DNA of 64,000 bases from Candidatus Bathyarchaeia archaeon (GTDB lineage Archaea > Thermoproteota > Bathyarchaeia > Bathyarchaeales > Bathycorpusculaceae). The stretch covers positions 53,552 through 117,551 of the forward strand of contig JBEKKX010000001.1 of assembly GCA_050010515.1 (NCBI GenBank), in the 5' to 3' direction. Below, piece after piece: positions 1 through 64,000 of this stretch. The first letter of the stretch is position 1, and the number at the start of each line of letters is the position of its first letter. Below the pieces are notes generated by a model that was given only the letters and a program-made list of their open reading frames with translations, did no database searches and was not told the DNA's origin. The position numbers and the translations under genes were made by a program.

Positions 1-1115
1 AAAGCATGAAAACAGCAACCATTGAAATCCCAAGCTTTACGGAACCAGAGTTTCCCCAGCCAGAAAACCTAACTGAAGCCCTGCTGCAACTGCTTTCGGC
101 TCCGAACATTGCCAGCAAAGAAAGCGTCATACGCACTTATGACCATGAAGTAAAAGGAAATACTACGCTTAAACCCTTACAAGGAGAGTACGCTGGACCA
201 AACGATGCAGCTGTACTGAAACCGCTTGATGATTCATGGAAAGGCTTGGCAATTTCGTGCGGTATGAACCCGAATTACGGAAAGATTGATGCTTACTGGA
301 TGGCTGCTTCAGCTATTGACGAGGCAGTGAGAAACAACATTGCCGTCGGCGGAAGAAGGATTGCGCTGCTGGATAATTTTACGTGGGGAAACCCTGAGAA
401 ACCAGAGCGCTTGGGCTCGCTAGTAAGAGCCTGCGAAGCCTGCTATGACTTTGCCAAGGCGTTTAGGACGCCGTTTATCTCTGGAAAAGACAGCCTCTAC
501 AACGAATCCCCGCTGGGTCCAGTTACGCCAACGCTTCTGATTACCGCCATAGGTATAATTCCTAACATTCAATTTACCACATCTATGGATTTGAAAGCGC
601 CCGGCAACCTGCTCTACATCATTGGTGACACATTCAATGAGCTGGGCGGTTCAGAATACTACAAACTCAAAGGCTACTTAGGTGCAAGCGTGCCCAAAGT
701 GAAAGGAGCCAGAGCCAAGCGCACGTTCAGAGCTGTAACTAAAGCCATCGATTTGGGCTTAATCAAATCGTGCCATGACCTTTCTGAAGGCGGGTTGGCA
801 GTGGCGGCGGCGGAGATGGCGTTTGCGGGTGGCTACGGCTTAGAGCTGGATTTAGGTAATGTACTCGGCAAAGCGTTAGAGCGAAATGACTTTGTGCTGT
901 TTTCAGAGTCAAACAGCCGCTTCCTCATTGAAGTCTCAGAAACTGATAGGCAGGAATTTGAGGCTTTAATGAAGGGAAAAAACTGCGCTAAAATTGGCAA
1001 AGTGACCGAAGACGAGAAACTGCTTATTCATGGGTTAAACCAGAAAATAGTAGTTGACGCTTCACTTGCCGAGCTGCGGTGTAGCTGGAAAAGAACGTTA
1101 AGCGGTGAACCCTAA
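1..1115 (+). CDS. purL: Phosphoribosylformylglycinamidine synthase subunit PurL, C-terminal part (5' end lies outside the window)
   Basis: Motifs YDHEV, LLDNFTWGNPE, FISGKDSLYN and CHDLSEGGL; frame open to the window edge; overlaps purQ. Confidence 0.95.
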   Translation, partial: SMKTATIEIPSFTEPEFPQPENLTEALLQLLSAPNIASKESVIRTYDHEVKGNTTLKPLQGEYAGPNDAAVLKPLDDSWKGLAISCGMNPNYGKIDAYWMAASAIDEAVRNNIAVGGRRIALLDNFTWGNPEKPERLGSLVRACEACYDFAKAFRTPFISGKDSLYNESPLGPVTPTLLITAIGIIPNIQFTTSMDLKAPGNLLYIIGDTFNELGGSEYYKLKGYLGASVPKVKGARAKRTFRAVTKAIDLGLIKSCHDLSEGGLAVAAAEMAFAGGYGLELDLGNVLGKALERNDFVLFSESNSRFLIEVSETDRQEFEALMKGKNCAKIGKVTEDEKLLIHGLNQKIVVDASLAELRCSWKRTLSGEP

Positions 1116-1938
1116 AATGAAGCTGGAAGAAATCAAAGTCTGTGTTATGCGCGTTGGCGGAACCAACTGCGATGCAGAAACCCAGCGGGCTTTTTTGGAG
1201 TTAGGTGTCCAAGCGGAGACTTTGCATGTTAACGAGTTAATAAAACGCAAAAACCTTCTTGATTACCAGGTGCTGGTTTTTCCAGGCGGCTTCTCCTTCG
1301 GCGATTATGTGCGTTCAGGCGTAATTTTTGCACGATGGCTCAGTGCTAAATTAGGCAAAGAAATTGAAGCTTTTATTGATGAAGGCAGACCGATTCTGGG
1401 AATATGCAACGGTTTCCAAATATTGGTTGAGTATGGTTTGCTTCCAGGCTTCGACGGAATGAGTACTTATCCTGAAGCTACATTGACCACGAATGAACCG
1501 CAAGGCTTCAAATGCCAATGGATTTACATGAAGCATGAAAATAGGGGAAAATGCGCTTTCACAAACAAAATTCCAGCTGGCAAGGTAGTGAGGATGCCGA
1601 TTGCCCATGGAGAAGGCAGGTTACTGTTCCCAAAGGAGAAAGAACAGGAAATGCTTGCAAAGCTAAACGATAATGACATGGTTGTTTTCCGATACTGCGA
1701 CAAAAACGGCAACAGTGCCGACGGCAAATACCCAGCTAATCCCAACGGTTCCACATATGACATTGCAGGCATATGCAGCAGGGAAGGAAACATTTTCGGT
1801 TTAATGCCTCATCCAGAGAGGGCAATGTACTGGTGGCAACAACCCGACTGGACACGGCAACAACAAATGCTGCAGTATGGCGACGGGAAACTAATCTTCC
1901 AAAGCATAATCGACAATTTAACCAAGAAGTGCTGGTAA
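1105..1938 (+). CDS. purQ: FGAM synthase glutaminase subunit PurQ
   Basis: GTNCD, PGGFSFGD, LGICNGFQ (catalytic Cys), AHGEG, MPHPER. Confidence 0.96.
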   Translation: MNPKMKLEEIKVCVMRVGGTNCDAETQRAFLELGVQAETLHVNELIKRKNLLDYQVLVFPGGFSFGDYVRSGVIFARWLSAKLGKEIEAFIDEGRPILGICNGFQILVEYGLLPGFDGMSTYPEATLTTNEPQGFKCQWIYMKHENRGKCAFTNKIPAGKVVRMPIAHGEGRLLFPKEKEQEMLAKLNDNDMVVFRYCDKNGNSADGKYPANPNGSTYDIAGICSREGNIFGLMPHPERAMYWWQQPDWTRQQQMLQYGDGKLIFQSIIDNLTKKCW

Positions 1939-1947
1939 ATCAGAGGA

Positions 1948-1977
1948 ATTGGCAAAAAAAAAGGTATATGTGCCAAT
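1948..1977. promoter_or_regulatory. 7-bp inverted repeat (ATTGGCA-N16-TGCCAAT) around a TATA-like element upstream of the AbrB gene; candidate autoregulatory operator
   Basis: Inverted repeat read directly from the sequence; function inferred. Confidence 0.35.
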
Positions 1978-2005
1978 AACATCATTATTTGCCAGTGATG
2001 ATTAT

Positions 2006-2251
2006 ATGTCTGTAGAAGTGGACAAATATGGACGCATAGTTCTACCTAAACAGATTCGCAAAAAATACGGCATGGATGAAGGCATTCGGCTTATCATCAC
2101 TGAGTATATGGGGCGTATTTGTCTTGTCCCTGTAAGGAAGTACGAAAAGCCTACTGAGATGTTATATGGCGCCGTGAAGTTGGAGATGCCTATAGAGGAG
2201 CCAAAGCACCTGGCAAGAGAACACATTCGCAAAAAGTTGGTTTTCGGCTAA
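2006..2251 (+). CDS. AbrB/MazE/SpoVT-family DNA-binding protein (likely ATG at 2006; the ORF track starts at 1949)
   Basis: VEVDKYGRIVLPKQIRKKYGMDEG is the typical swapped-hairpin N-terminus. Confidence 0.85.
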   Translation: MSVEVDKYGRIVLPKQIRKKYGMDEGIRLIITEYMGRICLVPVRKYEKPTEMLYGAVKLEMPIEEPKHLAREHIRKKLVFG

Positions 2252-2312
2252 TTTTCAAGTCTCACTTGCGCGTTGTCCTGAGGCTTCTTGGTTTTAATCT
2301 CATTAATTTTAA

Positions 2313-3224
2313 TTAAAGCGATTCTAAATCTTTTGAGTAGGGCAAGCCCGCGCGTGCACCCATCTGCATTACGCTTCTGGAAGCCACAAAATTCCCCAAC
2401 CGACCGCACTCATAGAGGCTTTTGCTGTTGATTAAGCCGTAGAGGAAGCCAGCGCAGAAAGCGTCCCCAGCACCTGTCGTATCGACCACTTTTACTTTGA
2501 AAGGTTCTATCCTAAGCCTTTCTCGACCGTCAGTAACGTAACAGCCTTTGCTGCCAAGTTTAACTGCAACGATTTTAACGCCCATTTCAATCATAAAATC
2601 CGCACCTTTGCAGAAATCAGCTTCTCCGGTTAAAAGTTCAAGTTCAACAGCGTTAGGCATCAAAACATAAGAGCTTCTAATTATTGGTTCTATGGCTACA
2701 AAACCCTTCCTTGCATACACTGAGCCTGGGTCAAAGCTAATTTTAACATCGCCAGGCAAGGTGGCTAAGAGCTTTTTTTGTGCACGAAGAGATTTTTCAC
2801 CAACAAAAGAGGAGTAATGCAAAAATTTTGTTTGAGAAAGATAATTTCTATCTATTTCGCGAGGCTCGATTGTGTCGTTGACGCCTGAGTTAATGTATAG
2901 GGCTCTTGCACCTTTCTTGTCCACGAAACCAAGCACCGAACCACTTTTTCCCTGTTTTGCCTGAATGATGCCAACGGTGTCGACGCCTTCATTGCTAAAA
3001 CAGTCAATTTGCAGTTTGCCTTCCCGGTCATTGGCTACTTTCCCTATGAAGCCAACTTTGCACCCGAGCCTCGCCAACCCAACCACGGTATTCGCGGCTG
3101 ACCCCCCGCAAGCCTCAGTGTAATCTTCAATGAAGCTTTCTTCTTCAGCCCCCGAAAGCTTATCAACTTTGAAGAGCATGTCAACGTTAAGTGCACCGAA
3201 ACCGACAACGTCAAATTTGGTCAT
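2313..3224 (-). CDS. PfkB/ribokinase-family carbohydrate or nucleoside kinase (EhaT-like position)
   Basis: GGSAAN, VKLGSKG, DTTGAGDAFCAG PfkB signature; ATGA overlap with the upstream Ftr-like gene. Confidence 0.9.
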   Translation of the reverse strand: MTKFDVVGFGALNVDMLFKVDKLSGAEEESFIEDYTEACGGSAANTVVGLARLGCKVGFIGKVANDREGKLQIDCFSNEGVDTVGIIQAKQGKSGSVLGFVDKKGARALYINSGVNDTIEPREIDRNYLSQTKFLHYSSFVGEKSLRAQKKLLATLPGDVKISFDPGSVYARKGFVAIEPIIRSSYVLMPNAVELELLTGEADFCKGADFMIEMGVKIVAVKLGSKGCYVTDGRERLRIEPFKVKVVDTTGAGDAFCAGFLYGLINSKSLYECGRLGNFVASRSVMQMGARAGLPYSKDLESL

Positions 3225-4129
3225 GGAAACAGCTCTCGCAAAAATATTTTATGTTCGCCTAGTTTGCCGCCATAGTTACCAGCGGAAACCTTCACGACAC
3301 CATCAATGCCTAACACTGCTCTGACTCCAGCTTTGGTGGCTTCTTTAACAGCATCTAAAGAAACGCCATCAAAAACTATCTCAGCTATATAACCTACGCC
3401 TTCTGGAACACGAGATTCTTTACCTAACCGCTCCCTAAGAGAGGGACAATACAGGTGGTTTGTTGTTGGACCAATCTTAGGAAAATGAGTTTCCGGCTTG
3501 GAGCCTGCAGAGCAGACATCAAAGGGCGTAACTACACCGTGAGCATCATGGATTGCAGCTAAGGCTTTTTCTCCAGCTTGCCTCAACGCTTCTTTTGTTT
3601 TGCACATTACCCAAAAGTTGCCGCCCATGATGCCACGACCATAGCCTAAGTACCGTTCAATGACGAAGTCAGGAACCATCAATGGGACAACGATTACTTC
3701 TCTGCCATGACGCTTCTCTACCCATTCATAGCCGTCGCCGCAGTGTCCAACGCTCTCCATCATGTCCATTTTTCCTTCAGCGCTTGGCAGAGCGTCAAAG
3801 ATAGCGGTAAAAGGCTTTACCAAAATGTCTTGGCGGATGCGGTAGGAAAGCTCAATTTCAAACTTTTTCAGTGATTCAGCAAATGTTTTTTTTGGGTTTA
3901 TTTCTCCCCAGAACTGCAGTATTGCACCTTTGCGTTTATCGGGAGTTTCTTTTTGGCTGAGGTATTTTTCGACGCCACCCTCTACTCTGCCAATCACAAC
4001 GGAGGGCATTGCTGTCGAATCCTCAGCAGCCTTGCGTAAGGTTTCTTCATCGTCGGCTGTAACAATTACTCGGCAAAAAATTCCAGTAAAGGCTTCGGCG
4101 TACGTGTCTTCTATTTCCGCTTTTGCCAT
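3221..4129 (-). CDS. Formylmethanofuran:H4MPT formyltransferase-family protein, divergent paralog (Ftr-II/EhaS-like)
   Basis: IEDTYAEAF, ETPD, GDGYE, GGNFW, TNHLYCP, SAGNYGGKLG; central motifs differ from canonical Ftr. Confidence 0.88.
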   Translation of the reverse strand: MAKAEIEDTYAEAFTGIFCRVIVTADDEETLRKAAEDSTAMPSVVIGRVEGGVEKYLSQKETPDKRKGAILQFWGEINPKKTFAESLKKFEIELSYRIRQDILVKPFTAIFDALPSAEGKMDMMESVGHCGDGYEWVEKRHGREVIVVPLMVPDFVIERYLGYGRGIMGGNFWVMCKTKEALRQAGEKALAAIHDAHGVVTPFDVCSAGSKPETHFPKIGPTTNHLYCPSLRERLGKESRVPEGVGYIAEIVFDGVSLDAVKEATKAGVRAVLGIDGVVKVSAGNYGGKLGEHKIFLRELFP

Positions 4130-4130
4130 T

Positions 4131-5213
4131 TTATCCTAGCCTCCCTATGGATACTCCTCGCACTTTCTTTCTAAACGTGTTGCTTTCTTTTACCAGTGTT
4201 TCCATATTTTGGGCTGTTACTATTTGAGCTTTAGGCAAGGCACCAGGGTAAAAGTCTGAGAGCTGCCTCAGCAAAGCCTTGTCCACTCCACTTTTCTTTA
4301 GCGCTTCATAATTCCAAGACTGAAGCGCGCACGTTGTTTTCTCTTTTCCAAACCTGCAGAACAAATCAGCAATCGCAGCAGTTACAAGATTGCTTTCAGA
4401 TAAAACTGCTAATTCAGCATTTTTGACTGCGTAACCGTTACCGTTGAAAGATACTGTTAAGCCACCGTTTGCCCGCACGAGTTTGAAAGCTTCCACGTCA
4501 GTTATGCTGTCGCCCACGTACATCACATCCCCTAATTCTGCACCTAAACGCTTCACGGCATCACGGATTGCTTGAGCTTTTTGTTCTCCACCAATCGTTA
4601 CAACATCAGTAAGCATCTTGCCAACGCTCATTTTGGGTATTTCGCTCCAGAAAACCTCATCCAAACGCTGAATTATCGCCTGGTCATTGCGCGAAAAATC
4701 TTCCCTTGCTCTTGCCGCTGGGGGGATATCGATTAGATGCATCTGTGTAATTTCCTTTGCTATTTCTTTTAGCCGCTCTTTTTCTTTTGGCGAGAGGGCA
4801 TATTTGTCGAGGCTTACTTTGGTGCAGTAGGTATTTTCGTAGGGAAAACTGAGTGCTTTGCACAAAGCCTTGATGTAGTGCTCGTAGCTGGTGCTGACGA
4901 TGAAGGCGCTAGCTATGGCTTGTATATGGTACAGAGTCTCTTTGCTGTGAGCAATTAAAACAACGTTTTTCTCTGAAAAGTCTTCCATCAGCTTATCCGT
5001 AACATCATAAGCCTTAAAGAAAGGCAAAACAAGCTTCAACGTGCTACCCGCAGAGTAACTGGGCTTTCGCAGAACATCCGCCAGCACATCATCGTACTTG
5101 CTTATGTTGGCAAAAAGTTTGTCTCCGTTTGGGATAAAATTTGCCGCTAACTCGAAGGCGTTGTCGTTCTTTGAGATTGGTCCTTCGCAGTCGGATATGA
5201 AGATGCGCTTCAC
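4131..5213 (-). CDS. HAD-superfamily phosphohydrolase, archaeal EhaR-like family (GTG start at 5213 overlaps the purD TGA)
   Basis: HAD motif I FISDCEGP, motif II VSTS, motif III GGEQK, motif IV YVGDSITD; GTGA overlap at 5210-5213. Confidence 0.78.
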   Translation of the reverse strand: MKRIFISDCEGPISKNDNAFELAANFIPNGDKLFANISKYDDVLADVLRKPSYSAGSTLKLVLPFFKAYDVTDKLMEDFSEKNVVLIAHSKETLYHIQAIASAFIVSTSYEHYIKALCKALSFPYENTYCTKVSLDKYALSPKEKERLKEIAKEITQMHLIDIPPAARAREDFSRNDQAIIQRLDEVFWSEIPKMSVGKMLTDVVTIGGEQKAQAIRDAVKRLGAELGDVMYVGDSITDVEAFKLVRANGGLTVSFNGNGYAVKNAELAVLSESNLVTAAIADLFCRFGKEKTTCALQSWNYEALKKSGVDKALLRQLSDFYPGALPKAQIVTAQNMETLVKESNTFRKKVRGVSIGRLG

Positions 5214-6625
5214 GCCTTGCGCCTCAAATTCTCCATGTGAAGTACGCTTTTTGCAATATGCTGTTTTGAGGCGATGTCCGTTCGGTTCCACAATGCCCCA
5301 CCAGTAATTGCTTTGGCTCCTTCAAGGCTGATTTGACGTGCTTCCGCGATGCTTTTGGCTATTCCTAAAACTCCGACCGCACGGGATTTCAAAGCGTAGT
5401 TTTTGCCGTTTCTTGTTTCCATTGAACCTGGATAAACGCGGATTCTAATGCCATACTTTTTGGTTAAGGCGTAGGCTTTTGAGAGGTCAACTGGCGTGTT
5501 AGCTAAGGATTTATCAATTTGGTTGGGGAACACTTCTGCGTAGCCACCGTAGTCTGGCGGAACCTTATAGGTTAAAACGGTTGCAGCCTTTTCCAACTCG
5601 ACACTCGTCAGGTTTCCTTCTATCATTTTGAAGCAGACGTCAACGAAATCGTCTTTGATTATTGGGAGGAGGTTGATTATTTCTGGGTCGCCAGGGCGAC
5701 TGTTGTTCTCAAGAACCTTAATTCCTTGTCCAGTGTGCATGAACGCTAGATATAAGGGCACGCCTCTGAGCGTCGAATCGTCTTTAATTTTAGCTTTCCA
5801 ACCCTTGAAAATTTTATTGGCTAAAGCAAGTTCCTGTTGGCGTTCAGCCGCAGTCAAGAAGGGCAATGTGTCGCCAATGTCTTTGTATGAGCCCATTCCG
5901 CCAGTGTTTGGACCTTTATCGTCGTCGAAGGCACGTTTGTAATCGCGTGTATCTGGCAGGGGAATAAAATGTTTGCCATCACAGAAAACCATGAAACTGG
6001 ATTCTTCCCCATCAATCTTTTCTTCTATGATAACCGAGCCGTATTGGAAGTTGGACATGAAATGCTCAAAAAGTTGCTCTCGGGTTGCGAAGTGGTCGCC
6101 CCAGACGCCGACGCCTTTTCCTAAAGCTGGTTTATCAGGCTTTACCACCGCTTGATTATCCAGTTCATCTAGCCAGCGGTAAACGGCGCTTTTAACGTCC
6201 GCTTCGCCCTTGTAGTCGGCTGGGTTAAAAATTTTAAAGCGGGGATTCGCTTCTGGCGCAATCTCTTGAAAAAGTTGGCGCTGCTCTATTTTGCTGGCTT
6301 CAATGGCGTATTGTTGCTTTGGACAAATGACAGGTATACCTGTGCGTTTCTCAACGAGGTCGCGGACGCCTTCAATTATGGGTTTTTCTGAACCAACCAG
6401 AACGAAATCGATTTTGTCCTTGTTTGATTCAGCGAACTTGCAGATTTCCTCAACGTCAAGGTTTGGAATGACAATGTGTTTTGTAGCTTTTTCTGCGTTG
6501 AAAGGGTTGCGCTGTTTATCAGCAATGTAGAGTTCGACTTGATAGTTTTTGCTTTGTAGAAGGGCGTCGACCATGGCGACTTCTCTTGCGCCGTAGGAAA
6601 CAACTAGGACACCGATTTTTTCCAT
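5210..6625 (-). CDS. purD: Phosphoribosylamine-glycine ligase
   Basis: GARE, VVKPD..ALGKGV, IEEKIDGEE, RDYKRAFDDDKGPNTGGMGS, NSRPGDPE. Confidence 0.93.
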   Translation of the reverse strand: MEKIGVLVVSYGAREVAMVDALLQSKNYQVELYIADKQRNPFNAEKATKHIVIPNLDVEEICKFAESNKDKIDFVLVGSEKPIIEGVRDLVEKRTGIPVICPKQQYAIEASKIEQRQLFQEIAPEANPRFKIFNPADYKGEADVKSAVYRWLDELDNQAVVKPDKPALGKGVGVWGDHFATREQLFEHFMSNFQYGSVIIEEKIDGEESSFMVFCDGKHFIPLPDTRDYKRAFDDDKGPNTGGMGSYKDIGDTLPFLTAAERQQELALANKIFKGWKAKIKDDSTLRGVPLYLAFMHTGQGIKVLENNSRPGDPEIINLLPIIKDDFVDVCFKMIEGNLTSVELEKAATVLTYKVPPDYGGYAEVFPNQIDKSLANTPVDLSKAYALTKKYGIRIRVYPGSMETRNGKNYALKSRAVGVLGIAKSIAEARQISLEGAKAITGGALWNRTDIASKQHIAKSVLHMENLRRKA

Positions 6626-6687
6626 CCAAATACACCGTTACTGCTAAGACAGTAGAGGGAACGCTTAATTTGCTTTATCACTAGCGG

Positions 6688-8169
6688 TTATGGCTGAACT
6701 TCATCTAACTCGTAAATTCTCGTTTTCTCCTCGTAACCATTGAGGAATCTCTTTTTCATGGCATCAGCCATTTTTTGAGCACAGGGGGTGGGATACTTTC
6801 CTGTAACGCAGGCTAAACATAGTTGGTCTTCTGTTTGACCTGTAGCACGTACTAATGCCTCAGTGGATTGGTAGCATACGTCGTCTGCACCTATGATTTT
6901 AGCTATTTCCTGAGCGCTGTGTCTTGAGCCGACAAGTTGCCCGTAAGTTGACATATCAATCCCATAAAAGCAAGGACCAATAATTCGTGGAAAAGTAACG
7001 AAGACGTAAACTTTTTTGGCTCCTGATTTTCGTAATTTATCTATAATTACTTTGGTTGTGTCGCCTCTGACTATGCTGTCTTCGGTTATTATAACTCGTT
7101 TTCCATTAACTTTTGAACCTAAAATGTTGATTTTCTTATCGATTGTTGAAAAGCGCTCAGCGTTTAGGAGTATGAAGGCTCTCTCGGTAACATAACGGTG
7201 CCGTCTTGATGCCCGTTCCCATCGTAAGCCTGATGCTTCATGGACTCCCATGGCTGGGTCATCTCCTGTTTCAGGCACGGACAGAATTACTTCACTATCC
7301 TTTACTACTTCAGGGTATTCTTTAACAATATTTCTCCCGAATTCTTCACGTATTTCGTAAACGTATTTGTCGTCGAACCTTGAATCGGGCCTGGCAAAAT
7401 AAGCATATTCAAAAGCGCAAAAAGCTTGATGAGGGTTTGGAATGATTTGGGTGCGTTTGAAGCCGTCCTGTGAAACCGTAACCAATTCTCCTGGTTTCAG
7501 TTCGAAATCTCTTACAAAGCTGTTCATGTCTAAGCTTACGGTTTCAGAGGAAAAAGCGTAGGTTGCCCCAGCAGGGTCATGTCCAGCGCATAGCGGTTTT
7601 ATTCCAAGCGGGTCTTTGAAGGCGAAAAAGTCGCCGTCTCCGGTTATGCCTGTTACGGAGAATGCCCCATCTAAGCTTTCCATGACGGAGCGAACGGCAG
7701 ATACTAAGTCTTTGCCCTGTTTAAGTCCGAGGAGCAGTTTATGACATACTATGTCAGAGTCACAGCAATACTGAAAGTCTTGGAAGTTTTCGGTCATCTC
7801 TTTTTTCAGCGGCGACGTGTTAACTATGTTGCCGTTAAATGAGAGTGCAAGTTTTATCCCGTTTTCGCAAGCGGTAACTGGTTGAGTACCTTGAATAAGT
7901 GAGGCATCATCACATTTACCCGACGTGGTATATCGAACGTTGCCGATGCCTATTGACCCTGGAAGGCGCCCGAACCATTCATGTATAACCTCAGTTTTTA
8001 ATTTCGGAACCAAATCCAAGTTTTTATACACAAAAAATTGCTTGTCGCTGTATGTGAGGAAGCCGTGTGATTGGTGACCTCGATGGTTTTGGGCTCGGAG
8101 ACCCCAGTAAACATATGGAAAAACGGGTTGATTTTCATAATTTATTACGCCAAAGATACCGCAGCCTAT
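6688..8169 (-). CDS. purF: Amidophosphoribosyltransferase; the true N-terminus extends upstream of the ORF-track start (catalytic Cys at 8163-8161)
   Basis: In-frame upstream translation gives CGIFG...QNHRGHQSHG; RYTTSG, FNGN, CAFEYAYFARPDS, EDSIVRGDT, CFYGID. Confidence 0.93.
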   Translation of the reverse strand: MGCGIFGVINYENQPVFPYVYWGLRAQNHRGHQSHGFLTYSDKQFFVYKNLDLVPKLKTEVIHEWFGRLPGSIGIGNVRYTTSGKCDDASLIQGTQPVTACENGIKLALSFNGNIVNTSPLKKEMTENFQDFQYCCDSDIVCHKLLLGLKQGKDLVSAVRSVMESLDGAFSVTGITGDGDFFAFKDPLGIKPLCAGHDPAGATYAFSSETVSLDMNSFVRDFELKPGELVTVSQDGFKRTQIIPNPHQAFCAFEYAYFARPDSRFDDKYVYEIREEFGRNIVKEYPEVVKDSEVILSVPETGDDPAMGVHEASGLRWERASRRHRYVTERAFILLNAERFSTIDKKINILGSKVNGKRVIITEDSIVRGDTTKVIIDKLRKSGAKKVYVFVTFPRIIGPCFYGIDMSTYGQLVGSRHSAQEIAKIIGADDVCYQSTEALVRATGQTEDQLCLACVTGKYPTPCAQKMADAMKKRFLNGYEEKTRIYELDEVQP

Positions 8170-8332
8170 TTTCGGTTCCCTTCTCGCAGTAAATGGGGAT
8201 GTAGTGAAAGAAGGGGTTTATCAGCTTTTAGTACATATTTACTTAAAAAGTATGGAGTTTTTAACATATTAAAGTTTAAAGAAACAAGTCATGAGACGGA
8301 GATAAAAGCTTAGTAAAATAAAGGAAGAAAGT

Positions 8333-9766
8333 TTAGGGTTGCCATTTCTCAATGAGATACTTGGGTATCTCGCTACTGTCGCGTGGTCCAACTTGTACCT
8401 TCCAGCCGCTTAACTCTTCGATTTCGCCGCTGATTCTTGATGCTTTGCCGGGGATGATGATTGTTCTGTGTTTAACTTTGCTTTCTACGCCTGAAGCTTT
8501 TATGGCGTCGGCTACGCGTTCAGCGGTTAGTTTTCGTCCTGCGACTCCGCTGTCGATTGCTGAGCCCTCAGTTTCAACAACAATGAGATACGCGTTAAGT
8601 TTGCTGCTTTCTAGGTCTGAAGCAACTGTATAGTATGTTAATGCAAAGTTGGATGTGAAGAACACTGGAGAGTTTTCGTCCGGAGTCCCGAACACTTTGA
8701 GCCCTGGAGCAACCGCAACTGGTTTGCGTGGGTCAGTGTAAATGTTTTGTCTTAGCACAGTTATCGGTAGCAGTGACCATCCGTCAGCGCCGTGCATTAC
8801 AAGCACGTCAGCGTACCGTACAACAAGCATTGCGGCTAAGTATGCTTCACGCCATTTTATGAGGTCTTCAGCTGTTTCGCCCCTGCCCAGCCAAGCAACC
8901 ATTGGAACACCCATCAATGGGAAGCCAGCGAGTTCTTCTCCGCCTTTAGTTGCCGCTCTGCGAAGCATAGTAAAGTTGCTGATAGTATCTGGTAATCCTT
9001 CATTCGCGAATGTGCCTGGGTCTAAAACCAAGTCAGTTACACCGTAAGCCATCAATGTTTTTGCGAGTGAAACCAGCGTGTTCAGGTCATTTGGTGCAGA
9101 AACCACCAGTGGGCAACTGTACATTAAGGCGAGTTCCGCCATGTCTTTCCAGTTTTCTTTGTTAGCCGCATAAAGTAGTGGTCGTGCTTTTGGCGCCGCC
9201 ATTAATCCTGCTTCAAGAACATTGGAATTCAATGCGCACAGAATCATGGGCAGTTTAGTTGTTTCAACGACCTTTTTCACGGTTGCTTTGAATTTTTCCG
9301 CGTCTCCTGATGTTGAGCGAACGGCAACCATGTCCAGTTTTAGTGTGTAGCCGATATATTCGAAGCTATAGTTTTCTATGCGTTTAATTCGACTTGCAAC
9401 TTCCTCGCCGGACATTTGGTCAGTTACATCTATCGCGATGGCTGTCGGGTTATTATAGGTGAATTCATGGCGGTACATGACTAGTTTGCCGCCTAGTTTC
9501 CTAGCTGTGTCTCCGACGCCGACGGTGACTTCTTTGACTGCTGGCTTTAGCAGTTCTTTTAGTTGGTTGTAGGCTTTCTCGTTCTCTTTCTTTAGCAGCG
9601 GTGGGCACTGGTCAATGTTTACTTCGCGGTTGACAATTTTTGTGGCAAAAGCCATGCAGTTGTCTTGACCGCATTCTTTACAATTAATTTTTGGAAGAAG
9701 CTTGTAAACGTCTATGGGGCTTAATTCTTTTAATCCAGCTTTCTTTTTTTCGCTCATGCTATTCAA
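8333..9766 (-). CDS. cdhE: Acetyl-CoA decarbonylase/synthase gamma subunit (corrinoid Fe-S protein, large subunit)
   Basis: LPKINCKECG..NCMAFA Fe-S motif, TSNFALTY, GPRDS; position in the cdh cluster. Confidence 0.96.
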   Translation of the reverse strand: MNSMSEKKKAGLKELSPIDVYKLLPKINCKECGQDNCMAFATKIVNREVNIDQCPPLLKKENEKAYNQLKELLKPAVKEVTVGVGDTARKLGGKLVMYRHEFTYNNPTAIAIDVTDQMSGEEVASRIKRIENYSFEYIGYTLKLDMVAVRSTSGDAEKFKATVKKVVETTKLPMILCALNSNVLEAGLMAAPKARPLLYAANKENWKDMAELALMYSCPLVVSAPNDLNTLVSLAKTLMAYGVTDLVLDPGTFANEGLPDTISNFTMLRRAATKGGEELAGFPLMGVPMVAWLGRGETAEDLIKWREAYLAAMLVVRYADVLVMHGADGWSLLPITVLRQNIYTDPRKPVAVAPGLKVFGTPDENSPVFFTSNFALTYYTVASDLESSKLNAYLIVVETEGSAIDSGVAGRKLTAERVADAIKASGVESKVKHRTIIIPGKASRISGEIEELSGWKVQVGPRDSSEIPKYLIEKWQP

Positions 9767-9772
9767 ACTCCT

Positions 9773-11002
9773 TTAAGCCTTTACGCTGACCCAATCAGCA
9801 AATTTGGAAGCGTCTGCTTTTTTGCCGCTGGTTAGGTAGTTTGTAACGTCTTTTAGTGTTTTTACGGCTGCAGGGTGCATCATCATGAATAAGTCAACGC
9901 CAGTAAGCAACAGTGTTAAGGCTGTTGTTACTTCCCAGAGTGGACCTCGGAGCTCGCGTGGTTCCCATTCAGCAGACATTTTTAGCCAAGCTTCTCGTGC
10001 TGCCCAGGCATTGGTTGTTCCTGAAGACATTGGGTGAGCTAATTCAACGTCACCCATTAATCCACCGAGCCTTGCACGTTCCATATTAGTGAATGCATAA
10101 TCTAGGCCGTAGCCTAACGCGGCAGTGGTTAAGTCCATGACGATGTCTTCTCTTCCCAAAAAGTCGTATAGTCGCCTGTTAAGTTCCCGTGCCAAATTCA
10201 AGTCCATAGGAGTGAAAGATAACGCGACATGCCCGTTCTTTTTAATGTACTTTGCACAGCGCTCAACATCCATATCCCTTGTTATCGAACTAATGAGGAA
10301 ACGCTCGCCTGGGAAAGCTTCACATATGGCCTCGAAAACGTCTGCGTCTTTAACTGGGTCACCGCAACCACCGATAACTAGCGGAACATCAACGGCTTGC
10401 AGAACTTTTTCAACTGTTTTTACCGCGTCTTTTGGTGTAGCATCTTTGAGTAGCGGATCAATGCTGATTAAGTGAATTGTAACCATGTCCGCGGCGAACT
10501 TGTCCACTGCAAGCTTTGCCCATGCCGCTGGGTCACCGATCACGTCTTTGACGTGCATTTTCACCGCTTTGCTTAAGGGAACTTCCATGTCGAAAACGTC
10601 AAGAGTGATTACTGGTTTGTGAGTGGTTGGTCGCTCAAAATTGTAGAATGCAGGCGATGTCTCGCCACCTATTACAAATGATCTTCCGCGCGTTCCGCCT
10701 TCGCTTCTTGTTGCCCCAAGTCTTACTTCAGTAATCTTGTTTGGATAGGTTTCAACTGGAGGTATGAAAGCTGCCTGTAACATGGCAGTGGGTTTTCCGC
10801 CTGCTAAGCTTGGAAGCTTGATTTTGGGCATTATTTGCCCAGCCATTCCCGGCTCAAAGATTATTTCGAGTTCCTTGACGTCCATTTCGAAATCTTGCAG
10901 CTCGATCTGCTGAAATTTTGCAAGCGCTTCCAGTAAATCGCTGCTGAGTTTTAATCCTTCATCCTCTTTTTTCTTAGCGTCATCTTGAGGCAATGAGGTC
11001 AC
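9773..11002 (-). CDS. cdhD: ACDS delta subunit (corrinoid Fe-S protein, small subunit)
   Basis: LGATRSEGGTRG, GYGLDYAFTNMERARL, NAWAAREAW, MMHP. Confidence 0.95.
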   Translation of the reverse strand: MTSLPQDDAKKKEDEGLKLSSDLLEALAKFQQIELQDFEMDVKELEIIFEPGMAGQIMPKIKLPSLAGGKPTAMLQAAFIPPVETYPNKITEVRLGATRSEGGTRGRSFVIGGETSPAFYNFERPTTHKPVITLDVFDMEVPLSKAVKMHVKDVIGDPAAWAKLAVDKFAADMVTIHLISIDPLLKDATPKDAVKTVEKVLQAVDVPLVIGGCGDPVKDADVFEAICEAFPGERFLISSITRDMDVERCAKYIKKNGHVALSFTPMDLNLARELNRRLYDFLGREDIVMDLTTAALGYGLDYAFTNMERARLGGLMGDVELAHPMSSGTTNAWAAREAWLKMSAEWEPRELRGPLWEVTTALTLLLTGVDLFMMMHPAAVKTLKDVTNYLTSGKKADASKFADWVSVKA

Positions 11003-12414
11003 CGCTTCTCTGATTTATCGCTCTTTATCGTTTGGATTATGACTGTTTTAGCGTAGATTTTTGCGTCTTTGAGAATGATTTTGAATCCGCCAGCCATTAT
11101 TGGCAGTGACGCTGCTGTGGCAACCGGCATCATTGTGCCTGCTGCTTCTTCTTTAACCTCTACGGCTTCTGCTTCTGCTGCTGGAGCTTCTTCGGCTGTC
11201 CATCTTGCGACTACTGGGTGGTTCTTGTCCTTTAGGAATGCTTTCAACGCATCGACGCCCGTTGCGTTTTCTTCAGTGGCAATTTTGTCAACGACGTCTT
11301 GGGGTATGAAGTCTTTTACTCGTTCTTTAACTTCTTTTGGAAGCCAGACTATGCGGTTCCAGCCGCCGTCTGCAGATAGGAACTTTTTGCTACGCATGTA
11401 TTCAATTGACATTCCGTGGAAGCCGTCTATCTGTCGTCCGCCAGCGGTGGAGTCAGCGATTGTTGAGAATGGTAAACCGTTTACTGTTACGCCTTTGAAG
11501 CTTCTGTTTACGACGCCGAAGCCGTCTACTTCTGGAATGTAGAATGCTACTGCCTCGAAGCATCCGCATGAAGTGTGTGGGTGATCGAACGCTGTGTATA
11601 GCCAGACTTGGTTCACTTCGCCCATAGTGCGTTTTTTAGCCATTTCGTTAACGCCGCTAAACTCGCCCTTTTCAGCGTTTATTAATTGGCCTCTGTCGAT
11701 TGCGAATACTGGTCCTTTAGGATCAATGTTTGCTGAGGCTTTTCCGTCAAACCAGCTGATGGCGCCGCAGTTAGAATATCTTTGCGGGGTGATGATGCAA
11801 ACATGGGTTGGAGCAAATGATTGGCATAAGGTGCAACCGTAAAATTTGTCGACGTCTTCGTCTTTGAGGCCTCTTGCTTTAGCGTCACGTGATTCGTAAT
11901 CTTGCATTGCTTCTGGGTAGAGTTCTGACAATTTAGCAGGATCTGTTATGAAGGTAACTTGTACTTTCTCGATTATGGGGAGTTCGCTTTTGAATAAGCG
12001 GCAGAGTACTTTGCCGATTGGTTCAAAACTGTTTAAGCCTTTTTGGAATGATTTTTTGCTTAAGCGTATCCAGATGTCATAGCGCTGGTTTAAGTGCATC
12101 AAGCCCTCAACGTAGTTTAAATAGCCATGAATTCGTCTTTCAATGACGCCTTCAAGGCCTTGATCGAGAGTTGCACCTGCAGCTTCAACAAGAATGCCGA
12201 GTGGGTATGCGCCGCCTTCTTTGAGGTCTTTTATGTCTGGGCCTATAATGGTGATTTTGCCGTCTTCTATTTCGTCCATTGGTTTTACTTTTGCTAGTTC
12301 AAACTTTTCTTTAACTGATGGACCGCCAAATTCTACTTGCATGTCGTTTCTTCTAATGCGTTCGCCTTCGTAGATTACGCCAACATCAACAGGTATATCT
12401 TTAAACATTGACAT
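10999..12414 (-). CDS. cdhC: ACDS beta subunit (acetyl-CoA synthase); likely ATG at 12414
   Basis: YGERIR, CTLCQSFAPTHVC, HTSCGCFE A-cluster ligands; acidic Ala/Glu linker near the C-terminus. Confidence 0.96.
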   Translation of the reverse strand: MSMFKDIPVDVGVIYEGERIRRNDMQVEFGGPSVKEKFELAKVKPMDEIEDGKITIIGPDIKDLKEGGAYPLGILVEAAGATLDQGLEGVIERRIHGYLNYVEGLMHLNQRYDIWIRLSKKSFQKGLNSFEPIGKVLCRLFKSELPIIEKVQVTFITDPAKLSELYPEAMQDYESRDAKARGLKDEDVDKFYGCTLCQSFAPTHVCIITPQRYSNCGAISWFDGKASANIDPKGPVFAIDRGQLINAEKGEFSGVNEMAKKRTMGEVNQVWLYTAFDHPHTSCGCFEAVAFYIPEVDGFGVVNRSFKGVTVNGLPFSTIADSTAGGRQIDGFHGMSIEYMRSKKFLSADGGWNRIVWLPKEVKERVKDFIPQDVVDKIATEENATGVDALKAFLKDKNHPVVARWTAEEAPAAEAEAVEVKEEAAGTMMPVATAASLPIMAGGFKIILKDAKIYAKTVIIQTIKSDKSEKR

Positions 12415-12418
12415 TTTT

Positions 12419-12961
12419 TTATTGTCCTCCTTCAAATTTTGAAGATATGACTGTGAGATTTGCAGCCCATTCCTCGAGGGTTGCGTTTGGGAAAGACCAG
12501 CTTGCATGCGGATGATACAAGTTGTCCAGAGTCATGGTCTTTTGGCAAGGAGCGAAGTGCATTAGTCCTGAAAGGATTAGTTCTTCCATGTAGAATGGGA
12601 GACCTACAAACATGACTAGGTCGTATGGGCCTTTGCCGTCAAGTCCTTTCCATTCGGGGTCAACTATACGATTGCCGATGTCCATGGCAGACATGAAGCC
12701 TGCTGGTTGGTAACCGCGTTTTAGGAATTCGCCGACCATGTGCGCTGTAGCGACCACTGGAACTTTTGATGCGTTAGCGAAGTCAATCAGGTACTCGATT
12801 AGTTGTTTGCCTTCCATGTATCGTTCAGTAGCATAGCTGCCCACGATGAGCAGTGGACGGGAGGCTTTTTTGATCATTGCTACTGCTATCTCAGGTTTCT
12901 GTATGGGGTTTGCTTTCTTTGTTGCGGCTATCTCTGCACATTGCCAAGGTTCACATGCCAT
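12419..12961 (-). CDS. cdhB: ACDS epsilon subunit
   Basis: EPWQCAE, KKASRPLLIVG, WKGLDGKGPYD, HPHASWSFPN; lies between cdhA and cdhC. Confidence 0.93.
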   Translation of the reverse strand: MACEPWQCAEIAATKKANPIQKPEIAVAMIKKASRPLLIVGSYATERYMEGKQLIEYLIDFANASKVPVVATAHMVGEFLKRGYQPAGFMSAMDIGNRIVDPEWKGLDGKGPYDLVMFVGLPFYMEELILSGLMHFAPCQKTMTLDNLYHPHASWSFPNATLEEWAANLTVISSKFEGGQ

Positions 12962-12967
12962 ATCTTA

Positions 12968-15316
12968 TCACTCCTTCATTTTACGAATCATTCTTGGAAG
13001 CAATGTCGGGTCAGGAATTACTGTTTCCTTCCAATCGTGTGCTTCCAGTATCTTGGTAAATTCATCTTTAAGTGTCATTGGCACATCAGCCATCGTTCTC
13101 ACCAACAAATGCAAATCCTGCGGCATGCATCCGTAGTGGCGTTTGTGTAGGTCAACGTAGTGGCTTAGTTTTATGCTGCGGCCTTTCCATGTGTCGTTTG
13201 GTCTTATGCAGAGCTTTGCGATGGAGACCATTGCTTCTTGTGGCGTTTCAACTGTTTGGAACAGGTGTTCAGGTGCTGGGCCAACGTTAACTTTGTTGCC
13301 TGTGCGGGCATCGTAAACTTCCCAATCTTCAGGCTTGTCTTCTCTGCCAAGGAGCATACGCCTGTATTTTGCACCGTGTGGACCAACAAGCACTGGGATT
13401 CCTAAGCGCCAGAATCCAGCTGCGATTGCCGCGGCTTTCTGTGAGTATGCACCCCACGCAAGGCCGACTGCACCTAAGCGGTTGTATATGTAATCGGCGA
13501 TTTCCTCGTAGTTGCCTCTGAGGTTGCGTTTGGCAAAAATGTTTGCTACTTTGATGGCTGCGCCTGCTATATGCGAGTTTGCTACGCATGAACCGACGTT
13601 TAGCACACCTCCAGCTTCGAATCCGCCTGGGAATTCCTCGTAGAGTGTTTTGCCTTCGCTGTTGCGGTAGCTGCCTGCAGACATGGCTGAGCATCCAGAT
13701 GTTACAACGATGTATCGTCTGCTGGCGAATTCTCTGCATATGTCGTAAACATCTTTGCCTCCGTGCGGATAATTGCTACATCCTACAACTGCCAATATGC
13801 CCGGGATTTCCCCGAGGACGATTGGGCTACCGACGTTTCGGATTTCGACATCTTGCACTGCTCCTCTACCGGCACGGCAAAAGTTATTTTCTTCAAGCAT
13901 GAATTTTTCGCCAGCTTTCACTATGAAGCTGTGAATGTTTAGTTTAACTGGACATGCTTCTTCGCATCTTCCACATCCAATACAGTACTCATATAGGTCG
14001 GTTAGTTGTGCAAGGTTTCCTTCGGCTGCTGCCTTTAGGGCTTGTGGGATTTTAAGGTCTTGTGGACAGCTTCTGCGGCACATGTCGCATTGCCTGCACG
14101 TCTTAGATAATTGCTTAATCTCATCTAAGCTTGGAAGATTGTTCATTTTTTTGCGGATTGGAGCGATTTGTTGTGCTACTCTTACGGCTACTTCGCCGAC
14201 TTTTTCTGGATCAAGGATCAACACGCCTGCCGCTTTGCCGCTTACAAGGTCAGCGACGATTTCGTCCGCTGAGTCATCTGTGCGGTTCTTGAAACCCATG
14301 CAGTTCTTCTCTGATGCGGCGATGACTGGAGCGTGAACTTTGCGTGCTTCGTCAAAAGCGTCTGTTCGGACACATTGCTCATCTAAAACGACAACGTCTG
14401 CGAATCCAGCTCTTATGAATCGTAGTTGCCAACTGATTGGGCCGACGATTTTGCCTCGGTTATAGTACCTTGTGATGTCGAAGGCGGTGCAGCATAGACC
14501 AATTACTTCTATTTTGTCATCGACTTTGTTATCTTTTGCGTAGTCTATGATTCCAACGGATGGAATTACGTTGTGACCAATGCACATGATAACTGGCTTA
14601 GAGGTATCGACACTACCTATGCCTAGTTGTATGAGAGGAGCCTCAGGGTCAGCTTTTGGAAAGCCCAATGTCGAAATTTGGATAATATCTCCGACTTCCA
14701 TGCCAACATGATCTATCATACCTACGTGGAAGGCTTTGGATTCAAAATCAAGGTTGTTGCCTTCTTGCCCTGTGTGCGCTACTGCTACTGCTTGAGTAAT
14801 TTGCTCTTCAGCGTACTCCAAAACTTCCTCCATGTCTCCAAGAGTCTGAGGCTTTATACCAGTAACAAGTCTGGTAACTGGCGCTTCAACTTTGATGTTT
14901 AAGCCACCTACATCTAAGGGGTATCGGCTGCCGTATTTTTCGACCAAGTGATGAAGCATGTGACGGGCATGAGCCGTGTGGGTTGCTGCACCAATGCAAC
15001 AGGCCAAAAGCACTATACGTGAAGACTGAGCACCGATGTCTAAGCCGCATGCACCACGCTTTCCAGCTGTCAAATCGCATTTTCCAAAAGTGCAAAGACA
15101 GCAAAGATCACAATCAGGCATATAGAAAGGTTTGTACCTGGTGAGGAGCCTCATGTCCCAGTCTCGCAGGGTACTCATTGATGGCATTGGAGTTGGACCC
15201 ATGGATTCCGTCCAGTTGTCAGTGGCAACTTTGCCTATAGATAATTCAAGATTTTTAATGAGACTACTGCTAGTCTTCATTTCGTCAATTTTTATACTAA
15301 CGTTTTTACTAGTCAA
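12968..15316 (-). CDS. cdhA: ACDS alpha subunit (Ni-CO dehydrogenase)
   Basis: CDLCCLCTFGKC, HTAH, GHN, GLCCT, DEQC, two ferredoxin motifs, GCSN, SGCS, VGSC. Confidence 0.97.
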   Translation of the reverse strand: MTSKNVSIKIDEMKTSSSLIKNLELSIGKVATDNWTESMGPTPMPSMSTLRDWDMRLLTRYKPFYMPDCDLCCLCTFGKCDLTAGKRGACGLDIGAQSSRIVLLACCIGAATHTAHARHMLHHLVEKYGSRYPLDVGGLNIKVEAPVTRLVTGIKPQTLGDMEEVLEYAEEQITQAVAVAHTGQEGNNLDFESKAFHVGMIDHVGMEVGDIIQISTLGFPKADPEAPLIQLGIGSVDTSKPVIMCIGHNVIPSVGIIDYAKDNKVDDKIEVIGLCCTAFDITRYYNRGKIVGPISWQLRFIRAGFADVVVLDEQCVRTDAFDEARKVHAPVIAASEKNCMGFKNRTDDSADEIVADLVSGKAAGVLILDPEKVGEVAVRVAQQIAPIRKKMNNLPSLDEIKQLSKTCRQCDMCRRSCPQDLKIPQALKAAAEGNLAQLTDLYEYCIGCGRCEEACPVKLNIHSFIVKAGEKFMLEENNFCRAGRGAVQDVEIRNVGSPIVLGEIPGILAVVGCSNYPHGGKDVYDICREFASRRYIVVTSGCSAMSAGSYRNSEGKTLYEEFPGGFEAGGVLNVGSCVANSHIAGAAIKVANIFAKRNLRGNYEEIADYIYNRLGAVGLAWGAYSQKAAAIAAGFWRLGIPVLVGPHGAKYRRMLLGREDKPEDWEVYDARTGNKVNVGPAPEHLFQTVETPQEAMVSIAKLCIRPNDTWKGRSIKLSHYVDLHKRHYGCMPQDLHLLVRTMADVPMTLKDEFTKILEAHDWKETVIPDPTLLPRMIRKMKE

Positions 15317-15335
15317 ATTAAGAAACCTCTGTAAA

Positions 15336-15351
15336 GGTTTAGCTATAAACC
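15336..15351. promoter_or_regulatory. Palindrome GGTTTA-GCTA-TAAACC overlapping the TATA-like TTTATA about 28 nt upstream of cdhA
   Basis: Perfect 6-4-6 inverted repeat read directly from the sequence. Confidence 0.4.
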
Positions 15352-15690
15352 CATTACAATCTTTTTAAACCTTTCCAAATTTTTAGGCAAAAGTCATGTT
15401 GTAGCTATAGATATGGAAGGTTTCCGAAAAATTGTGTAAAAAACACATATGCCCATAACCAGCAGGGATTGTTTGAGAAGCTACTGATTCGGAGGATACC
15501 CTCACCAAGCTCAACGTTAAGCAATACAAACGCTCACGGCACACAAAACTCTCCGTATAGCAGTAAATACGTCTAAGATAATTAAACTGTTTGCCATAAA
15601 TAGAATGGGTTAATTATTTGATGGGGAAGGGGTTGTTTGGATCGGATATGCTTACTTGGTAGAAGGAAAGAGCGATTGTGGATTTCTTTG

Positions 15691-15975
15691 TTATAGAGTT
15701 TTTGCAACTTCGCTTAAGGGTTGAACTGGCCTCACTTCAACTGCCATCTGACCGAAAAACTTTGAAACTGTCTTGGGGCTGTCCGCCTCTATTGTGAAGA
15801 AGCCTTTGTGATCAGCTGCTGTGTCTTTCGGGCAGCTCATGTAGGCAGCGGCTATTTTGATTCCTGCTTTCTTGACGTTCTCGTCGGAGAACAGATTTTT
15901 GATCATGTTTTTGCCTTCAGATGTCAGCAGAGGACACTGAGACGCTTTGTGTGTATGTGTTGCCTCAAATAACAC
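15691..15975 (-). CDS. Small ferredoxin-like-fold protein (GYD/DUF3303-like) with an HxHxxxxCP motif
   Basis: 94 aa; HTHKASQCP; H..FFTIEADS..V pattern; co-oriented with osmC and nifX-like genes. Confidence 0.55.
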   Translation of the reverse strand: MLFEATHTHKASQCPLLTSEGKNMIKNLFSDENVKKAGIKIAAAYMSCPKDTAADHKGFFTIEADSPKTVSKFFGQMAVEVRPVQPLSEVAKTL

Positions 15976-16019
15976 TCAATCACCTCCTTTTTTCCTTGAA
16001 AAAGCAAGATCAGACAGGT

Positions 16020-16448
16020 TTATTCTGATTTTCCTTCGAATTCAACTTTTACAGGAATTGGGTCTTTGAAAATGTACAAGACTGGACAGTTCGCTTCGGT
16101 TCTTCTCCAAGCGGCGTCTAACAGTTCCTTCCTTGCTTTAGAGGACGCGTTCACCTTCATAGTTACGCCACTTACAATTGGGGAATCAGGAGATTTTTCG
16201 GCGTCAACAGTAACTTCCACTTTGCTGAGCTCTATGTTGCTTTTTTTGCAAACATCAGCAAAGATTGTTACGCCACAGTCAGCTAAAGCCATCATGCTTA
16301 ATTCAAGCGCTGTTGGACCCGTATCTGTTCCGCCTGCTGCTGTTGACATGTCGCAGACTACCCTATGCGTTCTTTGGTTATCAACTATTGAGCGAACGTT
16401 TTCAACCCAAGTTGCTTTTGCCTTAATTTTGGGCATTTTATTCACCAA
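16020..16448 (-). CDS. OsmC/Ohr-family protein
   Basis: GGTDTGPTALELSMMALADC and a second conserved Cys in EANCPV. Confidence 0.88.
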   Translation of the reverse strand: MVNKMPKIKAKATWVENVRSIVDNQRTHRVVCDMSTAAGGTDTGPTALELSMMALADCGVTIFADVCKKSNIELSKVEVTVDAEKSPDSPIVSGVTMKVNASSKARKELLDAAWRRTEANCPVLYIFKDPIPVKVEFEGKSE

Positions 16449-16494
16449 TTTAACTTATCATTTAATTGATTTAAGTTTGTCTTCGGTTGCACTG

Positions 16495-16914
16495 TTAATG
16501 AGAATGATGGTGCTCAAGGGCATGTTCATAATGAGAGTGATGGTGCTCAAGGGCATGTTCACAACCGTCTATTAATTCTTTTAATTTGTCTTCATTGAAG
16601 GAATTAACATTTCCTTTAACAGTTTCTTCCGTGGCTTTCAGTACAGTAACTCCAGCATTTTGAAAACTTGTCAAACCTCCAGGTCCCATGCCGCAAGCGA
16701 CGATTACATCCGGTTTTAGTGCCAGAAGATTCTCGTGTGGGTGCCCTGTGCCTCCATGATGTTCGCCTTTGTTTGCTTCTGTCTTCGTGCTTAGGATTTC
16801 GCCGTTTTCGTTTAGGTCGACAACTGCAAAGAATGGGGCTCTTCCAAAATGTTCTGCTACGTGCGCTTCTAAGCCTTTTTCATCTTCAACGGGGATTACA
16901 ATTCTTTTTGTCAT
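16495..16914 (-). CDS. NifB/NifX-family (FeMo-co-binding-like) protein with a His-rich tail
   Basis: VAEHFGRAPFFAVVD, MGPGG, ...CEHALEHHHSHYEHALEHHHSH. Confidence 0.88.
   Translation of the reverse strand: MTKRIVIPVEDEKGLEAHVAEHFGRAPFFAVVDLNENGEILSTKTEANKGEHHGGTGHPHENLLALKPDVIVACGMGPGGLTSFQNAGVTVLKATEETVKGNVNSFNEDKLKELIDGCEHALEHHHSHYEHALEHHHSH
16498..16563. repeat. 33-bp tandem duplication (2 copies, 2 mismatches) encoding the duplicated EHALEHHHSH tail
   Basis: atgagaatgatggtgctcaagggcatgttcata / atgagagtgatggtgctcaagggcatgttcaca. Confidence 0.9.
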
Positions 16915-16962
16915 TTCAAATAACCTTCTTTTTGGTATTTTTCATGTTTAGTTAACCACAAT

Positions 16963-16977
16963 GTTTATTGCATAAAC
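16963..16977. promoter_or_regulatory. 15-bp palindrome GTTTAT-TGC-ATAAAC in the divergent nifX/lrp intergenic region; candidate Lrp operator
   Basis: Perfect 6-3-6 inverted repeat, followed by the palindrome CTATTAATAG (16979-16988). Confidence 0.4.
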
Positions 16978-17013
16978 GCTATTAATAGGTTTTGTTTATA
17001 AAATAAACTGAGT

Positions 17014-17592
17014 GTGTACTGTTTGGACGAAATAGACAGAGAGATAATTTCACAGCTACAAATAAACGGTAGAATTACCCTAAAAGAGTTGGCCCAGATT
17101 ATTGGGTACACAAGCATGGGAACCAAGAAAAGACTGCAAAAACTTCTGGATCAGAAAACCATCCAAGTGTCTGCTTTGCTTAATCCGACTCAGCTTAAGC
17201 TTCTTCCTGCAATTGTAATGTTAGAGATGGAAAGCGCCGAAGCGAGGCAAACTCTAATCGATCGATTCAAAGACTGCCCTCGAGTAATCCAAATTTTCAA
17301 AACGATGGGGGGCTACAACCTAATTGCCCTGGTCGTAGCAGAAAACCAAGAAACTCTCAATAGTATTTCGATGGAAAAATGCTCCTTAAGAAGCAACGCG
17401 GGAATACGCAGATCGGAATTCTACCCCATAGGCGATATCAACTTCGCCCCCTTCCTCCAAGTGAGGGAACACCTAACTCACAAGGACAGAACCGTCACAC
17501 CATGCAATATAGATTGCAGACCTTGTTCCTGTTACAAGGATCAAACCTGTGTGGGTTGCCCAACCGCTAGCTACTACAGAGGAACGCTATAG
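17014..17592 (+). CDS. Lrp/AsnC-family regulator with a C-terminal Cys-rich metal/Fe-S module
   Basis: LDEIDREIISQLQINGRITLKELA HTH; GGYNL; tail PCNIDCRPCSCYKDQTCVGCP. Confidence 0.88.
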   Translation: MYCLDEIDREIISQLQINGRITLKELAQIIGYTSMGTKKRLQKLLDQKTIQVSALLNPTQLKLLPAIVMLEMESAEARQTLIDRFKDCPRVIQIFKTMGGYNLIALVVAENQETLNSISMEKCSLRSNAGIRRSEFYPIGDINFAPFLQVREHLTHKDRTVTPCNIDCRPCSCYKDQTCVGCPTASYYRGTL

Positions 17593-17607
17593 AAGGAAAG
17601 CTCTCGT

Positions 17608-18606
17608 ATGAACGCAACTGACGAGGGAATGCTTAGTCAAGCACTGAAAGTTGAGGAAGTCGATGCTGTTGAGATACTTAGTCTAGTTGACAATTCAGCC
17701 GATTATCTTTCCTCGATCGACAAAAATGAGGTCCAGACTTTCAGACAATGGATGAAAGAACGCCATAAGAATGAAGTGGCAACAAACTAATCCCAACTTC
17801 CTATTGCTGAACACGGATTTGCAATGCTTATTCGCGTTCTGATTAAAGGAAAATTAAGAACCGTGTTGTTTGATACAGGCAGCAGTTCCGACGGAGCCGT
17901 TACAAATGCAGAGCGAATGGACTTGGACCTAAATGAAGTAGACTGCATTGTCTTGTCTCACGGACATTATGATCATTTTGGTAGACTTCTGTCTGTCTTG
18001 AAGGCAATTAACAAGGTTAACCTGCCTTTAATCATTCACGAGGATATGTTCAAAACGAGAGGAACCGCTAATCAAGACGAAACAATTCGAATTTACCCAA
18101 AGTTTCCAGCAAAAGAACAATTAAGCCCGGCACATCTAATTGGTACAAAGCAGCCCCTTCTAATCGCCGATGATATGATTCTCGTGACCGGCAAGATTCC
18201 TCGTGAAACAACTTTTGAGAGAGGGTATTTGTCTCACAGAGTTCTCGTAAACGGATCATGGCAACCTGATCCGTGCATTTTGGATGATCGTGCAGTTATT
18301 GTTAACGTTAAAGGAAAGGGTTTAGTTGTCATCTCTGGTTGCGCTCATTCAGGTATAATTAACACAATAACCTATGCGCAACAAATCACCGGAATCACAA
18401 CCATCTGCGCAGTATTGGGGGGCTTTCACCTAGCGGGCAGGGAAAACGAGAACAGAATCGAGCCGACCATGAAAGAACTGAAACGGATAAACCCTCAGCT
18501 AATAGCGCCTTCGCACTGCACTGGCTGGAGAGGAATGTGCGCAATAGCCAATGTAATGCCAAATGCCTCAGTATGGAATAGTGTGGGGAACCTCTATAAA
18601 TTTTGA
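17608..18606 (+). pseudogene. Metallo-beta-lactamase-fold hydrolase (MJ0301/pterin-biosynthesis-like family) interrupted by an in-frame TAA at 17788-17790
   Basis: ORFs 17608-17790 and 17824-18606 share a frame; AEHGF lies between them; DTG, SHGHYDH, SGCAH, GGFHL and HCTG motifs. Confidence 0.75.
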
Positions 18607-18713
18607 CAGCACCCTCATTTAAAAGGAGCCGCTCTTCGCTATGAAGAGTTAATTGGAAAACTCCTGTTTTGGTTTGCATGTTGGAGCAGGTATTCATTGA
18701 AAAAAGACTGCAC

Positions 18714-18863
18714 CTACAAGTAGCCTAAGTTTTTCATTATCGTTTTCACTGAAACATACGCCTCGTTATCGGATGGCAAGTCAAGCAGTGACTGCCCATT
18801 AAGAACGTGCTCGTCCAGTTGCTCATCAGCAGCCATCTTGCTCAATACTTAAACTTCAAAGTT
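18714..18863 (-). pseudogene. Relic of a cooC-type gene 3' end
   Basis: Translates to LSKMAADEQLDEHVLNGQSLLDLPSDNEAYVSVKTIMKNLGYL*; 30/43 identical by manual alignment to the C-terminus of 22254-23039; 1-nt frameshift upstream (LKFKY). Confidence 0.85.
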
Positions 18864-18957
18864 CGCGTCCGAAATAAAAATCCATTCGTCAATGTGCCCA
18901 GCCGTTTCTCGCGCAGCGCTCTAAATTCGAAAAGCTCTTATAGCACTTATAGATGCA

Positions 18958-18975
18958 TACCTACCTAGGTAGGTA
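18958..18975. promoter_or_regulatory. Perfect 18-bp palindrome TACCTACCTAGGTAGGTA between TATA-like elements and the ATG at 18985
   Basis: Read directly from the sequence; built from TAGG/CCTA units. Confidence 0.55.
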
Positions 18976-18984
18976 GGTAGTAAA

Positions 18985-19632
18985 ATGGTATTGCTCATAT
19001 GTCAACATTGTGGCTATAAATGGGATTACCAAGGCGAGAACGAGCATTATGCCACCTGCCCTACATGCCGTTACAAGGTCAGGATCCCTGAAGAAAAAGC
19101 TCAAATGTTACGTCGAAAAGGGTTGGATATGGAGTTAAAAAGCAAATTCTCATTAAAAGAGCAACCTGTAAAATTGCGTGGTATTGCTGGAATAGTGAAT
19201 AAGACAATAGAGGACTACCAACACGACAAAAGCATGTTAATTCAAATCCTTTTGAGATTGCAAAAGAATTTCGGGTGGCTTCCGATGGAAATGCTATTAG
19301 AAGTAAGCAAACAGCTGGGAATACCTATCAATCAAGTATACCAAGTCGCAACCTTTTACAAAGTCTTCTCTCTCAGTCCTCGAGGGAGACATCTAATAAG
19401 GGTTTGCACGGGAACTTCCTGTAAAGTGAGAGGTGCGCCAACAATCCTTGAGAAGTTACAGAGCTTTCTCGGCATAGATACGGGTGAAGTCACCGCAGAC
19501 GGCAGATTCAGTCTTGAAACAGTTAACTGTGTAGGCGGTTGCGCTCTCGGCCCAATGATGACTATTGACGGCGAATACTATGGAAACTTAAAGTTGCTCA
19601 CCGTGAAAAGAATTCTATCTAAATACACGTAG
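18985..19632 (+). CDS. NuoE/HydC-like [2Fe-2S] subunit fused to an N-terminal Zn-ribbon
   Basis: CQHCGYKW...CPTCRYKV; VATFY, VCTGTSC, VNCVGGCALGP. Confidence 0.9.
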   Translation: MVLLICQHCGYKWDYQGENEHYATCPTCRYKVRIPEEKAQMLRRKGLDMELKSKFSLKEQPVKLRGIAGIVNKTIEDYQHDKSMLIQILLRLQKNFGWLPMEMLLEVSKQLGIPINQVYQVATFYKVFSLSPRGRHLIRVCTGTSCKVRGAPTILEKLQSFLGIDTGEVTADGRFSLETVNCVGGCALGPMMTIDGEYYGNLKLLTVKRILSKYT

Positions 19633-19645
19633 CAGGTGAATAAAC

Positions 19646-21574
19646 ATGGAAACCGTTAAGTGTATACGATCACCTAAAGACCTCGAAAAGCTTCGCGAAG
19701 AAATCAAGTCCAAGAGAAAACCGAGTAAATCCAGCGTTTCGGTTTGTGTTAGCACAGGCTGTGTTGCGCTTGACGCTCCGAAGGTTAAGGAAGCTTTCAT
19801 AGCCGAACTGGAGAAGCAAGGACTAAAAGATCAAGTGGAAATTAAGGAAACAGGATGCTTGGGTTTCTGTGAACAGGGACCAAGGGTAACGATCTACCCA
19901 GAGGAAATCTGTTATTTTAAGGTTAAGCCTGAAGATGTCCCGGAAATTGTTTCTAAAAGCATTCTTGAAAAGAAAGTTGTGGAACGGTTGCTATACAAAG
20001 ACCCAGCCACGGGTAAAGGAGTGCAGAAGCTTGAGGACATACCCTTCTACAAATACCAGCTTAGATTGCTTCTGGAAAATAACGCGAAAATAGACCCAAA
20101 GAATATCGAAGATTACATTGCTCTAGGGGGATACAGCGCCCTTGCCAAAGCCCTCTTCGAAATGACGCCTGAACAGGTGGTTGAGGAAGTTAAAAAGTCA
20201 AAACTGCGGGGAAGGGGTGGAGGAGGATTCCTAACGGGGTTAAAGTGGGAAACCACGCGGAACGCACCTGGCGAGCCTAAGTATGCCATCGTTAACTGTG
20301 ATGAAGGAGACCCAGGAGCATTTATGGATAGATCTCTGATGGAAGGCAATCCTCATAGTGTGCTTGAAGGTCTCATAATAGGCGCGTATGCCATTGGAGC
20401 CACTGAAGGCTTTGTTTACGTTAGGGAAGAGTATCCTATAGCTGTAGAAAACATATCCACAGCTATAAAGCAGGCTGAAGAATACGGGTTGCTCGGCAAA
20501 GACATTATTGGCTCAAGTCTAAGCTTTAAGGTTAAGGTTCACAAGGGTGCAGGAGCTTTTGTCTCAGGAGAATCTAGCGCTCTTATGACAGCAATCGAGG
20601 GGAAGGTTGGTGAACCCAGACCCAAATACGTTCACACGGCAGTTAAAGGCCTTTGGGATAAGCCTAGCCTCCTCAACAACGTTAAGACGTGGGCTAGCGT
20701 CCCTCTAATAGTCCTTAAAGGCGCTGAGTGGTTTAGGAGCATAGGAACCCAAGGCAACAGCGGAACTATGATCTTCTCCCTCGTTGGGAAAGTTAATAAC
20801 ACAGGTTTAGTTGAGGTGCCTATGGGAATAACTCTTCGGGATTTAATCTTTAAGATAGGTGGAGGCATTAGAGACGGCAAGAAGTTTAAAGCTGTTCAGA
20901 TCGGAGGGCCGTCTGGAGGCTTCATCCCAGAGCAACTCCTCGATATTCCAGTAGACTACGATGAACTTGTAAAAGTTGGCTCAATGATGGGCTCTGGAGG
21001 CATGGTAGTCATGGACGAAGACACCTGCATGGTAGATGTGGCTAGATATTTTGTCGATTTCCTCCTCGAGGAATCCTGCGGAAAATGTATCCCCTGTCGT
21101 GAAGGTTTGAGAGTGCTCTCCAGCATTCTAAGCGATATCTGCGCTGGCAAAGGGAAAAGTGAGGACATACAGACAACTGAAGAGATAGCTGAAACAATGA
21201 GGGAGACTTTACTCTGCGCATTGGGCAGAACCGCAGCAAATCCTGTCCTCACATCTCTGAAGTATTTCAGAGACGAATGGGAACAGCACATAATAGAGAA
21301 ACGTTGCCCAGCTAACGCTTGCAAAGCTCTGATAGATTTTTACATAAATCCAGAGAAATGTCAAGCTTGCCTCCTTTGCTTAAAGGAATGCCCAGCAGGA
21401 GCTATTCAAGGCGACAAGGATCAGGTTCATTGGATTGATCAAGAAAAATGCATAAAATGTGGGACATGCTATGAAATTTGCAATTTCCATGCGGTAAAAA
21501 AGCTTTCGGGAGAGCCTATTCCACCTCCACCAGAAGGAATGAAACCAATTCGAAAATTGAAAGGAGAGAACTAG
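19646..21574 (+). CDS. NuoF/HydB-like NADH/FMN-binding subunit, long bifurcating-type architecture
   Basis: N-terminal Trx-like 2Fe-2S (CVSTGC, GCLGFC), LRGRGGGGF, NCDEGDPGAFMDR, ESCGKCIPCREG, two C-terminal [4Fe-4S] motifs. Confidence 0.92.
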   Translation: METVKCIRSPKDLEKLREEIKSKRKPSKSSVSVCVSTGCVALDAPKVKEAFIAELEKQGLKDQVEIKETGCLGFCEQGPRVTIYPEEICYFKVKPEDVPEIVSKSILEKKVVERLLYKDPATGKGVQKLEDIPFYKYQLRLLLENNAKIDPKNIEDYIALGGYSALAKALFEMTPEQVVEEVKKSKLRGRGGGGFLTGLKWETTRNAPGEPKYAIVNCDEGDPGAFMDRSLMEGNPHSVLEGLIIGAYAIGATEGFVYVREEYPIAVENISTAIKQAEEYGLLGKDIIGSSLSFKVKVHKGAGAFVSGESSALMTAIEGKVGEPRPKYVHTAVKGLWDKPSLLNNVKTWASVPLIVLKGAEWFRSIGTQGNSGTMIFSLVGKVNNTGLVEVPMGITLRDLIFKIGGGIRDGKKFKAVQIGGPSGGFIPEQLLDIPVDYDELVKVGSMMGSGGMVVMDEDTCMVDVARYFVDFLLEESCGKCIPCREGLRVLSSILSDICAGKGKSEDIQTTEEIAETMRETLLCALGRTAANPVLTSLKYFRDEWEQHIIEKRCPANACKALIDFYINPEKCQACLLCLKECPAGAIQGDKDQVHWIDQEKCIKCGTCYEICNFHAVKKLSGEPIPPPPEGMKPIRKLKGEN

Positions 21575-21575
21575 A

Positions 21576-22202
21576 ATGAAGAAAGTCATTACTTTACAGA
21601 TTGATGATAAAGAGGTTAAGGCAGAGGAAGGAAAAACCATTTTAGAGGCAGCGCAACATGCAGGTATGGAAATCCCAACCCTATGCTGGTATGAAGGACT
21701 GGAACCCTACGGTGCCTGTCGATTTTGCAGTGTAGAAATCGAAAAAAAAGGAAGGGCTCAAGTGGTAGCTTCATGTTGCTATCCAGCGGAGGAGGGGTTA
21801 AAGGTAAAAACCAGATCTCCCAAAATCGTTAAAATAAGAAAGACCATACTAGAATTAGCTGCCACATCTGCGGGAGAAGATGTCAGTAGCAAAATGAGGG
21901 CGTTGGCCAGCGAATATAACGCGGATTTATCTCGATTCAGGTCAAACGCACCATTGTCCCCAACAAAATGCATCCTTTGCGGACTATGTGTACGTCGTTG
22001 TATTGAAGCAAATTGGGAAAGCGCTATAGGATTCACTGGTAGAGGAATATACCGATGCATTGCACTTTTCCCAGAAAAGGCAGGCCTCTGCTCGACATGT
22101 AGTTATTGCCGTGACGTATGCCCCACTGGCAGAACTTGTTCCACATTTGGTCCTCGTCCTCCTTTCCCTCGAATTAACGATGTCCTCGCAGGGAGAAAAT
22201 GA
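21576..22202 (+). CDS. NuoG/HydA N-terminal-like Fe-S subunit (2Fe-2S plus 2x4Fe-4S) without a catalytic domain
   Basis: IPTLC...GACRFC...ASC; CILCGLCVRRC; CSTCSYCRDVCP; only 208 aa. Confidence 0.85.
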   Translation: MKKVITLQIDDKEVKAEEGKTILEAAQHAGMEIPTLCWYEGLEPYGACRFCSVEIEKKGRAQVVASCCYPAEEGLKVKTRSPKIVKIRKTILELAATSAGEDVSSKMRALASEYNADLSRFRSNAPLSPTKCILCGLCVRRCIEANWESAIGFTGRGIYRCIALFPEKAGLCSTCSYCRDVCPTGRTCSTFGPRPPFPRINDVLAGRK

Positions 22203-22253
22203 AGCATGAAACCTCTCGGGCTACATCAATCATGGTCAGCCTGACCTTCAATT

Positions 22254-23039
22254 TTATTGATGTATGTAACCCGTTGCCCTCATTATCGCTTTAACAGAAA
22301 GATACGCGGCGTTGTCAGAAGGCAAGTCAAGCAGCGACTTCCCGTTAAGAACATAATCATCTAACTGTTCATCCTCAGCGATTTTTCCCAAAAACTTGAA
22401 CTTCAAATCAGCTTCAGCCTGTTTGCCTAGTTCTAGTGGAAAACGGTAGCCGCCTATCAAATAGAAGTTATCAAACTTCATGTCAACTTCTTTAGTTATT
22501 CTGACAGCTCGTTTCACATGGTCAAAAGATTTCTTTGAATGATCAAGAATATCGAATATATCGTTAACATTCGAAGTAATACGCCTATTCAGGTTTTCAA
22601 GTCCGGCTGGAGAGTCAATAAGTATGTACATGTAATTTTTAGTTAACGATTCTAAAGCACCTTTTAACGCAGCGTTTGGCATGCAATAGCAACCTTCAAC
22701 CCATTTAGTGCCGACTGCAAGGAAGTCAAAATTTTTACTTTCATACAAGCCATTTTCCCAAATCCTGCTTTCAATACGCTCTGTTGGAGGAACGCCGACT
22801 GTGGTGCCTCCTTGCTCAATGAACGTGCTGACAAGCAACTCTGAAATGGTTGATTTTCCAGCCTCTTTAAGGTCTATTCCAAGCATTTCAGCAAGATTCT
22901 GGTCAGGGTCAGCATCAACCAGCAGCAAAGGCGCTTGCCCAGCTTCGATAAAGGATTTAGTCATTAGAGCCGTGAAACTGGATTTTCCTGTTCCGCCACG
23001 ACCAATAGTTACCAGAGTTTTCATTTTGGTAAACCTCAA
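22254..23039 (-). CDS. cooC: CooC/AcsF-type Ni-insertion ATPase (paralog 1; likely ATG at 23024)
   Basis: GRGGTGKS, DADPDQNL, GCYC, IDSPAGLE. Confidence 0.82.
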   Translation of the reverse strand: MRFTKMKTLVTIGRGGTGKSSFTALMTKSFIEAGQAPLLLVDADPDQNLAEMLGIDLKEAGKSTISELLVSTFIEQGGTTVGVPPTERIESRIWENGLYESKNFDFLAVGTKWVEGCYCMPNAALKGALESLTKNYMYILIDSPAGLENLNRRITSNVNDIFDILDHSKKSFDHVKRAVRITKEVDMKFDNFYLIGGYRFPLELGKQAEADLKFKFLGKIAEDEQLDDYVLNGKSLLDLPSDNAAYLSVKAIMRATGYIHQ

Positions 23040-23824
23040 GATGCTATTGCTTTTTTCTTAAGCAAAAGCTCGCATATATTATCTATGGTTTTAACTGCTG
23101 AGATTTCCTTGTTTTTAAGGGGCGTTTCACCAAGCATATCAGCTTCGACAATTTTCTGGTCAAAGGGCACAAAGGTGAGCAGGGACAAACCGTTTTTTTC
23201 AGCAAAACTGCGTATAGCTTCCCTCTGAACATCGTTCATGACCCTGTTTCCTATGAGGTAGAGTTGCTTCATCCCAGCGGCTTTAGCCATGTCATGTATA
23301 TGCTTGGCGATTTCCAGCGATTTCAAGTTTGAATCAGCAACAATGAGCAATGCATCCACTTGTCTGGCTGTGCCTCTGCCAATATTCTCAACGCCAGCCT
23401 CCAAATCCAAAACAACCGCCTCGTCACGTTCCACAACCAGATGTCTAAGCAAAGCGCGGATGACAGCGTTTGGAGCACACATGCATCCTGCACCCATCGA
23501 ATGCACTGTACCCATAACAATCAAATTCACGCCAAGCGGAGTGCTGACCGAGTAGTCACGGACGATGTCGTCAACGGTGAATTGTAAACGGTAAACTCCA
23601 GAGTAACCAGTGCTTGTTTTAGATTCAACAAGAACCTTATTCTCTGAAATAGGCACAATTTTGCGACTTTCCTCAGTGGATAAGCCTAAAGTCAAACCGA
23701 GATTTGGAGAGGAATCTGCATCAATCGCTATAGTTTTCAATCCACGCTCAGCAAAACCGCGGGCTAGGCCGCCTGCAATCAGGGTTTTACCGACACCGCC
23801 TTTACCAGAAACAGCAACTTTCAT
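23036..23824 (-). CDS. cooC: CooC/AcsF-type Ni-insertion ATPase (paralog 2)
   Basis: SGKGGVGKT, DADSSPNL, GAGCMC, DLEAGVE. Confidence 0.9.
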   Translation of the reverse strand: MKVAVSGKGGVGKTLIAGGLARGFAERGLKTIAIDADSSPNLGLTLGLSTEESRKIVPISENKVLVESKTSTGYSGVYRLQFTVDDIVRDYSVSTPLGVNLIVMGTVHSMGAGCMCAPNAVIRALLRHLVVERDEAVVLDLEAGVENIGRGTARQVDALLIVADSNLKSLEIAKHIHDMAKAAGMKQLYLIGNRVMNDVQREAIRSFAEKNGLSLLTFVPFDQKIVEADMLGETPLKNKEISAVKTIDNICELLLKKKAIAS

Positions 23825-23915
23825 GATCCCACAGCTAAAACAATTCCCGCTCTAAGGTTAATTTACGTTTCCTTGCAAATTGAGAGAGAATGAAAACACT
23901 TAACCAAGGAACGCT

Positions 23916-24380
23916 CTACTGCTTTTGTTCAAGCAAAGTTCTTCTGGGAAGAAAGCCAAACCGTGAATAAAACCCGTAAGCCTGCTCGTTGCCAACAGCG
24001 ACTGAAACAATCTTCTTTTTCACCCCTTTACTGTTTAACCACTCCAGCGCTTTTTCCATTAATGCTCTGCCGATGCCCTGCCCCCTATATTGTGGATTGA
24101 CAAAAATGGAATCAATCTCACCCGTCACCAAGTTATCAATGCTGCTTACGCAGTACCCGATGAGCTTACCTGAAGAATCCAAAGCAAGATCAACTCTGAC
24201 GTCTCCGCCCAAAGATCTCTGCAAAATAGCTCGCTTCCTATCTTGAAACGTCAAAGTTAGATAGTAGTCTTTGAAATAGGGCGACAAGCTGAGATGTTGC
24301 TGGTTCAACTCTTCCCATAGTGGCTTAATTCTATCTATCAAGCTTACGTTTCCAGAAATATAAGTAGTGTTAACCATCAA
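23916..24380 (-). CDS. GNAT-family N-acetyltransferase
   Basis: IFVNPQYRGQGIGRAL acetyl-CoA motif A; GN..AYGFYSRFGF. Confidence 0.9.
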   Translation of the reverse strand: MMVNTTYISGNVSLIDRIKPLWEELNQQHLSLSPYFKDYYLTLTFQDRKRAILQRSLGGDVRVDLALDSSGKLIGYCVSSIDNLVTGEIDSIFVNPQYRGQGIGRALMEKALEWLNSKGVKKKIVSVAVGNEQAYGFYSRFGFLPRRTLLEQKQ

Positions 24381-24713
24381 ATACCCCGCATTTGTAGATA
24401 AGCATGTTTTCAGCCTTCTGGATAAAAAATTTTACTAAATAAATGATCTTAAATCCAAATTAAACCACTACAAAAAACGGAGGACCATTTTTTTCATTAC
24501 TCAAAACAGGAACGGACGTATAGCACCAGCCTCCTCCTTTGCGTAGTTCTGCTTTCACACTGTCAGCTGTGCGATTTTACCTTAGCGCAAAATTTTTTCT
24601 TTAGTTTGTGCTTCCCATGAGCGCAAAAGAATAGTCGTCATAGAGCAAAGATGAAACTTTCAAGATTGCTAGCATTTAATGTTTATATATAATTGGTCGA
24701 TTATGCTACCGCC

Positions 24714-25775
24714 ATGAGCTCCAAAAAATTTGGCTTTGAGGACTCCCTTTTAACTGAAGTTGTTCAAACCGGAAAATGTGCAAGTTGCGGCACGTGCGTC
24801 GTCGTCTGCCCATTCGGTAGCCTTGAACTTGCCAAGGGAAAACCCAATTTGGTGAAAGAATGCAAGGTCTGCGGCATATGCGCTCAAGCCTGCCCCAGAT
24901 ACAGTTGGGATGTGGCGAAAGCAGAGAACTTTGTTTTCGGCAGGGTAAGAAAACCTGAAGAGGAATTCGGAGTTTTCCGCAGAATAGCTATAGCCCAAGC
25001 AAAACCCAGTGACATTCAGAAGGTTCGCCAAGACGGAGGAGCTGCCACCGCAATGCTGGTAGCTGCTCTGCAGAACGGACTAATCGACGGAGCCGTCGTT
25101 TCAGGAAAAAGCCAAGAAAAACCCTTCCTTCCGGTCCCGATTCTCGCCACGACGCCTCAGAAAATCGTCGAGGCAGCAGGGACAAAATACTCCTTTTCCT
25201 CTGCGCTTCTCGGCTTGCCCGAAGTGATTAGGCAGAAAAAGACTCAAATCGCGTTCGTAGGTACACCCTGCCAAATTCACGCGGTAAGAAAGATGCAGAT
25301 GACCGGCGTGAAAAAGTTCAGTGCGCCAATCAAGTACCTTGTGGGGCTCATGTGTTCAGAATGCTTCGATTACGAAGGGCTCATGGAAACCCACATAAAA
25401 GGCAAACTCGGCATTAACCTGAACGATATTACAAAAATGAACATTAAAGGAAAAATGCTCGTAACGACGTCCGCAGGAATTACAGCTATTCCCCTTGCAG
25501 ACATAAAACCGTACGTTAGAAAAAGCTGCAGCGTATGCGAAGACTTCAGCTCCGAACTCGCAGACATCTCAGTCGGCGGACTGGGACTTGACGGCTGGAC
25601 ATTCACGATTATCCGAACAGAAAAAGGCGAAGAACTATTTACAAACGCCGAAAAAACAGGATTCTTGGAATCAAAGCCGCTGGAGCAAGGAGCCTTCTCG
25701 AAGGGGTTACTGCTTAAGCTTTCAAAGAAAAAACGCGATACAGCCGCAGCCGCTCAAGCTCAGCCAAAGCAATAA
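24714..25775 (+). CDS. FrhB/FdhB/FpoF-family F420-binding flavoprotein with an N-terminal 2x[4Fe-4S] domain (ORF track starts at 24693)
   Basis: CASCGTC...CP, CKVCGICAQACP; QDGGAAT, AGTKY, VGTPCQ, GLMCSE, CSVCEDF, ADISVGG. Confidence 0.9.
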   Translation: MSSKKFGFEDSLLTEVVQTGKCASCGTCVVVCPFGSLELAKGKPNLVKECKVCGICAQACPRYSWDVAKAENFVFGRVRKPEEEFGVFRRIAIAQAKPSDIQKVRQDGGAATAMLVAALQNGLIDGAVVSGKSQEKPFLPVPILATTPQKIVEAAGTKYSFSSALLGLPEVIRQKKTQIAFVGTPCQIHAVRKMQMTGVKKFSAPIKYLVGLMCSECFDYEGLMETHIKGKLGINLNDITKMNIKGKMLVTTSAGITAIPLADIKPYVRKSCSVCEDFSSELADISVGGLGLDGWTFTIIRTEKGEELFTNAEKTGFLESKPLEQGAFSKGLLLKLSKKKRDTAAAAQAQPKQ

Positions 25776-25887
25776 ACATCGAAAATTTCAAGAAGCTTCC
25801 TTTTTCCTCGCATCTTTAAGGACCTTTTACGTTTAGCGCGTATATAATCGGGCGTATATCATGATTCTGACCACGTGACTGCTGGGT

Positions 25888-26538
25888 TCAGTGGCGATTG
25901 CCTATCTTGAATTGCTCTAGAACTCTTCGACAAGCAGTGTTGCCTTCTGTTTTGAACAGTTTGTCTAAGTCTTCGACAGAATCTATGTCCGTAGCCACGC
26001 CTGTTGAATGATGAAGCTTCAAGCAGACTCCTCTTCTGTGTGCCTCTTTGACGTGCTTTGCGAAGCTTCTTGGTCCAAAACACGCCTGAATCAAGTTCGG
26101 TGGACTCTGAAAAAGAGCGTTCGTGCCACCATCGTAAGAGCGAGACAATACTACGGTTTGCTCTTCGCAGTTTCCTAACTCAACTATCTTGTCCACATCC
26201 ATGGAAGACAGCAACGGGATGTCGGCTGGCAGTATGAGCACGGCTTCTGCCCCATTCTGCATGCACCATTCAGTCGCCTCTTCGACCGCGGGGTTCAGAC
26301 CACTGGTTTTCTGGACAAGGTGTGTAGCACGATATTTGTTTGTAAAATTCCTCAGTGAAAAATCGTTGCTAACGACGACAATTTCGTTAACAGTCGAGGT
26401 CTGCAGTGCATTTAAAACGTCTTCCAGCATAGCCAGCGTCAATTGTCTACGTTCCTGCGGACTTAGAACTGAAGAAAGACGCTTCTTTGAGGTGCCTAAG
26501 CCCTTGACGATTACAACCGCGTAAACAAACATGTCCAA
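25888..26538 (-). CDS. cofC: 2-phospho-L-lactate (PEP) guanylyltransferase
   Basis: VK....SKKRLSSVLSPQER, GLNPA, PADIPL, GGTN, DIDSVEDL. Confidence 0.92.
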   Translation of the reverse strand: MDMFVYAVVIVKGLGTSKKRLSSVLSPQERRQLTLAMLEDVLNALQTSTVNEIVVVSNDFSLRNFTNKYRATHLVQKTSGLNPAVEEATEWCMQNGAEAVLILPADIPLLSSMDVDKIVELGNCEEQTVVLSRSYDGGTNALFQSPPNLIQACFGPRSFAKHVKEAHRRGVCLKLHHSTGVATDIDSVEDLDKLFKTEGNTACRRVLEQFKIGNRH

Positions 26539-26754
26539 GCCGCCAGATACGTTGCATCGTGGACAACGAAGCTGGTATTATTGAATTGTTTGTTGTAGCC
26601 TAAAAATTTTTAGATGTACGCCTTAAAGGCTCAAAGTCAACATGTATGTTAACGCAAAATAATTTGTCTTCATTTTATATAGAGCAAACCAGCTTGGTAT
26701 GCAAAAGATTTTTTAATCCAAACCTAGTTAGGCTTTAGCCGAGATGACATCTCT

Positions 26755-27480
26755 GTGAAAATACTAAATGAGTTTGTTCCCACACGCAAATTTTTAAAGC
26801 TTGCAGATGAAATTAAAGATCTAGTTGATGGATGGAACGTTACTGATAGTGCTGCTGGTTTTCCAGCTCCAAGCGGTACAGTTGTAAGTTGCGTCCTCAA
26901 ATCTAAATATCCTGAGAAAATAATTGTACCAATATTTATACTGCACTATAAAGGACCGGTCGAAGTAGGAGGTTTAGCATTAGCTGCAGACGTTATAGGT
27001 CTCGACGGTTTGGCAGTTACCATGGGCGACAAACCCAAGTACGGAGAGCCCATAAAAATGTTGGCGTCCTCTGAGGAAGCCCGAGACTTCATACGTAACA
27101 CGGTGAAAACTAAGAACCTAAAGCTAGGCTGTTTACTGACAGCACGGCGATCTGTGGAGGAAACCCTTGCCCGTGTGAGAGAGCCATGGGACTTTATCTA
27201 TTTCATGAGGCTAGAAGACAAATCCTTCCCAATCCTAGAGCAAGTAGCAGCAGAATGCAAGAAACTAAACAAGCCAATCTACGCATACTTCCTAGTTGGA
27301 ACAGCCAAAAACGTAGAAACAGTTAAAATGATTGGGTGGCCAACCGCCGCAACCATGGATACAGTTGAAGAAAAAGCAGCAAAGCTCAATGGCCTCGTAG
27401 ACGGCATAATTGCAACCTGTGCTGGAGACGCCGAAGGCGACAAAGAGATGCTACGAAAGCTCCAAAAGTTCAGGAGCTAA
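26755..27480 (+). CDS. Short MetF/MTHFR-like FAD TIM-barrel protein
   Basis: EFVP, NVTDSAAG, GDKP motifs resemble MTHFR; shorter than canonical MetF. Confidence 0.55.
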   Translation: MKILNEFVPTRKFLKLADEIKDLVDGWNVTDSAAGFPAPSGTVVSCVLKSKYPEKIIVPIFILHYKGPVEVGGLALAADVIGLDGLAVTMGDKPKYGEPIKMLASSEEARDFIRNTVKTKNLKLGCLLTARRSVEETLARVREPWDFIYFMRLEDKSFPILEQVAAECKKLNKPIYAYFLVGTAKNVETVKMIGWPTAATMDTVEEKAAKLNGLVDGIIATCAGDAEGDKEMLRKLQKFRS

Positions 27481-27489
27481 GACAGCTAA

Positions 27490-27692
27490 TCAATGCAAAA
27501 ATGCATCCTTAACTGTCTTTTCATCTTGTTTCTTTCTAATTCTTTTTTCGTTTTTTCATGATGCTTAAGCTTTTTTCGTTTAAGGTGATGGCAGCCTCAT
27601 TTTCTTTTAGGCAGAACGAAAGATTATTAGTTGATCAGAAATGGTTCCAACTTCTCAGCGGGAACTAACTCAACTAATTTAGGATAATCCAT
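27490..27692 (-). pseudogene. Possible eroded small gene (strong RBS, ATG, then a frameshift and stops)
   Basis: AGGAGTGA upstream of ATG GAT TAT CCT AAA (MDYPKLVELVPAEKLEP...), stop after 21 codons; protein-like continuation in another frame. Confidence 0.3.
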
Positions 27693-27858
27693 TCTTGGTT
27701 CACTCCTAAACGAACAGATATTACTTGATTGCTTGAAAAAGCATGTCGTAATGTATTTTCAAAAAGCTGGCTTGTACGCCGCTTTTGGCTTTAAATGCAG
27801 ATAAGCTTTAAAGTGAATGTGCATATGTAGCCACCTATTATTCATTGAGGACATAAGC

Positions 27859-28617
27859 ATGGAACCGGTAAAAGTAATTGCAGTTGAAGGTTTACCGTTA
27901 ATACAGAAAGGGAACAATATAGCTGAACTAATAGTTAATGCTGCAAAAAAGCAGAAAACACCCATACAAGATAAGGACGTAATCGTTGTCACTCACGTAG
28001 CCGTTTCAAAAGCGGAAGGAAACATAATCAACCTTGACGAAATCACACCTTCAAAGAAGGCAAAGGAAATAGCGCAACAAACAAACAAAGACCCTGCCCT
28101 AGTTGAGGTTATTCTCAGAGAAACCAAAGAAATAGTTCGAATAGGCCAAAACAGCATCATAACAGAAACCAAAAGTGGAGTAATTTGTGCTAATGCCGGA
28201 GTAGACAGGTCTAACGTTTCGGGCGACAGAAACGTTGTGCCACTGCCAAAAAACCCAAACGCTTCTGCACAAAACATAAGACAAGAAATAAAACAGTTAA
28301 CAGGCGCCAACGTTGCAGTAATCGTCTCTGATACGCATGGAAGACCCTTCCGCATGGGTGAAATAAACGTGGCAGTTGGCGTAGCAGGAATCAAGCCTAT
28401 TAGAGACAGACGAGGCGAAAAAGACCTCTTTGGATATGTTCTTCGAATAAAACAAACCGCGATCGCCGACGAATTATCCTCAGCAGCGGAACTTATGATT
28501 GGTCAATCGAATGAAGGAATACCAGCTGCCATTATCCGAGGGTACAATTACCAAACAACTGAAGATGTATCAGCTACCGAACTCACTAGACCAAAAGAAA
28601 AAGACCTCTTCAGATAA
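27859..28617 (+). CDS. cofE: Coenzyme F420-0:gamma-glutamyl ligase
   Basis: SKAEG, CANAGVDRSN, SDTHGRPFR, ADELSSAAELMIGQSNEG. Confidence 0.94.
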   Translation: MEPVKVIAVEGLPLIQKGNNIAELIVNAAKKQKTPIQDKDVIVVTHVAVSKAEGNIINLDEITPSKKAKEIAQQTNKDPALVEVILRETKEIVRIGQNSIITETKSGVICANAGVDRSNVSGDRNVVPLPKNPNASAQNIRQEIKQLTGANVAVIVSDTHGRPFRMGEINVAVGVAGIKPIRDRRGEKDLFGYVLRIKQTAIADELSSAAELMIGQSNEGIPAAIIRGYNYQTTEDVSATELTRPKEKDLFR

Positions 28618-28671
28618 GTCATTCAATAAGGTTCAATAATCTAACCTCTTGTAAAATACGAGATACATGAG

Positions 28672-29010
28672 TTGAAAATGATGAAAGCTAAAACGCCTAA
28701 GGAATTCTTTGAAAAAATGTTACCAGTCAGATTTAAGCCTGATAAATCAGTAGGCATTGATGTTGTAGCTCAATTAAACTTAACTGGTGCAAAAGGAGGC
28801 GACTGGGTCGTCATCATAAGAGACCAAAAATTGCAGGTTAGAGAAGGAACTATTCCTTCGCCCACGTTGACGTTGAAGATGGTAGAAAACGATTTCATGG
28901 ATATTGTAAACGATAAATTAAGTACAGAAAAAGCTTTTTTCACGGGCAAAATTAATTTTGAAGGAAACCTGAGTTTGGCGTTAAAATTAAAGGATGCAGG
29001 CTTTCTTTAA
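28672..29010 (+). CDS. SCP2 sterol-carrier-domain protein
   Basis: G GDW V I, PTLTLKM...DFM, AFFTGKINFEGNLSLALKL. Confidence 0.85.
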   Translation: MKMMKAKTPKEFFEKMLPVRFKPDKSVGIDVVAQLNLTGAKGGDWVVIIRDQKLQVREGTIPSPTLTLKMVENDFMDIVNDKLSTEKAFFTGKINFEGNLSLALKLKDAGFL

Positions 29011-29012
29011 GA

Positions 29013-29558
29013 TTATTTCAACCCAAGCTTACTCACAACTTCTAAAGGCAAATCATCCTCACCGATTTTAAAGGTGTGTGGCTCTTCAATCTTCAAGATT
29101 ACCCGTAGATCTTCGGGATCTAATTCTCGGATAAGATGAGTTAATTCTTTTTTAGCTATCTCAAAATGGTCCTTGAAAGCAGCTTTGTTGCTGTAAAATA
29201 CTCCTGCGAAAGCGCAGATTTCAGGTTTTTTTAGGAACCATTCAACTTTTTTGGTGGAAAAGTTAATGTCAAATGTTACTGGTCCAGCCCTGCATGTTTC
29301 AGGCTTGACGGGGTGTACCGAGCATTTTCCTGTGTCTTTATCGAAAAGCCTGCAGAAAACAAGTTCGTCAACTGCGGGATAAGAATAGTGTTCTTTAGCG
29401 AATGGTTTTTCAATGTTAATCTTTTGCTTTTCTATGTATTCTTTTATTATTTTTTTTCGTTTTTCGCTTAGTGGTGGTTTGGCGTCTTGGCAGCAGCTAA
29501 TTTTGCATTGGCTACAAACATCAAACGAATAAGTTGCTCCATTCTTGTCTTCAGGCAT
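29013..29558 (-). CDS. YkgJ-family Cys-cluster protein
   Basis: CSQCKISCC; CRLFD..TGKCSVHPVKPETCR.GP. Confidence 0.85.
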   Translation of the reverse strand: MPEDKNGATYSFDVCSQCKISCCQDAKPPLSEKRKKIIKEYIEKQKINIEKPFAKEHYSYPAVDELVFCRLFDKDTGKCSVHPVKPETCRAGPVTFDINFSTKKVEWFLKKPEICAFAGVFYSNKAAFKDHFEIAKKELTHLIRELDPEDLRVILKIEEPHTFKIGEDDLPLEVVSKLGLK

Positions 29559-29575
29559 TAAGGTGACACCATTTT

Positions 29576-30745
29576 TTAAAAGTATGGTTCATTATCAGAG
29601 AGGCACTTAATAAGTGTTGAATAAACGTTTATGACCGCTTGATGGAAATCGGTTTTTTCCGCGCGCCTCAAGACTCTGGTCCGTATGAGTTCAGACAGGC
29701 TGCCATTTTCTAGCCGTTTCTTAATAATCCACAGGTACCTTTTCTCGTCTTCATCTGCATATTCATGAGCTAAGTTAAAGTAGCGTTGGCATACCTGCCT
29801 TGCTGTTTTACCGTTAGGGTTTGAGACTTGAGCGTTTAACCCGTTCTTAACTACTGCGTGGAAGTCTTTGACTAGCAGGTCATGCGGTAAAAGCTCAGCC
29901 TTTAAGGCAATTAGTCCTCTGAGGGTGGCGCGTATGAAACAGCTCAAAGCCACATCGGATTTAACGCATTCCTGCTCATCCATCACACGGATTTCAAGGG
30001 CTGAGCGGTCAAACCTGAAAATTACGCCTCTTGAATTAACCCATTCCCTTGACAGCAGAGTTTTGCCTGCGCCAGCTTTAGATAAATCCTCGGAATACCG
30101 CCCAATAACACCATGCTTATACTGGTTAAACGAGTCAGCATATTCAGGGATAACCTCACCCGCTACGGATGGGATTTCTCTCTGGTTTATCTTGTAGAAT
30201 TGCAGTCGGTTGTCGACATTGGGACCGGTTTTGCCTTCATAGATTGGCGAGGAAGCAGTGATTGCTGGAATATAAGCGCATAAGTTAGCAAGCAAATTAT
30301 GCGTTTGTATGCCGTCGGTTTCTTTTTGGTATGGGAGGTTTAGGTGGAAGCTTTGTATGTTTAGCCAGCCATGCTGGTTTAGGTTGAAGATCTTGGCGTA
30401 TTCCTGATAGATTTTTCTGTGATAGTGGGGCCAGATGGCAGTATCTTCTAGCTTAAGTAGAGGATGCATTCCTGTTCCAAGAAGCATAGCATCTTGTTTG
30501 CTCACGATTTGGTTTAGGGTTGAGACCGCGTTTTGCATTATCTCTTCGAATTGGACAGGCGATTTGAAGGGAGAGTTCGCTTTTACTTCCATTACGTGAA
30601 GTTGCATCTCTTTTCCAAAGGTGAAGGCGGGCAACTTCACGAAGTTGATGATTTTTCCACAGTAATCCTTTATGATTTTGTCAGCGACTGGCAGGACTTT
30701 TAGTTCTTGGTTCACCAATGAAAACTCATGTTCTGGCCCGAGCAC
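29576..30745 (-). CDS. Glutamate-cysteine ligase family 2 (GCS2) carboxylate-amine ligase
   Basis: GPEHEF, ELxLHVME, GTGMHP, SFHLNLP, ASSP, LEIRVMDEQ. Confidence 0.88.
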   Translation of the reverse strand: MLGPEHEFSLVNQELKVLPVADKIIKDYCGKIINFVKLPAFTFGKEMQLHVMEVKANSPFKSPVQFEEIMQNAVSTLNQIVSKQDAMLLGTGMHPLLKLEDTAIWPHYHRKIYQEYAKIFNLNQHGWLNIQSFHLNLPYQKETDGIQTHNLLANLCAYIPAITASSPIYEGKTGPNVDNRLQFYKINQREIPSVAGEVIPEYADSFNQYKHGVIGRYSEDLSKAGAGKTLLSREWVNSRGVIFRFDRSALEIRVMDEQECVKSDVALSCFIRATLRGLIALKAELLPHDLLVKDFHAVVKNGLNAQVSNPNGKTARQVCQRYFNLAHEYADEDEKRYLWIIKKRLENGSLSELIRTRVLRRAEKTDFHQAVINVYSTLIKCLSDNEPYF

Positions 30746-30869
30746 TTCAAGCGGTTTATACGTAGGCTATGCCTCTTTTTGTTTAGAGTTAATTTTGGAT
30801 GCGAATATAATGATAGTTAATCTTAAATATAACTGCACTAATAACGCCTTTTAATTAACCTGGTGTCTC

Positions 30870-31571
30870 ATGACCGTGTTGGTCGTCTCAAATATCGACC
30901 TAACCACTAATTCGCAAGTAATGAAGCCCGCTACGTTTTTAGATTCCACAATCAAAGAAGCCACCCTCAACATCAACAACGAATATCGATACCTCAAAAC
31001 AGGCTATTATGTTTCGATGCACGCTGAAATTCTCGGCAACCGCGTTATTCCATCATGTGAAAACATTATTGACTCAAGCAGGACCCCGATTCTCCTTCTT
31101 AGAGCAGCCAAAGCGGGGGTGCCCACCTTACCCTTCCTCGTCACAGATTCTGTTAAAAAAATAACCAACGAACTCGGCTTCCCAGTCATCCTCTTTGCAG
31201 TAAATCCTTTCATTTACGACGGCTACAAAGTCGCCCACAACAAAAGCGCGCTCTACCGCGCCATGAAAAGCCTAGGCATGAACTACAAATTCGCCGTCTG
31301 TGCCCAACCCATCAAAGGCGAACTCTTCGCCGTCAAAACCTTCTTCGGCAAAACAACCAACACAGACCTTCAATTACAAGAGATCGCAGAAAAAGTTTAC
31401 AAAACCTTCAAAATCCCACTTTGCAAACTCCACATACAAAAAACAGTAGACAAAGCTTATCTTTGTGGACTGCAACCCGTAAACAGAAAGGAGCTTTCCG
31501 AACAAGACTTGCAAATAATTTCCAAAGAGGTCTCGCTCATTTCTGAGCAAGGTGAACCCTTCGGTGTCTAA
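30870..31571 (+). CDS. RimK-like ATP-grasp N-terminal (RLAN) domain protein with a degenerate ATP-grasp
   Basis: INN.YRYLKTGYYVSMHAEILGNRVIP; GTGA-type overlap into the downstream ligase. Confidence 0.72.
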   Translation: MTVLVVSNIDLTTNSQVMKPATFLDSTIKEATLNINNEYRYLKTGYYVSMHAEILGNRVIPSCENIIDSSRTPILLLRAAKAGVPTLPFLVTDSVKKITNELGFPVILFAVNPFIYDGYKVAHNKSALYRAMKSLGMNYKFAVCAQPIKGELFAVKTFFGKTTNTDLQLQEIAEKVYKTFKIPLCKLHIQKTVDKAYLCGLQPVNRKELSEQDLQIISKEVSLISEQGEPFGV

Positions 31572-32442
31572 AATCGCCTGCTTTGTTGAAAAATATAACT
31601 TCACTGATCCAAGAGAGGAAGGCGCACTTCAAAACTTCAAGTTAGCCGCAGAAAAACAAGGGCAAGAATTCCATTTTTTGTTCCGTGAAGATATTTCAGA
31701 CGTCGCAAAATATGATGCTGTCTTCATTAGGGCAACAACCGACCCCTTGAATACGGCGTACGTTGTGTCTAAAACAGCATGGGAACTGGGCTTGAAAGTT
31801 ATTGATGATCCTGAATCGATAACTATTTGCGGTAACAAAATTCATCAATACGCATTATTTGAGAAGTATAATGTGCCGTATATACCCACCATGTTCCTAA
31901 ACAAAGATGAACTGCACCACAAAAAAATCAGCGAAATATTTGACGCACTCGGAAAACCGGTTGTCATAAAAGCGCCTTACACAAGTTTCTCACGTTACGT
32001 GGAGAAAGCTGCCTGCGAAACAAGCTTTAGAGACGTTGCTAAACGGTTCTTCAAGAAATCTGACGTATTAGCGATTCAAAAGTTTACGCCAACAGCTTTC
32101 GACTGGAGAGTCGGCGTACTAAACAACGATGTGCTCTACGTGTGTAAGTATATGATTCCTAAGGGTAAATGGAAGCATGGCGCCAAACTCCGAGGCAAAC
32201 CAACCGTGATTTGGGGCAGAACTGTAAGCATCAAGAGACAGGAAATCCCAGCTAGACTCAGGGAAGTAGCATTAAAGGCGTGCAGTGTCGTAGGAAAAGG
32301 GCTCTACGGCGTGGACATCAAAGAAGTAGACGGCGACTACGTTGTGGTAGAAGTTAACGATAACCCAAGCATTTACGCTGGCTACGAAGACTCAATGGAC
32401 CACGACATTTACCAAAGAATCATCTCTTACTTATCAGAATAG
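31552..32442 (+). CDS. RimK-family ATP-grasp peptide ligase
   Basis: FIRATTDP, CGNKI, PVVIKAP, QKF, DWRVGVL, GLYGVDIK, VEVNDNP. Confidence 0.9.
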   Translation: MNPSVSKIACFVEKYNFTDPREEGALQNFKLAAEKQGQEFHFLFREDISDVAKYDAVFIRATTDPLNTAYVVSKTAWELGLKVIDDPESITICGNKIHQYALFEKYNVPYIPTMFLNKDELHHKKISEIFDALGKPVVIKAPYTSFSRYVEKAACETSFRDVAKRFFKKSDVLAIQKFTPTAFDWRVGVLNNDVLYVCKYMIPKGKWKHGAKLRGKPTVIWGRTVSIKRQEIPARLREVALKACSVVGKGLYGVDIKEVDGDYVVVEVNDNPSIYAGYEDSMDHDIYQRIISYLSE

Positions 32443-32509
32443 CCTCAATACGCTTTCGACACCTATTTATTATAACGCTCATTTATCCAGTGCATAGGAG
32501 ATTAGCGTC

Positions 32510-33481
32510 ATGCCTAAAGAAGCACATAAAGAACATAAAGAAGCAGTGAAAGATTACCAATTTACCGAGCAGATGTCTGTAGATGAGCTTGTTAACCAGA
32601 TGGATAAAGCATGGGGTTTCACCGCGGGCAAACTTGCTGTAGGCGTCAACATAATGGAATCCATGATTAACACAAAGGGCTGTGTAAAGTTCCTCTCTTT
32701 CACCGGCAACCTGATTGCCACAGGCACACGAGGCGTGGTCAGGGAGCTTGTTAAACGCAAACTAGTCGATGTCATCATCACTACTTGCGGCACATTGGAT
32801 CATGACATAGCACGCTGCTGGAGAGACTACTACAAAGGCAGCTTTGTAATGAACGATTCAAGACTGCATCAAGAAGGAGTAAACCGCCTGGGAAACGTGC
32901 TTGTCCCAAATGACAGCTACGGCATAATCATAGAGCAGAAAATCCAAGCGCTACTACAAGAGTTATACAAGGAAGGCAAACACGAACTCTCAGCCAGCCA
33001 GCTAGTCCGAGAAATCGGTTTACGCTGCTGCAACGACAGCTCAATTCTTTATTGGGCAGCCAAAAACAACATTCCAATCTTTGTACCAGGCATAACCGAC
33101 GGTGCAGTAGGCTATCAAACTTGGTTCTTCAGCCAAGATCATGATTTTAGGCTTAACGTGCTTAAAGACGAAGGCGAACTAAACAACATCATTTTTGACG
33201 CTAAGAAAAGCGGCGCCCTAATTGTCGGCGGAGGAATCAGCAAGCACCACACAATTTGGTGGAACCAGTTCAAAGACGGCTTAGACTTCGTCGTTTACAT
33301 AAGCACAGCAGACGAGTGGGATGGAAGCCTCAGCGGCGCAAGACCACGCGAAGCCGTTTCGTGGGGGAAAATAAACGAAAAAGCCAAACGCATAATGATT
33401 GAAGGCGACGCTTCAGTAATCATGCCAATAATGGCTAGTTCGCTTTTTGATAGGCTTAGCAAAAAGAAAATAAAAAGTTAG
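32510..33481 (+). CDS. dys: Deoxyhypusine synthase (aIF5A-modifying type)
   Basis: SFTGNL, PGITDG, GGGISKHH, DGSLSGARPREAVSWGK. Confidence 0.94.
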   Translation: MPKEAHKEHKEAVKDYQFTEQMSVDELVNQMDKAWGFTAGKLAVGVNIMESMINTKGCVKFLSFTGNLIATGTRGVVRELVKRKLVDVIITTCGTLDHDIARCWRDYYKGSFVMNDSRLHQEGVNRLGNVLVPNDSYGIIIEQKIQALLQELYKEGKHELSASQLVREIGLRCCNDSSILYWAAKNNIPIFVPGITDGAVGYQTWFFSQDHDFRLNVLKDEGELNNIIFDAKKSGALIVGGGISKHHTIWWNQFKDGLDFVVYISTADEWDGSLSGARPREAVSWGKINEKAKRIMIEGDASVIMPIMASSLFDRLSKKKIKS

Positions 33482-33485
33482 GCGT

Positions 33486-34613
33486 TTAAATTACGCCTTT
33501 TAGGAGCCAGGACATGTCTGGCCCTTTCCGTTTTTCTGGAACGCGCTCGCAGAGCGCATGGGCTATGAGGGGCAGCGCGATTGTGGCGTCGCAGTAGCAT
33601 ACTGCGCGTGTTCCTTCTTGGCTGTTGATTTTGCCCCAGCTAATCGCTTCTTCCAATGTGCAGCCGGATAAGCCTCCCCATTGCTGTGAGTCTGTGGTTA
33701 TTTGTATGGCGTATTTGTGGGGGTAATAGTATTCTTGTAAGCCTTTGCGTAAGCCGCCTTTTCTTCCTTTTACGCCTTGGTCCTGAGTCATGGGTGAAAC
33801 TGATATGGCGATGAGTTGTGTTAGGTCTTTGGGGACGCCGCCGCCGATGTAGACTACGCCGACATCTTTGGTTTTTGTGCCTATGCTGATGAACTGGTCA
33901 AATTCCTTAACGGAATCGATGGTGATGTTGTGCCCTTGGTTTTTAGCCATCAGGAAGGTTTCGCCGTAGGCGCTGTCAACCATGGCTGGGCTGAAGATTG
34001 GGACGCCGTTTGCCGCTGCAACAGCGGAGATGGCTGGAATCTTTTTCTTGCCTAGGTATTTGCCGAGCAAGTATAGGAATTCTGCGGATGTGTAATTGTA
34101 ATCGGTTTTTAGAGTCATGACGAAGTCGGTGACTACTTCTTCCATTTTGCGGTAATCCGTTTCCTTCCCGAAAACATCGTAGTACCTGTTAACGTCCGCT
34201 TTCAGCAGCGCTTCGTCGTCAACCATGTGGCTTCCCTGCCAGTAACCCAAACCCATAGCATCAACAATGTCTTCTGAAACGTTAGCGCCAGTAGAAACCA
34301 GCACGTCGATGAAGCGGTTTTCTATAAGCCAATTAATTATTGTCCATTGCCCCGCGGTGCTCATGGAACCAGCAAAACCCATGGCTATGGTCAAATCTTT
34401 TTCTTTAAGCATGTTTTCCCAAACATCAACGGCTTCACCAAGCTTTCTTCCCTGATAAGCTGTTTTGCTCATTTCAGCTAAAAGTTGTGAAATGCTTTTT
34501 TGTTTGACTTTTATTGGTTCGAGTTTCTTTTTGAAGTATGAATCGCTCATTAATCTGCACCTCGTTGTAAAATTAATAGGCTTGTATATGAAATTTGCCA
34601 TTGCAAAAATCAA
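33486..34613 (-). CDS. Second deoxyhypusine-synthase-like protein (homospermidine-synthase-like branch; likely ATG at 34550)
   Basis: GFAGSM, STGAN, FSPAMVDS, GGGVPKD, GGLSGCTLEEAISWGK. Confidence 0.85.
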   Translation of the reverse strand: MIFAMANFIYKPINFTTRCRLMSDSYFKKKLEPIKVKQKSISQLLAEMSKTAYQGRKLGEAVDVWENMLKEKDLTIAMGFAGSMSTAGQWTIINWLIENRFIDVLVSTGANVSEDIVDAMGLGYWQGSHMVDDEALLKADVNRYYDVFGKETDYRKMEEVVTDFVMTLKTDYNYTSAEFLYLLGKYLGKKKIPAISAVAAANGVPIFSPAMVDSAYGETFLMAKNQGHNITIDSVKEFDQFISIGTKTKDVGVVYIGGGVPKDLTQLIAISVSPMTQDQGVKGRKGGLRKGLQEYYYPHKYAIQITTDSQQWGGLSGCTLEEAISWGKINSQEGTRAVCYCDATIALPLIAHALCERVPEKRKGPDMSWLLKGVI

Positions 34614-34801
34614 CCAACCATGCGCATGATAGCCTAATTTGTGGCTAAATTTAGTTCACAGCTGAATATTTAGAATACAATGACTAGGCTCTACCTACCT
34701 CAATTTAGCTAAAGAAACTCATCAACAAAATTGACTCCCTCTCCCTCTTTTTGTTAAGTGATTTCACTAGCTAAAAGTAGACCTCTGCCCCTATCGCTCT
34801 G

Positions 34802-36751
34802 CTACATTTTTTCTGGTGCAACGACTCCAATGAGAGTTAAAGCGTTATGCATGACGATTTGTATGGCTTGCGTTAATGTTATGCGTGCGTCGCTGAGCTC
34901 CTGCGTTTCTGCTTTTATGACTGGGATTGCGTTGTAGAATGTGTTGAATTTGTCTGCTAACGCGTTTGCGTAGTCAGCAATTAAGTTCGGTTTTAGGTAT
35001 TCTGTGGCTTCGATGAAGGTGCCTGGGAAGCTTGATAGGTTTAAGATGAGCTCGTGCTCAAGCTTTTCGGAGAGCAGTTCGTATGCTGGTTTTTCTGGTT
35101 CTCTTGCCGCTTTGCGCATAATGCTGCATGCTCTTGCATGAGTGTATTGTACGTATGGTGCACTGTTGGTTTCGAAGTTGAGCACGCGCTCCCAGGTAAA
35201 TATGACTGGCTTTGAAGAATCAACATCGACAAGCGCGTAACGCACAGCACCTAAACCGACAAAGCTGGCGATTTTGCTTTTTTCTTCCTCGGAAAGTTGC
35301 GGTGAGCGCTTCGAAACTTCTTCGTAGGCTCGTTGAACCGCTTCGTTGAGAACTTCGTCCAAAGTAATGTAGTGCCCTCTGCGGCTGCTCATCTTGTAAC
35401 CGGGCAAAGTAACCAAATTGTAAGCGAAATGAACCAGATTCTCAGCGTATTCACTGTAACCTAATGCGTATAGTGCAAGTTTTAACTGAAGCTGTGCCAG
35501 CGACTGCTCCACACCAATAACGTTTATGACTTTTTGTGCATGCTTGAACTTCCATAGCGTATAAGCTATGTCACGAGTAGTGTATAATGTGGTGCCGTCG
35601 GCACGCACAAGCGTTAACGATGGAACCTCATTATTCTCACCCAAACCCAACTTGTCCTTCAAATTCAGGATTTCTGCGGCTTTTTCCGCATCAAACTCTA
35701 ACACGCCTTTTTCGCTGTAAACAAATGGTGAAGTCTTCAGTTTCTGCAAGACCTCACTAACTTGGGTGCTCCACACGAAGTCGCTTTCCCAATCCCATGA
35801 GTCATAAGTGACTTCAACTCGTTTCATGGTTTCTCTGAAACCTTCAAGGCACAAGTCGCTGACTTCACGGATAAGCTGTTTAGCTTTAGGTTCCCCATCC
35901 TCGTAAGCTCGGTTCAGTCGGTTTATTTCTTCCTCTGGATTTTGGTCTTCACCGATTTTAGCTATCAATGCTTCAAAGAGCACTGGATATTTTTCTTTAA
36001 GTTCAGCGGCAATTGACATCCACTCGTCAATTTCCTTATTTGCCTTTACTAAATCGTCACTTGAATGGATTGCAATAGCGAGTTCACGTGTTTTTTTCAA
36101 ACGTTTGATTTCAACAAGACAACTGGTAACGGTGTAGATTTTGCCAACGAAATGGTCAGGTTTCTCTGTTGGTTTTGGTCTGCCGAGCTTTTCGTAACCA
36201 TAAGCGACAACAGATGATTGCCTGCCAACATCATCAATGTAGTAATGTCGTGAAACCTTATTTCCCCTGCATTCTAGAATGCGTGTTAAAGCGTCACCTA
36301 GCATGGGATTTCTGGCTTGTCCAATATGGATTGGATGAAGCGGATTAACGCTTGTGTGCTCAACGATAATTTTAGTTGGCTCAGCAGTCTTAACAAAGCC
36401 ATAATCAAACTTTAACTGCTTAACCGATTCCAAAGTTAAAGCTGAAAACTTGGCGAAGTTAACATGAAAATTTATGTATCCTGCACCTGCACATGAAACC
36501 TTCTCAATCAGTTTAAAGCTGGATTTGTCGATTGCAGCGACTAGATGCCCCGCAAGGTCTAGTGGTTTTTGGTTTAGTTTCTTTGCCAACTCAAAACACA
36601 GTGAGGAAGCTAACTGGCCATATTCAATGTTTGGTGTCTTACTTAGCGTAATACGTGGCGTTTTTATTTCAGGCAAAGCCTTCTTCAACGCATTTGCCAA
36701 TACAGTTTGGCATTCTTGGCGAAATTGATCGAATGGATTTTCTGAAATCAT
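34802..36751 (-). CDS. argS: Arginyl-tRNA synthetase
   Basis: EHTSVNP..PIHIGQARN (HIGH), DGTTLYTTRDIAY, KMSSRRG, YVQYTHAR. Confidence 0.96.
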   Translation of the reverse strand: MISENPFDQFRQECQTVLANALKKALPEIKTPRITLSKTPNIEYGQLASSLCFELAKKLNQKPLDLAGHLVAAIDKSSFKLIEKVSCAGAGYINFHVNFAKFSALTLESVKQLKFDYGFVKTAEPTKIIVEHTSVNPLHPIHIGQARNPMLGDALTRILECRGNKVSRHYYIDDVGRQSSVVAYGYEKLGRPKPTEKPDHFVGKIYTVTSCLVEIKRLKKTRELAIAIHSSDDLVKANKEIDEWMSIAAELKEKYPVLFEALIAKIGEDQNPEEEINRLNRAYEDGEPKAKQLIREVSDLCLEGFRETMKRVEVTYDSWDWESDFVWSTQVSEVLQKLKTSPFVYSEKGVLEFDAEKAAEILNLKDKLGLGENNEVPSLTLVRADGTTLYTTRDIAYTLWKFKHAQKVINVIGVEQSLAQLQLKLALYALGYSEYAENLVHFAYNLVTLPGYKMSSRRGHYITLDEVLNEAVQRAYEEVSKRSPQLSEEEKSKIASFVGLGAVRYALVDVDSSKPVIFTWERVLNFETNSAPYVQYTHARACSIMRKAAREPEKPAYELLSEKLEHELILNLSSFPGTFIEATEYLKPNLIADYANALADKFNTFYNAIPVIKAETQELSDARITLTQAIQIVMHNALTLIGVVAPEKM

Positions 36752-36841
36752 TAAGCCTTTTTCTCCTATTCCTTTTTGTTGACGCTAACTTTGTTGAGGT
36801 TATGTTTTTTAAATGTGTAAGCGTATTTATCTGTCTAATGG

Positions 36842-37702
36842 ATGCAGTTAGCGATGAAAACAAAGGTAATCTATTCAGAAAAATGTTTAGGCTACGGCAC
36901 ATGGCACATTGAAGGACCACAACGAGTAAAAACCGCATCTGAAATTTTGAAAGCTAAAGGTTACGAGTTTTTGGAGCCAACGCCTGCAAGTGAAGAAGAC
37001 TTGTTAACTGTTCATGATGCTGATTACCTTTGGAATCTAAAGAAAGGCTTAGTTGAAGATTCAGATACACCTGCATATGACAAAATCTATGAGTTTGCGA
37101 GGCTTTCGGTTGGTGGTGCACTTTTAGCCTCAAGAATTAATGGTTTTTCGCTTATGCGTCCACCCGGACACCATGTTGGAAGAAGCGGTGCTGCTTTGGG
37201 TGTTTACACGCGTGGGTTCTGCTACCTCAACAATATTGCGGTAGCTGTTAAAGAGTTAGGCAAAAGAACGCTGATTCTGGATATTGACGGACACCACGGC
37301 AACGGGACGCAGGAGATTTTTCAAGGTGACGAGAAAATCCTTTACGTTTCGCTGCATCAATCGTCCAATTATCCTGGAACTGGCTCTTTCACTGAAGGTA
37401 ATTGTGTTAATTTTGCTTTGCCAGCAGATTGTGGTGGAAAACGTTATTTGGAGACGCTTGACAAAGCCTTGGGAATGGTTGATTTGGGCAGGTTTGAGGA
37501 GATTGCCGTTTCCGCTGGTTTCGATACGCATCTGGGTGATTTAGCGTCTTTAGGCTTAATTGAGCAAGATTACTTTGACATTGGCAAAAGAGTTGCTTTG
37601 CTAGGGAAGCCTATGTTTCTTGTTTTGGAGGGTGGTTATATAGGTGAAAAGGTTGGGTTGGATATTGATATGCTTTTGAAGGGTTACGAAGAAAACAGAT
37701 AA
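36842..37702 (+). CDS. Histone-deacetylase/AcuC-family Zn deacetylase
   Basis: RPPGHH, GFCYLNN, DIDGHHGNGTQ, SAGFD, LEGGY. Confidence 0.92.
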   Translation: MQLAMKTKVIYSEKCLGYGTWHIEGPQRVKTASEILKAKGYEFLEPTPASEEDLLTVHDADYLWNLKKGLVEDSDTPAYDKIYEFARLSVGGALLASRINGFSLMRPPGHHVGRSGAALGVYTRGFCYLNNIAVAVKELGKRTLILDIDGHHGNGTQEIFQGDEKILYVSLHQSSNYPGTGSFTEGNCVNFALPADCGGKRYLETLDKALGMVDLGRFEEIAVSAGFDTHLGDLASLGLIEQDYFDIGKRVALLGKPMFLVLEGGYIGEKVGLDIDMLLKGYEENR

Positions 37703-37715
37703 TTTGGAAAAGGAC

Positions 37716-38384
37716 TTACTTTTGCTTCTGTTTTGCAAGTGTCTTCTTGTTTAGTGCTTCAAGCTTCTCTGTAACTTTTTCAGACCGCTTCTCTGCAACC
37801 GCTAACAATGGTTTCCAGTCTTTGTTTTTAACGGTAGTTGTTAGTTGTTCGCATTGCACCGACAGTTTTTCAAGTGCGTCGTTGAAGAGTTTTTCTGCAG
37901 CTTCGTCTGAATCCACTATTTCCAGTGCCTCTTCTGGACATGATTCTACGCATTTTGGTTCGCCTTGGCAAAGGTCACATGCGATAGATTTTCCAGTGTC
38001 ACAGTTGATGGTGATTCCTCCATGTTCGCAGGCTTGTACGCACCAGTCGCAGCCTTTACATTTTTTTTCGTCTATGATTAGTAAGCCTGTGTCTTCTGCT
38101 TGTGAGAGCGCGTTTTCCGGACATGCCTTAACGCATCTAGCGTCCTTGCATGCTCGGCATGATAATGCAAAGTTGAAGAGTGGTGCCATGCGGACAACTC
38201 GGATTCTGGACCGCATCGGGTTCCACATAGATTCGCCTTTTTCTACTGTGCAAGCATACTCGCAGATCCCGCAGCCAATGCACTTGCCCGGGTCAACGGC
38301 TACAAATTTTCTTTTTTGTTCGCTTTTAGCGGATTGCATTTTTGCATCAGACCTTTTTTGTTGCTTGAATATTGTGCGCATCAT
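37716..38384 (-). CDS. CooF/HycB-like polyferredoxin (4x[4Fe-4S])
   Basis: CIGCGICEYAC, CRACKDARCVKACP, CKGCDWCVQAC, CDLCQGEPKCVESCP. Confidence 0.9.
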   Translation of the reverse strand: MMRTIFKQQKRSDAKMQSAKSEQKRKFVAVDPGKCIGCGICEYACTVEKGESMWNPMRSRIRVVRMAPLFNFALSCRACKDARCVKACPENALSQAEDTGLLIIDEKKCKGCDWCVQACEHGGITINCDTGKSIACDLCQGEPKCVESCPEEALEIVDSDEAAEKLFNDALEKLSVQCEQLTTTVKNKDWKPLLAVAEKRSEKVTEKLEALNKKTLAKQKQK

Positions 38385-38479
38385 TGCCTTTTAACCGTTA
38401 CTTATGAAAAATGATTTTTTGATGAAAAAGTTGCTCTGCAAATAATTTGCGTCTTACATGCTGTTATTACTACTTAGAA

Positions 38480-38517
38480 TGCGGAGGGTGGGATTTGAAC
38501 CCACGAACCCCTGCGGG
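38480..38517 (-). repeat. att-like exact copy of the 3' 38 nt of tRNA-Leu
   Basis: tgcggagggtgggatttgaacccacgaacccctgcggg is identical at 38480-38517 and 39109-39146. Confidence 0.95.
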
Positions 38518-38547
38518 TTTCCATTTAGCGGTCCGTAAGTTTGTGCA

Positions 38548-38811
38548 TTATGGCATTTTTCCCTTATAGAGGTCCGCTGTGCTATAACCATGCTCTCTCT
38601 CCATCTTTTCTCTAAAGTCCTTGTCATTAGTGATTTTCCAGCAAAGTAAAGCATCCTCAACGTTTTTCCGCATCCAAATTTGCCCCTTACTTATCAGAAC
38701 AACTTCAAAGCGGTCGTTGAACCACTTTTCAGCTTCGGCAATATTATCGGTAATTCTAGTAATATACAGGTGCTTGTTTGTCAGCGCTTCTTGGAGTTCC
38801 TTTGTGCTCAT
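38548..38811 (-). CDS. Hypothetical protein inside the att-bounded element (87 aa from ATG 38811; the track extends it to 38925)
   Basis: Open frame with an ordinary globular composition; no family recognised. Confidence 0.45.
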   Translation of the reverse strand: MSTKELQEALTNKHLYITRITDNIAEAEKWFNDRFEVVLISKGQIWMRKNVEDALLCWKITNDKDFREKMEREHGYSTADLYKGKMP

Positions 38812-39105
38812 TTTTCTTTTCTCTCGCTCTTTCTTAACCTTCTTATTTTTACTCGAAAACGACTCTATTTTGTATTGTCTGTGCTTATTTGATTTATGTA
38901 GAACTTGCCTGATTAGAGCTAACAATAGTAGCTAAAATAACAAACCAAGTGCGTAATGTTTTTGATTTTTTTGTGTTAATAACTTCCTTTGAAAATTCCC
39001 AAGCAAGGCTTTTACTTGAATGATATGCTTTCCTGCAGAATTGGTAAACAGGATAAACAAGTCTTGGGAACAATAACCTTGATTTAAAATCCGAAGGGCG
39101 AAAGA

Positions 39106-39193
39106 TGGTGCGGAGGGTGGGATTTGAACCCACGAACCCCTGCGGGATAGGAGCCTCAGTCCTACGCCTTTGGCCATGCTGGGCGACCTCCGC
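39106..39193 (-). tRNA. tRNA-Leu (anticodon GAG), intronless, CCA encoded
   Basis: GCGGAGG/CCTCCGC acceptor stem, TAGGA-CTGAGGC-TCCTA anticodon arm, long variable arm, GGGTTCAAATCCC T-arm, ACCA. Confidence 0.97.
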
Positions 39194-39390
39194 GAGCATG
39201 TTTTTTGCTTGTTTGAGGTTGGTGCGAAATATAGAATTAGTCATGGCATTTAAAGACTTTACTTTGCGGGCTGGCGTGTTGGAGTGTTAGATTTGTTTAT
39301 TACTGTGAAGGTTCTGAATAGTTTTGGGATTGGGGATAGGTTTATTTCCCCGATAAATATAACAGTGTTATAATAACAGGCGAATTAATT

Positions 39391-40344
39391 ATGACAAAAA
39401 TATACAACAACGTTCTCGAAACCATAGGAGAAACGCCATTAATAAAACTAAACCGGCTAACCCAAGGCACAAGCGCCACCGTGGTAGCCAAACTTGAATC
39501 CAGAAACCCAGGCGGAAGCGTCAAAGACCGCATATGCCTAAGCATGATAGTTGAAGCGGAAAAACAAGGCTTAACCAAACCAGGCACCACCATAATCGAA
39601 CCGACAAGCGGCAACACAGGCATCGGCTTAGCCATGGTAGCAGCCGTAAAAGGCTACAAACTAATACTCACCATGCCAGAAACCATGAGCATCGAACGCC
39701 GCAGCCTACTCAAAGCCTACGGCGCACAACTCGTCCTTACACCAGGACCAGACGGCATGGGAGGAGCCATCAAAAAAGCTGAAGAACTCGCCAAAAGCAC
39801 ACCCAACAGTTTCGTGCCACAACAATTCAAAAATCTAGCAAACCCAAAGGTTCACAGAGAAACCACTGGACCAGAAATTTGGACTGCGACAGACGGCAAA
39901 GTAGATATCGTGGTCTCAGGAGTCGGAACAGGCGGAACGATAACTGGCATAGCAGAATACATCAAACCGCTTAAACCCGAGTTTAAAGCCGTAGCAGTTG
40001 AACCAGCAGCTTCGCCAGTCCTTAGCGGCGGCCAGAAAGGACCACACAAAATCCAAGGAATAGGCGCAGGCTTCAAACCAGACGTGCTGAAACTTGATTT
40101 AGTGGATGAAATATTCAAAGTAAAAGATGATGACGCTATACAAACCGCGCGGCAACTTGTCCTAAAAGAGGGCTTACTTGTAGGCATATCCTCAGGTGCA
40201 GCAACCTTCGCAGCCTTAGAAATAGCTAAACGGCTAGAAAACAAAGGCAAGCTAATAGTCGTTATTCTCCCAGATACAGGCGAACGCTACCTTAGCACAG
40301 TATTATTCCAAGAACCGCCAACAAGCACAAACTCTAACGTCTAA
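39391..40344 (+). CDS. cysK: Cysteine synthase A (O-acetylserine sulfhydrylase)
   Basis: NPGGSVKDR (PLP Lys), [27 protein letters not shown]. Confidence 0.96.
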
Positions 40345-40390
40345 GTCGTCGTTTACAAGACGCTTCTCTTATATTCTCCCTTTATTCATA

Positions 40391-41467
40391 ATGAGAGGAA
40401 GTGAAGAAAAAATGACAGCAAAATCTAACCAGCCCCGCCCGAAAGAATACGAAGAATGCACAGATAAAAACTTGGAAAATGACTGTTGGAACCCAGAGAG
40501 AATGTTAGATGTACTCATGCGCAACCATGATAAAGTGGAGCAGAACTGGGTTTTAAAAGGCTTACCAAAATTAGTAGACGACATCATGGCTAATTACCAA
40601 GCCTTCGGCGGCATGGACCACCTTGAAGGACGCGATCTTCCATCAAAAAAAATAGTTATCGAAGTGTTAGAAGATTTATTCACAATTCTTTTCCCAGGCT
40701 ACTTAGGCAAAGAGGAAATCACAAAAGCCAACATAAAATATCATTTAGGCATCACTCTAACTTCAGTTTATACAAGACTCACAGATGAAGTTGAAAAAAG
40801 CCTAAAATATATCTGCAGAAAAGTCAGCGAGTGCCCACAGGACGTATGCCAACAAAGAGCCCGCGTCGTAGTTAAAGAACTTCTGGAAAAATTGCCTGAA
40901 ATAAGATCAATGTTAAGCGGAGACATCCAAGCCGCTTACGCAGGAGATCCAGCAGCCATAAGCATAGAAGAAGTCATTCTAAGCTACCCATGTGTATTGG
41001 CGATAACGACTAACAGGATAGCCCACGAACTTTACCTGAGAGGAATCCCCTTGATTCCGAGAATAATGAGCGAACACGTTCATTCCTTAACCGGTATAGA
41101 TATTCATCCGGGCGCAAAAATTGGCAAAAACTTCTTCATCGACCATGGAACCGGAGTAGTCATTGGGGAAACCACAGAAATAGGCGACAACGTCAAACTT
41201 TACCAAGGCGTGACCTTAGGTGCGCTGAGTTTTCCAAAAGACGAGAAAGGAAACATTATCAAAGGAAGAAAGAGACACCCGACGGTGGGAAGCAAGGTAG
41301 TTATCTATTCAGGCGCAACTCTTCTGGGACCAGATGCAATAATCGGTGATAACGTAGTCATAGGCGGAAATGTCTGGATAACCTCACCGATTGCCTCAGG
41401 AACAACAATAACCATTGCTGCACCAGAACAAAACTATAAAAAAGAAAACCATAAAGAAAAAACTTAA
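40391..41467 (+). CDS. cysE: Serine O-acetyltransferase with an N-terminal extension
   Basis: GDPAA, RIAH, TGIDIHPGAKIG..FFIDHGTGVVIGET, YQGVTLG, RHPTV. Confidence 0.93.
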   Translation: MRGSEEKMTAKSNQPRPKEYEECTDKNLENDCWNPERMLDVLMRNHDKVEQNWVLKGLPKLVDDIMANYQAFGGMDHLEGRDLPSKKIVIEVLEDLFTILFPGYLGKEEITKANIKYHLGITLTSVYTRLTDEVEKSLKYICRKVSECPQDVCQQRARVVVKELLEKLPEIRSMLSGDIQAAYAGDPAAISIEEVILSYPCVLAITTNRIAHELYLRGIPLIPRIMSEHVHSLTGIDIHPGAKIGKNFFIDHGTGVVIGETTEIGDNVKLYQGVTLGALSFPKDEKGNIIKGRKRHPTVGSKVVIYSGATLLGPDAIIGDNVVIGGNVWITSPIASGTTITIAAPEQNYKKENHKEKT

Positions 41468-41468
41468 A

Positions 41469-41930
41469 CTAGACTATGCGGAAGTTTTCCTTCACCGTAG
41501 TCAAAACTACATGAGTGTTTGTTCGCTCAATAAACGGCAAAGATAACAATCGCTTAGTGAACTGCCCAAGTTCCTCTCGACTCTTAAACTTAGCAACAAT
41601 AATAGCATCCGTCAAGCCTGTCACGTCATAGACACAGCAAACGTTGGATATTTTAGCTATTTCATTTTCAGTTTCCACAAGCCTGCCCTTAGAAACCGTA
41701 ATCTCAGTTACAACTGTCAATTGATAACCAAGTTTTTCGTGATCTAGCAGAACAGAATAACCCTTGATGAGACCCTCATCTTCCATCTTTTTAATTCTAG
41801 ACAAAACTGTTCCAACTGATACGCCGACGTTCTTGGCTATTTGCCTGCTTGAAAACCTTGCATCCTCTAAAAGGCTTTTGAGAATTTTTAAATCAGTTTC
41901 ATTTAAATCCGTAAACATAACCCCCTGCAC
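41469..41930 (-). CDS. Lrp/AsnC-family transcription regulator
   Basis: LNETDLKILKSLLEDARFSSRQIA HTH; VTGLTD. Confidence 0.93.
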   Translation of the reverse strand: MQGVMFTDLNETDLKILKSLLEDARFSSRQIAKNVGVSVGTVLSRIKKMEDEGLIKGYSVLLDHEKLGYQLTVVTEITVSKGRLVETENEIAKISNVCCVYDVTGLTDAIIVAKFKSREELGQFTKRLLSLPFIERTNTHVVLTTVKENFRIV

Positions 41931-42139
41931 GTTCTTTCAATTAAACTCGTTTTTTCGAAACATTATTTTAATTATTACACGATTATATTAATAAAAGTTT
42001 AGTTTACACTATCAACCAAAGGATGCTAAAGTTAAAGGAAAACCATTTTAAGGTTCAAAAACTGCTTTGACTTTGACGTGAAACGGATAGCAATCTTAAA
42101 TTACCAGCAGCTTAAACTCAATAATTTGAGCCACTACAA

Positions 42140-43690
42140 ATGCAAGCAAAATACGACACGATATTGGTACTTGACTTTGGGGGGCAATACTGCCATCTTA
42201 TAGGCAGAAGAATCAGGGAAAACGGCGTTTATTCAGAAATTGTTGCCCACGACATATCACCCGAAGAGGTTAAGGCTCTAAACGAAAAATTCAATGTTAA
42301 AGGCTTAATTCTTTCAGGCGGACCCTCAAGCGTCTACGAACCAAACGCGCCCAAGCTTAACCCCCGCATTTTAGAAGCGAATTTACCGATTCTAGGCTTA
42401 TGCTACGGACACCAGCTGTTAGCTCAGTTAGCCAATGGCAAAGTTGAGCCCGCAGCCTGCAAAGAATACGGAACCGCACAAGTATTCATCGACAAGCCAG
42501 TAGGTGTACTGGAAGGCTTAAATGAGAAAGAAAAAGTTTGGATGAGCCACGGCGACACAGTTTTTGCACTGCCACAGGAGTTTGAAGTGTTAGCTCACAC
42601 GGAAAACTGCCCAGTTGCCGCGTTTAGGCATAAGCAAAAACCAATTTACGGTCTACAGTGGCATCCTGAAGTTATTCACACCGAAAATGGCATGCTCATG
42701 CTCCGCAACTTTATATTTCAAGTATGCAAGTGCCAAGCCAACTGGCAGATGGAAGATCTAATAGGAAAAGTGGTTGCAGAATTAAAATCGGAGATAGGCG
42801 GAAGCAGAGCCATAATAGGCTTAAGCGGAGGCATAGATTCAAGCGTCGCCACCGCACTTGCAGCTAAAGCAGTTGGCGATAAGTTAACAGCGGTTTTTGT
42901 AGATCATGGATTCATGCGGGAAGGCGAACCTGAAGCAATCCGAGAAGCGTTCCAAAAGTTCCCAATTAACTTCATAGTAGCTAACGCGCAAGAGCGTTTT
43001 ATGCAGAAATTAATAGGCGTCGTAGACCCAGAAACGAAGCGGAAAGTAATCGGGGAAGAGTTTATTCGAGTTTTCGAGGAAATCGCTAATGAATCAGGCG
43101 CCGAATACCTAATTCAGGGAACCATTTATCCTGACAGGATTGAATCAGGATTCAGAAAAAATTCTAACAAAATAAAAAGCCACCACAATGTTGCAGGGCT
43201 CCCGGAAAAAATAAAGTTCAAGAAAATTCTGGAACCTCTACGTGATTTATACAAGGATGAGGTGCGTAAAGTAGCCAGGATGCTTGATTTGCCCAAAGAA
43301 ATAGTTACAAGGCAACCGTTTCCTGGACCTGGTTTAGCAGTTAGGATAATTGGCGAATTAACTGCTGAAAAAGTTGGAATCGCCAAGAAAGCAGACAAAA
43401 TTGTCCGCGAAGAGATTGAGAGCAATGGCTTAGCTGAGAATCTCTGGCAGTACTTTGCCGTATTAACAGACACTAAGGCGACTGGCGTAAAAGGTGATGC
43501 TCGAGCATACGGCTACGTAGTTGCAGTTAGAGCTGCAGAGAGCCGAGAAGCCATGACAGCAAGTTTTGCCAATATTCCTTATCCCGTTTTGGAGAAAATC
43601 TCTACTAGAATAACAAATGAGATACCGCAGGTTACCCGCGTAGTTTATGATATCACCCATAAACCGCCTGCAACAATCGAGTGGGAATGA
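42140..43690 (+). CDS. guaA: GMP synthase (fused GATase and ATPPase)
   Basis: LDFGGQY, GLCYGHQ, QWHPE, LSGGIDS, QGTIYPDRIES, PFPGPGL. Confidence 0.97.
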   Translation: MQAKYDTILVLDFGGQYCHLIGRRIRENGVYSEIVAHDISPEEVKALNEKFNVKGLILSGGPSSVYEPNAPKLNPRILEANLPILGLCYGHQLLAQLANGKVEPAACKEYGTAQVFIDKPVGVLEGLNEKEKVWMSHGDTVFALPQEFEVLAHTENCPVAAFRHKQKPIYGLQWHPEVIHTENGMLMLRNFIFQVCKCQANWQMEDLIGKVVAELKSEIGGSRAIIGLSGGIDSSVATALAAKAVGDKLTAVFVDHGFMREGEPEAIREAFQKFPINFIVANAQERFMQKLIGVVDPETKRKVIGEEFIRVFEEIANESGAEYLIQGTIYPDRIESGFRKNSNKIKSHHNVAGLPEKIKFKKILEPLRDLYKDEVRKVARMLDLPKEIVTRQPFPGPGLAVRIIGELTAEKVGIAKKADKIVREEIESNGLAENLWQYFAVLTDTKATGVKGDARAYGYVVAVRAAESREAMTASFANIPYPVLEKISTRITNEIPQVTRVVYDITHKPPATIEWE

Positions 43691-43744
43691 AACAGCTCCC
43701 ATAAGTGTTTAAATAAAAACAAGTCAATACATTACTTCACACAG

Positions 43745-44809
43745 GTGATGTTGCTGAAGGGGTTAATCTTAGCAGGTGGCTTCGCAACAAGGCTACGACC
43801 ATTAAGTTGCTCTAGGCCTAAAACTCTTTTTCCAATAGTTAACAAGCCATTACTTGAATGGATTTTTGAAAGATTATCTAACAACGGCGTTGAAGAAGCC
43901 ATACTGGCAGCTAACGCACTAACACAATTTTATGTTAAACAGCAGCGACCGCATAGACATGGTTTGAAAGTAAAGTTTTCAATTGACCCGCCGAAAATGC
44001 CACTGGGAACCGCAGGACCTGTAAAAAAAGCCGAAAAACTCTTAGGTCATGATGAGCCGTTCATTGTTTTGAACGGTGACATTTTTGCGGATTTAAGCTA
44101 CAGAGAACTGCTGGATACACACGTTAAAACGAAGGCTTTAGCAACAATTGCGCTTTGCAAAGTTGAAGACCCATGCAGGTACGGTGTGGCGGAAATAGTA
44201 AATGGCAACTGCATAAAAAGGTTCATTGAAAAGCCCCCAAAAGATAAAGCGCCGAGCAACCTCATAAATGCAGGAGTCTACGTTCTAAGCCCAAAAGTCT
44301 TCGAGTATATTCCCTCAGGAAGAGCAGTTTCCATGGAGCGAGAGGTTTTCCCCAAACTAGCTGAAGAAGGAAAACTTTACGGTCATTTAGTTAATGGCTT
44401 ATGGATGGATATAGGAAAACCAGAAGAGTACTTGGAAACAAACAAAATAATACTTGATTACTTATCTAAAAATTTCAAACAAGAAGGCGCAAAAAACTTT
44501 GAGTTAAAGAATCCTGTTGCCTTCGACAAGGGCGTCTCAATAGCGGAAAAGTCAGTTATCGGTCCATACGCCATTTTGGGAAAAAATGTTACAGTCGGCA
44601 AAAACGCGCAAATAAGTAATTCGGTAATTTTTCCTAATGTTGAAATTGACGATTTTGTGTCGATAGATGGAGCATTAATCGGTGAAGGAGCACGAATTGG
44701 AAAGCATGTTAAAATTACCAGCGGTTGTATAATCGGCGACCATGCAAAAATCAAAGATAACCTACACCTATCAGATGCTACTGTCTGTCCAGCAAAAGAA
44801 GTCTCGTGA
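43745..44809 (+). CDS. NDP-sugar pyrophosphorylase (mannose-1-phosphate guanylyltransferase-like)
   Basis: LAGGFATRLRPL..PK, LGTAG, NGD, EKP, C-terminal hexapeptide repeats. Confidence 0.92.
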   Translation: MMLLKGLILAGGFATRLRPLSCSRPKTLFPIVNKPLLEWIFERLSNNGVEEAILAANALTQFYVKQQRPHRHGLKVKFSIDPPKMPLGTAGPVKKAEKLLGHDEPFIVLNGDIFADLSYRELLDTHVKTKALATIALCKVEDPCRYGVAEIVNGNCIKRFIEKPPKDKAPSNLINAGVYVLSPKVFEYIPSGRAVSMEREVFPKLAEEGKLYGHLVNGLWMDIGKPEEYLETNKIILDYLSKNFKQEGAKNFELKNPVAFDKGVSIAEKSVIGPYAILGKNVTVGKNAQISNSVIFPNVEIDDFVSIDGALIGEGARIGKHVKITSGCIIGDHAKIKDNLHLSDATVCPAKEVS

Positions 44810-44852
44810 AAACATTTTAAAACCCAAGACCAACTGTTAAGTAAGCAATGAG

Positions 44853-46229
44853 TTGAAATTTATGAGTGAAAGAAAACTTTTTGGAACAAACGGCATCAGA
44901 GGCCTAGTCAACGTAGAATTAACGCCTGAAATGGCCATAAAAGTCGGTTGCGCAATCGGAACTTTTTTTGGAAGAAAAAATTTACTTATTGGATATGATG
45001 CTAGAACCAGCGGACCCATGCTTGCTAAAGCAGTGATTTCTGGTTTAACCGCTACTGGATGCCATGTGTTTTTCGCTGGGATGGCTCCAACGCCCGCGCT
45101 GCAATATGCTGTTAAAAACCATAAGATGGATGGCGGCGTCATAATTACTGCTTCACATAATCCGCCTGAATATAACGGTATTAAAGTGATTTGGAGCGAT
45201 GGCATAGAAACTTCACATGAGCAAGAAGTCGAAATAGAGAACATTTACTTTGACAACAAAATAGTATTCGCAGAATGGGACAAACTGGGAACGTTGCAGG
45301 AACTTCCCGGAATTAACGATGAATACGTCCAAGCCATAAAAAAGCACGTTGACCCCCAAAAAATAGCCGAAAAACACTTTCACGTTATGGTAGACGCGGC
45401 TAACAGCGTGGGTGGCCTCACAGCACCGCAATTGTTAAGGGAACTTGGCTGCAAAGTAACCACTATCAACGCTAACATTGACGGCACTTTCCCAGGACGA
45501 TTACCAGAACCGAGACCTGAGAACCTCACTGATTTATCTTCAACTGTTAAAGCAATTGGTGCAGACTTAGGTGTAGCTTTTGATGGCGATGCTGACCGAT
45601 CCATTTTCGTTGACGAGAATGGCGTGATTTACTGGGGAGACAAAACCTTTGCAGTAATAATAAAACAGTTCCTAATCAAAAATCCAGGAGCAAAAATAGT
45701 TACACCTGTAAGCTCCTCTACATTAATCAAAGACACAGTAGAAGCCTACAAAGGAGAGTTAATCTGGACTAAAGTTGGAAGCGTAACGGTTTCCCAGAAA
45801 ATGAAAGAGTTAAACGCTAAACTGGGTGGAGAAGAAAACGGCGGAATTTTCTATGGCCCACACCAAGCAGTCCGAGATGGAGCAATGACAACGGCCCTGA
45901 TACTTAACATAATGGCTGAAACTGGAGAGAAACTGTCTAAACTCGTGGCTGAGCAACCGCAATACTTTATCGAAAAAGGAAAAATCGATTGTCCAGACGA
46001 GAAAAAAGAAATATTACTGCAAAAATTGTACGCGGAAGTAAAAGGCGAAAATATCAGCACAATTGATGGGGTAAAAATTTGGTTCAGCGACAACAGCGCC
46101 ATCCTGATTAGACCAAGCGGAACGGAACCCGTGTTCAGGTTATATGCTGAAGCGAAAAACGAAGAAAAAGCATTAAAGCTAGTTGAAGACTACAGTTCAA
46201 GGCTTAAAAAAATCCTCGAAACCATATAG
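44853..46229 (+). CDS. glmM: Phosphoglucosamine/phosphomannomutase
   Basis: FGTNGIRG, ITASHNP (phospho-Ser), DGDADR, GGEENG, IRPSGTEP. Confidence 0.88.
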   Translation: MKFMSERKLFGTNGIRGLVNVELTPEMAIKVGCAIGTFFGRKNLLIGYDARTSGPMLAKAVISGLTATGCHVFFAGMAPTPALQYAVKNHKMDGGVIITASHNPPEYNGIKVIWSDGIETSHEQEVEIENIYFDNKIVFAEWDKLGTLQELPGINDEYVQAIKKHVDPQKIAEKHFHVMVDAANSVGGLTAPQLLRELGCKVTTINANIDGTFPGRLPEPRPENLTDLSSTVKAIGADLGVAFDGDADRSIFVDENGVIYWGDKTFAVIIKQFLIKNPGAKIVTPVSSSTLIKDTVEAYKGELIWTKVGSVTVSQKMKELNAKLGGEENGGIFYGPHQAVRDGAMTTALILNIMAETGEKLSKLVAEQPQYFIEKGKIDCPDEKKEILLQKLYAEVKGENISTIDGVKIWFSDNSAILIRPSGTEPVFRLYAEAKNEEKALKLVEDYSSRLKKILETI

Positions 46230-46261
46230 CAAACCTATGGTGCTTTGGAGAAACCCAGCTA

Positions 46262-47596
46262 ATGCCCAATGTTCTAAACCTAAAACCAGACGAAATTGAT
46301 ACAAAAGAACAACGCTCAAAATATCTGGTTAGCGTTGTGGGATGTGGACAAAAAGGAATCCTTTACGCTAACGCCTTCGCTGATGCCGGCTTTAAAGTTG
46401 CATGCTCAGACTCTGACCCGAGCGTGATAAAAAAATTAGCAAAAGGAAAAACGCCCTTCGCGGAACAAGAAATTGAAGGTAAACTGAAAGGCTTGATCAA
46501 CGCAGGTCAATTAAGCGTTACCAGCGAACTGAAAAAAGCTGTTTCTCGAAGCGATATAATTATCATAACTGTACCGGCAAAAGTTGATGATAAGAAAAAA
46601 ATTGATTACTCAGAAGCATTAAACGCTTGCAAGCAAATTGGATCAGCACTCCATTCGGGCACGCTGGTTATTTATGGTGATGTTGCGGGTTTGGGTTTTA
46701 CTGAAGGAATAATGAAGGAAACATTGGAGAACACATCAGGGCTAAAGGTTGGGCAGGATTTCGGTTTAGCCTACATTCCGATCCATAACTTAGGTGCCAA
46801 GCCCATTGAGCCGATAGCCAACTTGGAGTTAAATGTTGCTGCAATTGGTAAACCCAGCCAAGATGCGGCTATGAACGTTCTAAAAACTATAACAAAAAAC
46901 GTTAAACAAATAAGCGACGTGAAAACAGCAGAAATAGCGACGCTTTTTAAGGCGGCAAAACAGGAGGCAAACACGGCGTTAGCAAGTGAGTTGGCGGTTT
47001 TCTGTGAAAGCGCAAACATAGATTACTTTGAAGTTTTAAAATTGTTGGAGTTTAATGACCCAAATTTTTGGCCCACAACTGTTGAGGAAGAAAACAAAAA
47101 TGTAGCGTATCTTCTGCTTGAAAGCGCGGAAAACCTGAATGTTAAACTTAGGCTCCCAACGTTGGCTAGGCAAATAAACGAAGACATGGTTAAACACGCG
47201 GTTAATTTAACGCAAGATGCTCTGCGGAGATGTGGCAAAACGTTGAGAAGAGCAAGGATTGCCGTTTTAGGCACAGTTAACCCAAGTACTGCTACGGTCG
47301 TTTTTGTTAAAATGTTAGAGTTGAAAGGCGCTAAAGCCAGCCTTTATGACCCCGCATCAAAAAGAGATGCACTGGATTCAGGAGTGGTAACGACTAGCTT
47401 AAATGAGGCAGTGGAAGGCGCAGACTGCATAGTGATACTCACCGGGGAGGAGCAGTTTAAACACTTAAACCTACGGAAACTTAAACCATTAACGAAGACA
47501 CCCTCAGTAATCGTAGATTTGGCAGGTGCCTTTGAGCCTCAAAAAGTGGAAACAGAAGGCTTCATATACCTTGGATTTGGAAGAGGAAAGGAATAA
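46262..47596 (+). CDS. UDP-glucose/GDP-mannose dehydrogenase-family protein with degenerate catalytic motifs
   Basis: Family fold recognisable (LENTSGLKVGQDFGLAY, EAVEGAD) but catalytic Cys and Lys motifs are missing. Confidence 0.8.
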   Translation: MPNVLNLKPDEIDTKEQRSKYLVSVVGCGQKGILYANAFADAGFKVACSDSDPSVIKKLAKGKTPFAEQEIEGKLKGLINAGQLSVTSELKKAVSRSDIIIITVPAKVDDKKKIDYSEALNACKQIGSALHSGTLVIYGDVAGLGFTEGIMKETLENTSGLKVGQDFGLAYIPIHNLGAKPIEPIANLELNVAAIGKPSQDAAMNVLKTITKNVKQISDVKTAEIATLFKAAKQEANTALASELAVFCESANIDYFEVLKLLEFNDPNFWPTTVEEENKNVAYLLLESAENLNVKLRLPTLARQINEDMVKHAVNLTQDALRRCGKTLRRARIAVLGTVNPSTATVVFVKMLELKGAKASLYDPASKRDALDSGVVTTSLNEAVEGADCIVILTGEEQFKHLNLRKLKPLTKTPSVIVDLAGAFEPQKVETEGFIYLGFGRGKE

Positions 47597-47599
47597 AAA

Positions 47600-48550
47600 A
47601 TGAAGAAAGTTGGAGTGGCAGTAATCGGTATAGGCTCTTGGGGAAAAAACCATGCAAGAGTCTACAAAGAATTGCCCTCAACTGAACTAATTGCAATTTG
47701 CGATGTAAATGCTGAAAGAGCTAAAACCATGGCTAACCAATACGGCGTAAAAGCCTACACTAACAGCTCTCGAATGCTGAAAAACAAAGAAATAGAAGCC
47801 GTAAGCGTTTGCACATGGTCAACACACCTTGCAAAGGAAGCACTCAAAGCACTCAGAGCAGGAAAGCATGTTCTGGTTGAGAAGCCCATGGCCACCAACA
47901 CAAAGCAAGCGGAAAAGCTTTGTGAAACTGCAGAGCAAAATGATCTTATCTTAACCGTAGGTTTTTTGATGAGGTTCATTCCTGGATTACAGAGTATCCG
48001 TGAGGCGGTTGAGAGCAAAAAAATCGGCGAGTTAGTCTGCGCAAACGCAAAACGCGTTTCCCAATGGCCTGAAAGAATAGGCGATATCGGAGTAGTTAAA
48101 GACACAGCGATACATGACATAGATGTCATGCGTTTCATATCCAAACAGGACCCTATTACCGTTTACGCGAAAATGGGAAGCATGAGACATCTAAAATTTG
48201 AAGACTACGCCCACATAATGCTCACATACAAGAGCGGAGAAAGCGCCTTCATAGAATCCAACTGGCTAACACCTTATAAAACGCGAACGTTAACGGTCAC
48301 GGGAAGCGACGCTATAATGAGACTGGATTACATAACGCAAGATTTATGGGTTGAACAGCAAAAAGAGACGGTGCAACCAAGATACCCATTCCAAGAACCA
48401 CTGAAATGTGAACTTCAACACTTCGCTGAATGCGTGCTTGAAAAGAAAAAGCCACTTATAACAGGAGAGGACGGCGTAAAAGCCCTAGAAATTGCTCAAG
48501 CCGCAGTGCAATCCTCGGCTAAAAACAGAGCGATACAACTAAAAAACTAA
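47600..48550 (+). CDS. Gfo/Idh/MocA oxidoreductase (UDP-GlcNAc(A) 3-dehydrogenase-like)
   Basis: GIGSWG, GKHVLVEKP, GFLMRF, DTAIHDID. Confidence 0.9.
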   Translation: MKKVGVAVIGIGSWGKNHARVYKELPSTELIAICDVNAERAKTMANQYGVKAYTNSSRMLKNKEIEAVSVCTWSTHLAKEALKALRAGKHVLVEKPMATNTKQAEKLCETAEQNDLILTVGFLMRFIPGLQSIREAVESKKIGELVCANAKRVSQWPERIGDIGVVKDTAIHDIDVMRFISKQDPITVYAKMGSMRHLKFEDYAHIMLTYKSGESAFIESNWLTPYKTRTLTVTGSDAIMRLDYITQDLWVEQQKETVQPRYPFQEPLKCELQHFAECVLEKKKPLITGEDGVKALEIAQAAVQSSAKNRAIQLKN

Positions 48551-48555
48551 AAAGT

Positions 48556-48825
48556 TTATTTTAAATTGAAGGGTTTTCCTTCAGAAACTATTTTTTCAGG
48601 AATTTTTTCCTTCCATTTCTTCAAGAAAGGCAGGTCTTCAGATTCCTTTCGTAACTCGTCAGGCAACATTTCTGGAATTTCATCGCGTATAGGATACCAT
48701 CGTAAACATTTGGGGCAGACGATTAAGCCTTCCACTATCTCGTCTTTTTCTTCGAAAACGTGAAGTTCAAGGGGATGATACTTGTCTATGGGGCAGGCCA
48801 AGATTTCCATTAATTTCCGCTTCAT
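48556..48825 (-). CDS. Trm112-family methyltransferase activator
   Basis: LMEILACPIDK, CPKCLRWYPIRDEIPEML. Confidence 0.93.
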   Translation of the reverse strand: MKRKLMEILACPIDKYHPLELHVFEEKDEIVEGLIVCPKCLRWYPIRDEIPEMLPDELRKESEDLPFLKKWKEKIPEKIVSEGKPFNLK

Positions 48826-48861
48826 TTTTCTTCACGAAATAGATAGTTAACTATTAAGCTA

Positions 48862-49728
48862 TTAAAACTTGCTTGGCAACGAAGCGACCTGTATATCGAG
48901 AGCGGTTTGGTACCAGTTAGGACCCGTGCTTCGAACCACACGAGAAAAAGCAAAAATGTAACCTACGCCGAGGCTATCAAGTTTTTGGGCTACCTTCAAC
49001 TTGGTTTTTTCAACTGGTTTTTCGTTGCCCGCCGCATGTTGGAAATCATAGTAGTGGATCCAACCGCCATGTTTTTTGAGCGCTGAAACTGCATAGGGCA
49101 GGTATTCGAGGGCTTTTTCAGGCAAAGGCATCAAGACACGGTCAGCCTTCCCTTGCAGTTGAGCATTAATAATGTCTTTTGAGTCGCCAAGCAAAGGAAT
49201 TACTTTACCGTAAACCCTGTTGATTCTAACGTTCTCCTCCATGTATTGAACTGCGATTGGGTTAACATCAATCGAGAACACTTTAGTTTTGCTCACGGTT
49301 TTAGCGATTACTATGCTAAAGCAGCCGACGCCTGAAAACATGTTAACAACCGTCTCGCCACCCTTAACTAGGCTTGCGATCCGTAATCTTTCATGCGAAA
49401 GCCGGGGTGAAAAATAACATTTTTCAACATCAACCGCAAAGACGCAACCTGATTCTTTATATTTGGTGCTGGTTTTGTCTTCGCCTGCCAACAATCTTAG
49501 TTCCCTAACTCTAAAATCACCCATGATGGGACTAGTTTGGGCAAAAACTGTTTTCACGTTTCTGTGGACAGCCATTATTTGGCTTGCTACTTTTTCAGCA
49601 TTGACGATATTGCCATCTGGCACTTTAATGATTGCTATGTCGCCTATTACGTCGAAAGAATTGTAAATTAGGCTTAACTCTGCTGAAGAGAAGGCGGCGG
49701 AAAGTTTTTTTCGAAGCCTTTTTCTCAA
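48862..49728 (-). CDS. Trm5/Taw2 (Met-10) family tRNA-modifying SAM-dependent transferase
   Basis: DVIGDIAII, YFSPRL..ER, MFSGVG, DVNP, RVLMPLP. Confidence 0.9.
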   Translation of the reverse strand: MRKRLRKKLSAAFSSAELSLIYNSFDVIGDIAIIKVPDGNIVNAEKVASQIMAVHRNVKTVFAQTSPIMGDFRVRELRLLAGEDKTSTKYKESGCVFAVDVEKCYFSPRLSHERLRIASLVKGGETVVNMFSGVGCFSIVIAKTVSKTKVFSIDVNPIAVQYMEENVRINRVYGKVIPLLGDSKDIINAQLQGKADRVLMPLPEKALEYLPYAVSALKKHGGWIHYYDFQHAAGNEKPVEKTKLKVAQKLDSLGVGYIFAFSRVVRSTGPNWYQTALDIQVASLPSKF

Positions 49729-49806
49729 CTTTATATCCTCATTAATAGCAAGGTACTGGAAACATTTAAAAGCAAAATACTTTTCTTTGTAGGAGAGGCG
49801 TTTCTA

Positions 49807-49968
49807 ATGGAAAAGTCAGGAATTGTTTATGAATGCATGAGATGCGGGGCAAGAGTGCCATCCGAAGAATTAGAGCTGCGTGGCGGAGAGACCAAATGCA
49901 TCATCTGCGGCTATAGGATTCTGAAAAAAGTTAAACCTCCAGTAGTTAAACGTGTTCAATCAAAATAA
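49807..49968 (+). CDS. rpoP: DNA-directed RNA polymerase subunit Rpo12 (P), 53 aa; absent from the ORF track
   Basis: Manual translation MEKSGIVYECMRCGARV...KCIICGYRILKKVKPPVVKRVQSK. Confidence 0.93.
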   Translation: MEKSGIVYECMRCGARVPSEELELRGGETKCIICGYRILKKVKPPVVKRVQSK

Positions 49969-50025
49969 GAAAGGAATACTCGTACTTTTAGCACAAGTAC
50001 CTCAGTTTTTAATTTTGGTTTATGT

Positions 50026-50337
50026 TTAAAAGATTTCTTTGTCTCCGAGTTTGCGCAAAGCTTTTCCTTTAAGTTTTATTGTTTCACCCAAGAAATCGTC
50101 GTCAAGGTCTTTTTCAACGGTTTGGCGTCTGACGGTTTCGCCGCATACTCCTTTTGGCAATAACCGCCTTTTTAAGCACATAGAATATGTGCAGTTTGCG
50201 ACATCGCACATTTCTTCGGTCCATTTGCACCAAATGCAGTTTTGTCGGTAGAAGGTAGAGTTTTGGCTGCACTTAAAAGAAGGGCAGGTTGGAGAACAAG
50301 CTTTTGGTTGAGCCAATAGATACACCTCAATTGTCAA
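50026..50337 (-). CDS. Cys-rich hypothetical protein
   Basis: 103 aa with about 10 Cys (CSPTCPSFKC, CIWC, CDVANCTYSMC, C). Confidence 0.7.
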   Translation of the reverse strand: MTIEVYLLAQPKACSPTCPSFKCSQNSTFYRQNCIWCKWTEEMCDVANCTYSMCLKRRLLPKGVCGETVRRQTVEKDLDDDFLGETIKLKGKALRKLGDKEIF

Positions 50338-50449
50338 GTCAAAATATGTTGTGATGTTTTGTCTTTACAGTTTCTTAATGTTATTTGGAAGCCATATAAA
50401 CTTTTTTCTTATCAGGGATGAAATTGATATTTAGCTTTCACGGGATTGT

Positions 50450-52573
50450 TTAACTTTTTTTTCGCCTGTAAATTTCCACGGTAGCGAACAGAACTATAGC
50501 TACTAATATTATGATTATGGTTATCAGTGAACTTACTGGTATCAAGAAGCCCCCGAGAACAATATACCGATCAAGTTGTATCCGAACTGAAGTTGGCTTA
50601 TCAACGGTTAGAGTTACAGCTTGATAACTATTCTGTGCTCCTTGAGCAAACGCTACTATCTGCATGTCACCACCAATAACATTATTGAAAGTTGCAGTTC
50701 CGTCGCCTTGAGTCATAGCTGAGAGTTGCTCTGTCGCTGGCCCATTTAATGTGACGTTAGCGTTTGAAATAGGCGTACCGAAGAAGTCAACGACTGATAC
50801 TGATACTTGAATGCCGTAGAGTGAGCAAATTATTTGTTGTTGACTTGCGCCGAAGACTTCGATGTTTGTTTCGTTGATTAGGATGTTGTCTTTATAAATT
50901 TGTAACCTGTACATTCCAAAAGTAACTTGGCTGGTAGCTGAGCCTGAGCTATCGGTTGTGGCAGTATAGAATAAGCCATTTGTTAATTCAACGAGGTTTA
51001 TGCTGGCACTAGGGATTGCAGCTTTATTATAACCAACTACATTGATTGTTAATGCTTCGTTTGGACATATTATCACTACTTCTGTGAGTGCCTGTGCTGG
51101 AAGATTGTTGATAGTGTTATTACCAGAGTTGAAAACTTGATTGTATAATGAAGCGTTTATACTATAGCTTATTCCAGTCAGGGTCGAGTTTAATATGTAG
51201 GTTCCTGAAGGGTCTGTTTGAGCTGAAACGTTTCCTGTTTGAGAAGACCCACCGTTTGTGGGTTGATACTGGTATGTAATGGTTAAATTCACAAACGGCA
51301 GTGTAATTCCATTTTCGTTTTGAACTGTTATTTTAAGGTCAGTTAATTGGCATGACAGGGTGAAAGCGCCATTGCCTGTAACAGTTATGTTGGTTTCTCC
51401 AACGTTAACGCCGTTCCAAAACGCAGTTAAAGAACAAAGGCCTGTTTCAAGCTTCAAGTTGACTATTCCATTTGATCCGCTTGTACCGTTATAAACTGCG
51501 CCGCTTGCTTGATCTAAGGCTTTAACCAGTATTTGAGGAACAATTTCACTGGCCAGGTTTACTGTTTCAACTTGAATAGAGTATCCAGGAATCGAAAAGG
51601 TCTCTACGTCTTTTATCGCTTTCTGAATGCCTGTAGGAGTTATTGTTACATTATAATTTCCAATTACAGCATTTTGGGGAACCACCCATGTTGCATTGAT
51701 TATACCACCAGCCGAAGCTGTTAGTGATTGAGAGTCGAGAGTTGCACCGGTTGCATCTCTGATGATGCTCAGTGCCGCAGCCTGCCCCGGTTGGTAACCT
51801 GTCGCTCCTATTGTTACTGTTTGGCCTCTGTGATATGTGGTTGAATCAAGGAAGCCAACGGAAAATTGGCTTTGCGCCAAAGAGGCAGACTGGTTAAAGT
51901 AAACAGTGTATGTACCTACATAATTGGTGGTATTACCACTCGGTTGGAAACTACTGCCTGGATAAGTGACTTGCCCAGTTGCAGTTCCATCTTGGTTGGA
52001 GGTCCCCATTGACACTATAGTTGAATATTCTGTTTTAAGTGGGCTTGGAAGTACAACGGAAACATTCGCAGCGTAGGCGGCGTTTGGAACCCCTCCGGTG
52101 ACACTGGCAGTCAATGCTACACTGCTTCCTTCCTGTGCTTGTGAAGGGACAGCACTTATGGAGTAGTCAGTCAGAACTAGGAATGATTCAGGCGTAGTGC
52201 CAGTGGAATTTAAGTTAATTGCGACGTCTCTAAGCGTTAAATCATAACTACCGCTTGGAAACGCAGGCACAGTAAAGTTCGCATTAACGTAATACCCCTC
52301 AGGGTAGGTATTGCCACTGGCAACAACAGTTTTTCCAAATATTATTTGGTAGGAACTGTTTGCAGTGTAAATGGTTCCTTTCAGATTAAAAGCTTGACCT
52401 ACAGTCCCATTATATTGGCTTTGTCCGTTACTTACAGTAGAGCTTGCCAGAGTTACCTGTAAAATTTCTACACCAAGGCTTTGGCTTTGCCCAAAGACTA
52501 TAGCGATAGGTGTAAGCGCAACGGCTAAGGACATTAAGACTAAGAGGGTGACTGCACCAATTTTTTTATTCAA
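50450..52573 (-). CDS. Secreted, C-terminally membrane-anchored Ig-like/carboxypeptidase-regulatory-like repeat surface protein
   Basis: N-terminal signal peptide, T/S/N/G-rich beta repeats (TD..G.ATF), C-terminal TM helix plus YRRKKS. Confidence 0.8.
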   Translation of the reverse strand: MNKKIGAVTLLVLMSLAVALTPIAIVFGQSQSLGVEILQVTLASSTVSNGQSQYNGTVGQAFNLKGTIYTANSSYQIIFGKTVVASGNTYPEGYYVNANFTVPAFPSGSYDLTLRDVAINLNSTGTTPESFLVLTDYSISAVPSQAQEGSSVALTASVTGGVPNAAYAANVSVVLPSPLKTEYSTIVSMGTSNQDGTATGQVTYPGSSFQPSGNTTNYVGTYTVYFNQSASLAQSQFSVGFLDSTTYHRGQTVTIGATGYQPGQAAALSIIRDATGATLDSQSLTASAGGIINATWVVPQNAVIGNYNVTITPTGIQKAIKDVETFSIPGYSIQVETVNLASEIVPQILVKALDQASGAVYNGTSGSNGIVNLKLETGLCSLTAFWNGVNVGETNITVTGNGAFTLSCQLTDLKITVQNENGITLPFVNLTITYQYQPTNGGSSQTGNVSAQTDPSGTYILNSTLTGISYSINASLYNQVFNSGNNTINNLPAQALTEVVIICPNEALTINVVGYNKAAIPSASINLVELTNGLFYTATTDSSGSATSQVTFGMYRLQIYKDNILINETNIEVFGASQQQIICSLYGIQVSVSVVDFFGTPISNANVTLNGPATEQLSAMTQGDGTATFNNVIGGDMQIVAFAQGAQNSYQAVTLTVDKPTSVRIQLDRYIVLGGFLIPVSSLITIIIILVAIVLFATVEIYRRKKS

Positions 52574-52787
52574 ACCACTCTGCTCTCCGATAGATAGCCA
52601 TCCAACGTTTAATAACTGATGATTTAACTAAAAGATGATTTTAAACTTTGCCATTAGATCGTTGGATAGAAAGCCTGAACAAGCTAAAACAACTTGAAGA
52701 AATCTGATTTCAACCCAAAAATTAGTTTTATACAACGGATTTTTAAGAGACAGAAGATTCAAAGTATGAATAGATTTCGGTGAAAAC

Positions 52788-53750
52788 TTGGAAAAAAGCA
52801 CTGCCGCCATGCTTTTAGGCGCTTTAAAGAAGCAAAAATACCATTTGGTAGGCAGTCATTCAGCGGTTAAAAGATGTAAATGGCTTTATGAATCTATAGT
52901 TAATGATAGACAGTGTTATAAACAGAAGTTTTATGGCATAAAATCGCATAGATGCATTCAGATGTCACCTTCCCTTTACTATTGCACTCAACAATGCTTG
53001 TTTTGTTGGAGAGCCCAAAGCGGGGACTTGCAGGTTACTTGGGACGAGATGAAAATTCCAAGAGTGGACTCACCAGAAGAAATTATTCAGGGAAGCCTTA
53101 GGGCGCAAGAAAAAATTTTAACTGGATACAAGGGAAACCCAAAAACAAACTGGCGCAAATTTCAAGAAGCCTTAACGCCTAAGCATGTTGCGATAAGTTT
53201 AACCGGTGAACCGACGCTTTACGAGCCGCTTGGAGAGTTGATTCAGGCATTTCATCAAAAAGGTTTCACCACTTTTCTTGTTTCAAATGGCACTTTGCCA
53301 ACTAAACTTTCAAATCTAAGTCAAGAACCGACCCAACTCTACATTTCAGTATGTGCACCAAACGAGCAGGTATACAAGCAAGTTTGCCGTCCTCAATTTC
53401 CCAGCGCTTGGACGAAATTAAACGAGACGCTTGGTTTATTGCAGAGTTTCCATTGTCCCACAGTAATTCGCATGACGCTTGTAAAAGAGCACAACATGAG
53501 CCATGTGGATGAATACGCTAAAATTGTTGAGAAAGCCAATCCCACATACATTGAAGCAAAAGCGTATATGCATATTGGTTTTTCAACTCTCCGCTTGGGC
53601 TTTGAGAGCATGCCTCTGCATAGCGAAGTTAAGGATTTTGCTGGGCAGTTAGCTGAGAAAACTGGGTACAAGGTTATTAATGAAGCACCAGAAAGCAGAG
53701 TCGTACTATTAAGCAGGCTACAGAAGCCTATTCAGGTTACAACCAACTAG
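52788..53750 (+). CDS. taw1: 4-demethylwyosine synthase (radical SAM)
   Basis: HSAVKRCKW, CYKQKFYGIKSHRC, CTQQCLFCWR, SLTGEP, EAKAYM. Confidence 0.95.
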   Translation: MEKSTAAMLLGALKKQKYHLVGSHSAVKRCKWLYESIVNDRQCYKQKFYGIKSHRCIQMSPSLYYCTQQCLFCWRAQSGDLQVTWDEMKIPRVDSPEEIIQGSLRAQEKILTGYKGNPKTNWRKFQEALTPKHVAISLTGEPTLYEPLGELIQAFHQKGFTTFLVSNGTLPTKLSNLSQEPTQLYISVCAPNEQVYKQVCRPQFPSAWTKLNETLGLLQSFHCPTVIRMTLVKEHNMSHVDEYAKIVEKANPTYIEAKAYMHIGFSTLRLGFESMPLHSEVKDFAGQLAEKTGYKVINEAPESRVVLLSRLQKPIQVTTN

Positions 53751-54102
53751 CCGCATTTGGTGTTAGATGTGTGTTTTTAGCTGGTGCTTTTAGTCCAAGT
53801 AATTGTGTTATGCTTTTAGCATTCTTATTTCAATAGTAAATAGTACCCTCCCTCCCACTCCTGGAAGAGCTCGTTTTGGATTGCTTTTTTGGTTTAGGCC
53901 TTGAATTAGCGTTAGGCTGCAGTATTTCTGGTAAATTTTGTTATATAAAGGGTAAAAGGCATTAAAGAGTGCTTGATTGTGAGCCTGCAATCTTCAAAAC
54001 CAAATTGCAAACAGGAAACCGAATTTGTTCTAAATACACATTGCTGGATAAATTTAAATACTTATTTTTTGCCATATGCTTAACTGCCAAGCGGTTGTTA
54101 CT

Positions 54103-54288
54103 ATGGTAAGTGAAGGAAGAGGACGTTTGTTTAGAAGAAAAGATGGCAAATACCTTATCTATCTTCCTAAAGACCTAGCGGAAGACAGCATGTTTCCATT
54201 TAAAGTAACAGACTCAATATTCGTCAAAGTAAGCTTCGCCCCAGGAGACAGTAAAGTCCTAATTGAGAAATGGACTGGCTCTCAATAG
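54103..54288 (+). CDS. Small AbrB/SpoVT-like protein
   Basis: GKYLIYLPKDLAEDSMFPF pattern; fold inferred. Confidence 0.55.
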   Translation: MVSEGRGRLFRRKDGKYLIYLPKDLAEDSMFPFKVTDSIFVKVSFAPGDSKVLIEKWTGSQ

Positions 54289-54350
54289 CCATATAATTTT
54301 TAAATTTTTAGGAAATTGAAATAAATAACCTAGCAATTCATTCTAATTAG

Positions 54351-55025
54351 ATGATAAGTTTGTCCTCTTTAGAGACTATTCTTCAAGAAGTAAAAAACGA
54401 GCTCATGCAAAAAAATAAAATTCGCGAAGAAACACACGAAAGCATGCGGAAAGCAACAAGCCTATCTAAACAATCTATACTTTTGATTCACCAGAAAAAA
54501 TATGCTGAGGCTGAAGAATTCATTGAGAACGCTAAAGAAAAAATTTCAAGCCTTCAGGTTTTATCTAAGGAGTATCCTGAGATTATTTACGGTGGCATGT
54601 TTAGTGCAGCGCTTCAGGAATATTCAGAAGCACGCGTATTTTTGATTCTAGTTAAGGAATCGCGCTTTGCAACGCCGGCTGAGATTAATGTGCCTTCAGT
54701 TGATTACGTGCTTGGCTTAGCAGATGTTATAGGTGAATACAGGCGTTTAGCACTTGACAATTTACGCGAAGGCGAGGTTAAAAAAGGAGAAGAATGCCTA
54801 GAAATCATGGATCAAATGTTCATTCAGTTATTGGCTCTTGATGAGGCTTACATACTTGTTCCAGGACTCAGGCATAAATCTGACATTGCAAGAAGAATAA
54901 TCGAAGCCACACGAGGCGACGTGACATTGGAAATTCGCAGAAAATCCCTTGAAGATTGCTTAAAGAAAATTCAGCCCGTAAAACGCAGCACTACTAAACG
55001 TAAAACCAAAAAGGTTAACATTTGA
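54351..55025 (+). CDS. Translin/TRAX-family protein
   Basis: ALQEYSEA, YVLGLADVIGEYRR, GLRHKSD. Confidence 0.88.
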   Translation: MISLSSLETILQEVKNELMQKNKIREETHESMRKATSLSKQSILLIHQKKYAEAEEFIENAKEKISSLQVLSKEYPEIIYGGMFSAALQEYSEARVFLILVKESRFATPAEINVPSVDYVLGLADVIGEYRRLALDNLREGEVKKGEECLEIMDQMFIQLLALDEAYILVPGLRHKSDIARRIIEATRGDVTLEIRRKSLEDCLKKIQPVKRSTTKRKTKKVNI

Positions 55026-55711
55026 ATAAACCCCACAAGTTAATGAAGAATTTTTCAGTAGAAAAAGCGCACAAGACACAACTTTGTTTATCACAGAAAA
55101 TTATTTTGAAAGATAAGTTACCGCCAAAAATTAGAATCATTGCAGGCGTCGATGTTTCATACATTGGCAATATTGGCGTCGGCGCGATAGCGGTTTTAGA
55201 TTATGAATCGCTGAAACTTTTAGAAACCCAAGTTGCAGCCTGCCAAGTTAGGATGCCATATATTCCAACTTTGCTGTCTTTTAGGGAAATTCCTCCCACG
55301 GTGGCAGCAATAAATAAGTTGAAGCTTCAGCCCGATGTTTTTCTTGTTGACGCACAAGGAATCGCGCATCCGTACAGGTGCGGATTTGCCAGCCACCTTG
55401 GACTTGCAATTGGAAAACCGACTGTTGGCGCTGCAAAAAGCAGGTTGATAGGTACGCCATTGGAGAAGGATGGAGAAACCTTTTTGGTTGATAAGGGCGA
55501 AATCATCGGTGCCGTCGTGACTACAAAGCAAGGTGCCAAGCCCATTTACGTGAGCATCGGGCACATGGTGTCTCTTGAAACAGCCGTCAAAATGGTTAAG
55601 CACTGTGCTAGAAGTCGAATTCCTGAGCCGCTGTTGCAAGCTCACAAGTTAGCGACTAAAGAAAGAATCAGGCTTGCGAAGGAAAGCAAAGTAAATATCA
55701 CTGAAAATTAA
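55022..55711 (+). CDS. nfi: Endonuclease V
   Basis: AGVDVSY, YIPTLLSFRE, DAQGIAHP...GFASH, GAAKS, VSIGH, PEP. Confidence 0.95.
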   Translation: MNKPHKLMKNFSVEKAHKTQLCLSQKIILKDKLPPKIRIIAGVDVSYIGNIGVGAIAVLDYESLKLLETQVAACQVRMPYIPTLLSFREIPPTVAAINKLKLQPDVFLVDAQGIAHPYRCGFASHLGLAIGKPTVGAAKSRLIGTPLEKDGETFLVDKGEIIGAVVTTKQGAKPIYVSIGHMVSLETAVKMVKHCARSRIPEPLLQAHKLATKERIRLAKESKVNITEN

Positions 55712-55725
55712 ACTATCACTAGAGC

Positions 55726-56067
55726 GTGAATTATTTGGGTGAAGAAATATCATTCGCTGAATTCCAAAAACTTGACTTGCGCATAGGAAAAATAATCGAA
55801 GCAAACCAAATTCCAAACTCAAAAAAGCTAATTAGAATAATTGTTGACTTTGGGTCGGAGAAAAGGCAGGCGGTTGCGGGTCTGCTTAAGTATTATAAGC
55901 CTGAGGAGTTGGTTGGCAAAAAATGCGTTTTCCTGTTGAATCTTCAAAGGCGCGTGTTGGCGGGTGTGGAATCGCAGTGCATGATTTTAGCAGCTGAAGA
56001 TAATGAAGGAAACGTTATTGTGCTTCAGCCCGAAAAGGATATTGCTGAAGGAACCAAAATCGGCTAA
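55726..56067 (+). CDS. Stand-alone tRNA-binding OB-fold protein (Trbp111/CsaA/MetRS C-terminal-like)
   Basis: FQKLDLRIGKI, QAVAG, Y.PEELVGK, NL..R..GVESQCMILAA. Confidence 0.92.
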   Translation: MNYLGEEISFAEFQKLDLRIGKIIEANQIPNSKKLIRIIVDFGSEKRQAVAGLLKYYKPEELVGKKCVFLLNLQRRVLAGVESQCMILAAEDNEGNVIVLQPEKDIAEGTKIG

Positions 56068-56181
56068 GCGACGACCCCAACTTAGAGACATTTTTTAGCC
56101 AGATTTCACTCCTAGTCGGCACGGAAAAGTAAATTAAGAAAGCAATCACGTTATTTTATGATTTGTTATTGAGGGTTACTA

Positions 56182-57180
56182 ATGGCAGTTAATGAAGAAG
56201 CACTTATGTGGGTCGAAAAGTACCGCCCTAAAAACCTAAACGAGGTTGTAGACTTACACGACATCGTTGAAAGCCTCAAAGCTTTCATGAGAAAACCAAA
56301 AACGATGCCTCACCTGTTATTGGCAGGGATACCGGGCACTGGAAAAACAACCGTTGCATTATGCATTGCTCATGAATTGTTTGGTCCAAACTGGAAAAGC
56401 TTCACGTTAGAGCTTAATGCGTCTGATGAAAGAGGCATCGATACCGTGCGTGAAAGAATTAAGGATTTCTCACGTTACAGCCGTTCAGGTTTTGGCAATG
56501 TGCCGTTTGCGCTGATTATTCTGGATGAATGTGATCAGATGACTGGACCTGCTCAGACGGCGCTGAGAAGAATAATGGAAACCAGTTCCCGCACATGTAG
56601 ATTCATCCTTATATGTAACCAATCAAGCAAGATAATTGAACCAATACAAAGCCGCTGCGCAATATTCCGATTTTCAAGGCTAGATAAGCAGGCGATGAAA
56701 GAGCAGCTACAATGCATAGCCAAAAAAGAAAACGTTAACCTGTTGCCTGAAGCAGCTGAAAGAATAGTGGATTACTCAGAAGGCGACCTCAGACACGCCA
56801 TAAACGCGTTACAGACAGCTTCAGCGTACAAAGAAGGGGTGGTAGACGAGAAGACAGTCTTGCTGGTCATCGGGGAAGCCAGCCCAATGCAAGTTCAAAA
56901 AATGATTAGGAAAGCATTATTCGGTGATTTTATTGAAGCAAGGAAAACAATGTATGAAATAATGGGGTCCTACGGTTTTTCAGGCTCCGAAATAATACGC
57001 CAAGTACAGCGCGAGATATTCAAAATGTCTGATCTTACACCTGAACAAAAAGCCGATCTATCAAACGTTATCGGCGAGTATGATTACCGGTTAACACAAG
57101 GCGCCAACAGTGATATCCAGTTAAGCGCGTTGCTAGCGCAATTCGCAAAATTTGGTAAAGTCATAGGGGAAGCTTATTGA
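56182..57180 (+). CDS. rfcS: Replication factor C small subunit, no intein
   Basis: WVEKYRP, GIPGTGKT, ELNASDERG, LDECD, QSRC. Confidence 0.96.
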   Translation: MAVNEEALMWVEKYRPKNLNEVVDLHDIVESLKAFMRKPKTMPHLLLAGIPGTGKTTVALCIAHELFGPNWKSFTLELNASDERGIDTVRERIKDFSRYSRSGFGNVPFALIILDECDQMTGPAQTALRRIMETSSRTCRFILICNQSSKIIEPIQSRCAIFRFSRLDKQAMKEQLQCIAKKENVNLLPEAAERIVDYSEGDLRHAINALQTASAYKEGVVDEKTVLLVIGEASPMQVQKMIRKALFGDFIEARKTMYEIMGSYGFSGSEIIRQVQREIFKMSDLTPEQKADLSNVIGEYDYRLTQGANSDIQLSALLAQFAKFGKVIGEAY

Positions 57181-58406
57181 GAAAGGATCTTTTATGGGTT
57201 GAAAAGTACCGCCCAAAAAAGATAGAAGACATAATTGGCAATGAAGAAGCGAAAGCCACTTTTATTGAATGGCTGAAAAGTAAGCGAAGAAGCAAAAAGG
57301 CAGTTTTACTTTATGGACCGCCTGGCATCGGAAAAACAGCATTAGTCAACGCCGCCGCAAAAGAGTTTGGGTTTATCACTATTGAAATGAACGCAAGCGA
57401 CACAAGATCCGAAAAAGCGATTAATGCAATTGCTAAACCAGCCACTTCCTTTGTTGCTTTAGACACTTTCTCAGCTGAAAGCAAAGGCAACCTTCTCTTT
57501 CTCGACGAGGTTGACGGCATTGCAGGCAACGAGGACAGAGGCGGAGTAAGCGCCATAATAAAAATCGTTGAAGAATCTCAAGTGCCTGTTATAATGGCGG
57601 CAAACGACCCTGACATAGACAAGCTAAGACCGCTAAAGAAAGTTTGCTTACTGATACGTTTCCAGCAAATCCGGATACCGCTTATCATTGCATTATTGCA
57701 GAAGATTTGTTTGCTTGAGCATGTTAAAGCGGAGTTTGAAGCGCTTGAAAGAATTGCGCAAAACAGCAAAGGCGATGTACGGTCAGCCATAAACGACCTG
57801 CAAAGCATAAGCGAAGAAAACCAAGTCCTCACACTTCAAGACACCATGATGCTTAGTTCAAGAAATAAAGACATAGGCATGGACGAAACTTTAAGAGGAT
57901 TTTTCTCAGCAAAATCAATTGCTGAAGCGTCAAGTTTACTTAGCCGCTCAAGCGTTGACTATGATGATTTTCTGCTTTCAGTAAGCGACAATCTGCCCAG
58001 ACGATACACTGACCCAGCAGAGCTTGCTGCCGCCTACGATTTTGTTTCTCAAGCTGATGTTTTCCGAGGAAGGATTGGAACTGAGCACTGGCATCTTTTA
58101 AAGTACTTCTACAACGCGCTATCTGAAGCAGCCGCAGTTGCGCCTAAATCATACAAGCCCTTTGAATTTATTTCGCCGCCCATCAGGATTATTACTTTGT
58201 TCTGGACCAAAGGCAAAAGAACAATGCTAGACGGCATCTGCGGAAAAATTGGAGCACAATGCCATGTTTCCCATGAAACAGCTAAACATGATTTTGTCCC
58301 ATTCATCAAAAACATACTGCAAAACCAAAAATCAAGCCCGCTGGCTTCTTGGCTCAAGCTCACACCTGAAGAGGTGGATTTCCTAACGAAAATGAACAGG
58401 TATTAG
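57177..58406 (+). CDS. rfcL: Replication factor C large subunit
   Basis: WVEKYRP, GPPGIGKT, EMNASD, LDEVD, GDVRSAINDL. Confidence 0.94.
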   Translation: MRKDLLWVEKYRPKKIEDIIGNEEAKATFIEWLKSKRRSKKAVLLYGPPGIGKTALVNAAAKEFGFITIEMNASDTRSEKAINAIAKPATSFVALDTFSAESKGNLLFLDEVDGIAGNEDRGGVSAIIKIVEESQVPVIMAANDPDIDKLRPLKKVCLLIRFQQIRIPLIIALLQKICLLEHVKAEFEALERIAQNSKGDVRSAINDLQSISEENQVLTLQDTMMLSSRNKDIGMDETLRGFFSAKSIAEASSLLSRSSVDYDDFLLSVSDNLPRRYTDPAELAAAYDFVSQADVFRGRIGTEHWHLLKYFYNALSEAAAVAPKSYKPFEFISPPIRIITLFWTKGKRTMLDGICGKIGAQCHVSHETAKHDFVPFIKNILQNQKSSPLASWLKLTPEEVDFLTKMNRY

Positions 58407-58420
58407 GGAGAAAGCGGAAA

Positions 58421-58759
58421 ATGGTGGCAGTTTTAAATAAGAAAGCGTTCAAACTTCCGAGGGTTGAGAAAGAAAAGTTTATTCTCTTAATACGTTTGGG
58501 CTTGGAGTATAATCGTGAGCAAGGCGTTTTTTCCATTAAAAGTTGCAATAATATTGAAAAGCTTATGGATACAATCGCCGGCATTTTAAACAGTGAAATT
58601 GTTTTTCTCCAAAGCTGTGCGCGCTGTGGCAAAGACTTTCCGTGTTCAGACTGCAAATACAATGATTTATGCACCACCAAAGATCTTCCGTTCAGCTGCG
58701 TTTGCCCCCAGTGTTTGAGGGATAGAAAGCAGTTCGAAGAATATCTCGAAAAATTCTAG
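58421..58759 (+). CDS. Hypothetical protein with a C-terminal Cys cluster
   Basis: CARCGKDFPCSDCKYNDLC...CVCPQC. Confidence 0.7.
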   Translation: MVAVLNKKAFKLPRVEKEKFILLIRLGLEYNREQGVFSIKSCNNIEKLMDTIAGILNSEIVFLQSCARCGKDFPCSDCKYNDLCTTKDLPFSCVCPQCLRDRKQFEEYLEKF

Positions 58760-59244
58760 TGCTAACCCTGTTAGCTCAAGCGAGATACTATTCCAGCTAA
58801 ACAGGAGAAGCGGAAGGCTGATTGAGGATCAAGCAAATGGCAAAAAGAAAATCAAAATGCTCTTGCTTTTGTGCAGTTTTCGAAGCTAAATTATGTTCGG
58901 TTATTTATGAGTAAATTGGGTTCGAATCCCTTCTCCGTATATTGCCGTCGCTTAATTGCCACCACAAAAAATCGCAGTATGTTCAATTTTCACTGTTAAG
59001 GGTTTGTTCATATGGATATTCTTGTCATGGGTCCCGCCCTTTTTCTTTCACCGTGTAAACTCAGTTGCCTGCACTCTTAGACCTCGTTATATCGCTCCTC
59101 TTAGCCAAGAAGGCTAAAGTTCCTGATAGTGTTTCTTCGGAAAAGAATAACTTCAAGTTCAGAAGAATTTCTAATCCATAGTTGGCATTCACAACTAATT
59201 TATTTCAATAAGTTCTTAGATATGATCGATAATGAGCGACAAAA

Positions 59245-60213
59245 ATGCAAAGTAGTCGTAAGCAGGAGCACAAAACAGTGATACAATTGGATGAAACGCC
59301 CGATGTTGCTAAAGCAACGGTTGATACTAGAGAGTCTTTCTGCAAGATGTTCGAGGAAGCTATTGACGAGGCATTTTATTCTCTAGGTGAACCTACAAGA
59401 AAAGCAATATATATCCATCTGAAAAACTCGTTTGGGATTGCGAAACGCGAAATTCCCTACAGGATCAATGATTTTTCAGATGCGCTCGAGAAAATTTTTG
59501 GACCAGCCGCCAGAAACCTGGAGATTCTCTGCATAAAAAACATTCAAGCCAAAGCTAGAATTGACTACAAGTGGGATTTACCCGAATCGAGTGGGTCCGA
59601 ATTGACGTTTGAAGAATACATACGCATCGTTAAGCAGAACTATAAACAGCAAGAAAGTAAACAGCAAGAAAGCTATCAACGAGCGGAATCAAAGAGCAGC
59701 TCCGCCGAGAAAAAACGGGTAACTTCAATAGCTCAAGAAAAAACAGATGAAGACAAAGTTGCGCTAAAGACTGTTAACGTGATGGTCAAGACAGTAATTA
59801 CGGTAGATGAAAAAGCGTCAGTCAAAGAAGCAGCTGACATAATGAACCAGTTCGAGATAGGCTCCGTAATTACTACCAGAAAAGGGAAGCCTATAGGCAT
59901 AATTACTGAGCGAGACCTTTTGAAACGCATAGTCTCCGAGGGCAGAAACGCAAAAAAGACTACAGTTAAAGAAATTATGTCAAGTCCATTGGTCGTTGTT
60001 TCAACCAACACAGACTTAGAAGAAGCGGCACGCTTGATGTTCGAGATGAAGATAAAGAAGCTGCCAGTAACCGAACAGAACCGCTTGGTGGGCTTGGTCA
60101 GTCTAACAGACATAGCCCGCGCTCAGCCGATGATAAAATTCCTGCAAAAACTTGCCGCAACGCAATATACGCCGAAAAGCATGCAGAAAGTCTTAAATTG
60201 CTACATTGTTTAG
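59245..60213 (+). CDS. Helical N-terminal domain (DUF3227/NitrOD5-like) fused to a CBS pair
   Basis: AIDEAFYSLGE..KAIYIHL..FG...FSDALEKIFG; two CBS motifs (GIITERD, GLVSLTD). Confidence 0.78.
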   Translation: MQSSRKQEHKTVIQLDETPDVAKATVDTRESFCKMFEEAIDEAFYSLGEPTRKAIYIHLKNSFGIAKREIPYRINDFSDALEKIFGPAARNLEILCIKNIQAKARIDYKWDLPESSGSELTFEEYIRIVKQNYKQQESKQQESYQRAESKSSSAEKKRVTSIAQEKTDEDKVALKTVNVMVKTVITVDEKASVKEAADIMNQFEIGSVITTRKGKPIGIITERDLLKRIVSEGRNAKKTTVKEIMSSPLVVVSTNTDLEEAARLMFEMKIKKLPVTEQNRLVGLVSLTDIARAQPMIKFLQKLAATQYTPKSMQKVLNCYIV

Positions 60214-60362
60214 CGCAATGCAATTATTAACGCTGGGATTTGGACCCAGCCTTTGACCCTTGAACGGTAAAGGCTAAAACGGCGGTATACAAAAGCATCA
60301 ACCAAACACACAAAAAATATGCGAAGGCAAATCTTATCTAGCCATTTTATAATTAACACTTA

Positions 60363-61631
60363 TTGCAGAAGGCTCGATTTATGGCTGAAGAACACACACC
60401 ATTAACCGTCGCACTTTCCCAACTTAAACTGGCTTGCAAAAAGTTACAGTTGGATTCGGGGATGCATAAGATGCTCAGCTTGCCAAAACGCTCCATCAGC
60501 GTCAGCATCGACATCCGTATGGACAACGGAACCGTCGGAGTATTCAACGGCATCCGAGTTCAACATTGGGATGCGCGCGGACCATTCAAAGGCGGAATCC
60601 GCTACTACCCAAACATTACCCTTGATGAAGTCACCGCGCTGGCAATGTTGATGACTTGGAAATGCGCCATTGCTGACATACCATTTGGCGGAGCAAAAGG
60701 CGGCGTTTGCGTTGACACTAAAAAAATGAGCAAACATGAGCTTGAAAGATTAACAAGAAGATACGTCAGCTTAATCTTCGAATATTTGGGGCCGCACCGA
60801 GACATTCCTGCGCCAGATATGTACACTGACGCGCAAACCATGGCTTGGATAATGGACACCTACAGCCAAATGAAAGGCTACAGCATACCCGAAAGCGTCA
60901 CCGGCAAACCAGTCGAAATCGGAGGCTCATGGGGCAGAACTGAAGCCACAGGCAGAGGAGTAATCCACTGCGTAAAACAAGCGGCAGAAAACAACAGCCT
61001 AAAACTAAAAAACGCCGCCGTAGCCATCCAAGGCTTCGGCAACGTCGGCTACCATGCAGCAGTGGCTGCGCAAGAAGTAGGCTGCAAAATAATAGCCGTA
61101 AGCGACTCCACAGGAGGAATCTACTGCGCAGATGGCTTAAACCCACCAGATGTTCTTGTGCATAAAGAAAAAACACGCTCTGTCCAGAACTACAAGGACT
61201 GCAAAAACATAACCAACGAGGAACTAATTGAATTATCCTGCGACGTGCTGATTCCTGCAGCGCTGGAGAACCAGATCACCTGCAAAAACGCTGACAAAAT
61301 TAAAGCTAAAATGGTTGCTGAAGCAGCTAACGGACCAACTACACCTGAAGCTGACAAGGCATTATATGAAAAAGACATCTGCCTAATTCCAGACATCCTC
61401 GCCAATTCTGGCGGTGTAACCGTGAGCTATTTTGAATGGGTCCAAAACTTAACCCGAGAGCAATGGCCACTGGAAAAAGTCAACAGGAAACTTGAAGCCA
61501 AAATGACTAAAGCATTCAACGACGTAGTCGCTATTGCGGAGAAGGAAGAGAGTGACATGCGTACAGGCGCGTTAATGCTGGGTGTAGGAAGAGTGGCTAA
61601 CGCCATAAAAACACTAGGACTTTGGCCATAA
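60363..61631 (+). CDS. gdhA: Glutamate dehydrogenase (Glu/Leu/Phe/Val family)
   Basis: GPFKGGIRY, GGAKGG, DIPAPD, GRTEATGRG, QGFGNVG, EAANGP. Confidence 0.95.
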   Translation: MQKARFMAEEHTPLTVALSQLKLACKKLQLDSGMHKMLSLPKRSISVSIDIRMDNGTVGVFNGIRVQHWDARGPFKGGIRYYPNITLDEVTALAMLMTWKCAIADIPFGGAKGGVCVDTKKMSKHELERLTRRYVSLIFEYLGPHRDIPAPDMYTDAQTMAWIMDTYSQMKGYSIPESVTGKPVEIGGSWGRTEATGRGVIHCVKQAAENNSLKLKNAAVAIQGFGNVGYHAAVAAQEVGCKIIAVSDSTGGIYCADGLNPPDVLVHKEKTRSVQNYKDCKNITNEELIELSCDVLIPAALENQITCKNADKIKAKMVAEAANGPTTPEADKALYEKDICLIPDILANSGGVTVSYFEWVQNLTREQWPLEKVNRKLEAKMTKAFNDVVAIAEKEESDMRTGALMLGVGRVANAIKTLGLWP

Positions 61632-61787
61632 ACACGGAAACAGAGCAGGGAGATGAGTTAAAAGAAAGGGATAGTGCCTCCGAGCAGTAGAGGGCAGCTT
61701 TCTTTAGCATTATTTGTTTCTAGTGCAAACGCTTAAAACTGTTCTTGATATATCTGTTGAACCCCACAAAAGGGAAAACAATCGGAC

Positions 61788-62360
61788 TTGAGAGGGAAAA
61801 AGCAGTTGGCAGCGAAAATTTGCATGTTGGATTTCTGTTATGAGAACTCGCTGGTTAAAATTGTGGCAAACAGGAACTGCCCGGAAATTAAGCTTGCTGG
61901 ATTAATTGTTGGTCCCTTTGATGAAGGAAATGAGTATGAAGTTTATTTTTGGGTGGCGAAAGAGTTAGCGAACTCGGGAATGGTTCATTTTCGAGAGGAC
62001 GATGTTTTGGATGCAACTAAACTGTTCAAGGTGCAATGGAAGGAAGGCGTACAAATCCCAGGACAAATCTCCGAGCTTTCAGATGATTTTTATCCTAAAC
62101 TTCGCAGGTTTATCTCCGACTTAAAAGATCAAGCCTCAAAGCAATCGGAAAAATACCAAGAATATGATAGAGCAAAGCAATTAGCACGTGACATCGTAAA
62201 TTCTAGGCTTAAAAAAATAGTTGCCCTATCTTCTGCTCCAACTCAAAGTGAGCAGGTTCTAAAAAAGTTTACAAGCGAGGAAAAAATTCTCTATGAACAA
62301 CTAGTCAAAATAATCTCTGAGTGGAAAACAAAGATTCTAGAAAGTGAGGGAGAAAAGTAA
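61788..62360 (+). CDS. GINS complex subunit (Gins23-like)
   Basis: B-domain first (GPF..G..EV.FWVAKEL), helical A-domain (L..DFY, R..KI); directly upstream of mcm. Confidence 0.8.
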   Translation: MRGKKQLAAKICMLDFCYENSLVKIVANRNCPEIKLAGLIVGPFDEGNEYEVYFWVAKELANSGMVHFREDDVLDATKLFKVQWKEGVQIPGQISELSDDFYPKLRRFISDLKDQASKQSEKYQEYDRAKQLARDIVNSRLKKIVALSSAPTQSEQVLKKFTSEEKILYEQLVKIISEWKTKILESEGEK

Positions 62361-62362
62361 AG

Positions 62363-64000
62363 ATGACTAACGAACAGGTAACAGTGGACCCGCAGCAGCG
62401 TTTTCAAGAGTTCTTTAAGAAAGAGAAGTACCGCCAAAGAATCGCGCAGTTAGCCATCACTGGAAAAGGATCAGTAACAATCGATTTCGAAGAACTTTAT
62501 GGATTTGACCAAGCACTCGCTGAACAATTACTCAACAAACCGGAAGAATACCTGCAGCATGCAGGAAAAGGAGCCTACGAACAACTCCGCATAGAAGATG
62601 CAGAATACGCTGAAAAAATAGAAAAAATTAATGCCAGAATCGTGAAGCTCCTTGGAAAAGAACAACTAAGAAAACTCGGCTCAAGACAAATGGCAAAACT
62701 AGTCATGGTTGAAGGCATAGTAGTCAGAGCCACGTCAGTCCGACCGATGGTCTTGCAAGCAGCCTTCAAATGCAAACGCTGTGGAACCATGAACATGGAA
62801 GAACAAACAGGACAATTCCTAAAGGCACCAGCCATATGCCAAGCTCCAGACTGCGGAAGAGATGGACCATTCGAGTTTGTCCAAGAAGAATCCACCTTTA
62901 TAGATTCCCAAGACCTTCGGTTGCAGGAAAAGCCTGAAGATTTACCTCCAGGGCAATTACCACGTACATTAAGCGTCAAACTTGTCGGTGATGACATAGT
63001 TGACGTTGCAAGACCAGGAGACCACGTTTCCATAGTCGGCATCGTTCGTGCTTTTGCGCCTTCATTGATGGGAATGGGAAAACTTCGAACATTCATTCTT
63101 CAACTTGATGCTAACTCAGCAGAAGTGCTTGGCAAAGAGCCAGAAACGTCACCGCCTACACCTGAAGAAGAAGAAAAAATCCATGCACTCTCACAAGACC
63201 CATGGGTGCACAGGAAAATCATGAGTTCCATAGCACCATCAATCTTCGGCTACGAGCACATCAAAGAAGCTATAATGTATTTGCTCTTCGGCGGAGTTGC
63301 AAAAAGCCTGCCAGACATAAACATAAGAGGAGAAATGAATGCTCTTTTAATCGGAGACCCAGGTACCGCAAAATCGCAACTTCTTCAGTACGTAGCCAGA
63401 ATAGCTCCAAGAGGACTATACACTTCGGGTAGAGGAACAACCGCCGCAGGCTTAACTGCGGCAGTGGTTAGAGAAAAAGGCGGAAGCATGAGCCTTGAAG
63501 CAGGCGCACTCGTACTAGCCGACAAAGGAATAGCTTGTATAGACGAAATGGATAAGATGCGGCCAGAAGACCGTGTTGCTATTCACGAAGCTATGGAGCA
63601 GCATACGGTTTCAGTTGCAAAAGGCGGAATTGTCGCCACACTGAACGCCAGAACAGCAGTGTTAGCAGCAGCTAACCCGTCTTTAGGCAGGTATGAACCA
63701 AACAGAACAGTTGCCGAAAACATTTCACTGCCAGTTACTATTCTTTCGCGTTTTGACTTAATTTTCGTGCTACGTGATGTGCCCAACAAGGAAGCGGATG
63801 AAAAAATGTCTCATCACATCTTGGAAATTCATCGTAGAGGAGTAAGCCCTGTAGAAGCACCGGTAGATGCGGAATTGCTGCGGAAATATGTTGGTTTTGC
63901 TAAAGGGATTAAGCCTGTACTTGGTACTGAAGCGTTAAAGCGGTTAAGCGACTTTTACTTAGCCATGCGCGCGGCAAGCGAAACTGAAGGTTCACCAGTG
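62363..64000 (+). CDS. mcm: MCM replicative helicase, 3'-truncated by the window end (absent from the ORF track)
   Basis: Manual reading: Zn finger CKRC...C..PDC, QEKPEDLPPGQLPR, GDPGTAKSQ, GLTAAV, CIDEMDKM, AAANP, LSRFDL. Confidence 0.97.
   Translation, partial: MTNEQVTVDPQQRFQEFFKKEKYRQRIAQLAITGKGSVTIDFEELYGFDQALAEQLLNKPEEYLQHAGKGAYEQLRIEDAEYAEKIEKINARIVKLLGKEQLRKLGSRQMAKLVMVEGIVVRATSVRPMVLQAAFKCKRCGTMNMEEQTGQFLKAPAICQAPDCGRDGPFEFVQEESTFIDSQDLRLQEKPEDLPPGQLPRTLSVKLVGDDIVDVARPGDHVSIVGIVRAFAPSLMGMGKLRTFILQLDANSAEVLGKEPETSPPTPEEEEKIHALSQDPWVHRKIMSSIAPSIFGYEHIKEAIMYLLFGGVAKSLPDINIRGEMNALLIGDPGTAKSQLLQYVARIAPRGLYTSGRGTTAAGLTAAVVREKGGSMSLEAGALVLADKGIACIDEMDKMRPEDRVAIHEAMEQHTVSVAKGGIVATLNARTAVLAAANPSLGRYEPNRTVAENISLPVTILSRFDLIFVLRDVPNKEADEKMSHHILEIHRRGVSPVEAPVDAELLRKYVGFAKGIKPVLGTEALKRLSDFYLAMRAASETEGSPV

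Follow-up and report, generated by a model that had tools for sequence, protein, structure and literature searches.

The third step of purine synthesis, in which GAR is formylated to FGAR, is carried out in described systems by PurN or PurT. PurN needs folate, which is absent from H4MPT-only archaea; for the canonical enzyme, no requirement for a partner phosphatase or kinase is known. PurT provides folate-independent GAR formylation in archaea, using an ATP-grasp fold, free formate and a formyl-phosphate intermediate. Both enzymes are missing in two Archaeoglobi, four Methanobacteriales and M. kandleri, and in PurN/PurT-lacking archaea the other formylation step is covered by PurP (PMC3261824); ANME-1 likewise has neither (PMC9012536). 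For Methanobacteriales, Archaeoglobales, Methanopyrus and ANME-1, the step 3 enzyme has been on record as missing since 2011 (PMC3261824), a listing repeated in 2022 (PMC9012536), and some organisms without an identified GAR formyltransferase are proven purine prototrophs. In M. stadtmanae the C2 of acetate is the source of purine C8 (PMC3261824), which implies a pterin-bound C1 donor.

The characterised relatives of the formyltransferase considered here are Ftr1 and FhcD, which transfer a formyl group between N5 of a pterin and a primary amine; when formyl-H4MPT donates to the furan amine, the cost is only +4.4 kJ/mol (PMC6926001). A divergent form, Ftr2, is present in Archaeoglobales, M. kandleri, Methanothermobacter, ANME-1 and ANME-2a/b, the last of which also possesses PurN (PMC9012536). 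A prediction made from the DNA sequence of the present locus alone (the original prediction) expected such a protein to occur where PurN and PurT are absent, and the published lists do nearly coincide, aside from ANME-2a/b, which renders the anti-correlation imperfect; we found no paper in the literature linking Ftr2 carriers with PurN/PurT-lacking archaea.

Orthologues of all three proteins described below are encoded by the eha operon of Methanobacteriales. The energy-converting hydrogenase Eha replenishes the formyl-methanofuran that biosynthesis consumes, and co-transcription with it would suit a module feeding formyl groups into purines. In Methanothermobacter, which can be grown in bulk, the genes for EhaR, EhaS and EhaT are co-transcribed with ehaA-R, on which basis they have been read as Eha subunits, and their function is not assigned (PMC3087415).

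The pur cluster and its three coupled genes

Within the window (the whole 64-kb stretch of Bathyarchaeia DNA that was analysed), five genes lie head-to-tail on the minus strand: purF (6688..8169), encoding the amidophosphoribosyltransferase of step 1, purD (5210-6625), encoding the GAR synthetase of step 2, a gene for an EhaR-family HAD-superfamily protein of 360 aa (4131-5213), a gene for Ftr2, an EhaS-clade paralogue of formylmethanofuran:H4MPT formyltransferase (3221-4129), and a gene for a PfkB-family ribokinase-like kinase orthologous to EhaT (2313-3224). The purD stop and the GTG start codon of the HAD-like gene share GTGA, 1 nt separates the HAD stop from the ATG of the Ftr-like gene, and the Ftr-like and kinase genes are joined via an ATGA overlap. 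Convergent with the kinase gene, on the plus strand, are two genes of step 4: the C-terminal part of purL (1..1115; NCBIfam PurL, profile positions 378-714), which extends past the left edge of the window, and purQ (1105-1938), encoding the FGAM synthase glutaminase subunit (NCBIfam NF002252 PurQ, 321 bits, over the 298 cut-off). A related locus carries a full-length purL, plus purS and purM, in the equivalent place.

The window purD matched Pfam GARS_N, GARS_A and GARS_C and the NCBIfam purD model, in the latter case with 242 bits, under the 288 cut-off. The mechanically called purF ORF (6688-8031), which scored 286 bits against NCBIfam purF in this truncated form, is too short, and its in-frame extension upstream reaches the catalytic Cys at 8161-8163. 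This upstream sequence (KIGCGIFGV) contains no usable ATG, GTG or TTG, and the codons ATA GGC TGC at the purF start are kept in ~70 Bathyarchaeia loci, with ATG instead in a few; translation probably begins at the ATA at 8167-8169, so that the protein would start M-G-C-G-I-F-G. The cdhABCDE genes lie directly upstream in the window, which also contains the F420 genes cofC, cofE and frhB.

The order of the block, its junctions and its convergence on purL-purQ are as originally predicted, and so is the lack of PurN and PurT in the window: a six-frame search of the 64 kb with the E. coli proteins (phmmer --max) returned no homologue of either (best E = 0.28), with neither a PurN fold (Formyl_trans_N with the N106/H108/D144 triad) nor an ATP-grasp protein of PurT/PurK type (best match E 0.28) found within the window. 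No PurN or PurT match was found in 80 related Bathyarchaeia loci of ~21 kb each either, and in the window and related loci the pur cluster covers steps 1, 2, 4 and 5 without step 3. Eha genes were found neither in the window nor in these 80 loci.

The 80 loci come from as many other Bathyarchaeia species (HAD identity 56–91%), and purF-purD-HAD-Ftr-PfkB were colinear in all 80, wherever the contig permits, which extends the predicted synteny with pur genes well beyond one genome. A 4-nt overlap (-4 nt) joined purD to the HAD gene in 66 of 79 loci, and the Ftr gene to PfkB in 63 of 76. Because gene order and overlapping junctions are kept across these species, the arrangement is not due to chance. 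The cdhCDE genes were adjacent in only ~30 of the 80 loci, whereas purF and purD were adjacent in every one. The predicted tie of the trio to purine synthesis is borne out by this translational coupling to purD, and by a pur linkage which is kept where the cdh linkage is lost.

The HAD protein, Ftr2 and the kinase

The HAD protein, which has weak matches to Pfam Hydrolase_3, Hydrolase and HAD, has a large cap domain and, at its C-terminus, a conserved tail. Residues D8, E10, G11, S107, K212, D235 and D239 are conserved in the family, and all four HAD motifs (a nucleophile Asp followed at +2 by an acid, Ser/Thr, Lys, and the GDxxxD acidic pair) are represented, with D8, E10, S107/T108, K212, D235 and D239 (near-)invariant in 36–70 diverse members. 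The residue two positions after the nucleophile is Glu, not Asp; enolase-phosphatase E1 also has D-x-E, yet is active. The only solved relative is the structural-genomics protein AF1437 of Archaeoglobus fulgidus (PDB 1Y8A, E 2e-30), for which function and partner are not reported; it belongs to the same HAD family and shares the unusual D-x-E-G-P first motif (DWEGP vs DCEGP). The A. fulgidus locus tags AF1437 (HAD) and AF2207 (ftr-2) suggest that the two genes lie apart. In JGI records, the HAD proteins of Bathyarchaeia are labelled ‘energy-converting hydrogenase A subunit R’; we propose that the protein handles the 5'-phosphate of the GAR/FGAR substrate.

The Ftr-like protein has the two-lobe fold of Ftr1 and FhcD, with Pfam PF01913 (FTR) at residues 3–150 (E 5e-44) and PF02741 (FTR_C) at 153–300 (E 2e-52), and Ftr chains from the PDB align across residues 4–301. 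It also keeps the catalytic Glu (E245 in M. kandleri, Glu252 in FhcD; role taken from PMC6926001), which aligns to the E of ‘IAEIVFDG’. Its 333 bits against NCBIfam NF002554 (Ftr) are over the 297 cut-off, so that ordinary Ftr activity would be compatible with the sequence alone. When compared with the Ftr1 references (1FTR, 2FHJ, 1M5H, 1M5S), however, the protein neither clusters with Ftr1 nor retains the Ftr1-invariant blocks, which are systematically altered by signature changes shared within the EhaS clade: for example, VIMCPAEAGIE is altered to VIGRVEGGVE, KFFADGY to CGDGYEW and GIAGGNFFIMA to GIMGGNFWVMC, alongside a 2-residue deletion. It shares 49% identity with Methanobrevibacter EhaS and 36–41% with crystallised Ftr1 (1M5H, 1M5S, 1FTR), whilst these three Ftr1 proteins, from three orders, are mutually 60–68% identical. 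All 80 related Bathyarchaeia Ftr proteins are likewise nearer EhaS than Ftr1. By these comparisons the window protein is a member of the divergent EhaS/“Ftr2” clade, outside the characterised Ftr1 enzymes, and, unlike Ftr1, Ftr2 is always encoded alongside the HAD protein and the kinase. The type of chemistry predicted for it is that of Ftr1 and FhcD.

The kinase (Pfam PfkB, E 2e-51) scored 169 bits against the 299.65 cut-off of the ribokinase equivalog TIGR02152 and thus does not score among the true ribokinases. Alignment with E. coli RbsK shows N14, D16, G41, G42, N46 and D255 kept, with the N14, D16 and D255 columns invariant, as expected of a ribokinase fold; from the RbsK structure, we take N14 and D16 to bind the ribose cis-diol and D255 to be the catalytic Asp. 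In every module kinase, a Ser stands in place of RbsK K43. The window kinase is 33–52% identical to same-module kinases in other phyla and 23–27% to E. coli RbsK, and we propose it as a 5'-kinase acting on a riboside.

A parallel with ehaR, ehaS and ehaT, which the original prediction had drawn for Methanothermobacter, was confirmed in a Methanobrevibacter contig, where HAD, Ftr and PfkB genes come after ehaA..Q in identical order. The window proteins share 41%, 49% and 43% identity with Methanobrevibacter EhaR, EhaS and EhaT, respectively, and are their colinear orthologues. Their location differs, in that the trio is attached to a hydrogenase operon in Methanobacteriales and to purD in Bathyarchaeia, where the upstream genes are purD and purF rather than the end of an eha operon.

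Formyltransferase partners of the HAD family in other lineages

In other lineages the same HAD protein has its Ftr2 partner swapped for PurN-type or PurT-like partners. Methanomassiliicoccales and two bacterial lineages encode PfkB, a PurN-type protein and EhaR together, Methanomethylophilaceae encode PurN-type and EhaR proteins adjacently, and fusion proteins join EhaR to PurN-type or to PurT-like (ATP-grasp) domains. Next to that HAD protein and the kinase, the place of Ftr2 is taken there by a PurN-type protein, which has no sequence or fold kinship with Ftr2; PurN would catalyse the same step, and its gene would take the same place in a pur cluster. These adjacencies and fusions to PurN-type and PurT-like formyltransferases are the new evidence here, the Ftr2 lists having already been published separately, and they connect the trio with GAR formylation as had been predicted. 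In Aenigmarchaeota, purQ is followed by EhaR and then by a P-loop AAA_28 kinase-like gene, beside purE-purC-purB, so that the module or its HAD family has purine-gene neighbours in two phyla.

The partner formyltransferases of EhaR best match PurN and PurT, not PurH or PurP, and the PurN-type partners, which NCBI and JGI both name phosphoribosylglycinamide formyltransferase, keep N106, H108 and D144. These proteins are ~270 aa long, and their G-N-G-S-N loop, which we take to be the binding site for the GAR phosphate in PurN, is replaced by G-R-D-x-x. Both bacterial modules lie beside sugar-type (CUT1-type) ABC transporters, a hint of external riboside uptake, and one also has a LacI-type regulator.

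A candidate route from GAR to FGAR

The trio probably converts GAR to FGAR independently of folate, and it is the best candidate yet for the archaeal GAR formyltransferase reported missing. That it performs step 3 in an archaeon where methanofuran and tetrahydromethanopterin replace folate is the reading we favour, with some confidence. We infer the following scheme, covering substrate, formyl donor, each protein's activity and the sequence of steps. Ftr2 would move a formyl group onto the glycinamide amine; in the most conservative chemistry GAR would replace the primary amine of methanofuran and the donor would be N5-formyl-H4MPT, although formyl-methanofuran may be the donor instead. The ribose 5'-phosphate would be the target of the formyltransferase's constant partners, the EhaR-family HAD protein and the PfkB kinase. 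If the steps follow gene order, PurD would make GAR, the HAD enzyme would strip or hold the phosphate, Ftr2 would formylate, the kinase would put the phosphate back and PurL would receive FGAR.

The module might instead formylate or salvage another ribosyl compound, such as AICAR (step 9) or imported glycinamide, AICA or aminoimidazole ribosides, with the kinase feeding the riboside into the nucleotide pool. The ribokinase-like kinase with its replaced free-ribose contact (K43), the bacterial transporters and LacI-type regulator, and the AAA_28 kinase-like gene in PfkB's stead in Aenigmarchaeota are consistent with this, which we nevertheless consider unlikely: PurP already performs step 9 in Methanobacteriales and Archaeoglobi, where the gap is step 3, the flanking genes in two phyla make GAR (purD) or use FGAR (purQ/purL), and the partner formyltransferases are not nearest to PurH or PurP. 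Were Ftr2 to have ordinary Ftr activity, its place near cdh would follow and the HAD and kinase genes would be unrelated neighbours. The NF002554 score, the retained Glu and the cdhABCDE genes directly upstream in the window agree with such a role, as does the one ftr locus tag among the rows examined of a published gene table for termite-gut Bathyarchaeia; if the trio protein is the sole Ftr of Bathyarchaeia, it must serve the Wood-Ljungdahl pathway as well. Ordinary activity with unrelated neighbours is quite improbable, however, as cdh adjacency is lost in ~50 of 80 species in which purD-HAD-Ftr-PfkB are still joined by overlapping codons, Methanobacteriales, Archaeoglobales and M. kandleri have a functional Ftr1 in addition to their EhaS-clade protein, and the HAD protein and kinase accompany Ftr2 across phyla.

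A part in making a C1 coenzyme (H4MPT, methanofuran or F420) seems very unlikely; in that case the ligand of the Ftr-like protein would be a pterin or furan intermediate, with the phosphatase and kinase working on the ribosyl or ribityl portion of that intermediate. To our knowledge, several steps of H4MPT synthesis, dephosphorylation included, are still without enzymes, and cofC, cofE and frhB share the window, yet the synteny is with pur rather than coenzyme genes, and the HAD and kinase pair occurs with a folate-type formyltransferase in Methanomassiliicoccales and in bacteria, none of which, as far as we know, have H4MPT. We give almost no credence to EhaR, EhaS and EhaT being subunits or maturation factors of Eha, despite their co-transcription in Methanothermobacter and the same arrangement in Methanobrevibacter. 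The original prediction, which held that the trio is not a hydrogenase accessory, and each checkable part of which was upheld, gains support on two counts: 81 Bathyarchaeia loci have the trio but no eha gene, and the HAD protein and kinase pair with another type of formyltransferase, the PurN-type enzyme, in Methanomassiliicoccales and bacteria.

If the trio does carry out step 3, for which the locus yields named candidate genes and a testable reaction, purine C8 would come straight from the methanofuran/H4MPT C1 pool in these organisms, annotations as ‘Ftr’, ‘EhaR’, ‘ribokinase’ or ‘HAD hydrolase’ would be wrong or incomplete in thousands of cases, the gap in metabolic models of methanogens and Bathyarchaeia could be closed, and the unexplained tail of the eha operon would gain a rationale.

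The constant HAD partner beside three formyltransferase types is unexpected and suggests that the textbook step is not fully understood. Tentatively, step 3 in many archaea and some bacteria may proceed by HAD dephosphorylation, formylation at the riboside level and rephosphorylation, with phosphate restored by a dedicated riboside kinase or by the phospho-enzyme itself, and with an interchangeable formyltransferase of Ftr type (H4MPT/methanofuran), PurN type (folate) or PurT type (formate and ATP). Such a module would mean that a third class of GAR transformylase exists, non-homologous to the others; it would wire purine C8 directly to the methanogenic/Wood-Ljungdahl C1 pool, and explain why these genes ride on an anaplerotic hydrogenase operon in Methanobacteriales. 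A phosphatase-kinase cycle would spend one ATP without obvious need, chiefly where the donor is 10-formyl-folate. A phosphate detour has a precedent, by analogy, in the riboflavin/FMN route, where a HAD phosphatase strips the 5'-phosphate, the dephospho form is processed and a kinase later re-adds the phosphate; neither that pathway nor its enzymes are related to those considered here.

Organisation of the purine cluster

Family searches agreed on purF and purD (5210-6625), with purF upstream of purD, followed by a 360 aa HAD-superfamily gene (4131-5213) whose GTG start codon overlaps the purD stop (GTGA), an Ftr-like gene (3221-4129) beginning 1 nt past the HAD stop, and a PfkB kinase (2313-3224) joined to the Ftr-like gene by an ATGA overlap. 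All five lie on the minus strand, where the original prediction had placed them, and the 3' part of purL (to 1115) and purQ (1105-1938), both on the plus strand, converge on the trio. The prediction that the window holds neither PurN nor PurT also stood, as a six-frame search of the 64 kb with the E. coli proteins as queries found no homologue of either (best E 0.28). The folds of the module proteins are clear at the level of sequence, and the closest matches to the HAD and Ftr proteins were Bathyarchaeia without exception.

The remaining genes fit a Wood-Ljungdahl, F420-using archaeon and include cdhABCDE directly upstream of purF, a NuoF/HoxF-like gene, and a coenzyme-related group (24693-32442) of frhB-like, cofC, cofE (F420 gamma-glutamyl ligase), a GCS2-family ligase, a RimK-type ATP-grasp pair (RLAN and RimK) and a 241 aa ORF (26755-27480) with no Pfam match. 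Two full-length deoxyhypusine synthase paralogues (32510-33481, plus; 33486-34613, minus; Pfam DS E 5e-108 and 7e-88) converge tail to tail with 4 nt between them. Between purQ and the kinase is a MazE-like antitoxin ORF (1949-2251, plus), which may be an orphan, since a related complete contig (L005, 12970-13619) carries a PIN toxin and MazE antitoxin pair at the equivalent spot.

The purF frame is open upstream of its first GTG (8031) as far as K-I-G-C-G-I-F-G, which includes the catalytic Cys (8161-8163, within 8161-8169, minus strand), and ATG, GTG and TTG start codons are all absent from this extension. A non-canonical ATA appears to be the start codon; 'ATA GGC TGC' is conserved here across Bathyarchaeia (~70 of loci L005 and L009-L088), a few species have ATG or ACG at the ATA position, and the nearest upstream stop codon is often just 1-2 codons away. 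With none of the usual alternatives available, gene callers therefore shorten purF to 421-447 aa. The possibility of a PurF' lacking the catalytic Cys (Brown et al.) was considered and rejected, since the residue is encoded ahead of the miscalled start. The window PurD is long (471 aa), scores 242 bits against an NCBIfam purD cut-off of 288 and matches the C-domain weakly, and is therefore regarded as a divergent GAR synthetase.

Conservation of the module and its exchangeable partners

A 2.35 Mb Bathyarchaeia contig (contig_22022 of ERZ25039512) carries cdh, purF, purD, HAD, Ftr and PfkB facing purQ, purL, purS and purM, and the trio is also encoded on complete Bathyarchaeia chromosomes such as OY968763.1, OY969706.1 and OY970286.1. 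Scanning with an EhaR alignment (EhaR being the family of the HAD protein), with each species represented by one genome, gave 80 further loci with 10 kb flanks, all of them Bathyarchaeia and with HAD identities of 56-91%. The order purF-purD-HAD-Ftr-PfkB was colinear in every locus where the contig permits, so the synteny with pur genes that had been predicted extends well beyond the window genome, and purM-S-L-Q converged on the module in most. The purD/HAD junction was -4 nt in 66 of 79 loci and the Ftr/PfkB junction -4 nt in 63 of 76, with a HAD/Ftr gap of a few bases at most in nearly all, whereas cdhCDE was adjacent in only ~30 of the 80. This argues that selection maintains linkage to the pur genes, not to the acetyl-CoA synthase genes. 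Purine steps 1, 2, 4 and 5 are present in the cluster and step 3 alone, the textbook conversion of GAR to FGAR, is missing; no PurN or PurT match occurred in any of the 80 loci and their flanks.

Beyond Bathyarchaeia, cluster look-ups and individual contigs together gave the phyletic spread. Searched exhaustively, the cluster representatives yielded ~460 clusters of the EhaR family (E < 1e-10), in which the four HAD catalytic motifs show almost no variation, the first being D-x-E-G-P, and the sole solved relative is A. fulgidus AF1437 (PDB 1Y8A), of unknown function. An inactive scaffold, suggested by the D-x-E motif, was rejected as the default given this family-wide invariance.

Three cluster representatives were fusions. 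One, from a bacterial context with ruvAB (P0314, 599 aa, locus L006 1207-3006), has an N-terminal PurN-family domain with PurN as top NCBIfam match and N106, H108 and D144 kept. The other two (P0312; P0330/P0471 at loci L007, L008 and L096; 899-961 aa) have an N-terminal ATP-grasp region with PurT as top family match and colinear BLAST matches to E. coli PurT; the context of L007, L008 and L096, and likewise L097, was uninformative. Separate genes are ordered PfkB, PurN-type (275 aa), HAD in Methanomassiliicoccales and in two bacterial lineages, and PurN-type, HAD in Methanomethylophilaceae. In Aenigmarchaeota purQ, HAD and a P-loop AAA_28 kinase-like gene stand back to back with purB-purC-purE; a metagenome scan with the Aenigmarchaeota protein as seed recovered nothing beyond that protein itself, at the end of a contig.

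The PurN-type partners form a family of at least 4,830 members, annotated by both NCBI and JGI in Methanomassiliicoccales and Thermoplasmata as phosphoribosylglycinamide formyltransferase. These partners lack the G-N-G-S-N loop, which in PurN holds the GAR phosphate. The window HAD is 45% identical to a PurN-partnered Methanomassiliicoccales protein and 41% to an Ftr-partnered Methanobrevibacter protein, its similarity being independent of partner type. The simplest reading of these comparisons is a conserved module in which the formyl-transferring part is swapped to fit the C1 carrier of the organism, while the HAD and usually the kinase are retained. As a separate observation, the PurN-type gene of Methanomethylophilaceae follows an archease gene (L091 8739-9998), and archease and a PurN-type domain are fused in one 423 aa protein (P0570).

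Ftr2, the eha operon and the PurN/PurT gap

A Methanobrevibacter contig carries ehaA to ehaQ and then HAD, Ftr and PfkB in the window's order, bearing out the eha-operon trio of the original prediction. The window Ftr is 49% identical to the Ftr-like protein of this operon (EhaS) but only 36-41% identical to three crystallised Ftr enzymes, which come from three orders and share 60-68% mutually. It keeps the catalytic Glu and shares with EhaS common substitutions in blocks invariant in Ftr1 (the characterised formylmethanofuran:H4MPT formyltransferases) and a two-residue deletion, a pattern found in all 80 pur-linked Bathyarchaeia Ftr proteins. Judged by these features it is a member of the Ftr2 clade, which occurs alongside Ftr1 and has no characterised member (Chadwick et al. 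2022, PMC9012536). EhaS and EhaT were initially annotated as formyltransferase and ribokinase, functions judged unlikely only because of co-transcription with eha (Kaster et al. 2011, PMC3087415).

PurN and PurT were not found in two Archaeoglobi, four Methanobacteriales and M. kandleri, in pathways otherwise intact and with AICAR formylation covered by PurP in Methanobacteriales and Archaeoglobi (Brown et al. 2011, PMC3261824). The same authors stressed that M. thermautotrophicus is a purine prototroph, and noted that acetate C2 supplies purine C8 in M. stadtmanae, as is characteristic of a C1 unit carried on a pterin (PMC3261824). ANME-1 also lacks both enzymes according to Chadwick et al. 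2022, a separate section of which lists ANME-1, ANME-2a/b, Archaeoglobales, M. kandleri and Methanothermobacter as Ftr2 carriers (PMC9012536). The two lists nearly coincide, as expected from the predicted anti-correlation with PurN/PurT, but ANME-2a/b break it by having PurN too. Our literature search found no paper connecting Ftr2 or EhaR/S/T with purines, and a gap stated twice in the literature is now directly testable with named genes.

Candidate route to FGAR and its alternatives

From these sequence relationships we consider it on balance probable that the trio performs the GAR-to-FGAR step with Ftr2 as formyltransferase. Ftr chemistry is formyl transfer between a pterin N5 and a primary amine; because GAR, like methanofuran, offers a primary amine, N5-formyl-H4MPT would be the donor demanding the smallest change, with formyl-methanofuran as the alternative. 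Lie et al. 2012 reportedly gave Eha an anaplerotic role, replenishing formyl-methanofuran withdrawn for biosynthesis, in which case the linkage of trio and Eha in Methanobacteriales would make sense. The analogous formyl transfer to the furan amine costs +4.4 kJ/mol (PMC6926001) and could be pulled by the ATP-driven PurL step. The proposed enzyme class, its constant HAD and kinase partners and its link to the methanogenic C1 pool would be new, with no description found in the literature searched.

Action on a different ribosyl substrate, or in salvage, seems unlikely: the presence of steps 2 and 4 on either side and the resemblance of the partners to PurN and PurT point to GAR, although two bacterial modules (L094 1-3852; L098 3674-6842) are divergent from an adjoining CUT1-type sugar ABC transporter (binding protein and two permeases), with a LacI-type regulator beside the first, which hints at external sugar or riboside uptake. 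That the window Ftr is an ordinary Wood-Ljungdahl enzyme, standing beside cdh, is quite unlikely given its Ftr2 membership and the loss of that adjacency in relatives. The distribution fits poorly with a role in coenzyme biosynthesis, which we think very improbable, and with a hydrogenase accessory, hardest of all to credit despite the eha linkage.

As the HAD keeps every catalytic residue, we treat it as a probable active phosphoryl-transfer enzyme, and infer its role and that of the kinase. In a literal route PurD would make GAR, the HAD dephosphorylate it, Ftr2 formylate it and PfkB rephosphorylate it, an order matched by the genes; we find this rather doubtful, its weakness being that one ATP is spent for no evident reason, above all if the donor is a folate. 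If instead a HAD aspartyl-phosphate held and returned the phosphate, with the kinase only a back-up, that cost would be avoided; this variant is pure speculation. The module kinases form one group (33-52% identity across archaea and bacteria vs 23-27% to E. coli ribokinase) and keep the ribose cis-diol and catalytic residues of ribokinase, with K43 replaced. K43 contacts the anomeric side of free ribose, and its replacement fits a riboside substrate. In Aenigmarchaeota (L095 and L101, 1390-1926) the gene after the HAD encodes not a PfkB kinase but a 178 aa AAA_28 protein; AAA_28 includes riboside kinases such as NadR, and the substitution may be a second instance in which an unrelated enzyme has taken over the job of a module component.

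What the first reader, a model, noticed from the sequence alone, without database searches (positions are those of the whole stretch)
3221..4129. The Ftr homolog carries non-canonical core motifs, suggesting a changed formyl acceptor
Seen: termini match Ftr (EDTYAEAF, GGNF, SAGNYGGKLG), but the core reads TAMPSVVIGRVEGG, RIRQDILVKPFT, VGHCGDGYE and GPTTNH. Canonical Ftr, from recall, has TGFGTSVIMCPAEAG, RIGQCVMTAPT, FFGDGY and ASTN. Inference: a separate clade (Ftr-II/EhaS) whose added basic residues could bind a phosphoribosyl substrate instead of methanofuran.
Basis: partly seen in the sequence, partly recalled or inferred. Interest (0 to 1): 0.6.

Follow-up and report, generated by a model that had tools for sequence, protein, structure and literature searches.

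The report
Candidate missing archaeal purine formyltransferase
This archaeon has a normal copy of the methanogen-type formyl-transfer enzyme Ftr elsewhere; the diverged second copy examined here sits in the purine operon at the step for which the genome has no known enzyme, making it a testable candidate for an enzyme reported missing in several archaea since 2011.

Summary
ORF 3221-4129 (minus strand, 302 aa) is a full-length Ftr-fold protein with the quoted motifs. These motifs are signatures of a separate, widespread clade (Ftr2), not noise.

The gene does not cluster with canonical Ftr, and the genome carries a canonical Ftr on another contig.

Context: the order is purF-purD-HAD-like-Ftr2-PfkB kinase, with purD, HAD-like, Ftr2 and PfkB overlapping or abutting. 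purL/purQ lie divergently. The 98.5%-complete genome has no PurN and no PurT. It has two PurP copies for the second formylation, so only GAR formylation lacks an enzyme.

- Of 137 PurD-bearing Thermoproteota genomes, all 22 with Ftr2 lack PurN/PurT-like genes; 111 of the 115 without Ftr2 have one.
- Of 50 Ftr2 genomes from several phyla, 49 have PurD, 2 have PurN and none has PurT.
- The same cluster occurs in Asgard archaea.

Best reading (about 0.55): Ftr2 formylates GAR, or its riboside, from the H4MPT-bound C1 pool. No biochemistry exists. The 'added basic residues' argument is weak, and the roles of the HAD-like protein and the kinase are unresolved.

This scan noted the same module earlier in other genomes. 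One later check priced the bold reading at 40/100.

The parts
3221..4129 (-). Ftr2: diverged Ftr-family formyltransferase, 302 aa. Candidate GAR formyltransferase.
   Evidence: Pfam FTR and FTR_C. TIGR03119 scores 230.6, below its 292.6 cut-off. AF2 pLDDT 95.4; TM 0.88-0.91 to 1FTR, 1M5H and 1M5S. Falls in the Ftr2 clade. E250 invariant.
4131..5213 (-). HAD-like protein, 360 aa, of the family JGI labels 'EhaR'. Its GTG start overlaps the purD stop (GTGA).
   Evidence: Weak Pfam HAD hits. Closest solved structure is 1Y8A, AF1437. Invariant DxEGP, STSY, K212 and GDSITD motifs. JGI name. Co-occurs with Ftr2 in 23/23 of the phylum sample. Junction read.
2313..3224 (-). PfkB/ribokinase-type kinase, 303 aa. 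Its start overlaps the Ftr2 stop (ATGA).
   Evidence: Pfam PfkB 175.7 bits. Ribokinase TIGR02152 169 bits, below cut-off. NVD, GG and DTTGAGD motifs. Junction read. Found next to Ftr2 in Bathyarchaeia, Asgard, L016 and L045.
5210..6625 (-). purD (GAR synthetase). The only copy in the genome.
   Evidence: TIGR00877 242 bits.
6688..8169 (-). purF (amidophosphoribosyltransferase). The only full copy in the genome. Catalytic Cys codon at 8163-8161. No canonical start codon upstream.
   Evidence: TIGR01134 310.9 bits over model positions 1-432. Sequence read.
3..1115 (+). purL, C-terminal part; runs off the window start.
   Evidence: TIGR01736 273 bits.
1105..1938 (+). purQ
   Evidence: NF002252 320.7 bits, over cut-off.

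Best explanation
Ftr2 is proposed to be the enzyme for step 3 of de novo purine synthesis in this archaeon, the formylation of glycinamide ribonucleotide (GAR).

Proposed mechanism, all inferred:
- It keeps the Ftr fold and the catalytic Glu (E250). It would therefore still move a formyl group between an N-formyl donor and a primary amine.
- One of the two bulky coenzyme sites is remodelled (C130 for Phe, G220-P221, R99, P42, V45).
- The glycyl amine of GAR would take the place that the furfurylamine of methanofuran has in the reverse Ftr reaction: N5-formyl-H4MPT + GAR -> H4MPT + FGAR. Formyl-methanofuran as donor is not excluded.
- FGAR would then feed PurL/PurQ, encoded next door.

The translationally coupled HAD-like phosphotransferase and ribokinase-type kinase belong to the same module, but their role is open. 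One option is that they are accessory. The other is a three-step shunt costing one ATP: GAR is dephosphorylated, the riboside is formylated, and the product is re-phosphorylated. That would pull a weakly driven formyl transfer forward.

Shown here: clade, context, phyletic complementarity and conservation of the catalytic residue. Inferred: substrate, donor and partner roles.
For: 1. The gap.
- The own genome is 98.5% complete. It has no PurN match and no PurT; the best ATP-grasp hit scores 49 bits and lies inside a 1101-aa frame.
- It has one purD and one purF, both in this cluster.
- purL and purQ are adjacent.
- It has two PurP copies and no PurH AICARFT domain. Only GAR formylation is therefore unassigned.

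2. The slot.
- The order is purF-purD-HADl-Ftr2-PfkB, with GTGA and ATGA overlaps and a 1-nt gap.
- The same order recurs in 11 Bathyarchaeia loci.
- In Asgard archaea, Borrarchaeum and a Promethearchaeota MAG carry purF-purD-HADl-Ftr2-PfkB-purL-purQ, all co-directional and in pathway order. Atabeyarchaeum carries purQ-purL-purF-purD-Ftr2.
- In other Thermoproteota the place directly downstream of purD holds a PurT-like gene, in at least 24 of 46 genomes (coordinates).
- In a Bathyarchaeia genus without Ftr2, that place holds a divergent PurN-like gene.

3. Complementarity.
- In 201 Thermoproteota genomes at least 80% complete, 137 have PurD.
- The 22 with Ftr2 have no PurN or PurT-like gene.
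- Of the 115 without Ftr2, 111 have one. Two of the remaining four have the divergent PurN-like gene.
- Of 50 Ftr2 genomes from Bathyarchaeia, Asgard, Archaeoglobi, Hadarchaeota, Altiarchaeota, Hydrothermarchaeota and others: PurD 49/50, PurN 2/50, PurT 0/50.
- Genomes with only Ftr1 use PurN or PurT.

4. Literature.
- A GAR formyltransferase is missing in Archaeoglobi, Methanobacteriales and Methanopyrus (PMC3261824).
- An uncharacterised Ftr2 clade occurs in those same groups and in ANME-1 (PMC9012536).

5. Chemistry.
- E250 is invariant.
- The model is confident and has the Ftr fold.

6. Donor. MfnB tracks the Ftr1-type copy and not Ftr2; Mch is present in 45/50 Ftr2 genomes.
Against: - No biochemical or genetic test exists.
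- All Ftr2-positive genomes in the phylum sample belong to one class, so the 22-versus-111 contrast overstates independence.
- Two Ftr2 genomes also have PurN (a Methanolliviera MAG and G029). The Methanolliviera MAG shows only an Ftr2-type Ftr, so there Ftr2 may do the canonical job.
- In Archaeoglobaceae, Altiarchaeota, Hydrothermarchaeota, Methanocellales MAGs and Methanopyrus, the genes are not linked to pur genes.
- 12 of 50 Ftr2 genomes, including a closed Atabeyarchaeum chromosome, gave no HAD-like match with this query. The three-step shunt therefore cannot be universal.
- MfnB is not found in 11 genomes that do have an Ftr1-type copy, so its absence is an unreliable sign of 'no methanofuran'.
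- An earlier check in this scan (e1-2408049) reported that only 25% of archaea lacking PurN and PurT have the gene. It also reported that in Bathyarchaeia PurN/PurT are rare without the gene too (18 of 209). I could re-examine this only on four such genomes that have PurD.
- PMC3261824 states that formyl-H4MPT is not believed to serve as a formyl donor in purine synthesis.
Confidence: 0.55

Rival explanations
1. Ftr2 is an ordinary second isoenzyme of formyl-MFR:H4MPT formyltransferase used for anabolism. It sits in the purine operon because it balances the C1 pool, for example by returning formyl groups to methanofuran to yield formate for the formate-dependent PurP. GAR formylation would be done by a still unknown enzyme.
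For: - Full Ftr fold with the catalytic Glu kept.
- It passes the NCBIfam subfamily model PRK02114 (332.7 against a 297 cut-off).
- The genome has PurP, which needs formate.
- The Methanolliviera MAG has only this type of Ftr, plus PurN.
- The CODH/ACS operon lies just upstream.
Against: - It does not explain why Ftr2 and PurN/PurT exclude each other among PurD-bearing genomes.
- It does not explain why Ftr2 occupies the purD-downstream slot that PurT-like or PurN-like genes hold elsewhere.
- Twelve genomes have Ftr2 as their only Ftr-family gene, and ten of those show no MfnB.
- Residues conserved in canonical Ftr are replaced throughout the clade.
- Genomes with Ftr1 alone still carry PurN or PurT.
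Confidence: 0.15
2. The HAD-like/Ftr2/PfkB trio acts on another ribosyl compound and only travels with purine genes because it shares PRPP-derived precursors. Candidates are a step in making or recycling an H4MPT- or methanofuran-type cofactor, or salvage of a ribosyl intermediate.
For: - The trio, or pairs from it, also occur away from pur genes (L016, L045, L048, L055, L064).
- Literature reports an Ftr-like and a ribokinase-like gene at the end of the Methanothermobacter eha operon (PMC3087415).
- The kinase has ribokinase-type sugar motifs.
- The HAD-like gene is kept in a genus that lost Ftr2.
- An Aenigmarchaeota MAG places Ftr2 beside PRPP synthetase.
Against: - The HAD-like gene sits next to purD even where Ftr2 is elsewhere (G024, G028, G040, G042).
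- In Asgard loci the trio lies in pathway order between purD and purL.
- The complementarity with PurN/PurT would be a coincidence.
- The missing step would remain unexplained.
Confidence: 0.15
3. GAR formylation is done by a diverged ATP-grasp enzyme using formate, for example one of the two tandem PurP paralogues. Ftr2 would be unrelated to that step.
For: - Two PurP-family genes lie in tandem on contig C10.
- PMC3261824 notes that the cluster II PurP proteins have no demonstrated function.
Against: - By PMC3261824, Methanobacteriales have a single PurP yet lack PurN and PurT.
- The same paper reports that cluster II PurP also occurs in organisms that have PurT (Sulfolobales, Thermococcales).
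- It has no link to purD in this genome.
Confidence: 0.07

Closest known systems
Formylmethanofuran:tetrahydromethanopterin N-formyltransferase (Ftr, EC 2.3.1.101; structures 1FTR/2FHJ, 1M5H, 1M5S)
   Same: - Same two-lobe FTR/FTR_C architecture and fold (TM 0.88-0.91, rmsd 2.1-2.5 A).
- 33-39% identity.
- The conserved Glu of the EIVI motif (E250) and the C-terminal SAGNYGGKLG are kept.
   Different: - Separate clade.
- Fails the TIGR03119 equivalog cut-off, which the genome's own Ftr1 passes (230.6 and 383.4 against 292.6).
- Clade-wide replacements: G40A/S, C47G, G99R, F130C, A221P, plus G220 and P42.
- Encoded in a purine operon rather than alone or with C1 genes.
PurN and PurT, the two known GAR formyltransferases
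   Same: - Occupies their operon position, after purD and before purL.
- Has the complementary phyletic distribution expected of a functional replacement.
   Different: - No sequence or fold relationship to either.
- The donor would be an archaeal C1 carrier, not 10-formyl-tetrahydrofolate or formate plus ATP.
- Activity is unproven.
EhaR/EhaS/EhaT, the last genes of the Methanothermobacter eha operon (PMC3087415)
   Same: - An Ftr-like gene followed by a ribokinase-like gene.
- The HAD-like family here is the one JGI labels 'energy-converting hydrogenase A subunit R'.
- Methanobacteriales also lack PurN and PurT (PMC3261824).
   Different: - Here the genes are joined to purF-purD, not to hydrogenase genes.
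AF1437 of Archaeoglobus fulgidus (PDB 1Y8A), a structural-genomics 'hypothetical protein'
   Same: Closest solved relative of the HAD-like partner (E 1.6e-30). It comes from an organism that also lacks a known GAR formyltransferase (PMC3261824).
   Different: No function is known for AF1437. It covers only residues 4-287 of the partner.

Membership tests
Ftr (EC 2.3.1.101) | FTR and FTR_C domains over the full length | tested here: met
   PF01913 150 bits and PF02741 178 bits.
Ftr (EC 2.3.1.101) | Ftr fold | tested here: met
   AF2 model pLDDT 95.4. Foldseek TM 0.88-0.91 to 1FTR, 1M5H, 1M5S and 6S6Y_D.
Ftr (EC 2.3.1.101) | Catalytic glutamate (Glu245 of the M. kandleri enzyme; numbering recalled from the 2006 ternary-complex paper, not checked here) | tested here: met
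   E250 is 100% conserved in 92 Ftr2 sequences and aligns with the Glu of canonical Ftr.
Ftr (EC 2.3.1.101) | Score above the curated equivalog cut-off (TIGR03119) | tested here: not met
   230.6 against 292.6. Ftr2 of Geoglobus scores 258.5 and of Borrarchaeum 167.7, both also below. The genome's own Ftr1 scores 383.4.
Ftr (EC 2.3.1.101) | Groups with the biochemically characterised enzymes | tested here: not met
   Separate clade with 95-99% branch support. The genome's own Ftr1 groups with the canonical set. The solved enzymes carry the canonical motifs.
Ftr (EC 2.3.1.101) | Formyl-MFR:H4MPT formyl transfer activity | not testable with these tools
   Needs an enzyme assay.
GAR formyltransferase (functional class, PurN/PurT) | Homology to PurN or PurT | tested here: not met
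   No Formyl_trans_N or ATP-grasp hit for this protein.
GAR formyltransferase (functional class, PurN/PurT) | Encoded between purD and purL/purQ in purine clusters | tested here: met
   Seen in the window, in 11 Bathyarchaeia loci and in 4 Asgard loci.
GAR formyltransferase (functional class, PurN/PurT) | Present where PurN and PurT are absent but the pathway is otherwise there | tested here: met
   Ftr2 with PurD: 0 of 22 have PurN/PurT-like. PurD without Ftr2: 111 of 115 have one. Of 50 Ftr2 genomes: PurD 49, PurN 2, PurT 0. Caveat: the genomes are related and many are MAGs.
GAR formyltransferase (functional class, PurN/PurT) | Converts GAR to FGAR | not testable with these tools
   Needs an assay or genetics.
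EhaR/S/T trio | HAD-like protein of the family named EhaR | tested here: met
   JGI gives that name to many relatives of the partner family. The window protein matches those partners at 29-31% identity in alignment A5.
EhaR/S/T trio | Linked to energy-converting hydrogenase genes | tested here: not met
   The co-directional neighbours are purF, purD and the cdh (CODH/ACS) operon.
EhaR/S/T trio | Ftr2 and kinase orthologous to Methanothermobacter EhaS and EhaT | not tested
   No Methanobacteriales sequence was retrieved. This rests on PMC3087415 and PMC9012536.

The most novel reading that the evidence does not exclude
Ftr2, together with the HAD-like phosphatase and the ribokinase-type kinase, forms a third, non-homologous route for purine step 3. 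GAR is dephosphorylated, the riboside is formylated from N5-formyl-H4MPT, and the product is re-phosphorylated with ATP. This would couple purine C8 directly to the archaeal Wood-Ljungdahl C1 pool. It would also explain the long-puzzling EhaR/S/T genes of methanogen hydrogenase operons.
Probability: 0.2. Interest if true: 0.9.

Novelty: new variant of a known kind. Interest (0 to 1): 0.75.

Why it matters
The enzyme for GAR formylation has been reported missing in Archaeoglobi, Methanobacteriales and Methanopyrus since 2011 (PMC3261824). The same gap appears here in Bathyarchaeia, Asgard archaea, Hadarchaeota, Altiarchaeota and Hydrothermarchaeota.

If Ftr2 fills it:
- a central pathway gains a third, unrelated enzyme class;
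- purine carbon in these widespread sediment archaea would come straight from the methanopterin-bound C1 pool;
- thousands of genes now annotated as the methanogenesis/Wood-Ljungdahl enzyme Ftr would be misnamed, which distorts metabolic reconstructions that count ftr as a pathway marker;
- the unexplained Ftr-like and ribokinase-like genes of the eha operon would get a rationale, because Eha replenishes C1 intermediates withdrawn for biosynthesis.

In the paper library searched I found none that joins the Ftr2 clade to the missing step.

Tried and rejected
- **Complex prediction, Ftr2 plus the HAD-like protein:** no verdict (score 0.31, mark 0.32). Not evidence either way.
- **The search for related loci with the 9-sequence alignment A2:** It was rerun with A3.
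- **MfnB absence as proof that Ftr2 does not need methanofuran:** rejected as proof. Eleven genomes with an Ftr1-type copy also show no MfnB. It is kept only as a weak trend.
- **The third Ftr-family clade (P0140 and others) as bacterial FhcD:** rejected. It scores 90-166 against the 292.6 cut-off.
- **Methanopyrus context of the HAD-like homologue:** no pur, ftr or kinase neighbours, so uninformative.
- **PurP paralogue as the missing enzyme:** its distribution does not fit.
- **Open text of the Ftr ternary-complex paper, sought for residue-level binding sites:** not held. I therefore could not map the clade-specific residues onto the methanofuran and H4MPT sites.
- **Methanothermobacter EhaS/EhaT sequences:** not retrieved.
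Full report
**Observation.** The finding's coordinates hold an ORF on the minus strand (3221-4129, 302 aa). Pfam matches FTR and FTR_C end to end. NCBIfam's subfamily model PRK02114 is passed (332.7 against 297). The equivalog model TIGR03119 is not (230.6 against 292.6). The closest solved proteins are the Ftr enzymes of A. fulgidus, M. barkeri and M. kandleri (E 1e-46 to 1e-55). An AlphaFold model built on 37 clade members is confident (pLDDT 95.4) and superposes on those structures at TM 0.88-0.91.

**Is it a separate clade, and is there a canonical copy?**
- The genome is 98.5% complete; source names on near-identical proteins place it in Bathyarchaeia.
- It has two Ftr-family genes. The other, on contig C4, carries the canonical motifs and passes TIGR03119 (383.4).
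- A tree of 59 representatives from a 1.8-billion-protein library and a tree of 143 sequences with named loci agree. The window protein and the C4 protein fall in different major clades, split by branches with 95-99% support.
- The clade of the window protein, here called Ftr2, spans Bathyarchaeia, other Thermoproteota MAGs, Methanolliviera, six Asgard lineages, Altiarchaeota, Hydrothermarchaeota, Hadarchaeota, Methanocellales MAGs and Archaeoglobaceae.
Canonical Ftr has G/S, F, x-A, A/G and I at those positions.
- The Glu aligned with the catalytic glutamate of Ftr (E250) is invariant.
- The 'added basic residues' idea is weak. R99 is the only clade-wide gain, and basic residues typical of Ftr1 at 128, 207 and 217 are lost.

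**Surroundings.**
- On the same strand lie purF (6688 to about 8169), purD (5210-6625), a 360-aa HAD-like gene (4131-5213), Ftr2 and a PfkB/ribokinase-type kinase (2313-3224). purL and purQ lie on the other strand, and the archaeal CODH/ACS operon lies upstream.
- purD/HAD-like overlap as GTGA. HAD-like and Ftr2 are 1 nt apart. Ftr2/kinase overlap as ATGA.
- The genome has no PurN and no PurT. Its only purD and its only full-length purF are the ones here.
- It has two PurP copies and no PurH formyltransferase domain.
- So the one step of the pathway without a gene is GAR to FGAR, the step between PurD and PurL.

**Comparative context.**
- I took 80 Ftr2 loci from one genome per species and scanned them with the window's proteins.
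- Eleven Bathyarchaeia loci repeat the cluster.
- Two Borrarchaeum genomes and a Promethearchaeota MAG have purF-purD-HADl-Ftr2-PfkB-purL-purQ, all co-directional and in pathway order.
- Atabeyarchaeum has purQ-purL-purF-purD-Ftr2.
- Loci of Archaeoglobaceae, Altiarchaeota, Hydrothermarchaeota and Methanocellales show no pur genes within 10 kb.

**Phyletic pattern.**
- In 50 of these genomes: PurD 49/50, PurN over cut-off 2/50, PurT 0/50 at E 1e-30.
- In an even sample of 201 Thermoproteota genomes at least 80% complete, Ftr2 and Ftr1 were separated by an HMM that splits them at 328 versus 286 bits.
- 137 of these genomes have PurD. All 22 with Ftr2 lack PurN and PurT-like genes. 111 of the 115 without Ftr2 have one.
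- Two of the four exceptions, both in one Bathyarchaeia genus, carry a divergent 278-aa PurN-like gene 2 nt downstream of purD. This is the place the trio occupies here.
- The PurT-like genes lie directly downstream of purD in at least 24 of 46 genomes (coordinates).
- Genomes with Ftr1 only always have PurN or PurT.
- Caveats: the Ftr2-positive genomes of that sample belong to one class, the genomes are related, and many are MAGs.

**Literature.**
- PMC3261824 (2011) could find no GAR formyltransferase in two Archaeoglobi, four Methanobacteriales and M. kandleri.
- PMC9012536 (2022) describes an uncharacterised Ftr2 clade in Archaeoglobales, M. kandleri, M. marburgensis and ANME. Elsewhere in the paper it notes the lack of PurN and PurT in ANME-1, Archaeoglobales and Methanobacteriales. 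It does not link the two.
- PMC3087415 reports that the last eha-operon genes of Methanothermobacter were annotated as Ftr and ribokinase.
- Full-text searches found no paper joining GAR formylation to Ftr or formyl-methanofuran.

**The partners.**
- The HAD-like protein keeps all four HAD motifs, with Glu at the Asp+2 position (D8-x-E10-G-P, STSY, K212, GDSITD).
- Its closest solved relative is the uncharacterised AF1437.
- JGI names the family 'energy-converting hydrogenase A subunit R'.
- It occurs in 23/23 Ftr2 genomes of the phylum sample and in only 2 of 178 others. It occurs in 38/50 of the cross-phylum set.
- It often sits next to purD even where Ftr2 is elsewhere.
- The kinase has ribokinase-type NxD, GG and DTxGAGD motifs.
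- A dephosphorylate-formylate-rephosphorylate shunt would explain the trio and would cost one ATP, as PurT does.
- However, 12/50 Ftr2 genomes, one of them closed, gave no HAD-like match, so the shunt cannot be general.

**Donor.**
- Mch is found in 45/50 Ftr2 genomes and MfnB in 29/50.
- MfnB goes with the presence of a second, Ftr1-type copy (27/38) rather than with Ftr2-only genomes (2/12), ten of which have Mch.
- This weakly favours formyl-H4MPT as donor, with GAR in the methanofuran position.
- MfnB is also missing from 11 genomes with an Ftr1-type copy, so the inference is soft.

**Earlier notes of this scan.** The same trio was flagged in several other genomes, with the same reading. 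One later check (e1-2408049) priced the bold reading at 40/100 and gave counts that weaken the complementarity. My counts, conditioned on PurD and completeness and using relaxed PurN/PurT thresholds, are much cleaner. They are small within Bathyarchaeia, where only four PurD-bearing genomes lack Ftr2.

**Verdict.** My best explanation, at about 0.55, is that Ftr2 is the missing archaeal GAR formyltransferase. No experiment supports it yet.

Noticed in passing
window 8161-8220 (minus strand): purF has no ATG, GTG or TTG in the 18 codons between the in-frame TAA (8220-8218) and the catalytic Cys codon (8163-8161). Relatives have ATG or GTG 7-8 codons before the Cys. An ATA at 8169-8167 follows an AAGGG stretch. 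This could be a non-canonical start or a damaged start.
   Followed up: partly
window 1949-2251 (+): A 100-aa MazE/AbrB-like ORF (PF04014, 25.3 bits) lies between purQ and the 3' end of the kinase gene. No toxin partner is visible.
   Followed up: partly
window 8333-15316 (minus strand): An archaeal CODH/ACS (cdh) operon ends about 160 nt upstream of purF on the same strand. The C1-fixing and purine clusters are therefore neighbours.
   Followed up: partly
L101:1285-2121 (-) and L100: In one Bathyarchaeia genus without Ftr2, a divergent 278-aa PurN-like protein (TIGR00639, 77 bits) sits 2 nt downstream of purD. The HAD-like gene is kept 12 kb away.
   Followed up: yes
proteins P0140, P0184, P0190, P0199: A third, deep Ftr-family clade fails both NCBIfam Ftr cut-offs (90-224 bits) and is not FhcD by that model. 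Its function is unknown.
   Followed up: partly
genome of L021 (handle G004, Methanolliviera MAG): Only an Ftr2-type Ftr was found, together with a PurN and two Mch copies and no MfnB. This is an exception to the complementarity, and here Ftr2 might do the canonical job.
   Followed up: no
L015:6454-9651: An Aenigmarchaeota (DPANN) MAG has PRPP synthetase, two small ORFs, Ftr2 and a small 224-aa classical HAD hydrolase in a row.
   Followed up: no
handle G071, contig C1:924913-927666: The PurD match lies in a 971-aa open frame that abuts the PurT match. This may be a PurD-PurT fusion.
   Followed up: no
G000:C10:12204-13843 (L098, L099): The window's genome carries two tandem PurP-family genes. 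The role of the second copy is unknown, as PMC3261824 notes for other archaea.
   Followed up: no

What the first reader, a model, noticed from the sequence alone, without database searches (positions are those of the whole stretch)
18985..22202. HydABC-type electron-bifurcating module with no catalytic subunit, inside a CODH/F420 neighbourhood
Seen: the beta subunit has the long architecture (Trx-like 2Fe-2S, FMN/NADH site, 4Fe-4S, DTC...H...CPANAC metal site, 2x4Fe-4S). The alpha-like subunit is only 208 aa, lacks the His/Cys N5-type cluster, and has no H-cluster or Mo-bisPGD domain. No hydrogenase or FDH gene is adjacent. Known: this HydB architecture marks NAD+/ferredoxin-bifurcating enzymes. 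Inference: a plug-in bifurcating unit that docks on CdhAB (CO to Fd + NADH) or on the nearby FrhB-like protein (F420H2/NADH/Fd exchange).
Basis: partly seen in the sequence, partly recalled or inferred. Interest (0 to 1): 0.65.

Follow-up and report, generated by a model that had tools for sequence, protein, structure and literature searches.

The report
Partner-less bifurcating flavoprotein module beside CODH
Three genes of a peat-soil Bathyarchaeia archaeon encode the NADH- and ferredoxin-handling core of a known family of electron-bifurcating enzymes without a catalytic subunit, and relatives that fuse the same kind of core to the CO dehydrogenase/acetyl-CoA synthase suggest it feeds or drains that carbon-fixing enzyme.

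Summary
Window 18985-22202 holds three tightly packed genes, bfuC, bfuB and bfuA. They encode a complete BfuBC (HydBC-type) core. BfuA is a minimal 208-aa subunit with one [2Fe-2S] and two [4Fe-4S] sites. It has no His-ligated cluster and no catalytic domain. Its closest solved relative is WorA, the "plug" subunit of WorABCSL (PDB 9MQX).

No hydrogenase, formate dehydrogenase, WOR, POR or GltD gene lies in the 64 kb.

This type of trio is a conserved, transcribed, stand-alone operon across Bathyarchaeia and Hadarchaeales, in varied contexts.

Its BfuB is the sister paralog of a Bathyarchaeial BfuB that is fused to CdhB, the CODH epsilon subunit. That fusion sits inside the cdh operon, next to a BfuA-FrhB fusion. 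Short-BfuA trios also lie inside CODH or CODH/ACS operons of several bacteria and of Methanospirillum.

In the window the trio lies antisense between cooC and cdhA, flanked by a cooC relic.

My best reading (about 0.5) is a Bfu module that exchanges electrons between CODH/ACS, NAD(H) and ferredoxin, possibly with F420 through the nearby FrhB-like protein. Physical docking and bifurcation are inferred, not shown.

It is a new variant of a known kind and moderately interesting.

The parts
18968..18979 (+). (GGTA)3 leader motif, 6 nt upstream of the bfuC start codon. It is the conserved part of the local 18-22 bp palindrome.
   Evidence: It occurs once in the window (expected 0.09). It is present in 25 fetched loci, always and only directly upstream of bfuC of partner-less trios.
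18985..19632 (+). bfuC (HydC/NuoE-like, [2Fe-2S] C1 site) with a clade-specific N-terminal zinc ribbon and a basic linker (residues 1 to about 70).
   Evidence: PF01257, 170 bits, residues 72-214. Best PDB matches are bifurcating HydC/BfuC chains. The zinc ribbon CxHCxYxWDY...YATCPxCRYKV is conserved across Bathyarchaeia trios.
19646..21574 (+). bfuB (long HydB-type). It has the B5 [2Fe-2S], FMN/NADH site, B1 [4Fe-4S], B2 Cys3His site and B3/B4 2x[4Fe-4S], then a Pro-rich C-terminal tail.
   Evidence: The tail AVKKLSGEPIPPPPEGMKPIRK is homologous to the linker of BfuB::CdhB fusions.
21576..22202 (+). bfuA, a minimal Type-2 form with clusters A1, A2 and A4 only, and a conserved tail GPxPPFPxxDDVLAGR.
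   Evidence: best match is WorA, 9mqx_A. In alignment A1 all 12 Cys ligands are invariant and the tail is conserved.
18717..18872 (-). cooC relic: a C-terminal fragment of cooC1 with an internal stop, upstream of the trio.
   Evidence: tblastn gives 31/52 identical residues to CooC1 residues 208-259, E=6e-18, and 77% nucleotide identity over 128 bp. The same relic lies between cdhA and the trio in L001 and L091.
22254..23824 (-). cooC1 and cooC2 (CODH nickel-insertion ATPases), convergent with the trio.
   Evidence: CbiA/ParA/NifH-family hits. Synteny is conserved in L001, L007, L089-L101, L116 and L129.
8333..15316 (-). cdhA (12968-15316), cdhB/epsilon (12419-12961), cdhC, cdhD and cdhE: archaeal CODH/ACS, the candidate redox partner.
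   Evidence: Pfam hits. TIGR00314 cdhA scores 1151 bits, above its cutoff. CdhA carries an internal 2x[4Fe-4S] domain at residues 398-460.
24693..25775 (+). FrhB/FpoF-like F420-binding protein with an N-terminal 2x[4Fe-4S] domain; second candidate partner.
   Evidence: PF04422, PF04432 and Fer4. NCBIfam FrhB subfamily 245 bits and FpoF 142 bits, both below their cutoffs. In L089/L090 the same position holds a complete F420-Bfu trio.

Best explanation
The trio encodes the BfuCBA core of a HydABC/Bfu-type flavin-based electron-bifurcating enzyme.

Shown by sequence: BfuB binds FMN and NAD(H). BfuB and BfuC carry all the clusters that define the bifurcating core. BfuA is a bare three-cluster wire (A1-A2-A4) that ends in a conserved tail.

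Inferred: the module is not a complete enzyme on its own. It works with the CODH/ACS encoded next to it. Electrons pass between the Fe-S clusters of CdhA/CdhB and the Bfu core. At the core they are split towards, or gathered from, NAD(H) at the FMN and ferredoxin at the B3/B4 domain.

Two wirings are possible:
- (a) CODH docks at cluster A4 of BfuA, as predicted for Codh-Bfu. The reaction would be CO + NAD+ + Fd(ox) <-> CO2 + NADH + Fd(red).
- (b) As the fusions in the sister clade suggest, the C-terminal B3/B4 domain and tail of BfuB sit against CdhB/CdhA, so that CODH takes the low-potential electrons in place of free ferredoxin. A4 would then receive mid-potential electrons from a separate donor, with the neighbouring FrhB-like F420 protein as the obvious candidate.

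Either wiring would let NADH, and perhaps F420H2, pay part of the cost of reducing CO2 to CO.
For: Core identity: domain content and full-length alignments to solved bifurcating enzymes, with all ligands kept. BfuA is closest to WorA of WorABCSL and, like WorA, lacks A3. Non-bifurcating homologues lack clusters B2-B5 (PMC9304861).

BfuA is under constraint: its 12 Cys ligands are invariant and the tail is conserved across 21 sequences of 60-93% identity. This argues that the A branch is in use.

Link to CODH/ACS:
1. Natural BfuB::CdhB fusions of 812-824 aa exist in Bathyarchaeia. They lie in operons ordered cooC2-cooC1-cdhA-bfuA::frhB-bfuC-bfuB::cdhB-cdhC-cdhD-cdhE, with no separate cdhB.
2. 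These fused BfuBs, together with one unfused F420-Bfu BfuB, form the sister clade (support 100/100) of the partner-less clade that holds the window (100/98). The two together have support 100/98.
3. The C-terminal tail of the window's BfuB is homologous to the fusion linker.
4. cdh or cooC genes lie within 10 kb of the trio in at least four different arrangements: the window clade, L112/L114, L125 and L136/L137.
5. Short-BfuA trios lie on the same strand inside CODH or CODH/ACS operons in L032 (cooS..acsB-cooF-bfuCBA-acsC), L058/L071 (bfuBA-acsB-acsC-RACo-cooC-acsD), L075 (cooF-cooS-bfuCBA-cooC, Methanospirillum stamsii), L065 and L082. Of the 29 long-BfuA rows, only one has CODH/ACS genes, and it shares its locus with a short trio.

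The site where ferredoxin binds, next to B3/B4, has been solved for an archaeal Bfu enzyme (PMC12018979).

The genes are transcribed in wetland, soil and sediment metatranscriptomes.
Against: The fusions belong to a paralogous clade. One relative (L089/L090) carries both paralogs side by side, so their roles may differ.

Most lineages keep the trio as a self-contained operon far from cdh, for example L084, L085, L087, L100, L104, L115 and L119-L124.

In the window the trio is antisense to cdhA and cooC and is bracketed by a cooC duplication. The adjacency therefore began as an insertion, not as a co-transcribed operon.

The enrichment of CODH/ACS neighbours among short-BfuA loci is only borderline when phylogeny is ignored (12/57 against 1/29, p=0.052). 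The phylogenetically paired test had no power.

No CooF-like connector is adjacent. The only one lies 15 kb away.

No structure of a complex could be predicted with these tools.
Confidence: 0.5

Rival explanations
1. Free-standing redox hub. The trio is a soluble ferredoxin:NAD(H) oxidoreductase. Its A4 end serves diffusible or changing partners, such as a second ferredoxin or polyferredoxin, a diiron protein, NfnAB-linked pools, or several enzymes in turn. It has no dedicated tie to CODH/ACS.
For: It is a stand-alone three-gene operon in unrelated contexts in most lineages. Among 93 neighbouring ORFs no family is shared by more than 4. nfnAB is adjacent in two arrangements (L002/L003 and L107/L110). 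A ferritin/rubrerythrin-like protein lies directly downstream in L119-L124 and L130; compare the predicted Rub-Bfu in PMC9304861. Partner-less trios also occur in Dehalococcoidia next to dnaG-rpoD (L010/L014). The trio coexists with a hard-wired F420-Bfu in L089.
Against: It does not explain the recurrent cdh/acs neighbourhoods, the sister relation to CdhB-fused BfuB, or the shared tail/linker. A plain Fd:NAD+ enzyme would not need the strictly conserved BfuA.
Confidence: 0.25
2. Split F420-Bfu. The only missing piece is the FrhB-like protein encoded 2.5 kb downstream. Its 2x[4Fe-4S] domain docks on A4, and the enzyme couples F420H2/F420 to NAD(H) and ferredoxin. CODH/ACS is a neighbour only.
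For: BfuA::FrhB fusions occur in the sister clade and in L152. In L089/L090 a full F420-Bfu trio occupies the exact position of the window's FrhB-like gene, between the GNAT gene and cofC. F420 biosynthesis genes flank it. F420-Bfu is a predicted type in the literature (PMC9304861).
Against: An FrhB-like gene is near the trio only in the window's own synteny group. The window's FrhB is only 24-31% identical to the FrhB parts of the fusions, and it looks like an FpoF-type protein able to work with ferredoxin alone. L001 and L094 carry a different FrhB paralog at that site. L089 has the partner-less trio in addition to a complete F420-Bfu.
Confidence: 0.12
3. Misplaced HoxEFU or NuoEFG. The trio is the diaphorase of a group 3d [NiFe] hydrogenase, or the NADH input module of the Fpo/Nuo-like membrane complex, whose other genes lie elsewhere in the genome.
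For: Published Bathyarchaeia genome papers annotate such clusters as NuoEFG or Hox (Bathyarchaeum tardum, PMC10477458). Termite-gut Bathyarchaeia have true hoxEFUYH clusters (PMC7886697). The best NCBIfam names are HoxE, NuoF and HoxU.
Against: All those NCBIfam scores are below the curated cutoffs: HoxE 146 against 224, NuoF 460 against 559, HoxU 115 against 333. BfuA lacks the His-ligated cluster (N5/A3) through which NuoG and Type-3 Bfu enzymes pass electrons on. BfuB has the extra clusters that non-bifurcating NuoF/HoxF lack. Pfam-annotated contexts show no hydrogenase or nuo/fpo genes next to the trio. The tally of 93 further neighbouring ORFs lists no hydrogenase or nuo/fpo family among its 25 commonest families.
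Confidence: 0.08

Closest known systems
WorABC 'plug' of the bifurcating tungsten aldehyde oxidoreductase WorABCSL, Acetomicrobium mobile (PDB 9MQX; PMC12318220)
   Same: It has the same BfuBC core with the same cofactor sites. WorA is the best PDB match of the 208-aa BfuA and also lacks cluster A3, so electrons must enter or leave through A4.
   Different: WorA (247 aa) has a C-terminal zinc finger and an adaptor helix that recruits WorS. The window's BfuA stops about 22 residues after the last cluster motif and has a different conserved tail. No worSL or other catalytic genes lie in the operon. BfuC carries an extra N-terminal zinc ribbon.
Codh-Bfu, predicted Type-2 Bfu enzyme of Firmicutes (Schut et al. 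2022, PMC9304861); not yet purified
   Same: A Bfu core with a short BfuA that is genetically associated with a Ni-CODH.
   Different: In Firmicutes, bacterial cooS and its Fe-S subunits are sandwiched between bfuB and bfuA on one strand. Here the partner would be the archaeal five-subunit CODH/ACS, the trio is antisense to it, and no CooF-type connector is adjacent.
F420-Bfu (predicted Type-1 Bfu; PMC9304861) and its CODH-integrated form in Bathyarchaeia
   Same: Its BfuB is the sister clade. It shares the Pro-rich C-terminal segment and the same chromosomal neighbourhood of cooC, cdh, RLAN/RimK and DHS genes.
   Different: There BfuA is fused to FrhB and BfuB is fused to CdhB. In the window both proteins are free, and BfuC has a zinc ribbon that the integrated form lacks.
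[NiFe]-HydABCSL of A. mobile (PDB 7T2R) and [FeFe]-HydABC (PDB 8A6T, 7Q4V, 7P5H)
   Same: They give the highest-scoring BfuB and BfuC matches and have the same bifurcating core.
   Different: Their A subunits are 570-690 aa with clusters A3 and A5 and a catalytic or partner-binding domain.
HoxEFU diaphorase and NuoEFG of complex I
   Same: They have homologous folds for all three subunits, and the names used in current annotations come from them.
   Different: They lack the B2-B5 sites. They have the His-ligated cluster in the G/U subunit. They are encoded with their hydrogenase or membrane-arm genes.

Membership tests
Bfu (BfuABC / HydABC-type electron-bifurcating) family | BfuB with an FMN/NAD(H) site and the B1 [4Fe-4S] cluster | tested here: met
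   PF01512 141 bits and PF10589 104 bits. GRGGGGF and CGKCxPCREG...LCALG are aligned to 7t2r_B and 9mqx_B.
Bfu (BfuABC / HydABC-type electron-bifurcating) family | Extra BfuB sites that non-bifurcating NuoF/HoxF lack: N-terminal B5 [2Fe-2S], the B2 Cys3His site, and the C-terminal B3/B4 2x[4Fe-4S] | tested here: met
   PF01257 at residues 25-104 and the Fer4 dicluster at 566-615. All ligands line up with solved BfuB chains, including DTC / H / CPANAC. The criterion comes from PMC9304861.
Bfu (BfuABC / HydABC-type electron-bifurcating) family | BfuC with the C1 [2Fe-2S] cluster | tested here: met
   PF01257, 170 bits. It aligns to HydC/BfuC chains with four conserved Cys.
Bfu (BfuABC / HydABC-type electron-bifurcating) family | BfuA N-terminal domain with A1 [2Fe-2S] and A2; Type 2 has A4 present and A3 and A5 absent | tested here: met
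   PF13510 and two CxxCxxCxxxC motifs. There is no HxxxCxxCxxxxxC. The alignment to WorA is gap-free.
Bfu (BfuABC / HydABC-type electron-bifurcating) family | A third-substrate module, either a catalytic domain in BfuA or extra subunits in the same gene cluster | tested here: not met
   The operon has none, and no candidate other than CODH/ACS and the FrhB-like protein lies in the 64 kb.
Bfu (BfuABC / HydABC-type electron-bifurcating) family | Tightly coupled three-substrate (bifurcating) activity | not testable with these tools
   This needs an enzyme assay.
Codh-Bfu (predicted) | CODH genes within the same gene cluster as bfuABC | tested here: inconclusive
   cdhA-E and cooC flank the trio, but on the opposite strand. 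The junction shows an insertion scar. Same-strand integration occurs in relatives and in bacteria.
F420-Bfu (predicted) | BfuA fused to an FrhB-type F420/FAD domain | tested here: not met
   BfuA ends at residue 208. The FrhB-like protein is a separate gene 2.5 kb away, beyond three opposite-strand genes.
HoxEFU of bidirectional [NiFe] hydrogenase | hoxYH in the cluster; HoxU with a His-ligated [4Fe-4S]; scores above the equivalog cutoffs | tested here: not met
   There is no hydrogenase gene or motif in the window. HoxE scores 146 against a cutoff of 224 and HoxU 115 against 333. The His cluster is absent.
NuoEFG of respiratory complex I | NuoG with N5 and a molybdopterin-like C-terminal domain; NuoF without extra clusters; nuo membrane genes nearby | tested here: not met
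   NuoG matches only residues 8-94 (89 bits against a cutoff of 470). NuoF scores 460 against 559. No nuo or fpo genes are in the window.

The most novel reading that the evidence does not exclude
The trio may be a detachable version of the hard-wired CODH/ACS-Bfu-F420 supercomplex seen in related Bathyarchaeia. In this reading:
- The B3/B4 domain and Pro-rich tail of BfuB dock on CdhB/CdhA.
- Cluster A4 of BfuA receives electrons from the stand-alone FrhB-like F420 protein.
- The flavin splits F420H2-level electrons between NAD+ and the CODH C-cluster.

CO2 would then be reduced to enzyme-bound CO without free low-potential ferredoxin, hydrogenase or Rnf. The zinc ribbon of BfuC and the conserved (GGTA)3 leader would tune synthesis of the module to the redox state.
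Probability: 0.2. Interest if true: 0.8.

Novelty: new variant of a known kind. Interest (0 to 1): 0.55.

Why it matters
Bathyarchaeia are among the most abundant archaea in anoxic sediments and peat. They are thought to run an archaeal Wood-Ljungdahl pathway, but it is unclear where many of them, which lack obvious hydrogenases or Rnf, get the very low-potential electrons that CODH/ACS needs.

A Bfu module that ties CODH/ACS to NADH, and perhaps F420, would change the energy budget of the carbonyl branch. It would also be the first archaeal CODH-linked bifurcating system.

No Bfu core without a genetically linked third module has been characterised. The trio is small (three genes, about 120 kDa) and its relatives have been expressed in Pyrococcus, so the question can be tested directly.

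For annotation, the result shows that the usual 'NuoEFG' or 'HoxEFU' labels on these archaeal genes are misleading.

Tried and rejected
- **Genome-contig scan.** Close relatives had to come from the metagenome scan.
- **AlphaFold2 model of BfuA.** Mean pLDDT was 61, and the whole cluster domain and tail were below 50. I judged it useless for the tail, so I ran no fold search.
- **Tail as an FrhB remnant.** I tested whether the BfuA tail is a remnant of the first strand of FrhB. The alignment was not convincing, so I dropped the idea.
- **MetF-like 241-aa protein (26755-27480).**
- **RHH reading of the BfuC N-termini in L006, L133 and L011.** There is no PDB match, so the reading rests on the sequence pattern only.
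- **Paired test of short BfuA against CODH adjacency.** The phylogenetically independent-pairs test had too few informative pairs (median p about 1).
- **Unknown gene of about 195 aa.** It lies 4 bp after bfuA in one sub-lineage and I considered it as a fourth subunit. It is absent from the window and from most lineages and is decayed in L087/L088.
- **The palindrome upstream of bfuC as the conserved element.** Rejected: only the (GGTA)3 half is conserved.

Full report
**What is there.** Window 18985-22202 holds three same-strand genes separated by 13 and 1 bp.

- The first product (215 aa) is a NuoE/HydC-type thioredoxin-like [2Fe-2S] protein (PF01257, 170 bits). It has an N-terminal extension of about 70 residues that contains CxxC...CxxC.
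- The second (642 aa) has an N-terminal thioredoxin-like [2Fe-2S] domain, the FMN/NADH domain, SLBB, the NuoF-type [4Fe-4S] domain and a C-terminal 2x[4Fe-4S] ferredoxin domain.
- The third (208 aa) has a [2Fe-2S] domain (PF13510) and two CxxCxxCxxxC motifs.

**Family assignment.** The 642-aa protein aligns end to end with the B subunits of solved bifurcating enzymes: A. mobile NiFe-HydB 7t2r_B (782 bits), WorB 9mqx_B (758), HydB 8a6t_B and 7q4v_B, and NfnB 9n5u_B. All cluster ligands and the Cys/His/Cys/Cys site are kept. True NuoF chains match only the central 400 residues, at about 340 bits.

Schut et al. (PMC9304861) define the Bfu family by exactly this BfuBC core. They note that non-bifurcating homologues lack clusters B2-B5.

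The 208-aa protein matches WorA of WorABCSL best (9mqx_A; identity of 9MQX confirmed). Against HydA it lacks the stretch of about 18 residues that carries the His-ligated cluster. WorA lacks the same cluster A3. This is the 'Type 2' BfuA of Schut et al. (A1, A2 and A4 only), which in all described cases needs extra subunits for the third substrate.

NCBIfam names the three proteins HoxE, NuoF and HoxU, but every score is below the curated cutoff.

**No catalytic partner in the window.** Upstream on the minus strand lie cdhE-D-C-B-A, then a 94-aa ORF, OsmC, a NifX-like gene, an Lrp-type regulator and an MBL-fold gene. Downstream on the minus strand lie two cooC genes and a GNAT gene. After those come an FrhB/FpoF-like gene on the plus strand, cofC, a 241-aa unknown, cofE and others. 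The region from 32 to 64 kb is housekeeping. No ORF has NiFe large-subunit motifs. A HydN/CooF-type polyferredoxin lies at 37716-38384.

I could not search the rest of the genome because that tool was shut.

**The trio is a conserved unit.** BfuA-sized relatives number in the thousands. The top 120 are almost all 206-209 aa and are labelled Bathyarchaeia, Heimdallarchaeota or Hadarchaeales. In an alignment of 21 of them (60-93% identity), all 12 Cys ligands are invariant, and so is much of a C-terminal tail, GPxPPFPxxDDVLAGR.

Pfam-annotated contigs and 80 metagenome loci show the same bfuC-bfuB-bfuA order everywhere. The surroundings vary: unrelated genes in L084, L085/86, L087/88, L100, L115 and L118; nfnAB in L002/L003 and L107/L110; a ferritin/rubrerythrin-like 388-aa protein in L119-L124 and L130; an unknown protein of about 195 aa, 4 bp downstream, in L084, L103, L104, L108 and L111-114. 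A Pfam tally of 93 further neighbouring ORFs found no family in more than four of them, and no hydrogenase among the listed families.

Metatranscriptome contigs from wetland, soil and sediment cover all three genes at 90-100% identity. The DNA runs that hold the stretch are peat and wetland metagenomes.

**The local junction.** Between the MBL gene and bfuC, at 18717-18872 on the minus strand, lies a fragment with 31/52 identical residues to the C-terminus of the intact cooC1 at 22254-23039. It has an internal stop. The same relic lies between cdhA and the trio in L001 and L091.

Other Bathyarchaeia have the order cooC2-cooC1-cdhA on one strand (L112, L169, L171). The trio therefore entered, antisense, at the cooC1/cdhA junction of an ancestral cooC-cdh operon, and about 150 bp were duplicated. 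The whole group with 75-97% BfuA identity keeps this arrangement.

**Evidence that ties this kind of module to CODH/ACS.** I tested it by searching with the window's BfuB and CdhB joined end to end. Natural proteins of 812-824 aa cover 99-100% of that query at 62-65% identity and carry both PF01512 and PF02552. Two of them are labelled Bathyarchaeota by NCBI.

Their loci read cooC2-cooC1-cdhA-bfuA::frhB-bfuC-bfuB::cdhB-cdhC-cdhD-cdhE, with gaps of 2-15 bp and no separate cdhB. L171 shares the window's flanking RLAN/RimK and deoxyhypusine synthase genes.

In a careful IQ-TREE analysis, the five fused BfuBs plus one unfused F420-Bfu BfuB (L089_12) form a clade with support 100/100. That clade is sister to the 29 partner-less BfuBs, including the window (100/98). 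The two together have support 100/98. The next outgroups include L136 (beside cdhE and cooC) and L058 (inside a spirochaete acs operon). WorB and NiFe-HydB are more distant (a broader quick tree is).

The window's BfuB ends in AVKKLSGEPIPPPPEGMKPIRK. This segment aligns with the linker AVKKLSGEPAPPVIPEEHRWIKRPWQ that joins BfuB to CdhB in the fusions, and the joint falls at the N-terminus of CdhB.

Outside the archaea, short-BfuA trios sit on the same strand inside CODH or CODH/ACS operons:
- L032, Firestonebacteria: cooS..acsB-cooF-bfuCBA-acsC
- L058/L071, Spirochaetota: bfuBA-acsB-acsC-RACo-cooC-acsD
- L075, Methanospirillum stamsii: cooF-cooS-bfuCBA-cooC
- L065 and L082

Within Bathyarchaeia, cdh or cooC genes lie within 10 kb of the partner-less trio in at least four arrangements.

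Counted over tree rows, 12 of 57 short-BfuA loci carry CODH/ACS genes, against 1 of 29 long-BfuA loci. Fisher's p is 0.052 without correction for phylogeny. The trait needs 11 changes on the tree, and the paired test had no power. The statistical case is therefore suggestive. The fusion and the operon integrations are the stronger evidence.

**The F420 side.** In L089/L090 (BfuA 97% identical to the window's), a second complete trio with a 494-aa BfuA::FrhB fusion occupies the position, between the GNAT gene and cofC, where the window has its stand-alone FrhB-like gene. L001 and L094 carry yet another FrhB paralog there. The window's FrhB-like protein has its own 2x[4Fe-4S] domain and is only 24-31% identical to the FrhB parts of the fusions.

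**Mechanism.**
- *Shown by sequence:* NAD(H)/FMN, B1, B2, B3/B4, B5, C1, A1, A2 and A4 sites.
- *Established for the family:* mid-potential electrons travel along the A clusters to B1-FMN-C1. There they are split to NAD+ and, through C1 and B3/B4, to ferredoxin. Ferredoxin binds within 13 A of B3 and B4 (PMC12018979; PMC12318220).
- *Inferred for this locus:* the module serves CODH/ACS in one of two ways. In wiring (a), A4 is wired to the Fe-S domain of CdhA, as in the Codh-Bfu scheme. In wiring (b), which the position of the CdhB fusion right after the B3/B4 domain suggests, CODH takes the low-potential electrons in place of free ferredoxin. A4 is then fed by a separate donor such as the FrhB-like protein.

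I put 0.5 on a functional tie to CODH/ACS, 0.25 on a free-standing hub with variable partners, 0.12 on a split F420-Bfu unrelated to CODH, and 0.08 on a Hox/Nuo module with distant partners.

**Comparison with what is known.** Membership of the Bfu family is met for every sequence-defined feature. The one unmet feature is a genetically linked third module. Hox and Nuo membership fail on tested features.

Only Schut et al. 2022 mention a Codh-Bfu, for Firmicutes and from genomes alone. Bathyarchaeia papers call these genes NuoEFG or Hox. Several earlier notes of this scan describe the same partner-less trio in other Bathyarchaeia, and Bfu modules inside bacterial acs operons. I used them as leads and re-tested the ones that mattered.

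**Verdict.** This is a real, conserved, expressed variant of a known enzyme family. Its most likely role is to link the archaeal CODH/ACS to pyridine nucleotides. The role is not proven.

Noticed in passing
window 18968-18979 (+); same position in L001, L004, L084-L092, L094, L097, L101, L104, L112, L114, L118-L125, L130: A (GGTA)3 tract lies 3-12 nt upstream of the bfuC start codon. It is conserved across Bathyarchaeia trios of 60-97% protein identity, while the rest of the upstream DNA is not. It occurs nowhere else in the window or in the 168 fetched loci. It co-occurs with the BfuC zinc ribbon and is absent from Hadarchaeales. It is a candidate operator or translational element.
   Followed up: partly
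window 18985-19190 (BfuC residues 1 to about 70); L136/L137 BfuC N-terminus; L006/L133/L011 BfuC N-terminus: The N-terminal extension of BfuC differs by lineage. Most Bathyarchaeia have a zinc ribbon. L136/L137 have a Fur-family winged-helix DNA-binding domain (PDB Fur 9ire, E=2e-11). L006, L133 and L011 have an RHH-like segment, which is unverified. The core subunit may double as a nucleic-acid-binding regulator.
   Followed up: partly
window 18717-18872 (-); L001 7135-7284 (-); L091: A cooC1 3'-end relic brackets the trio together with the intact cooC1. It is an insertion scar, and it shows that the trio entered an ancestral cooC2-cooC1-cdhA operon in antisense orientation.
   Followed up: yes
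L169/L170 4735-15542; L171 4793-15515: Some Bathyarchaeia have a cdh operon with an integrated Bfu module: cdhA-bfuA::frhB-bfuC-bfuB::cdhB-cdhC-cdhD-cdhE, with no free epsilon subunit. This predicts a CODH/ACS physically joined to an F420-, NAD(H)- and ferredoxin-type bifurcating core.
   Followed up: partly
L089 12405-16277 (-); L090 12888-16760 (-): A second, complete F420-Bfu trio (BfuA::FrhB of 494 aa) lies 2 kb from the partner-less trio, at the site where the window has a single FrhB-like gene. In the same relative BfuA is 97% identical to the window's but BfuB only 83%, which hints at recombination between the paralogs.
   Followed up: no
L084 8628-9209; L112 8602-9213; L108, L111, L113, L114, L103, L104: A Cys-rich protein of about 195 aa with no Pfam match starts 4 bp after bfuA in one Bathyarchaeia sub-lineage. 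It is decayed in L087/L088 and absent from the window.
   Followed up: partly
L119 10690-11856 and the same gene in L121, L122, L124, L130: A 388-aa protein with an N-terminal ferritin/rubrerythrin-like diiron domain lies about 70 bp downstream of the trio in one lineage. It recalls the predicted Rub-Bfu type.
   Followed up: no
L050 8510-10831 (Methanophagales); L144-L167 (Desulfobacterota-like metagenome contigs): Short BfuA subunits (224-252 aa) are followed by a protein of 527-550 aa with a glutamate-synthase FMN-domain match. In the bacterial set, BfuB is fused to a GltD/NfnB-like domain (about 1060-1120 aa). This Bfu type was not assigned here.
   Followed up: no
window 37716-38384 (-): A stand-alone 222-aa HydN/CooF/DmsB-type protein with 18 Cys (polyferredoxin) lies 15 kb from the trio. 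It is a possible Fe-S connector of the kind that CooF or WorS provides elsewhere.
   Followed up: no
L010 and L014 (Dehalococcoidia): Partner-less trios with a 202-204-aa BfuA also occur in bacteria. There they lie directly upstream of a dGTPase-like HD gene, dnaG and rpoD.
   Followed up: no
window 26755-27480 (+): A conserved 241-aa protein lies between cofC and cofE (93-100% identical in relatives).
   Followed up: partly
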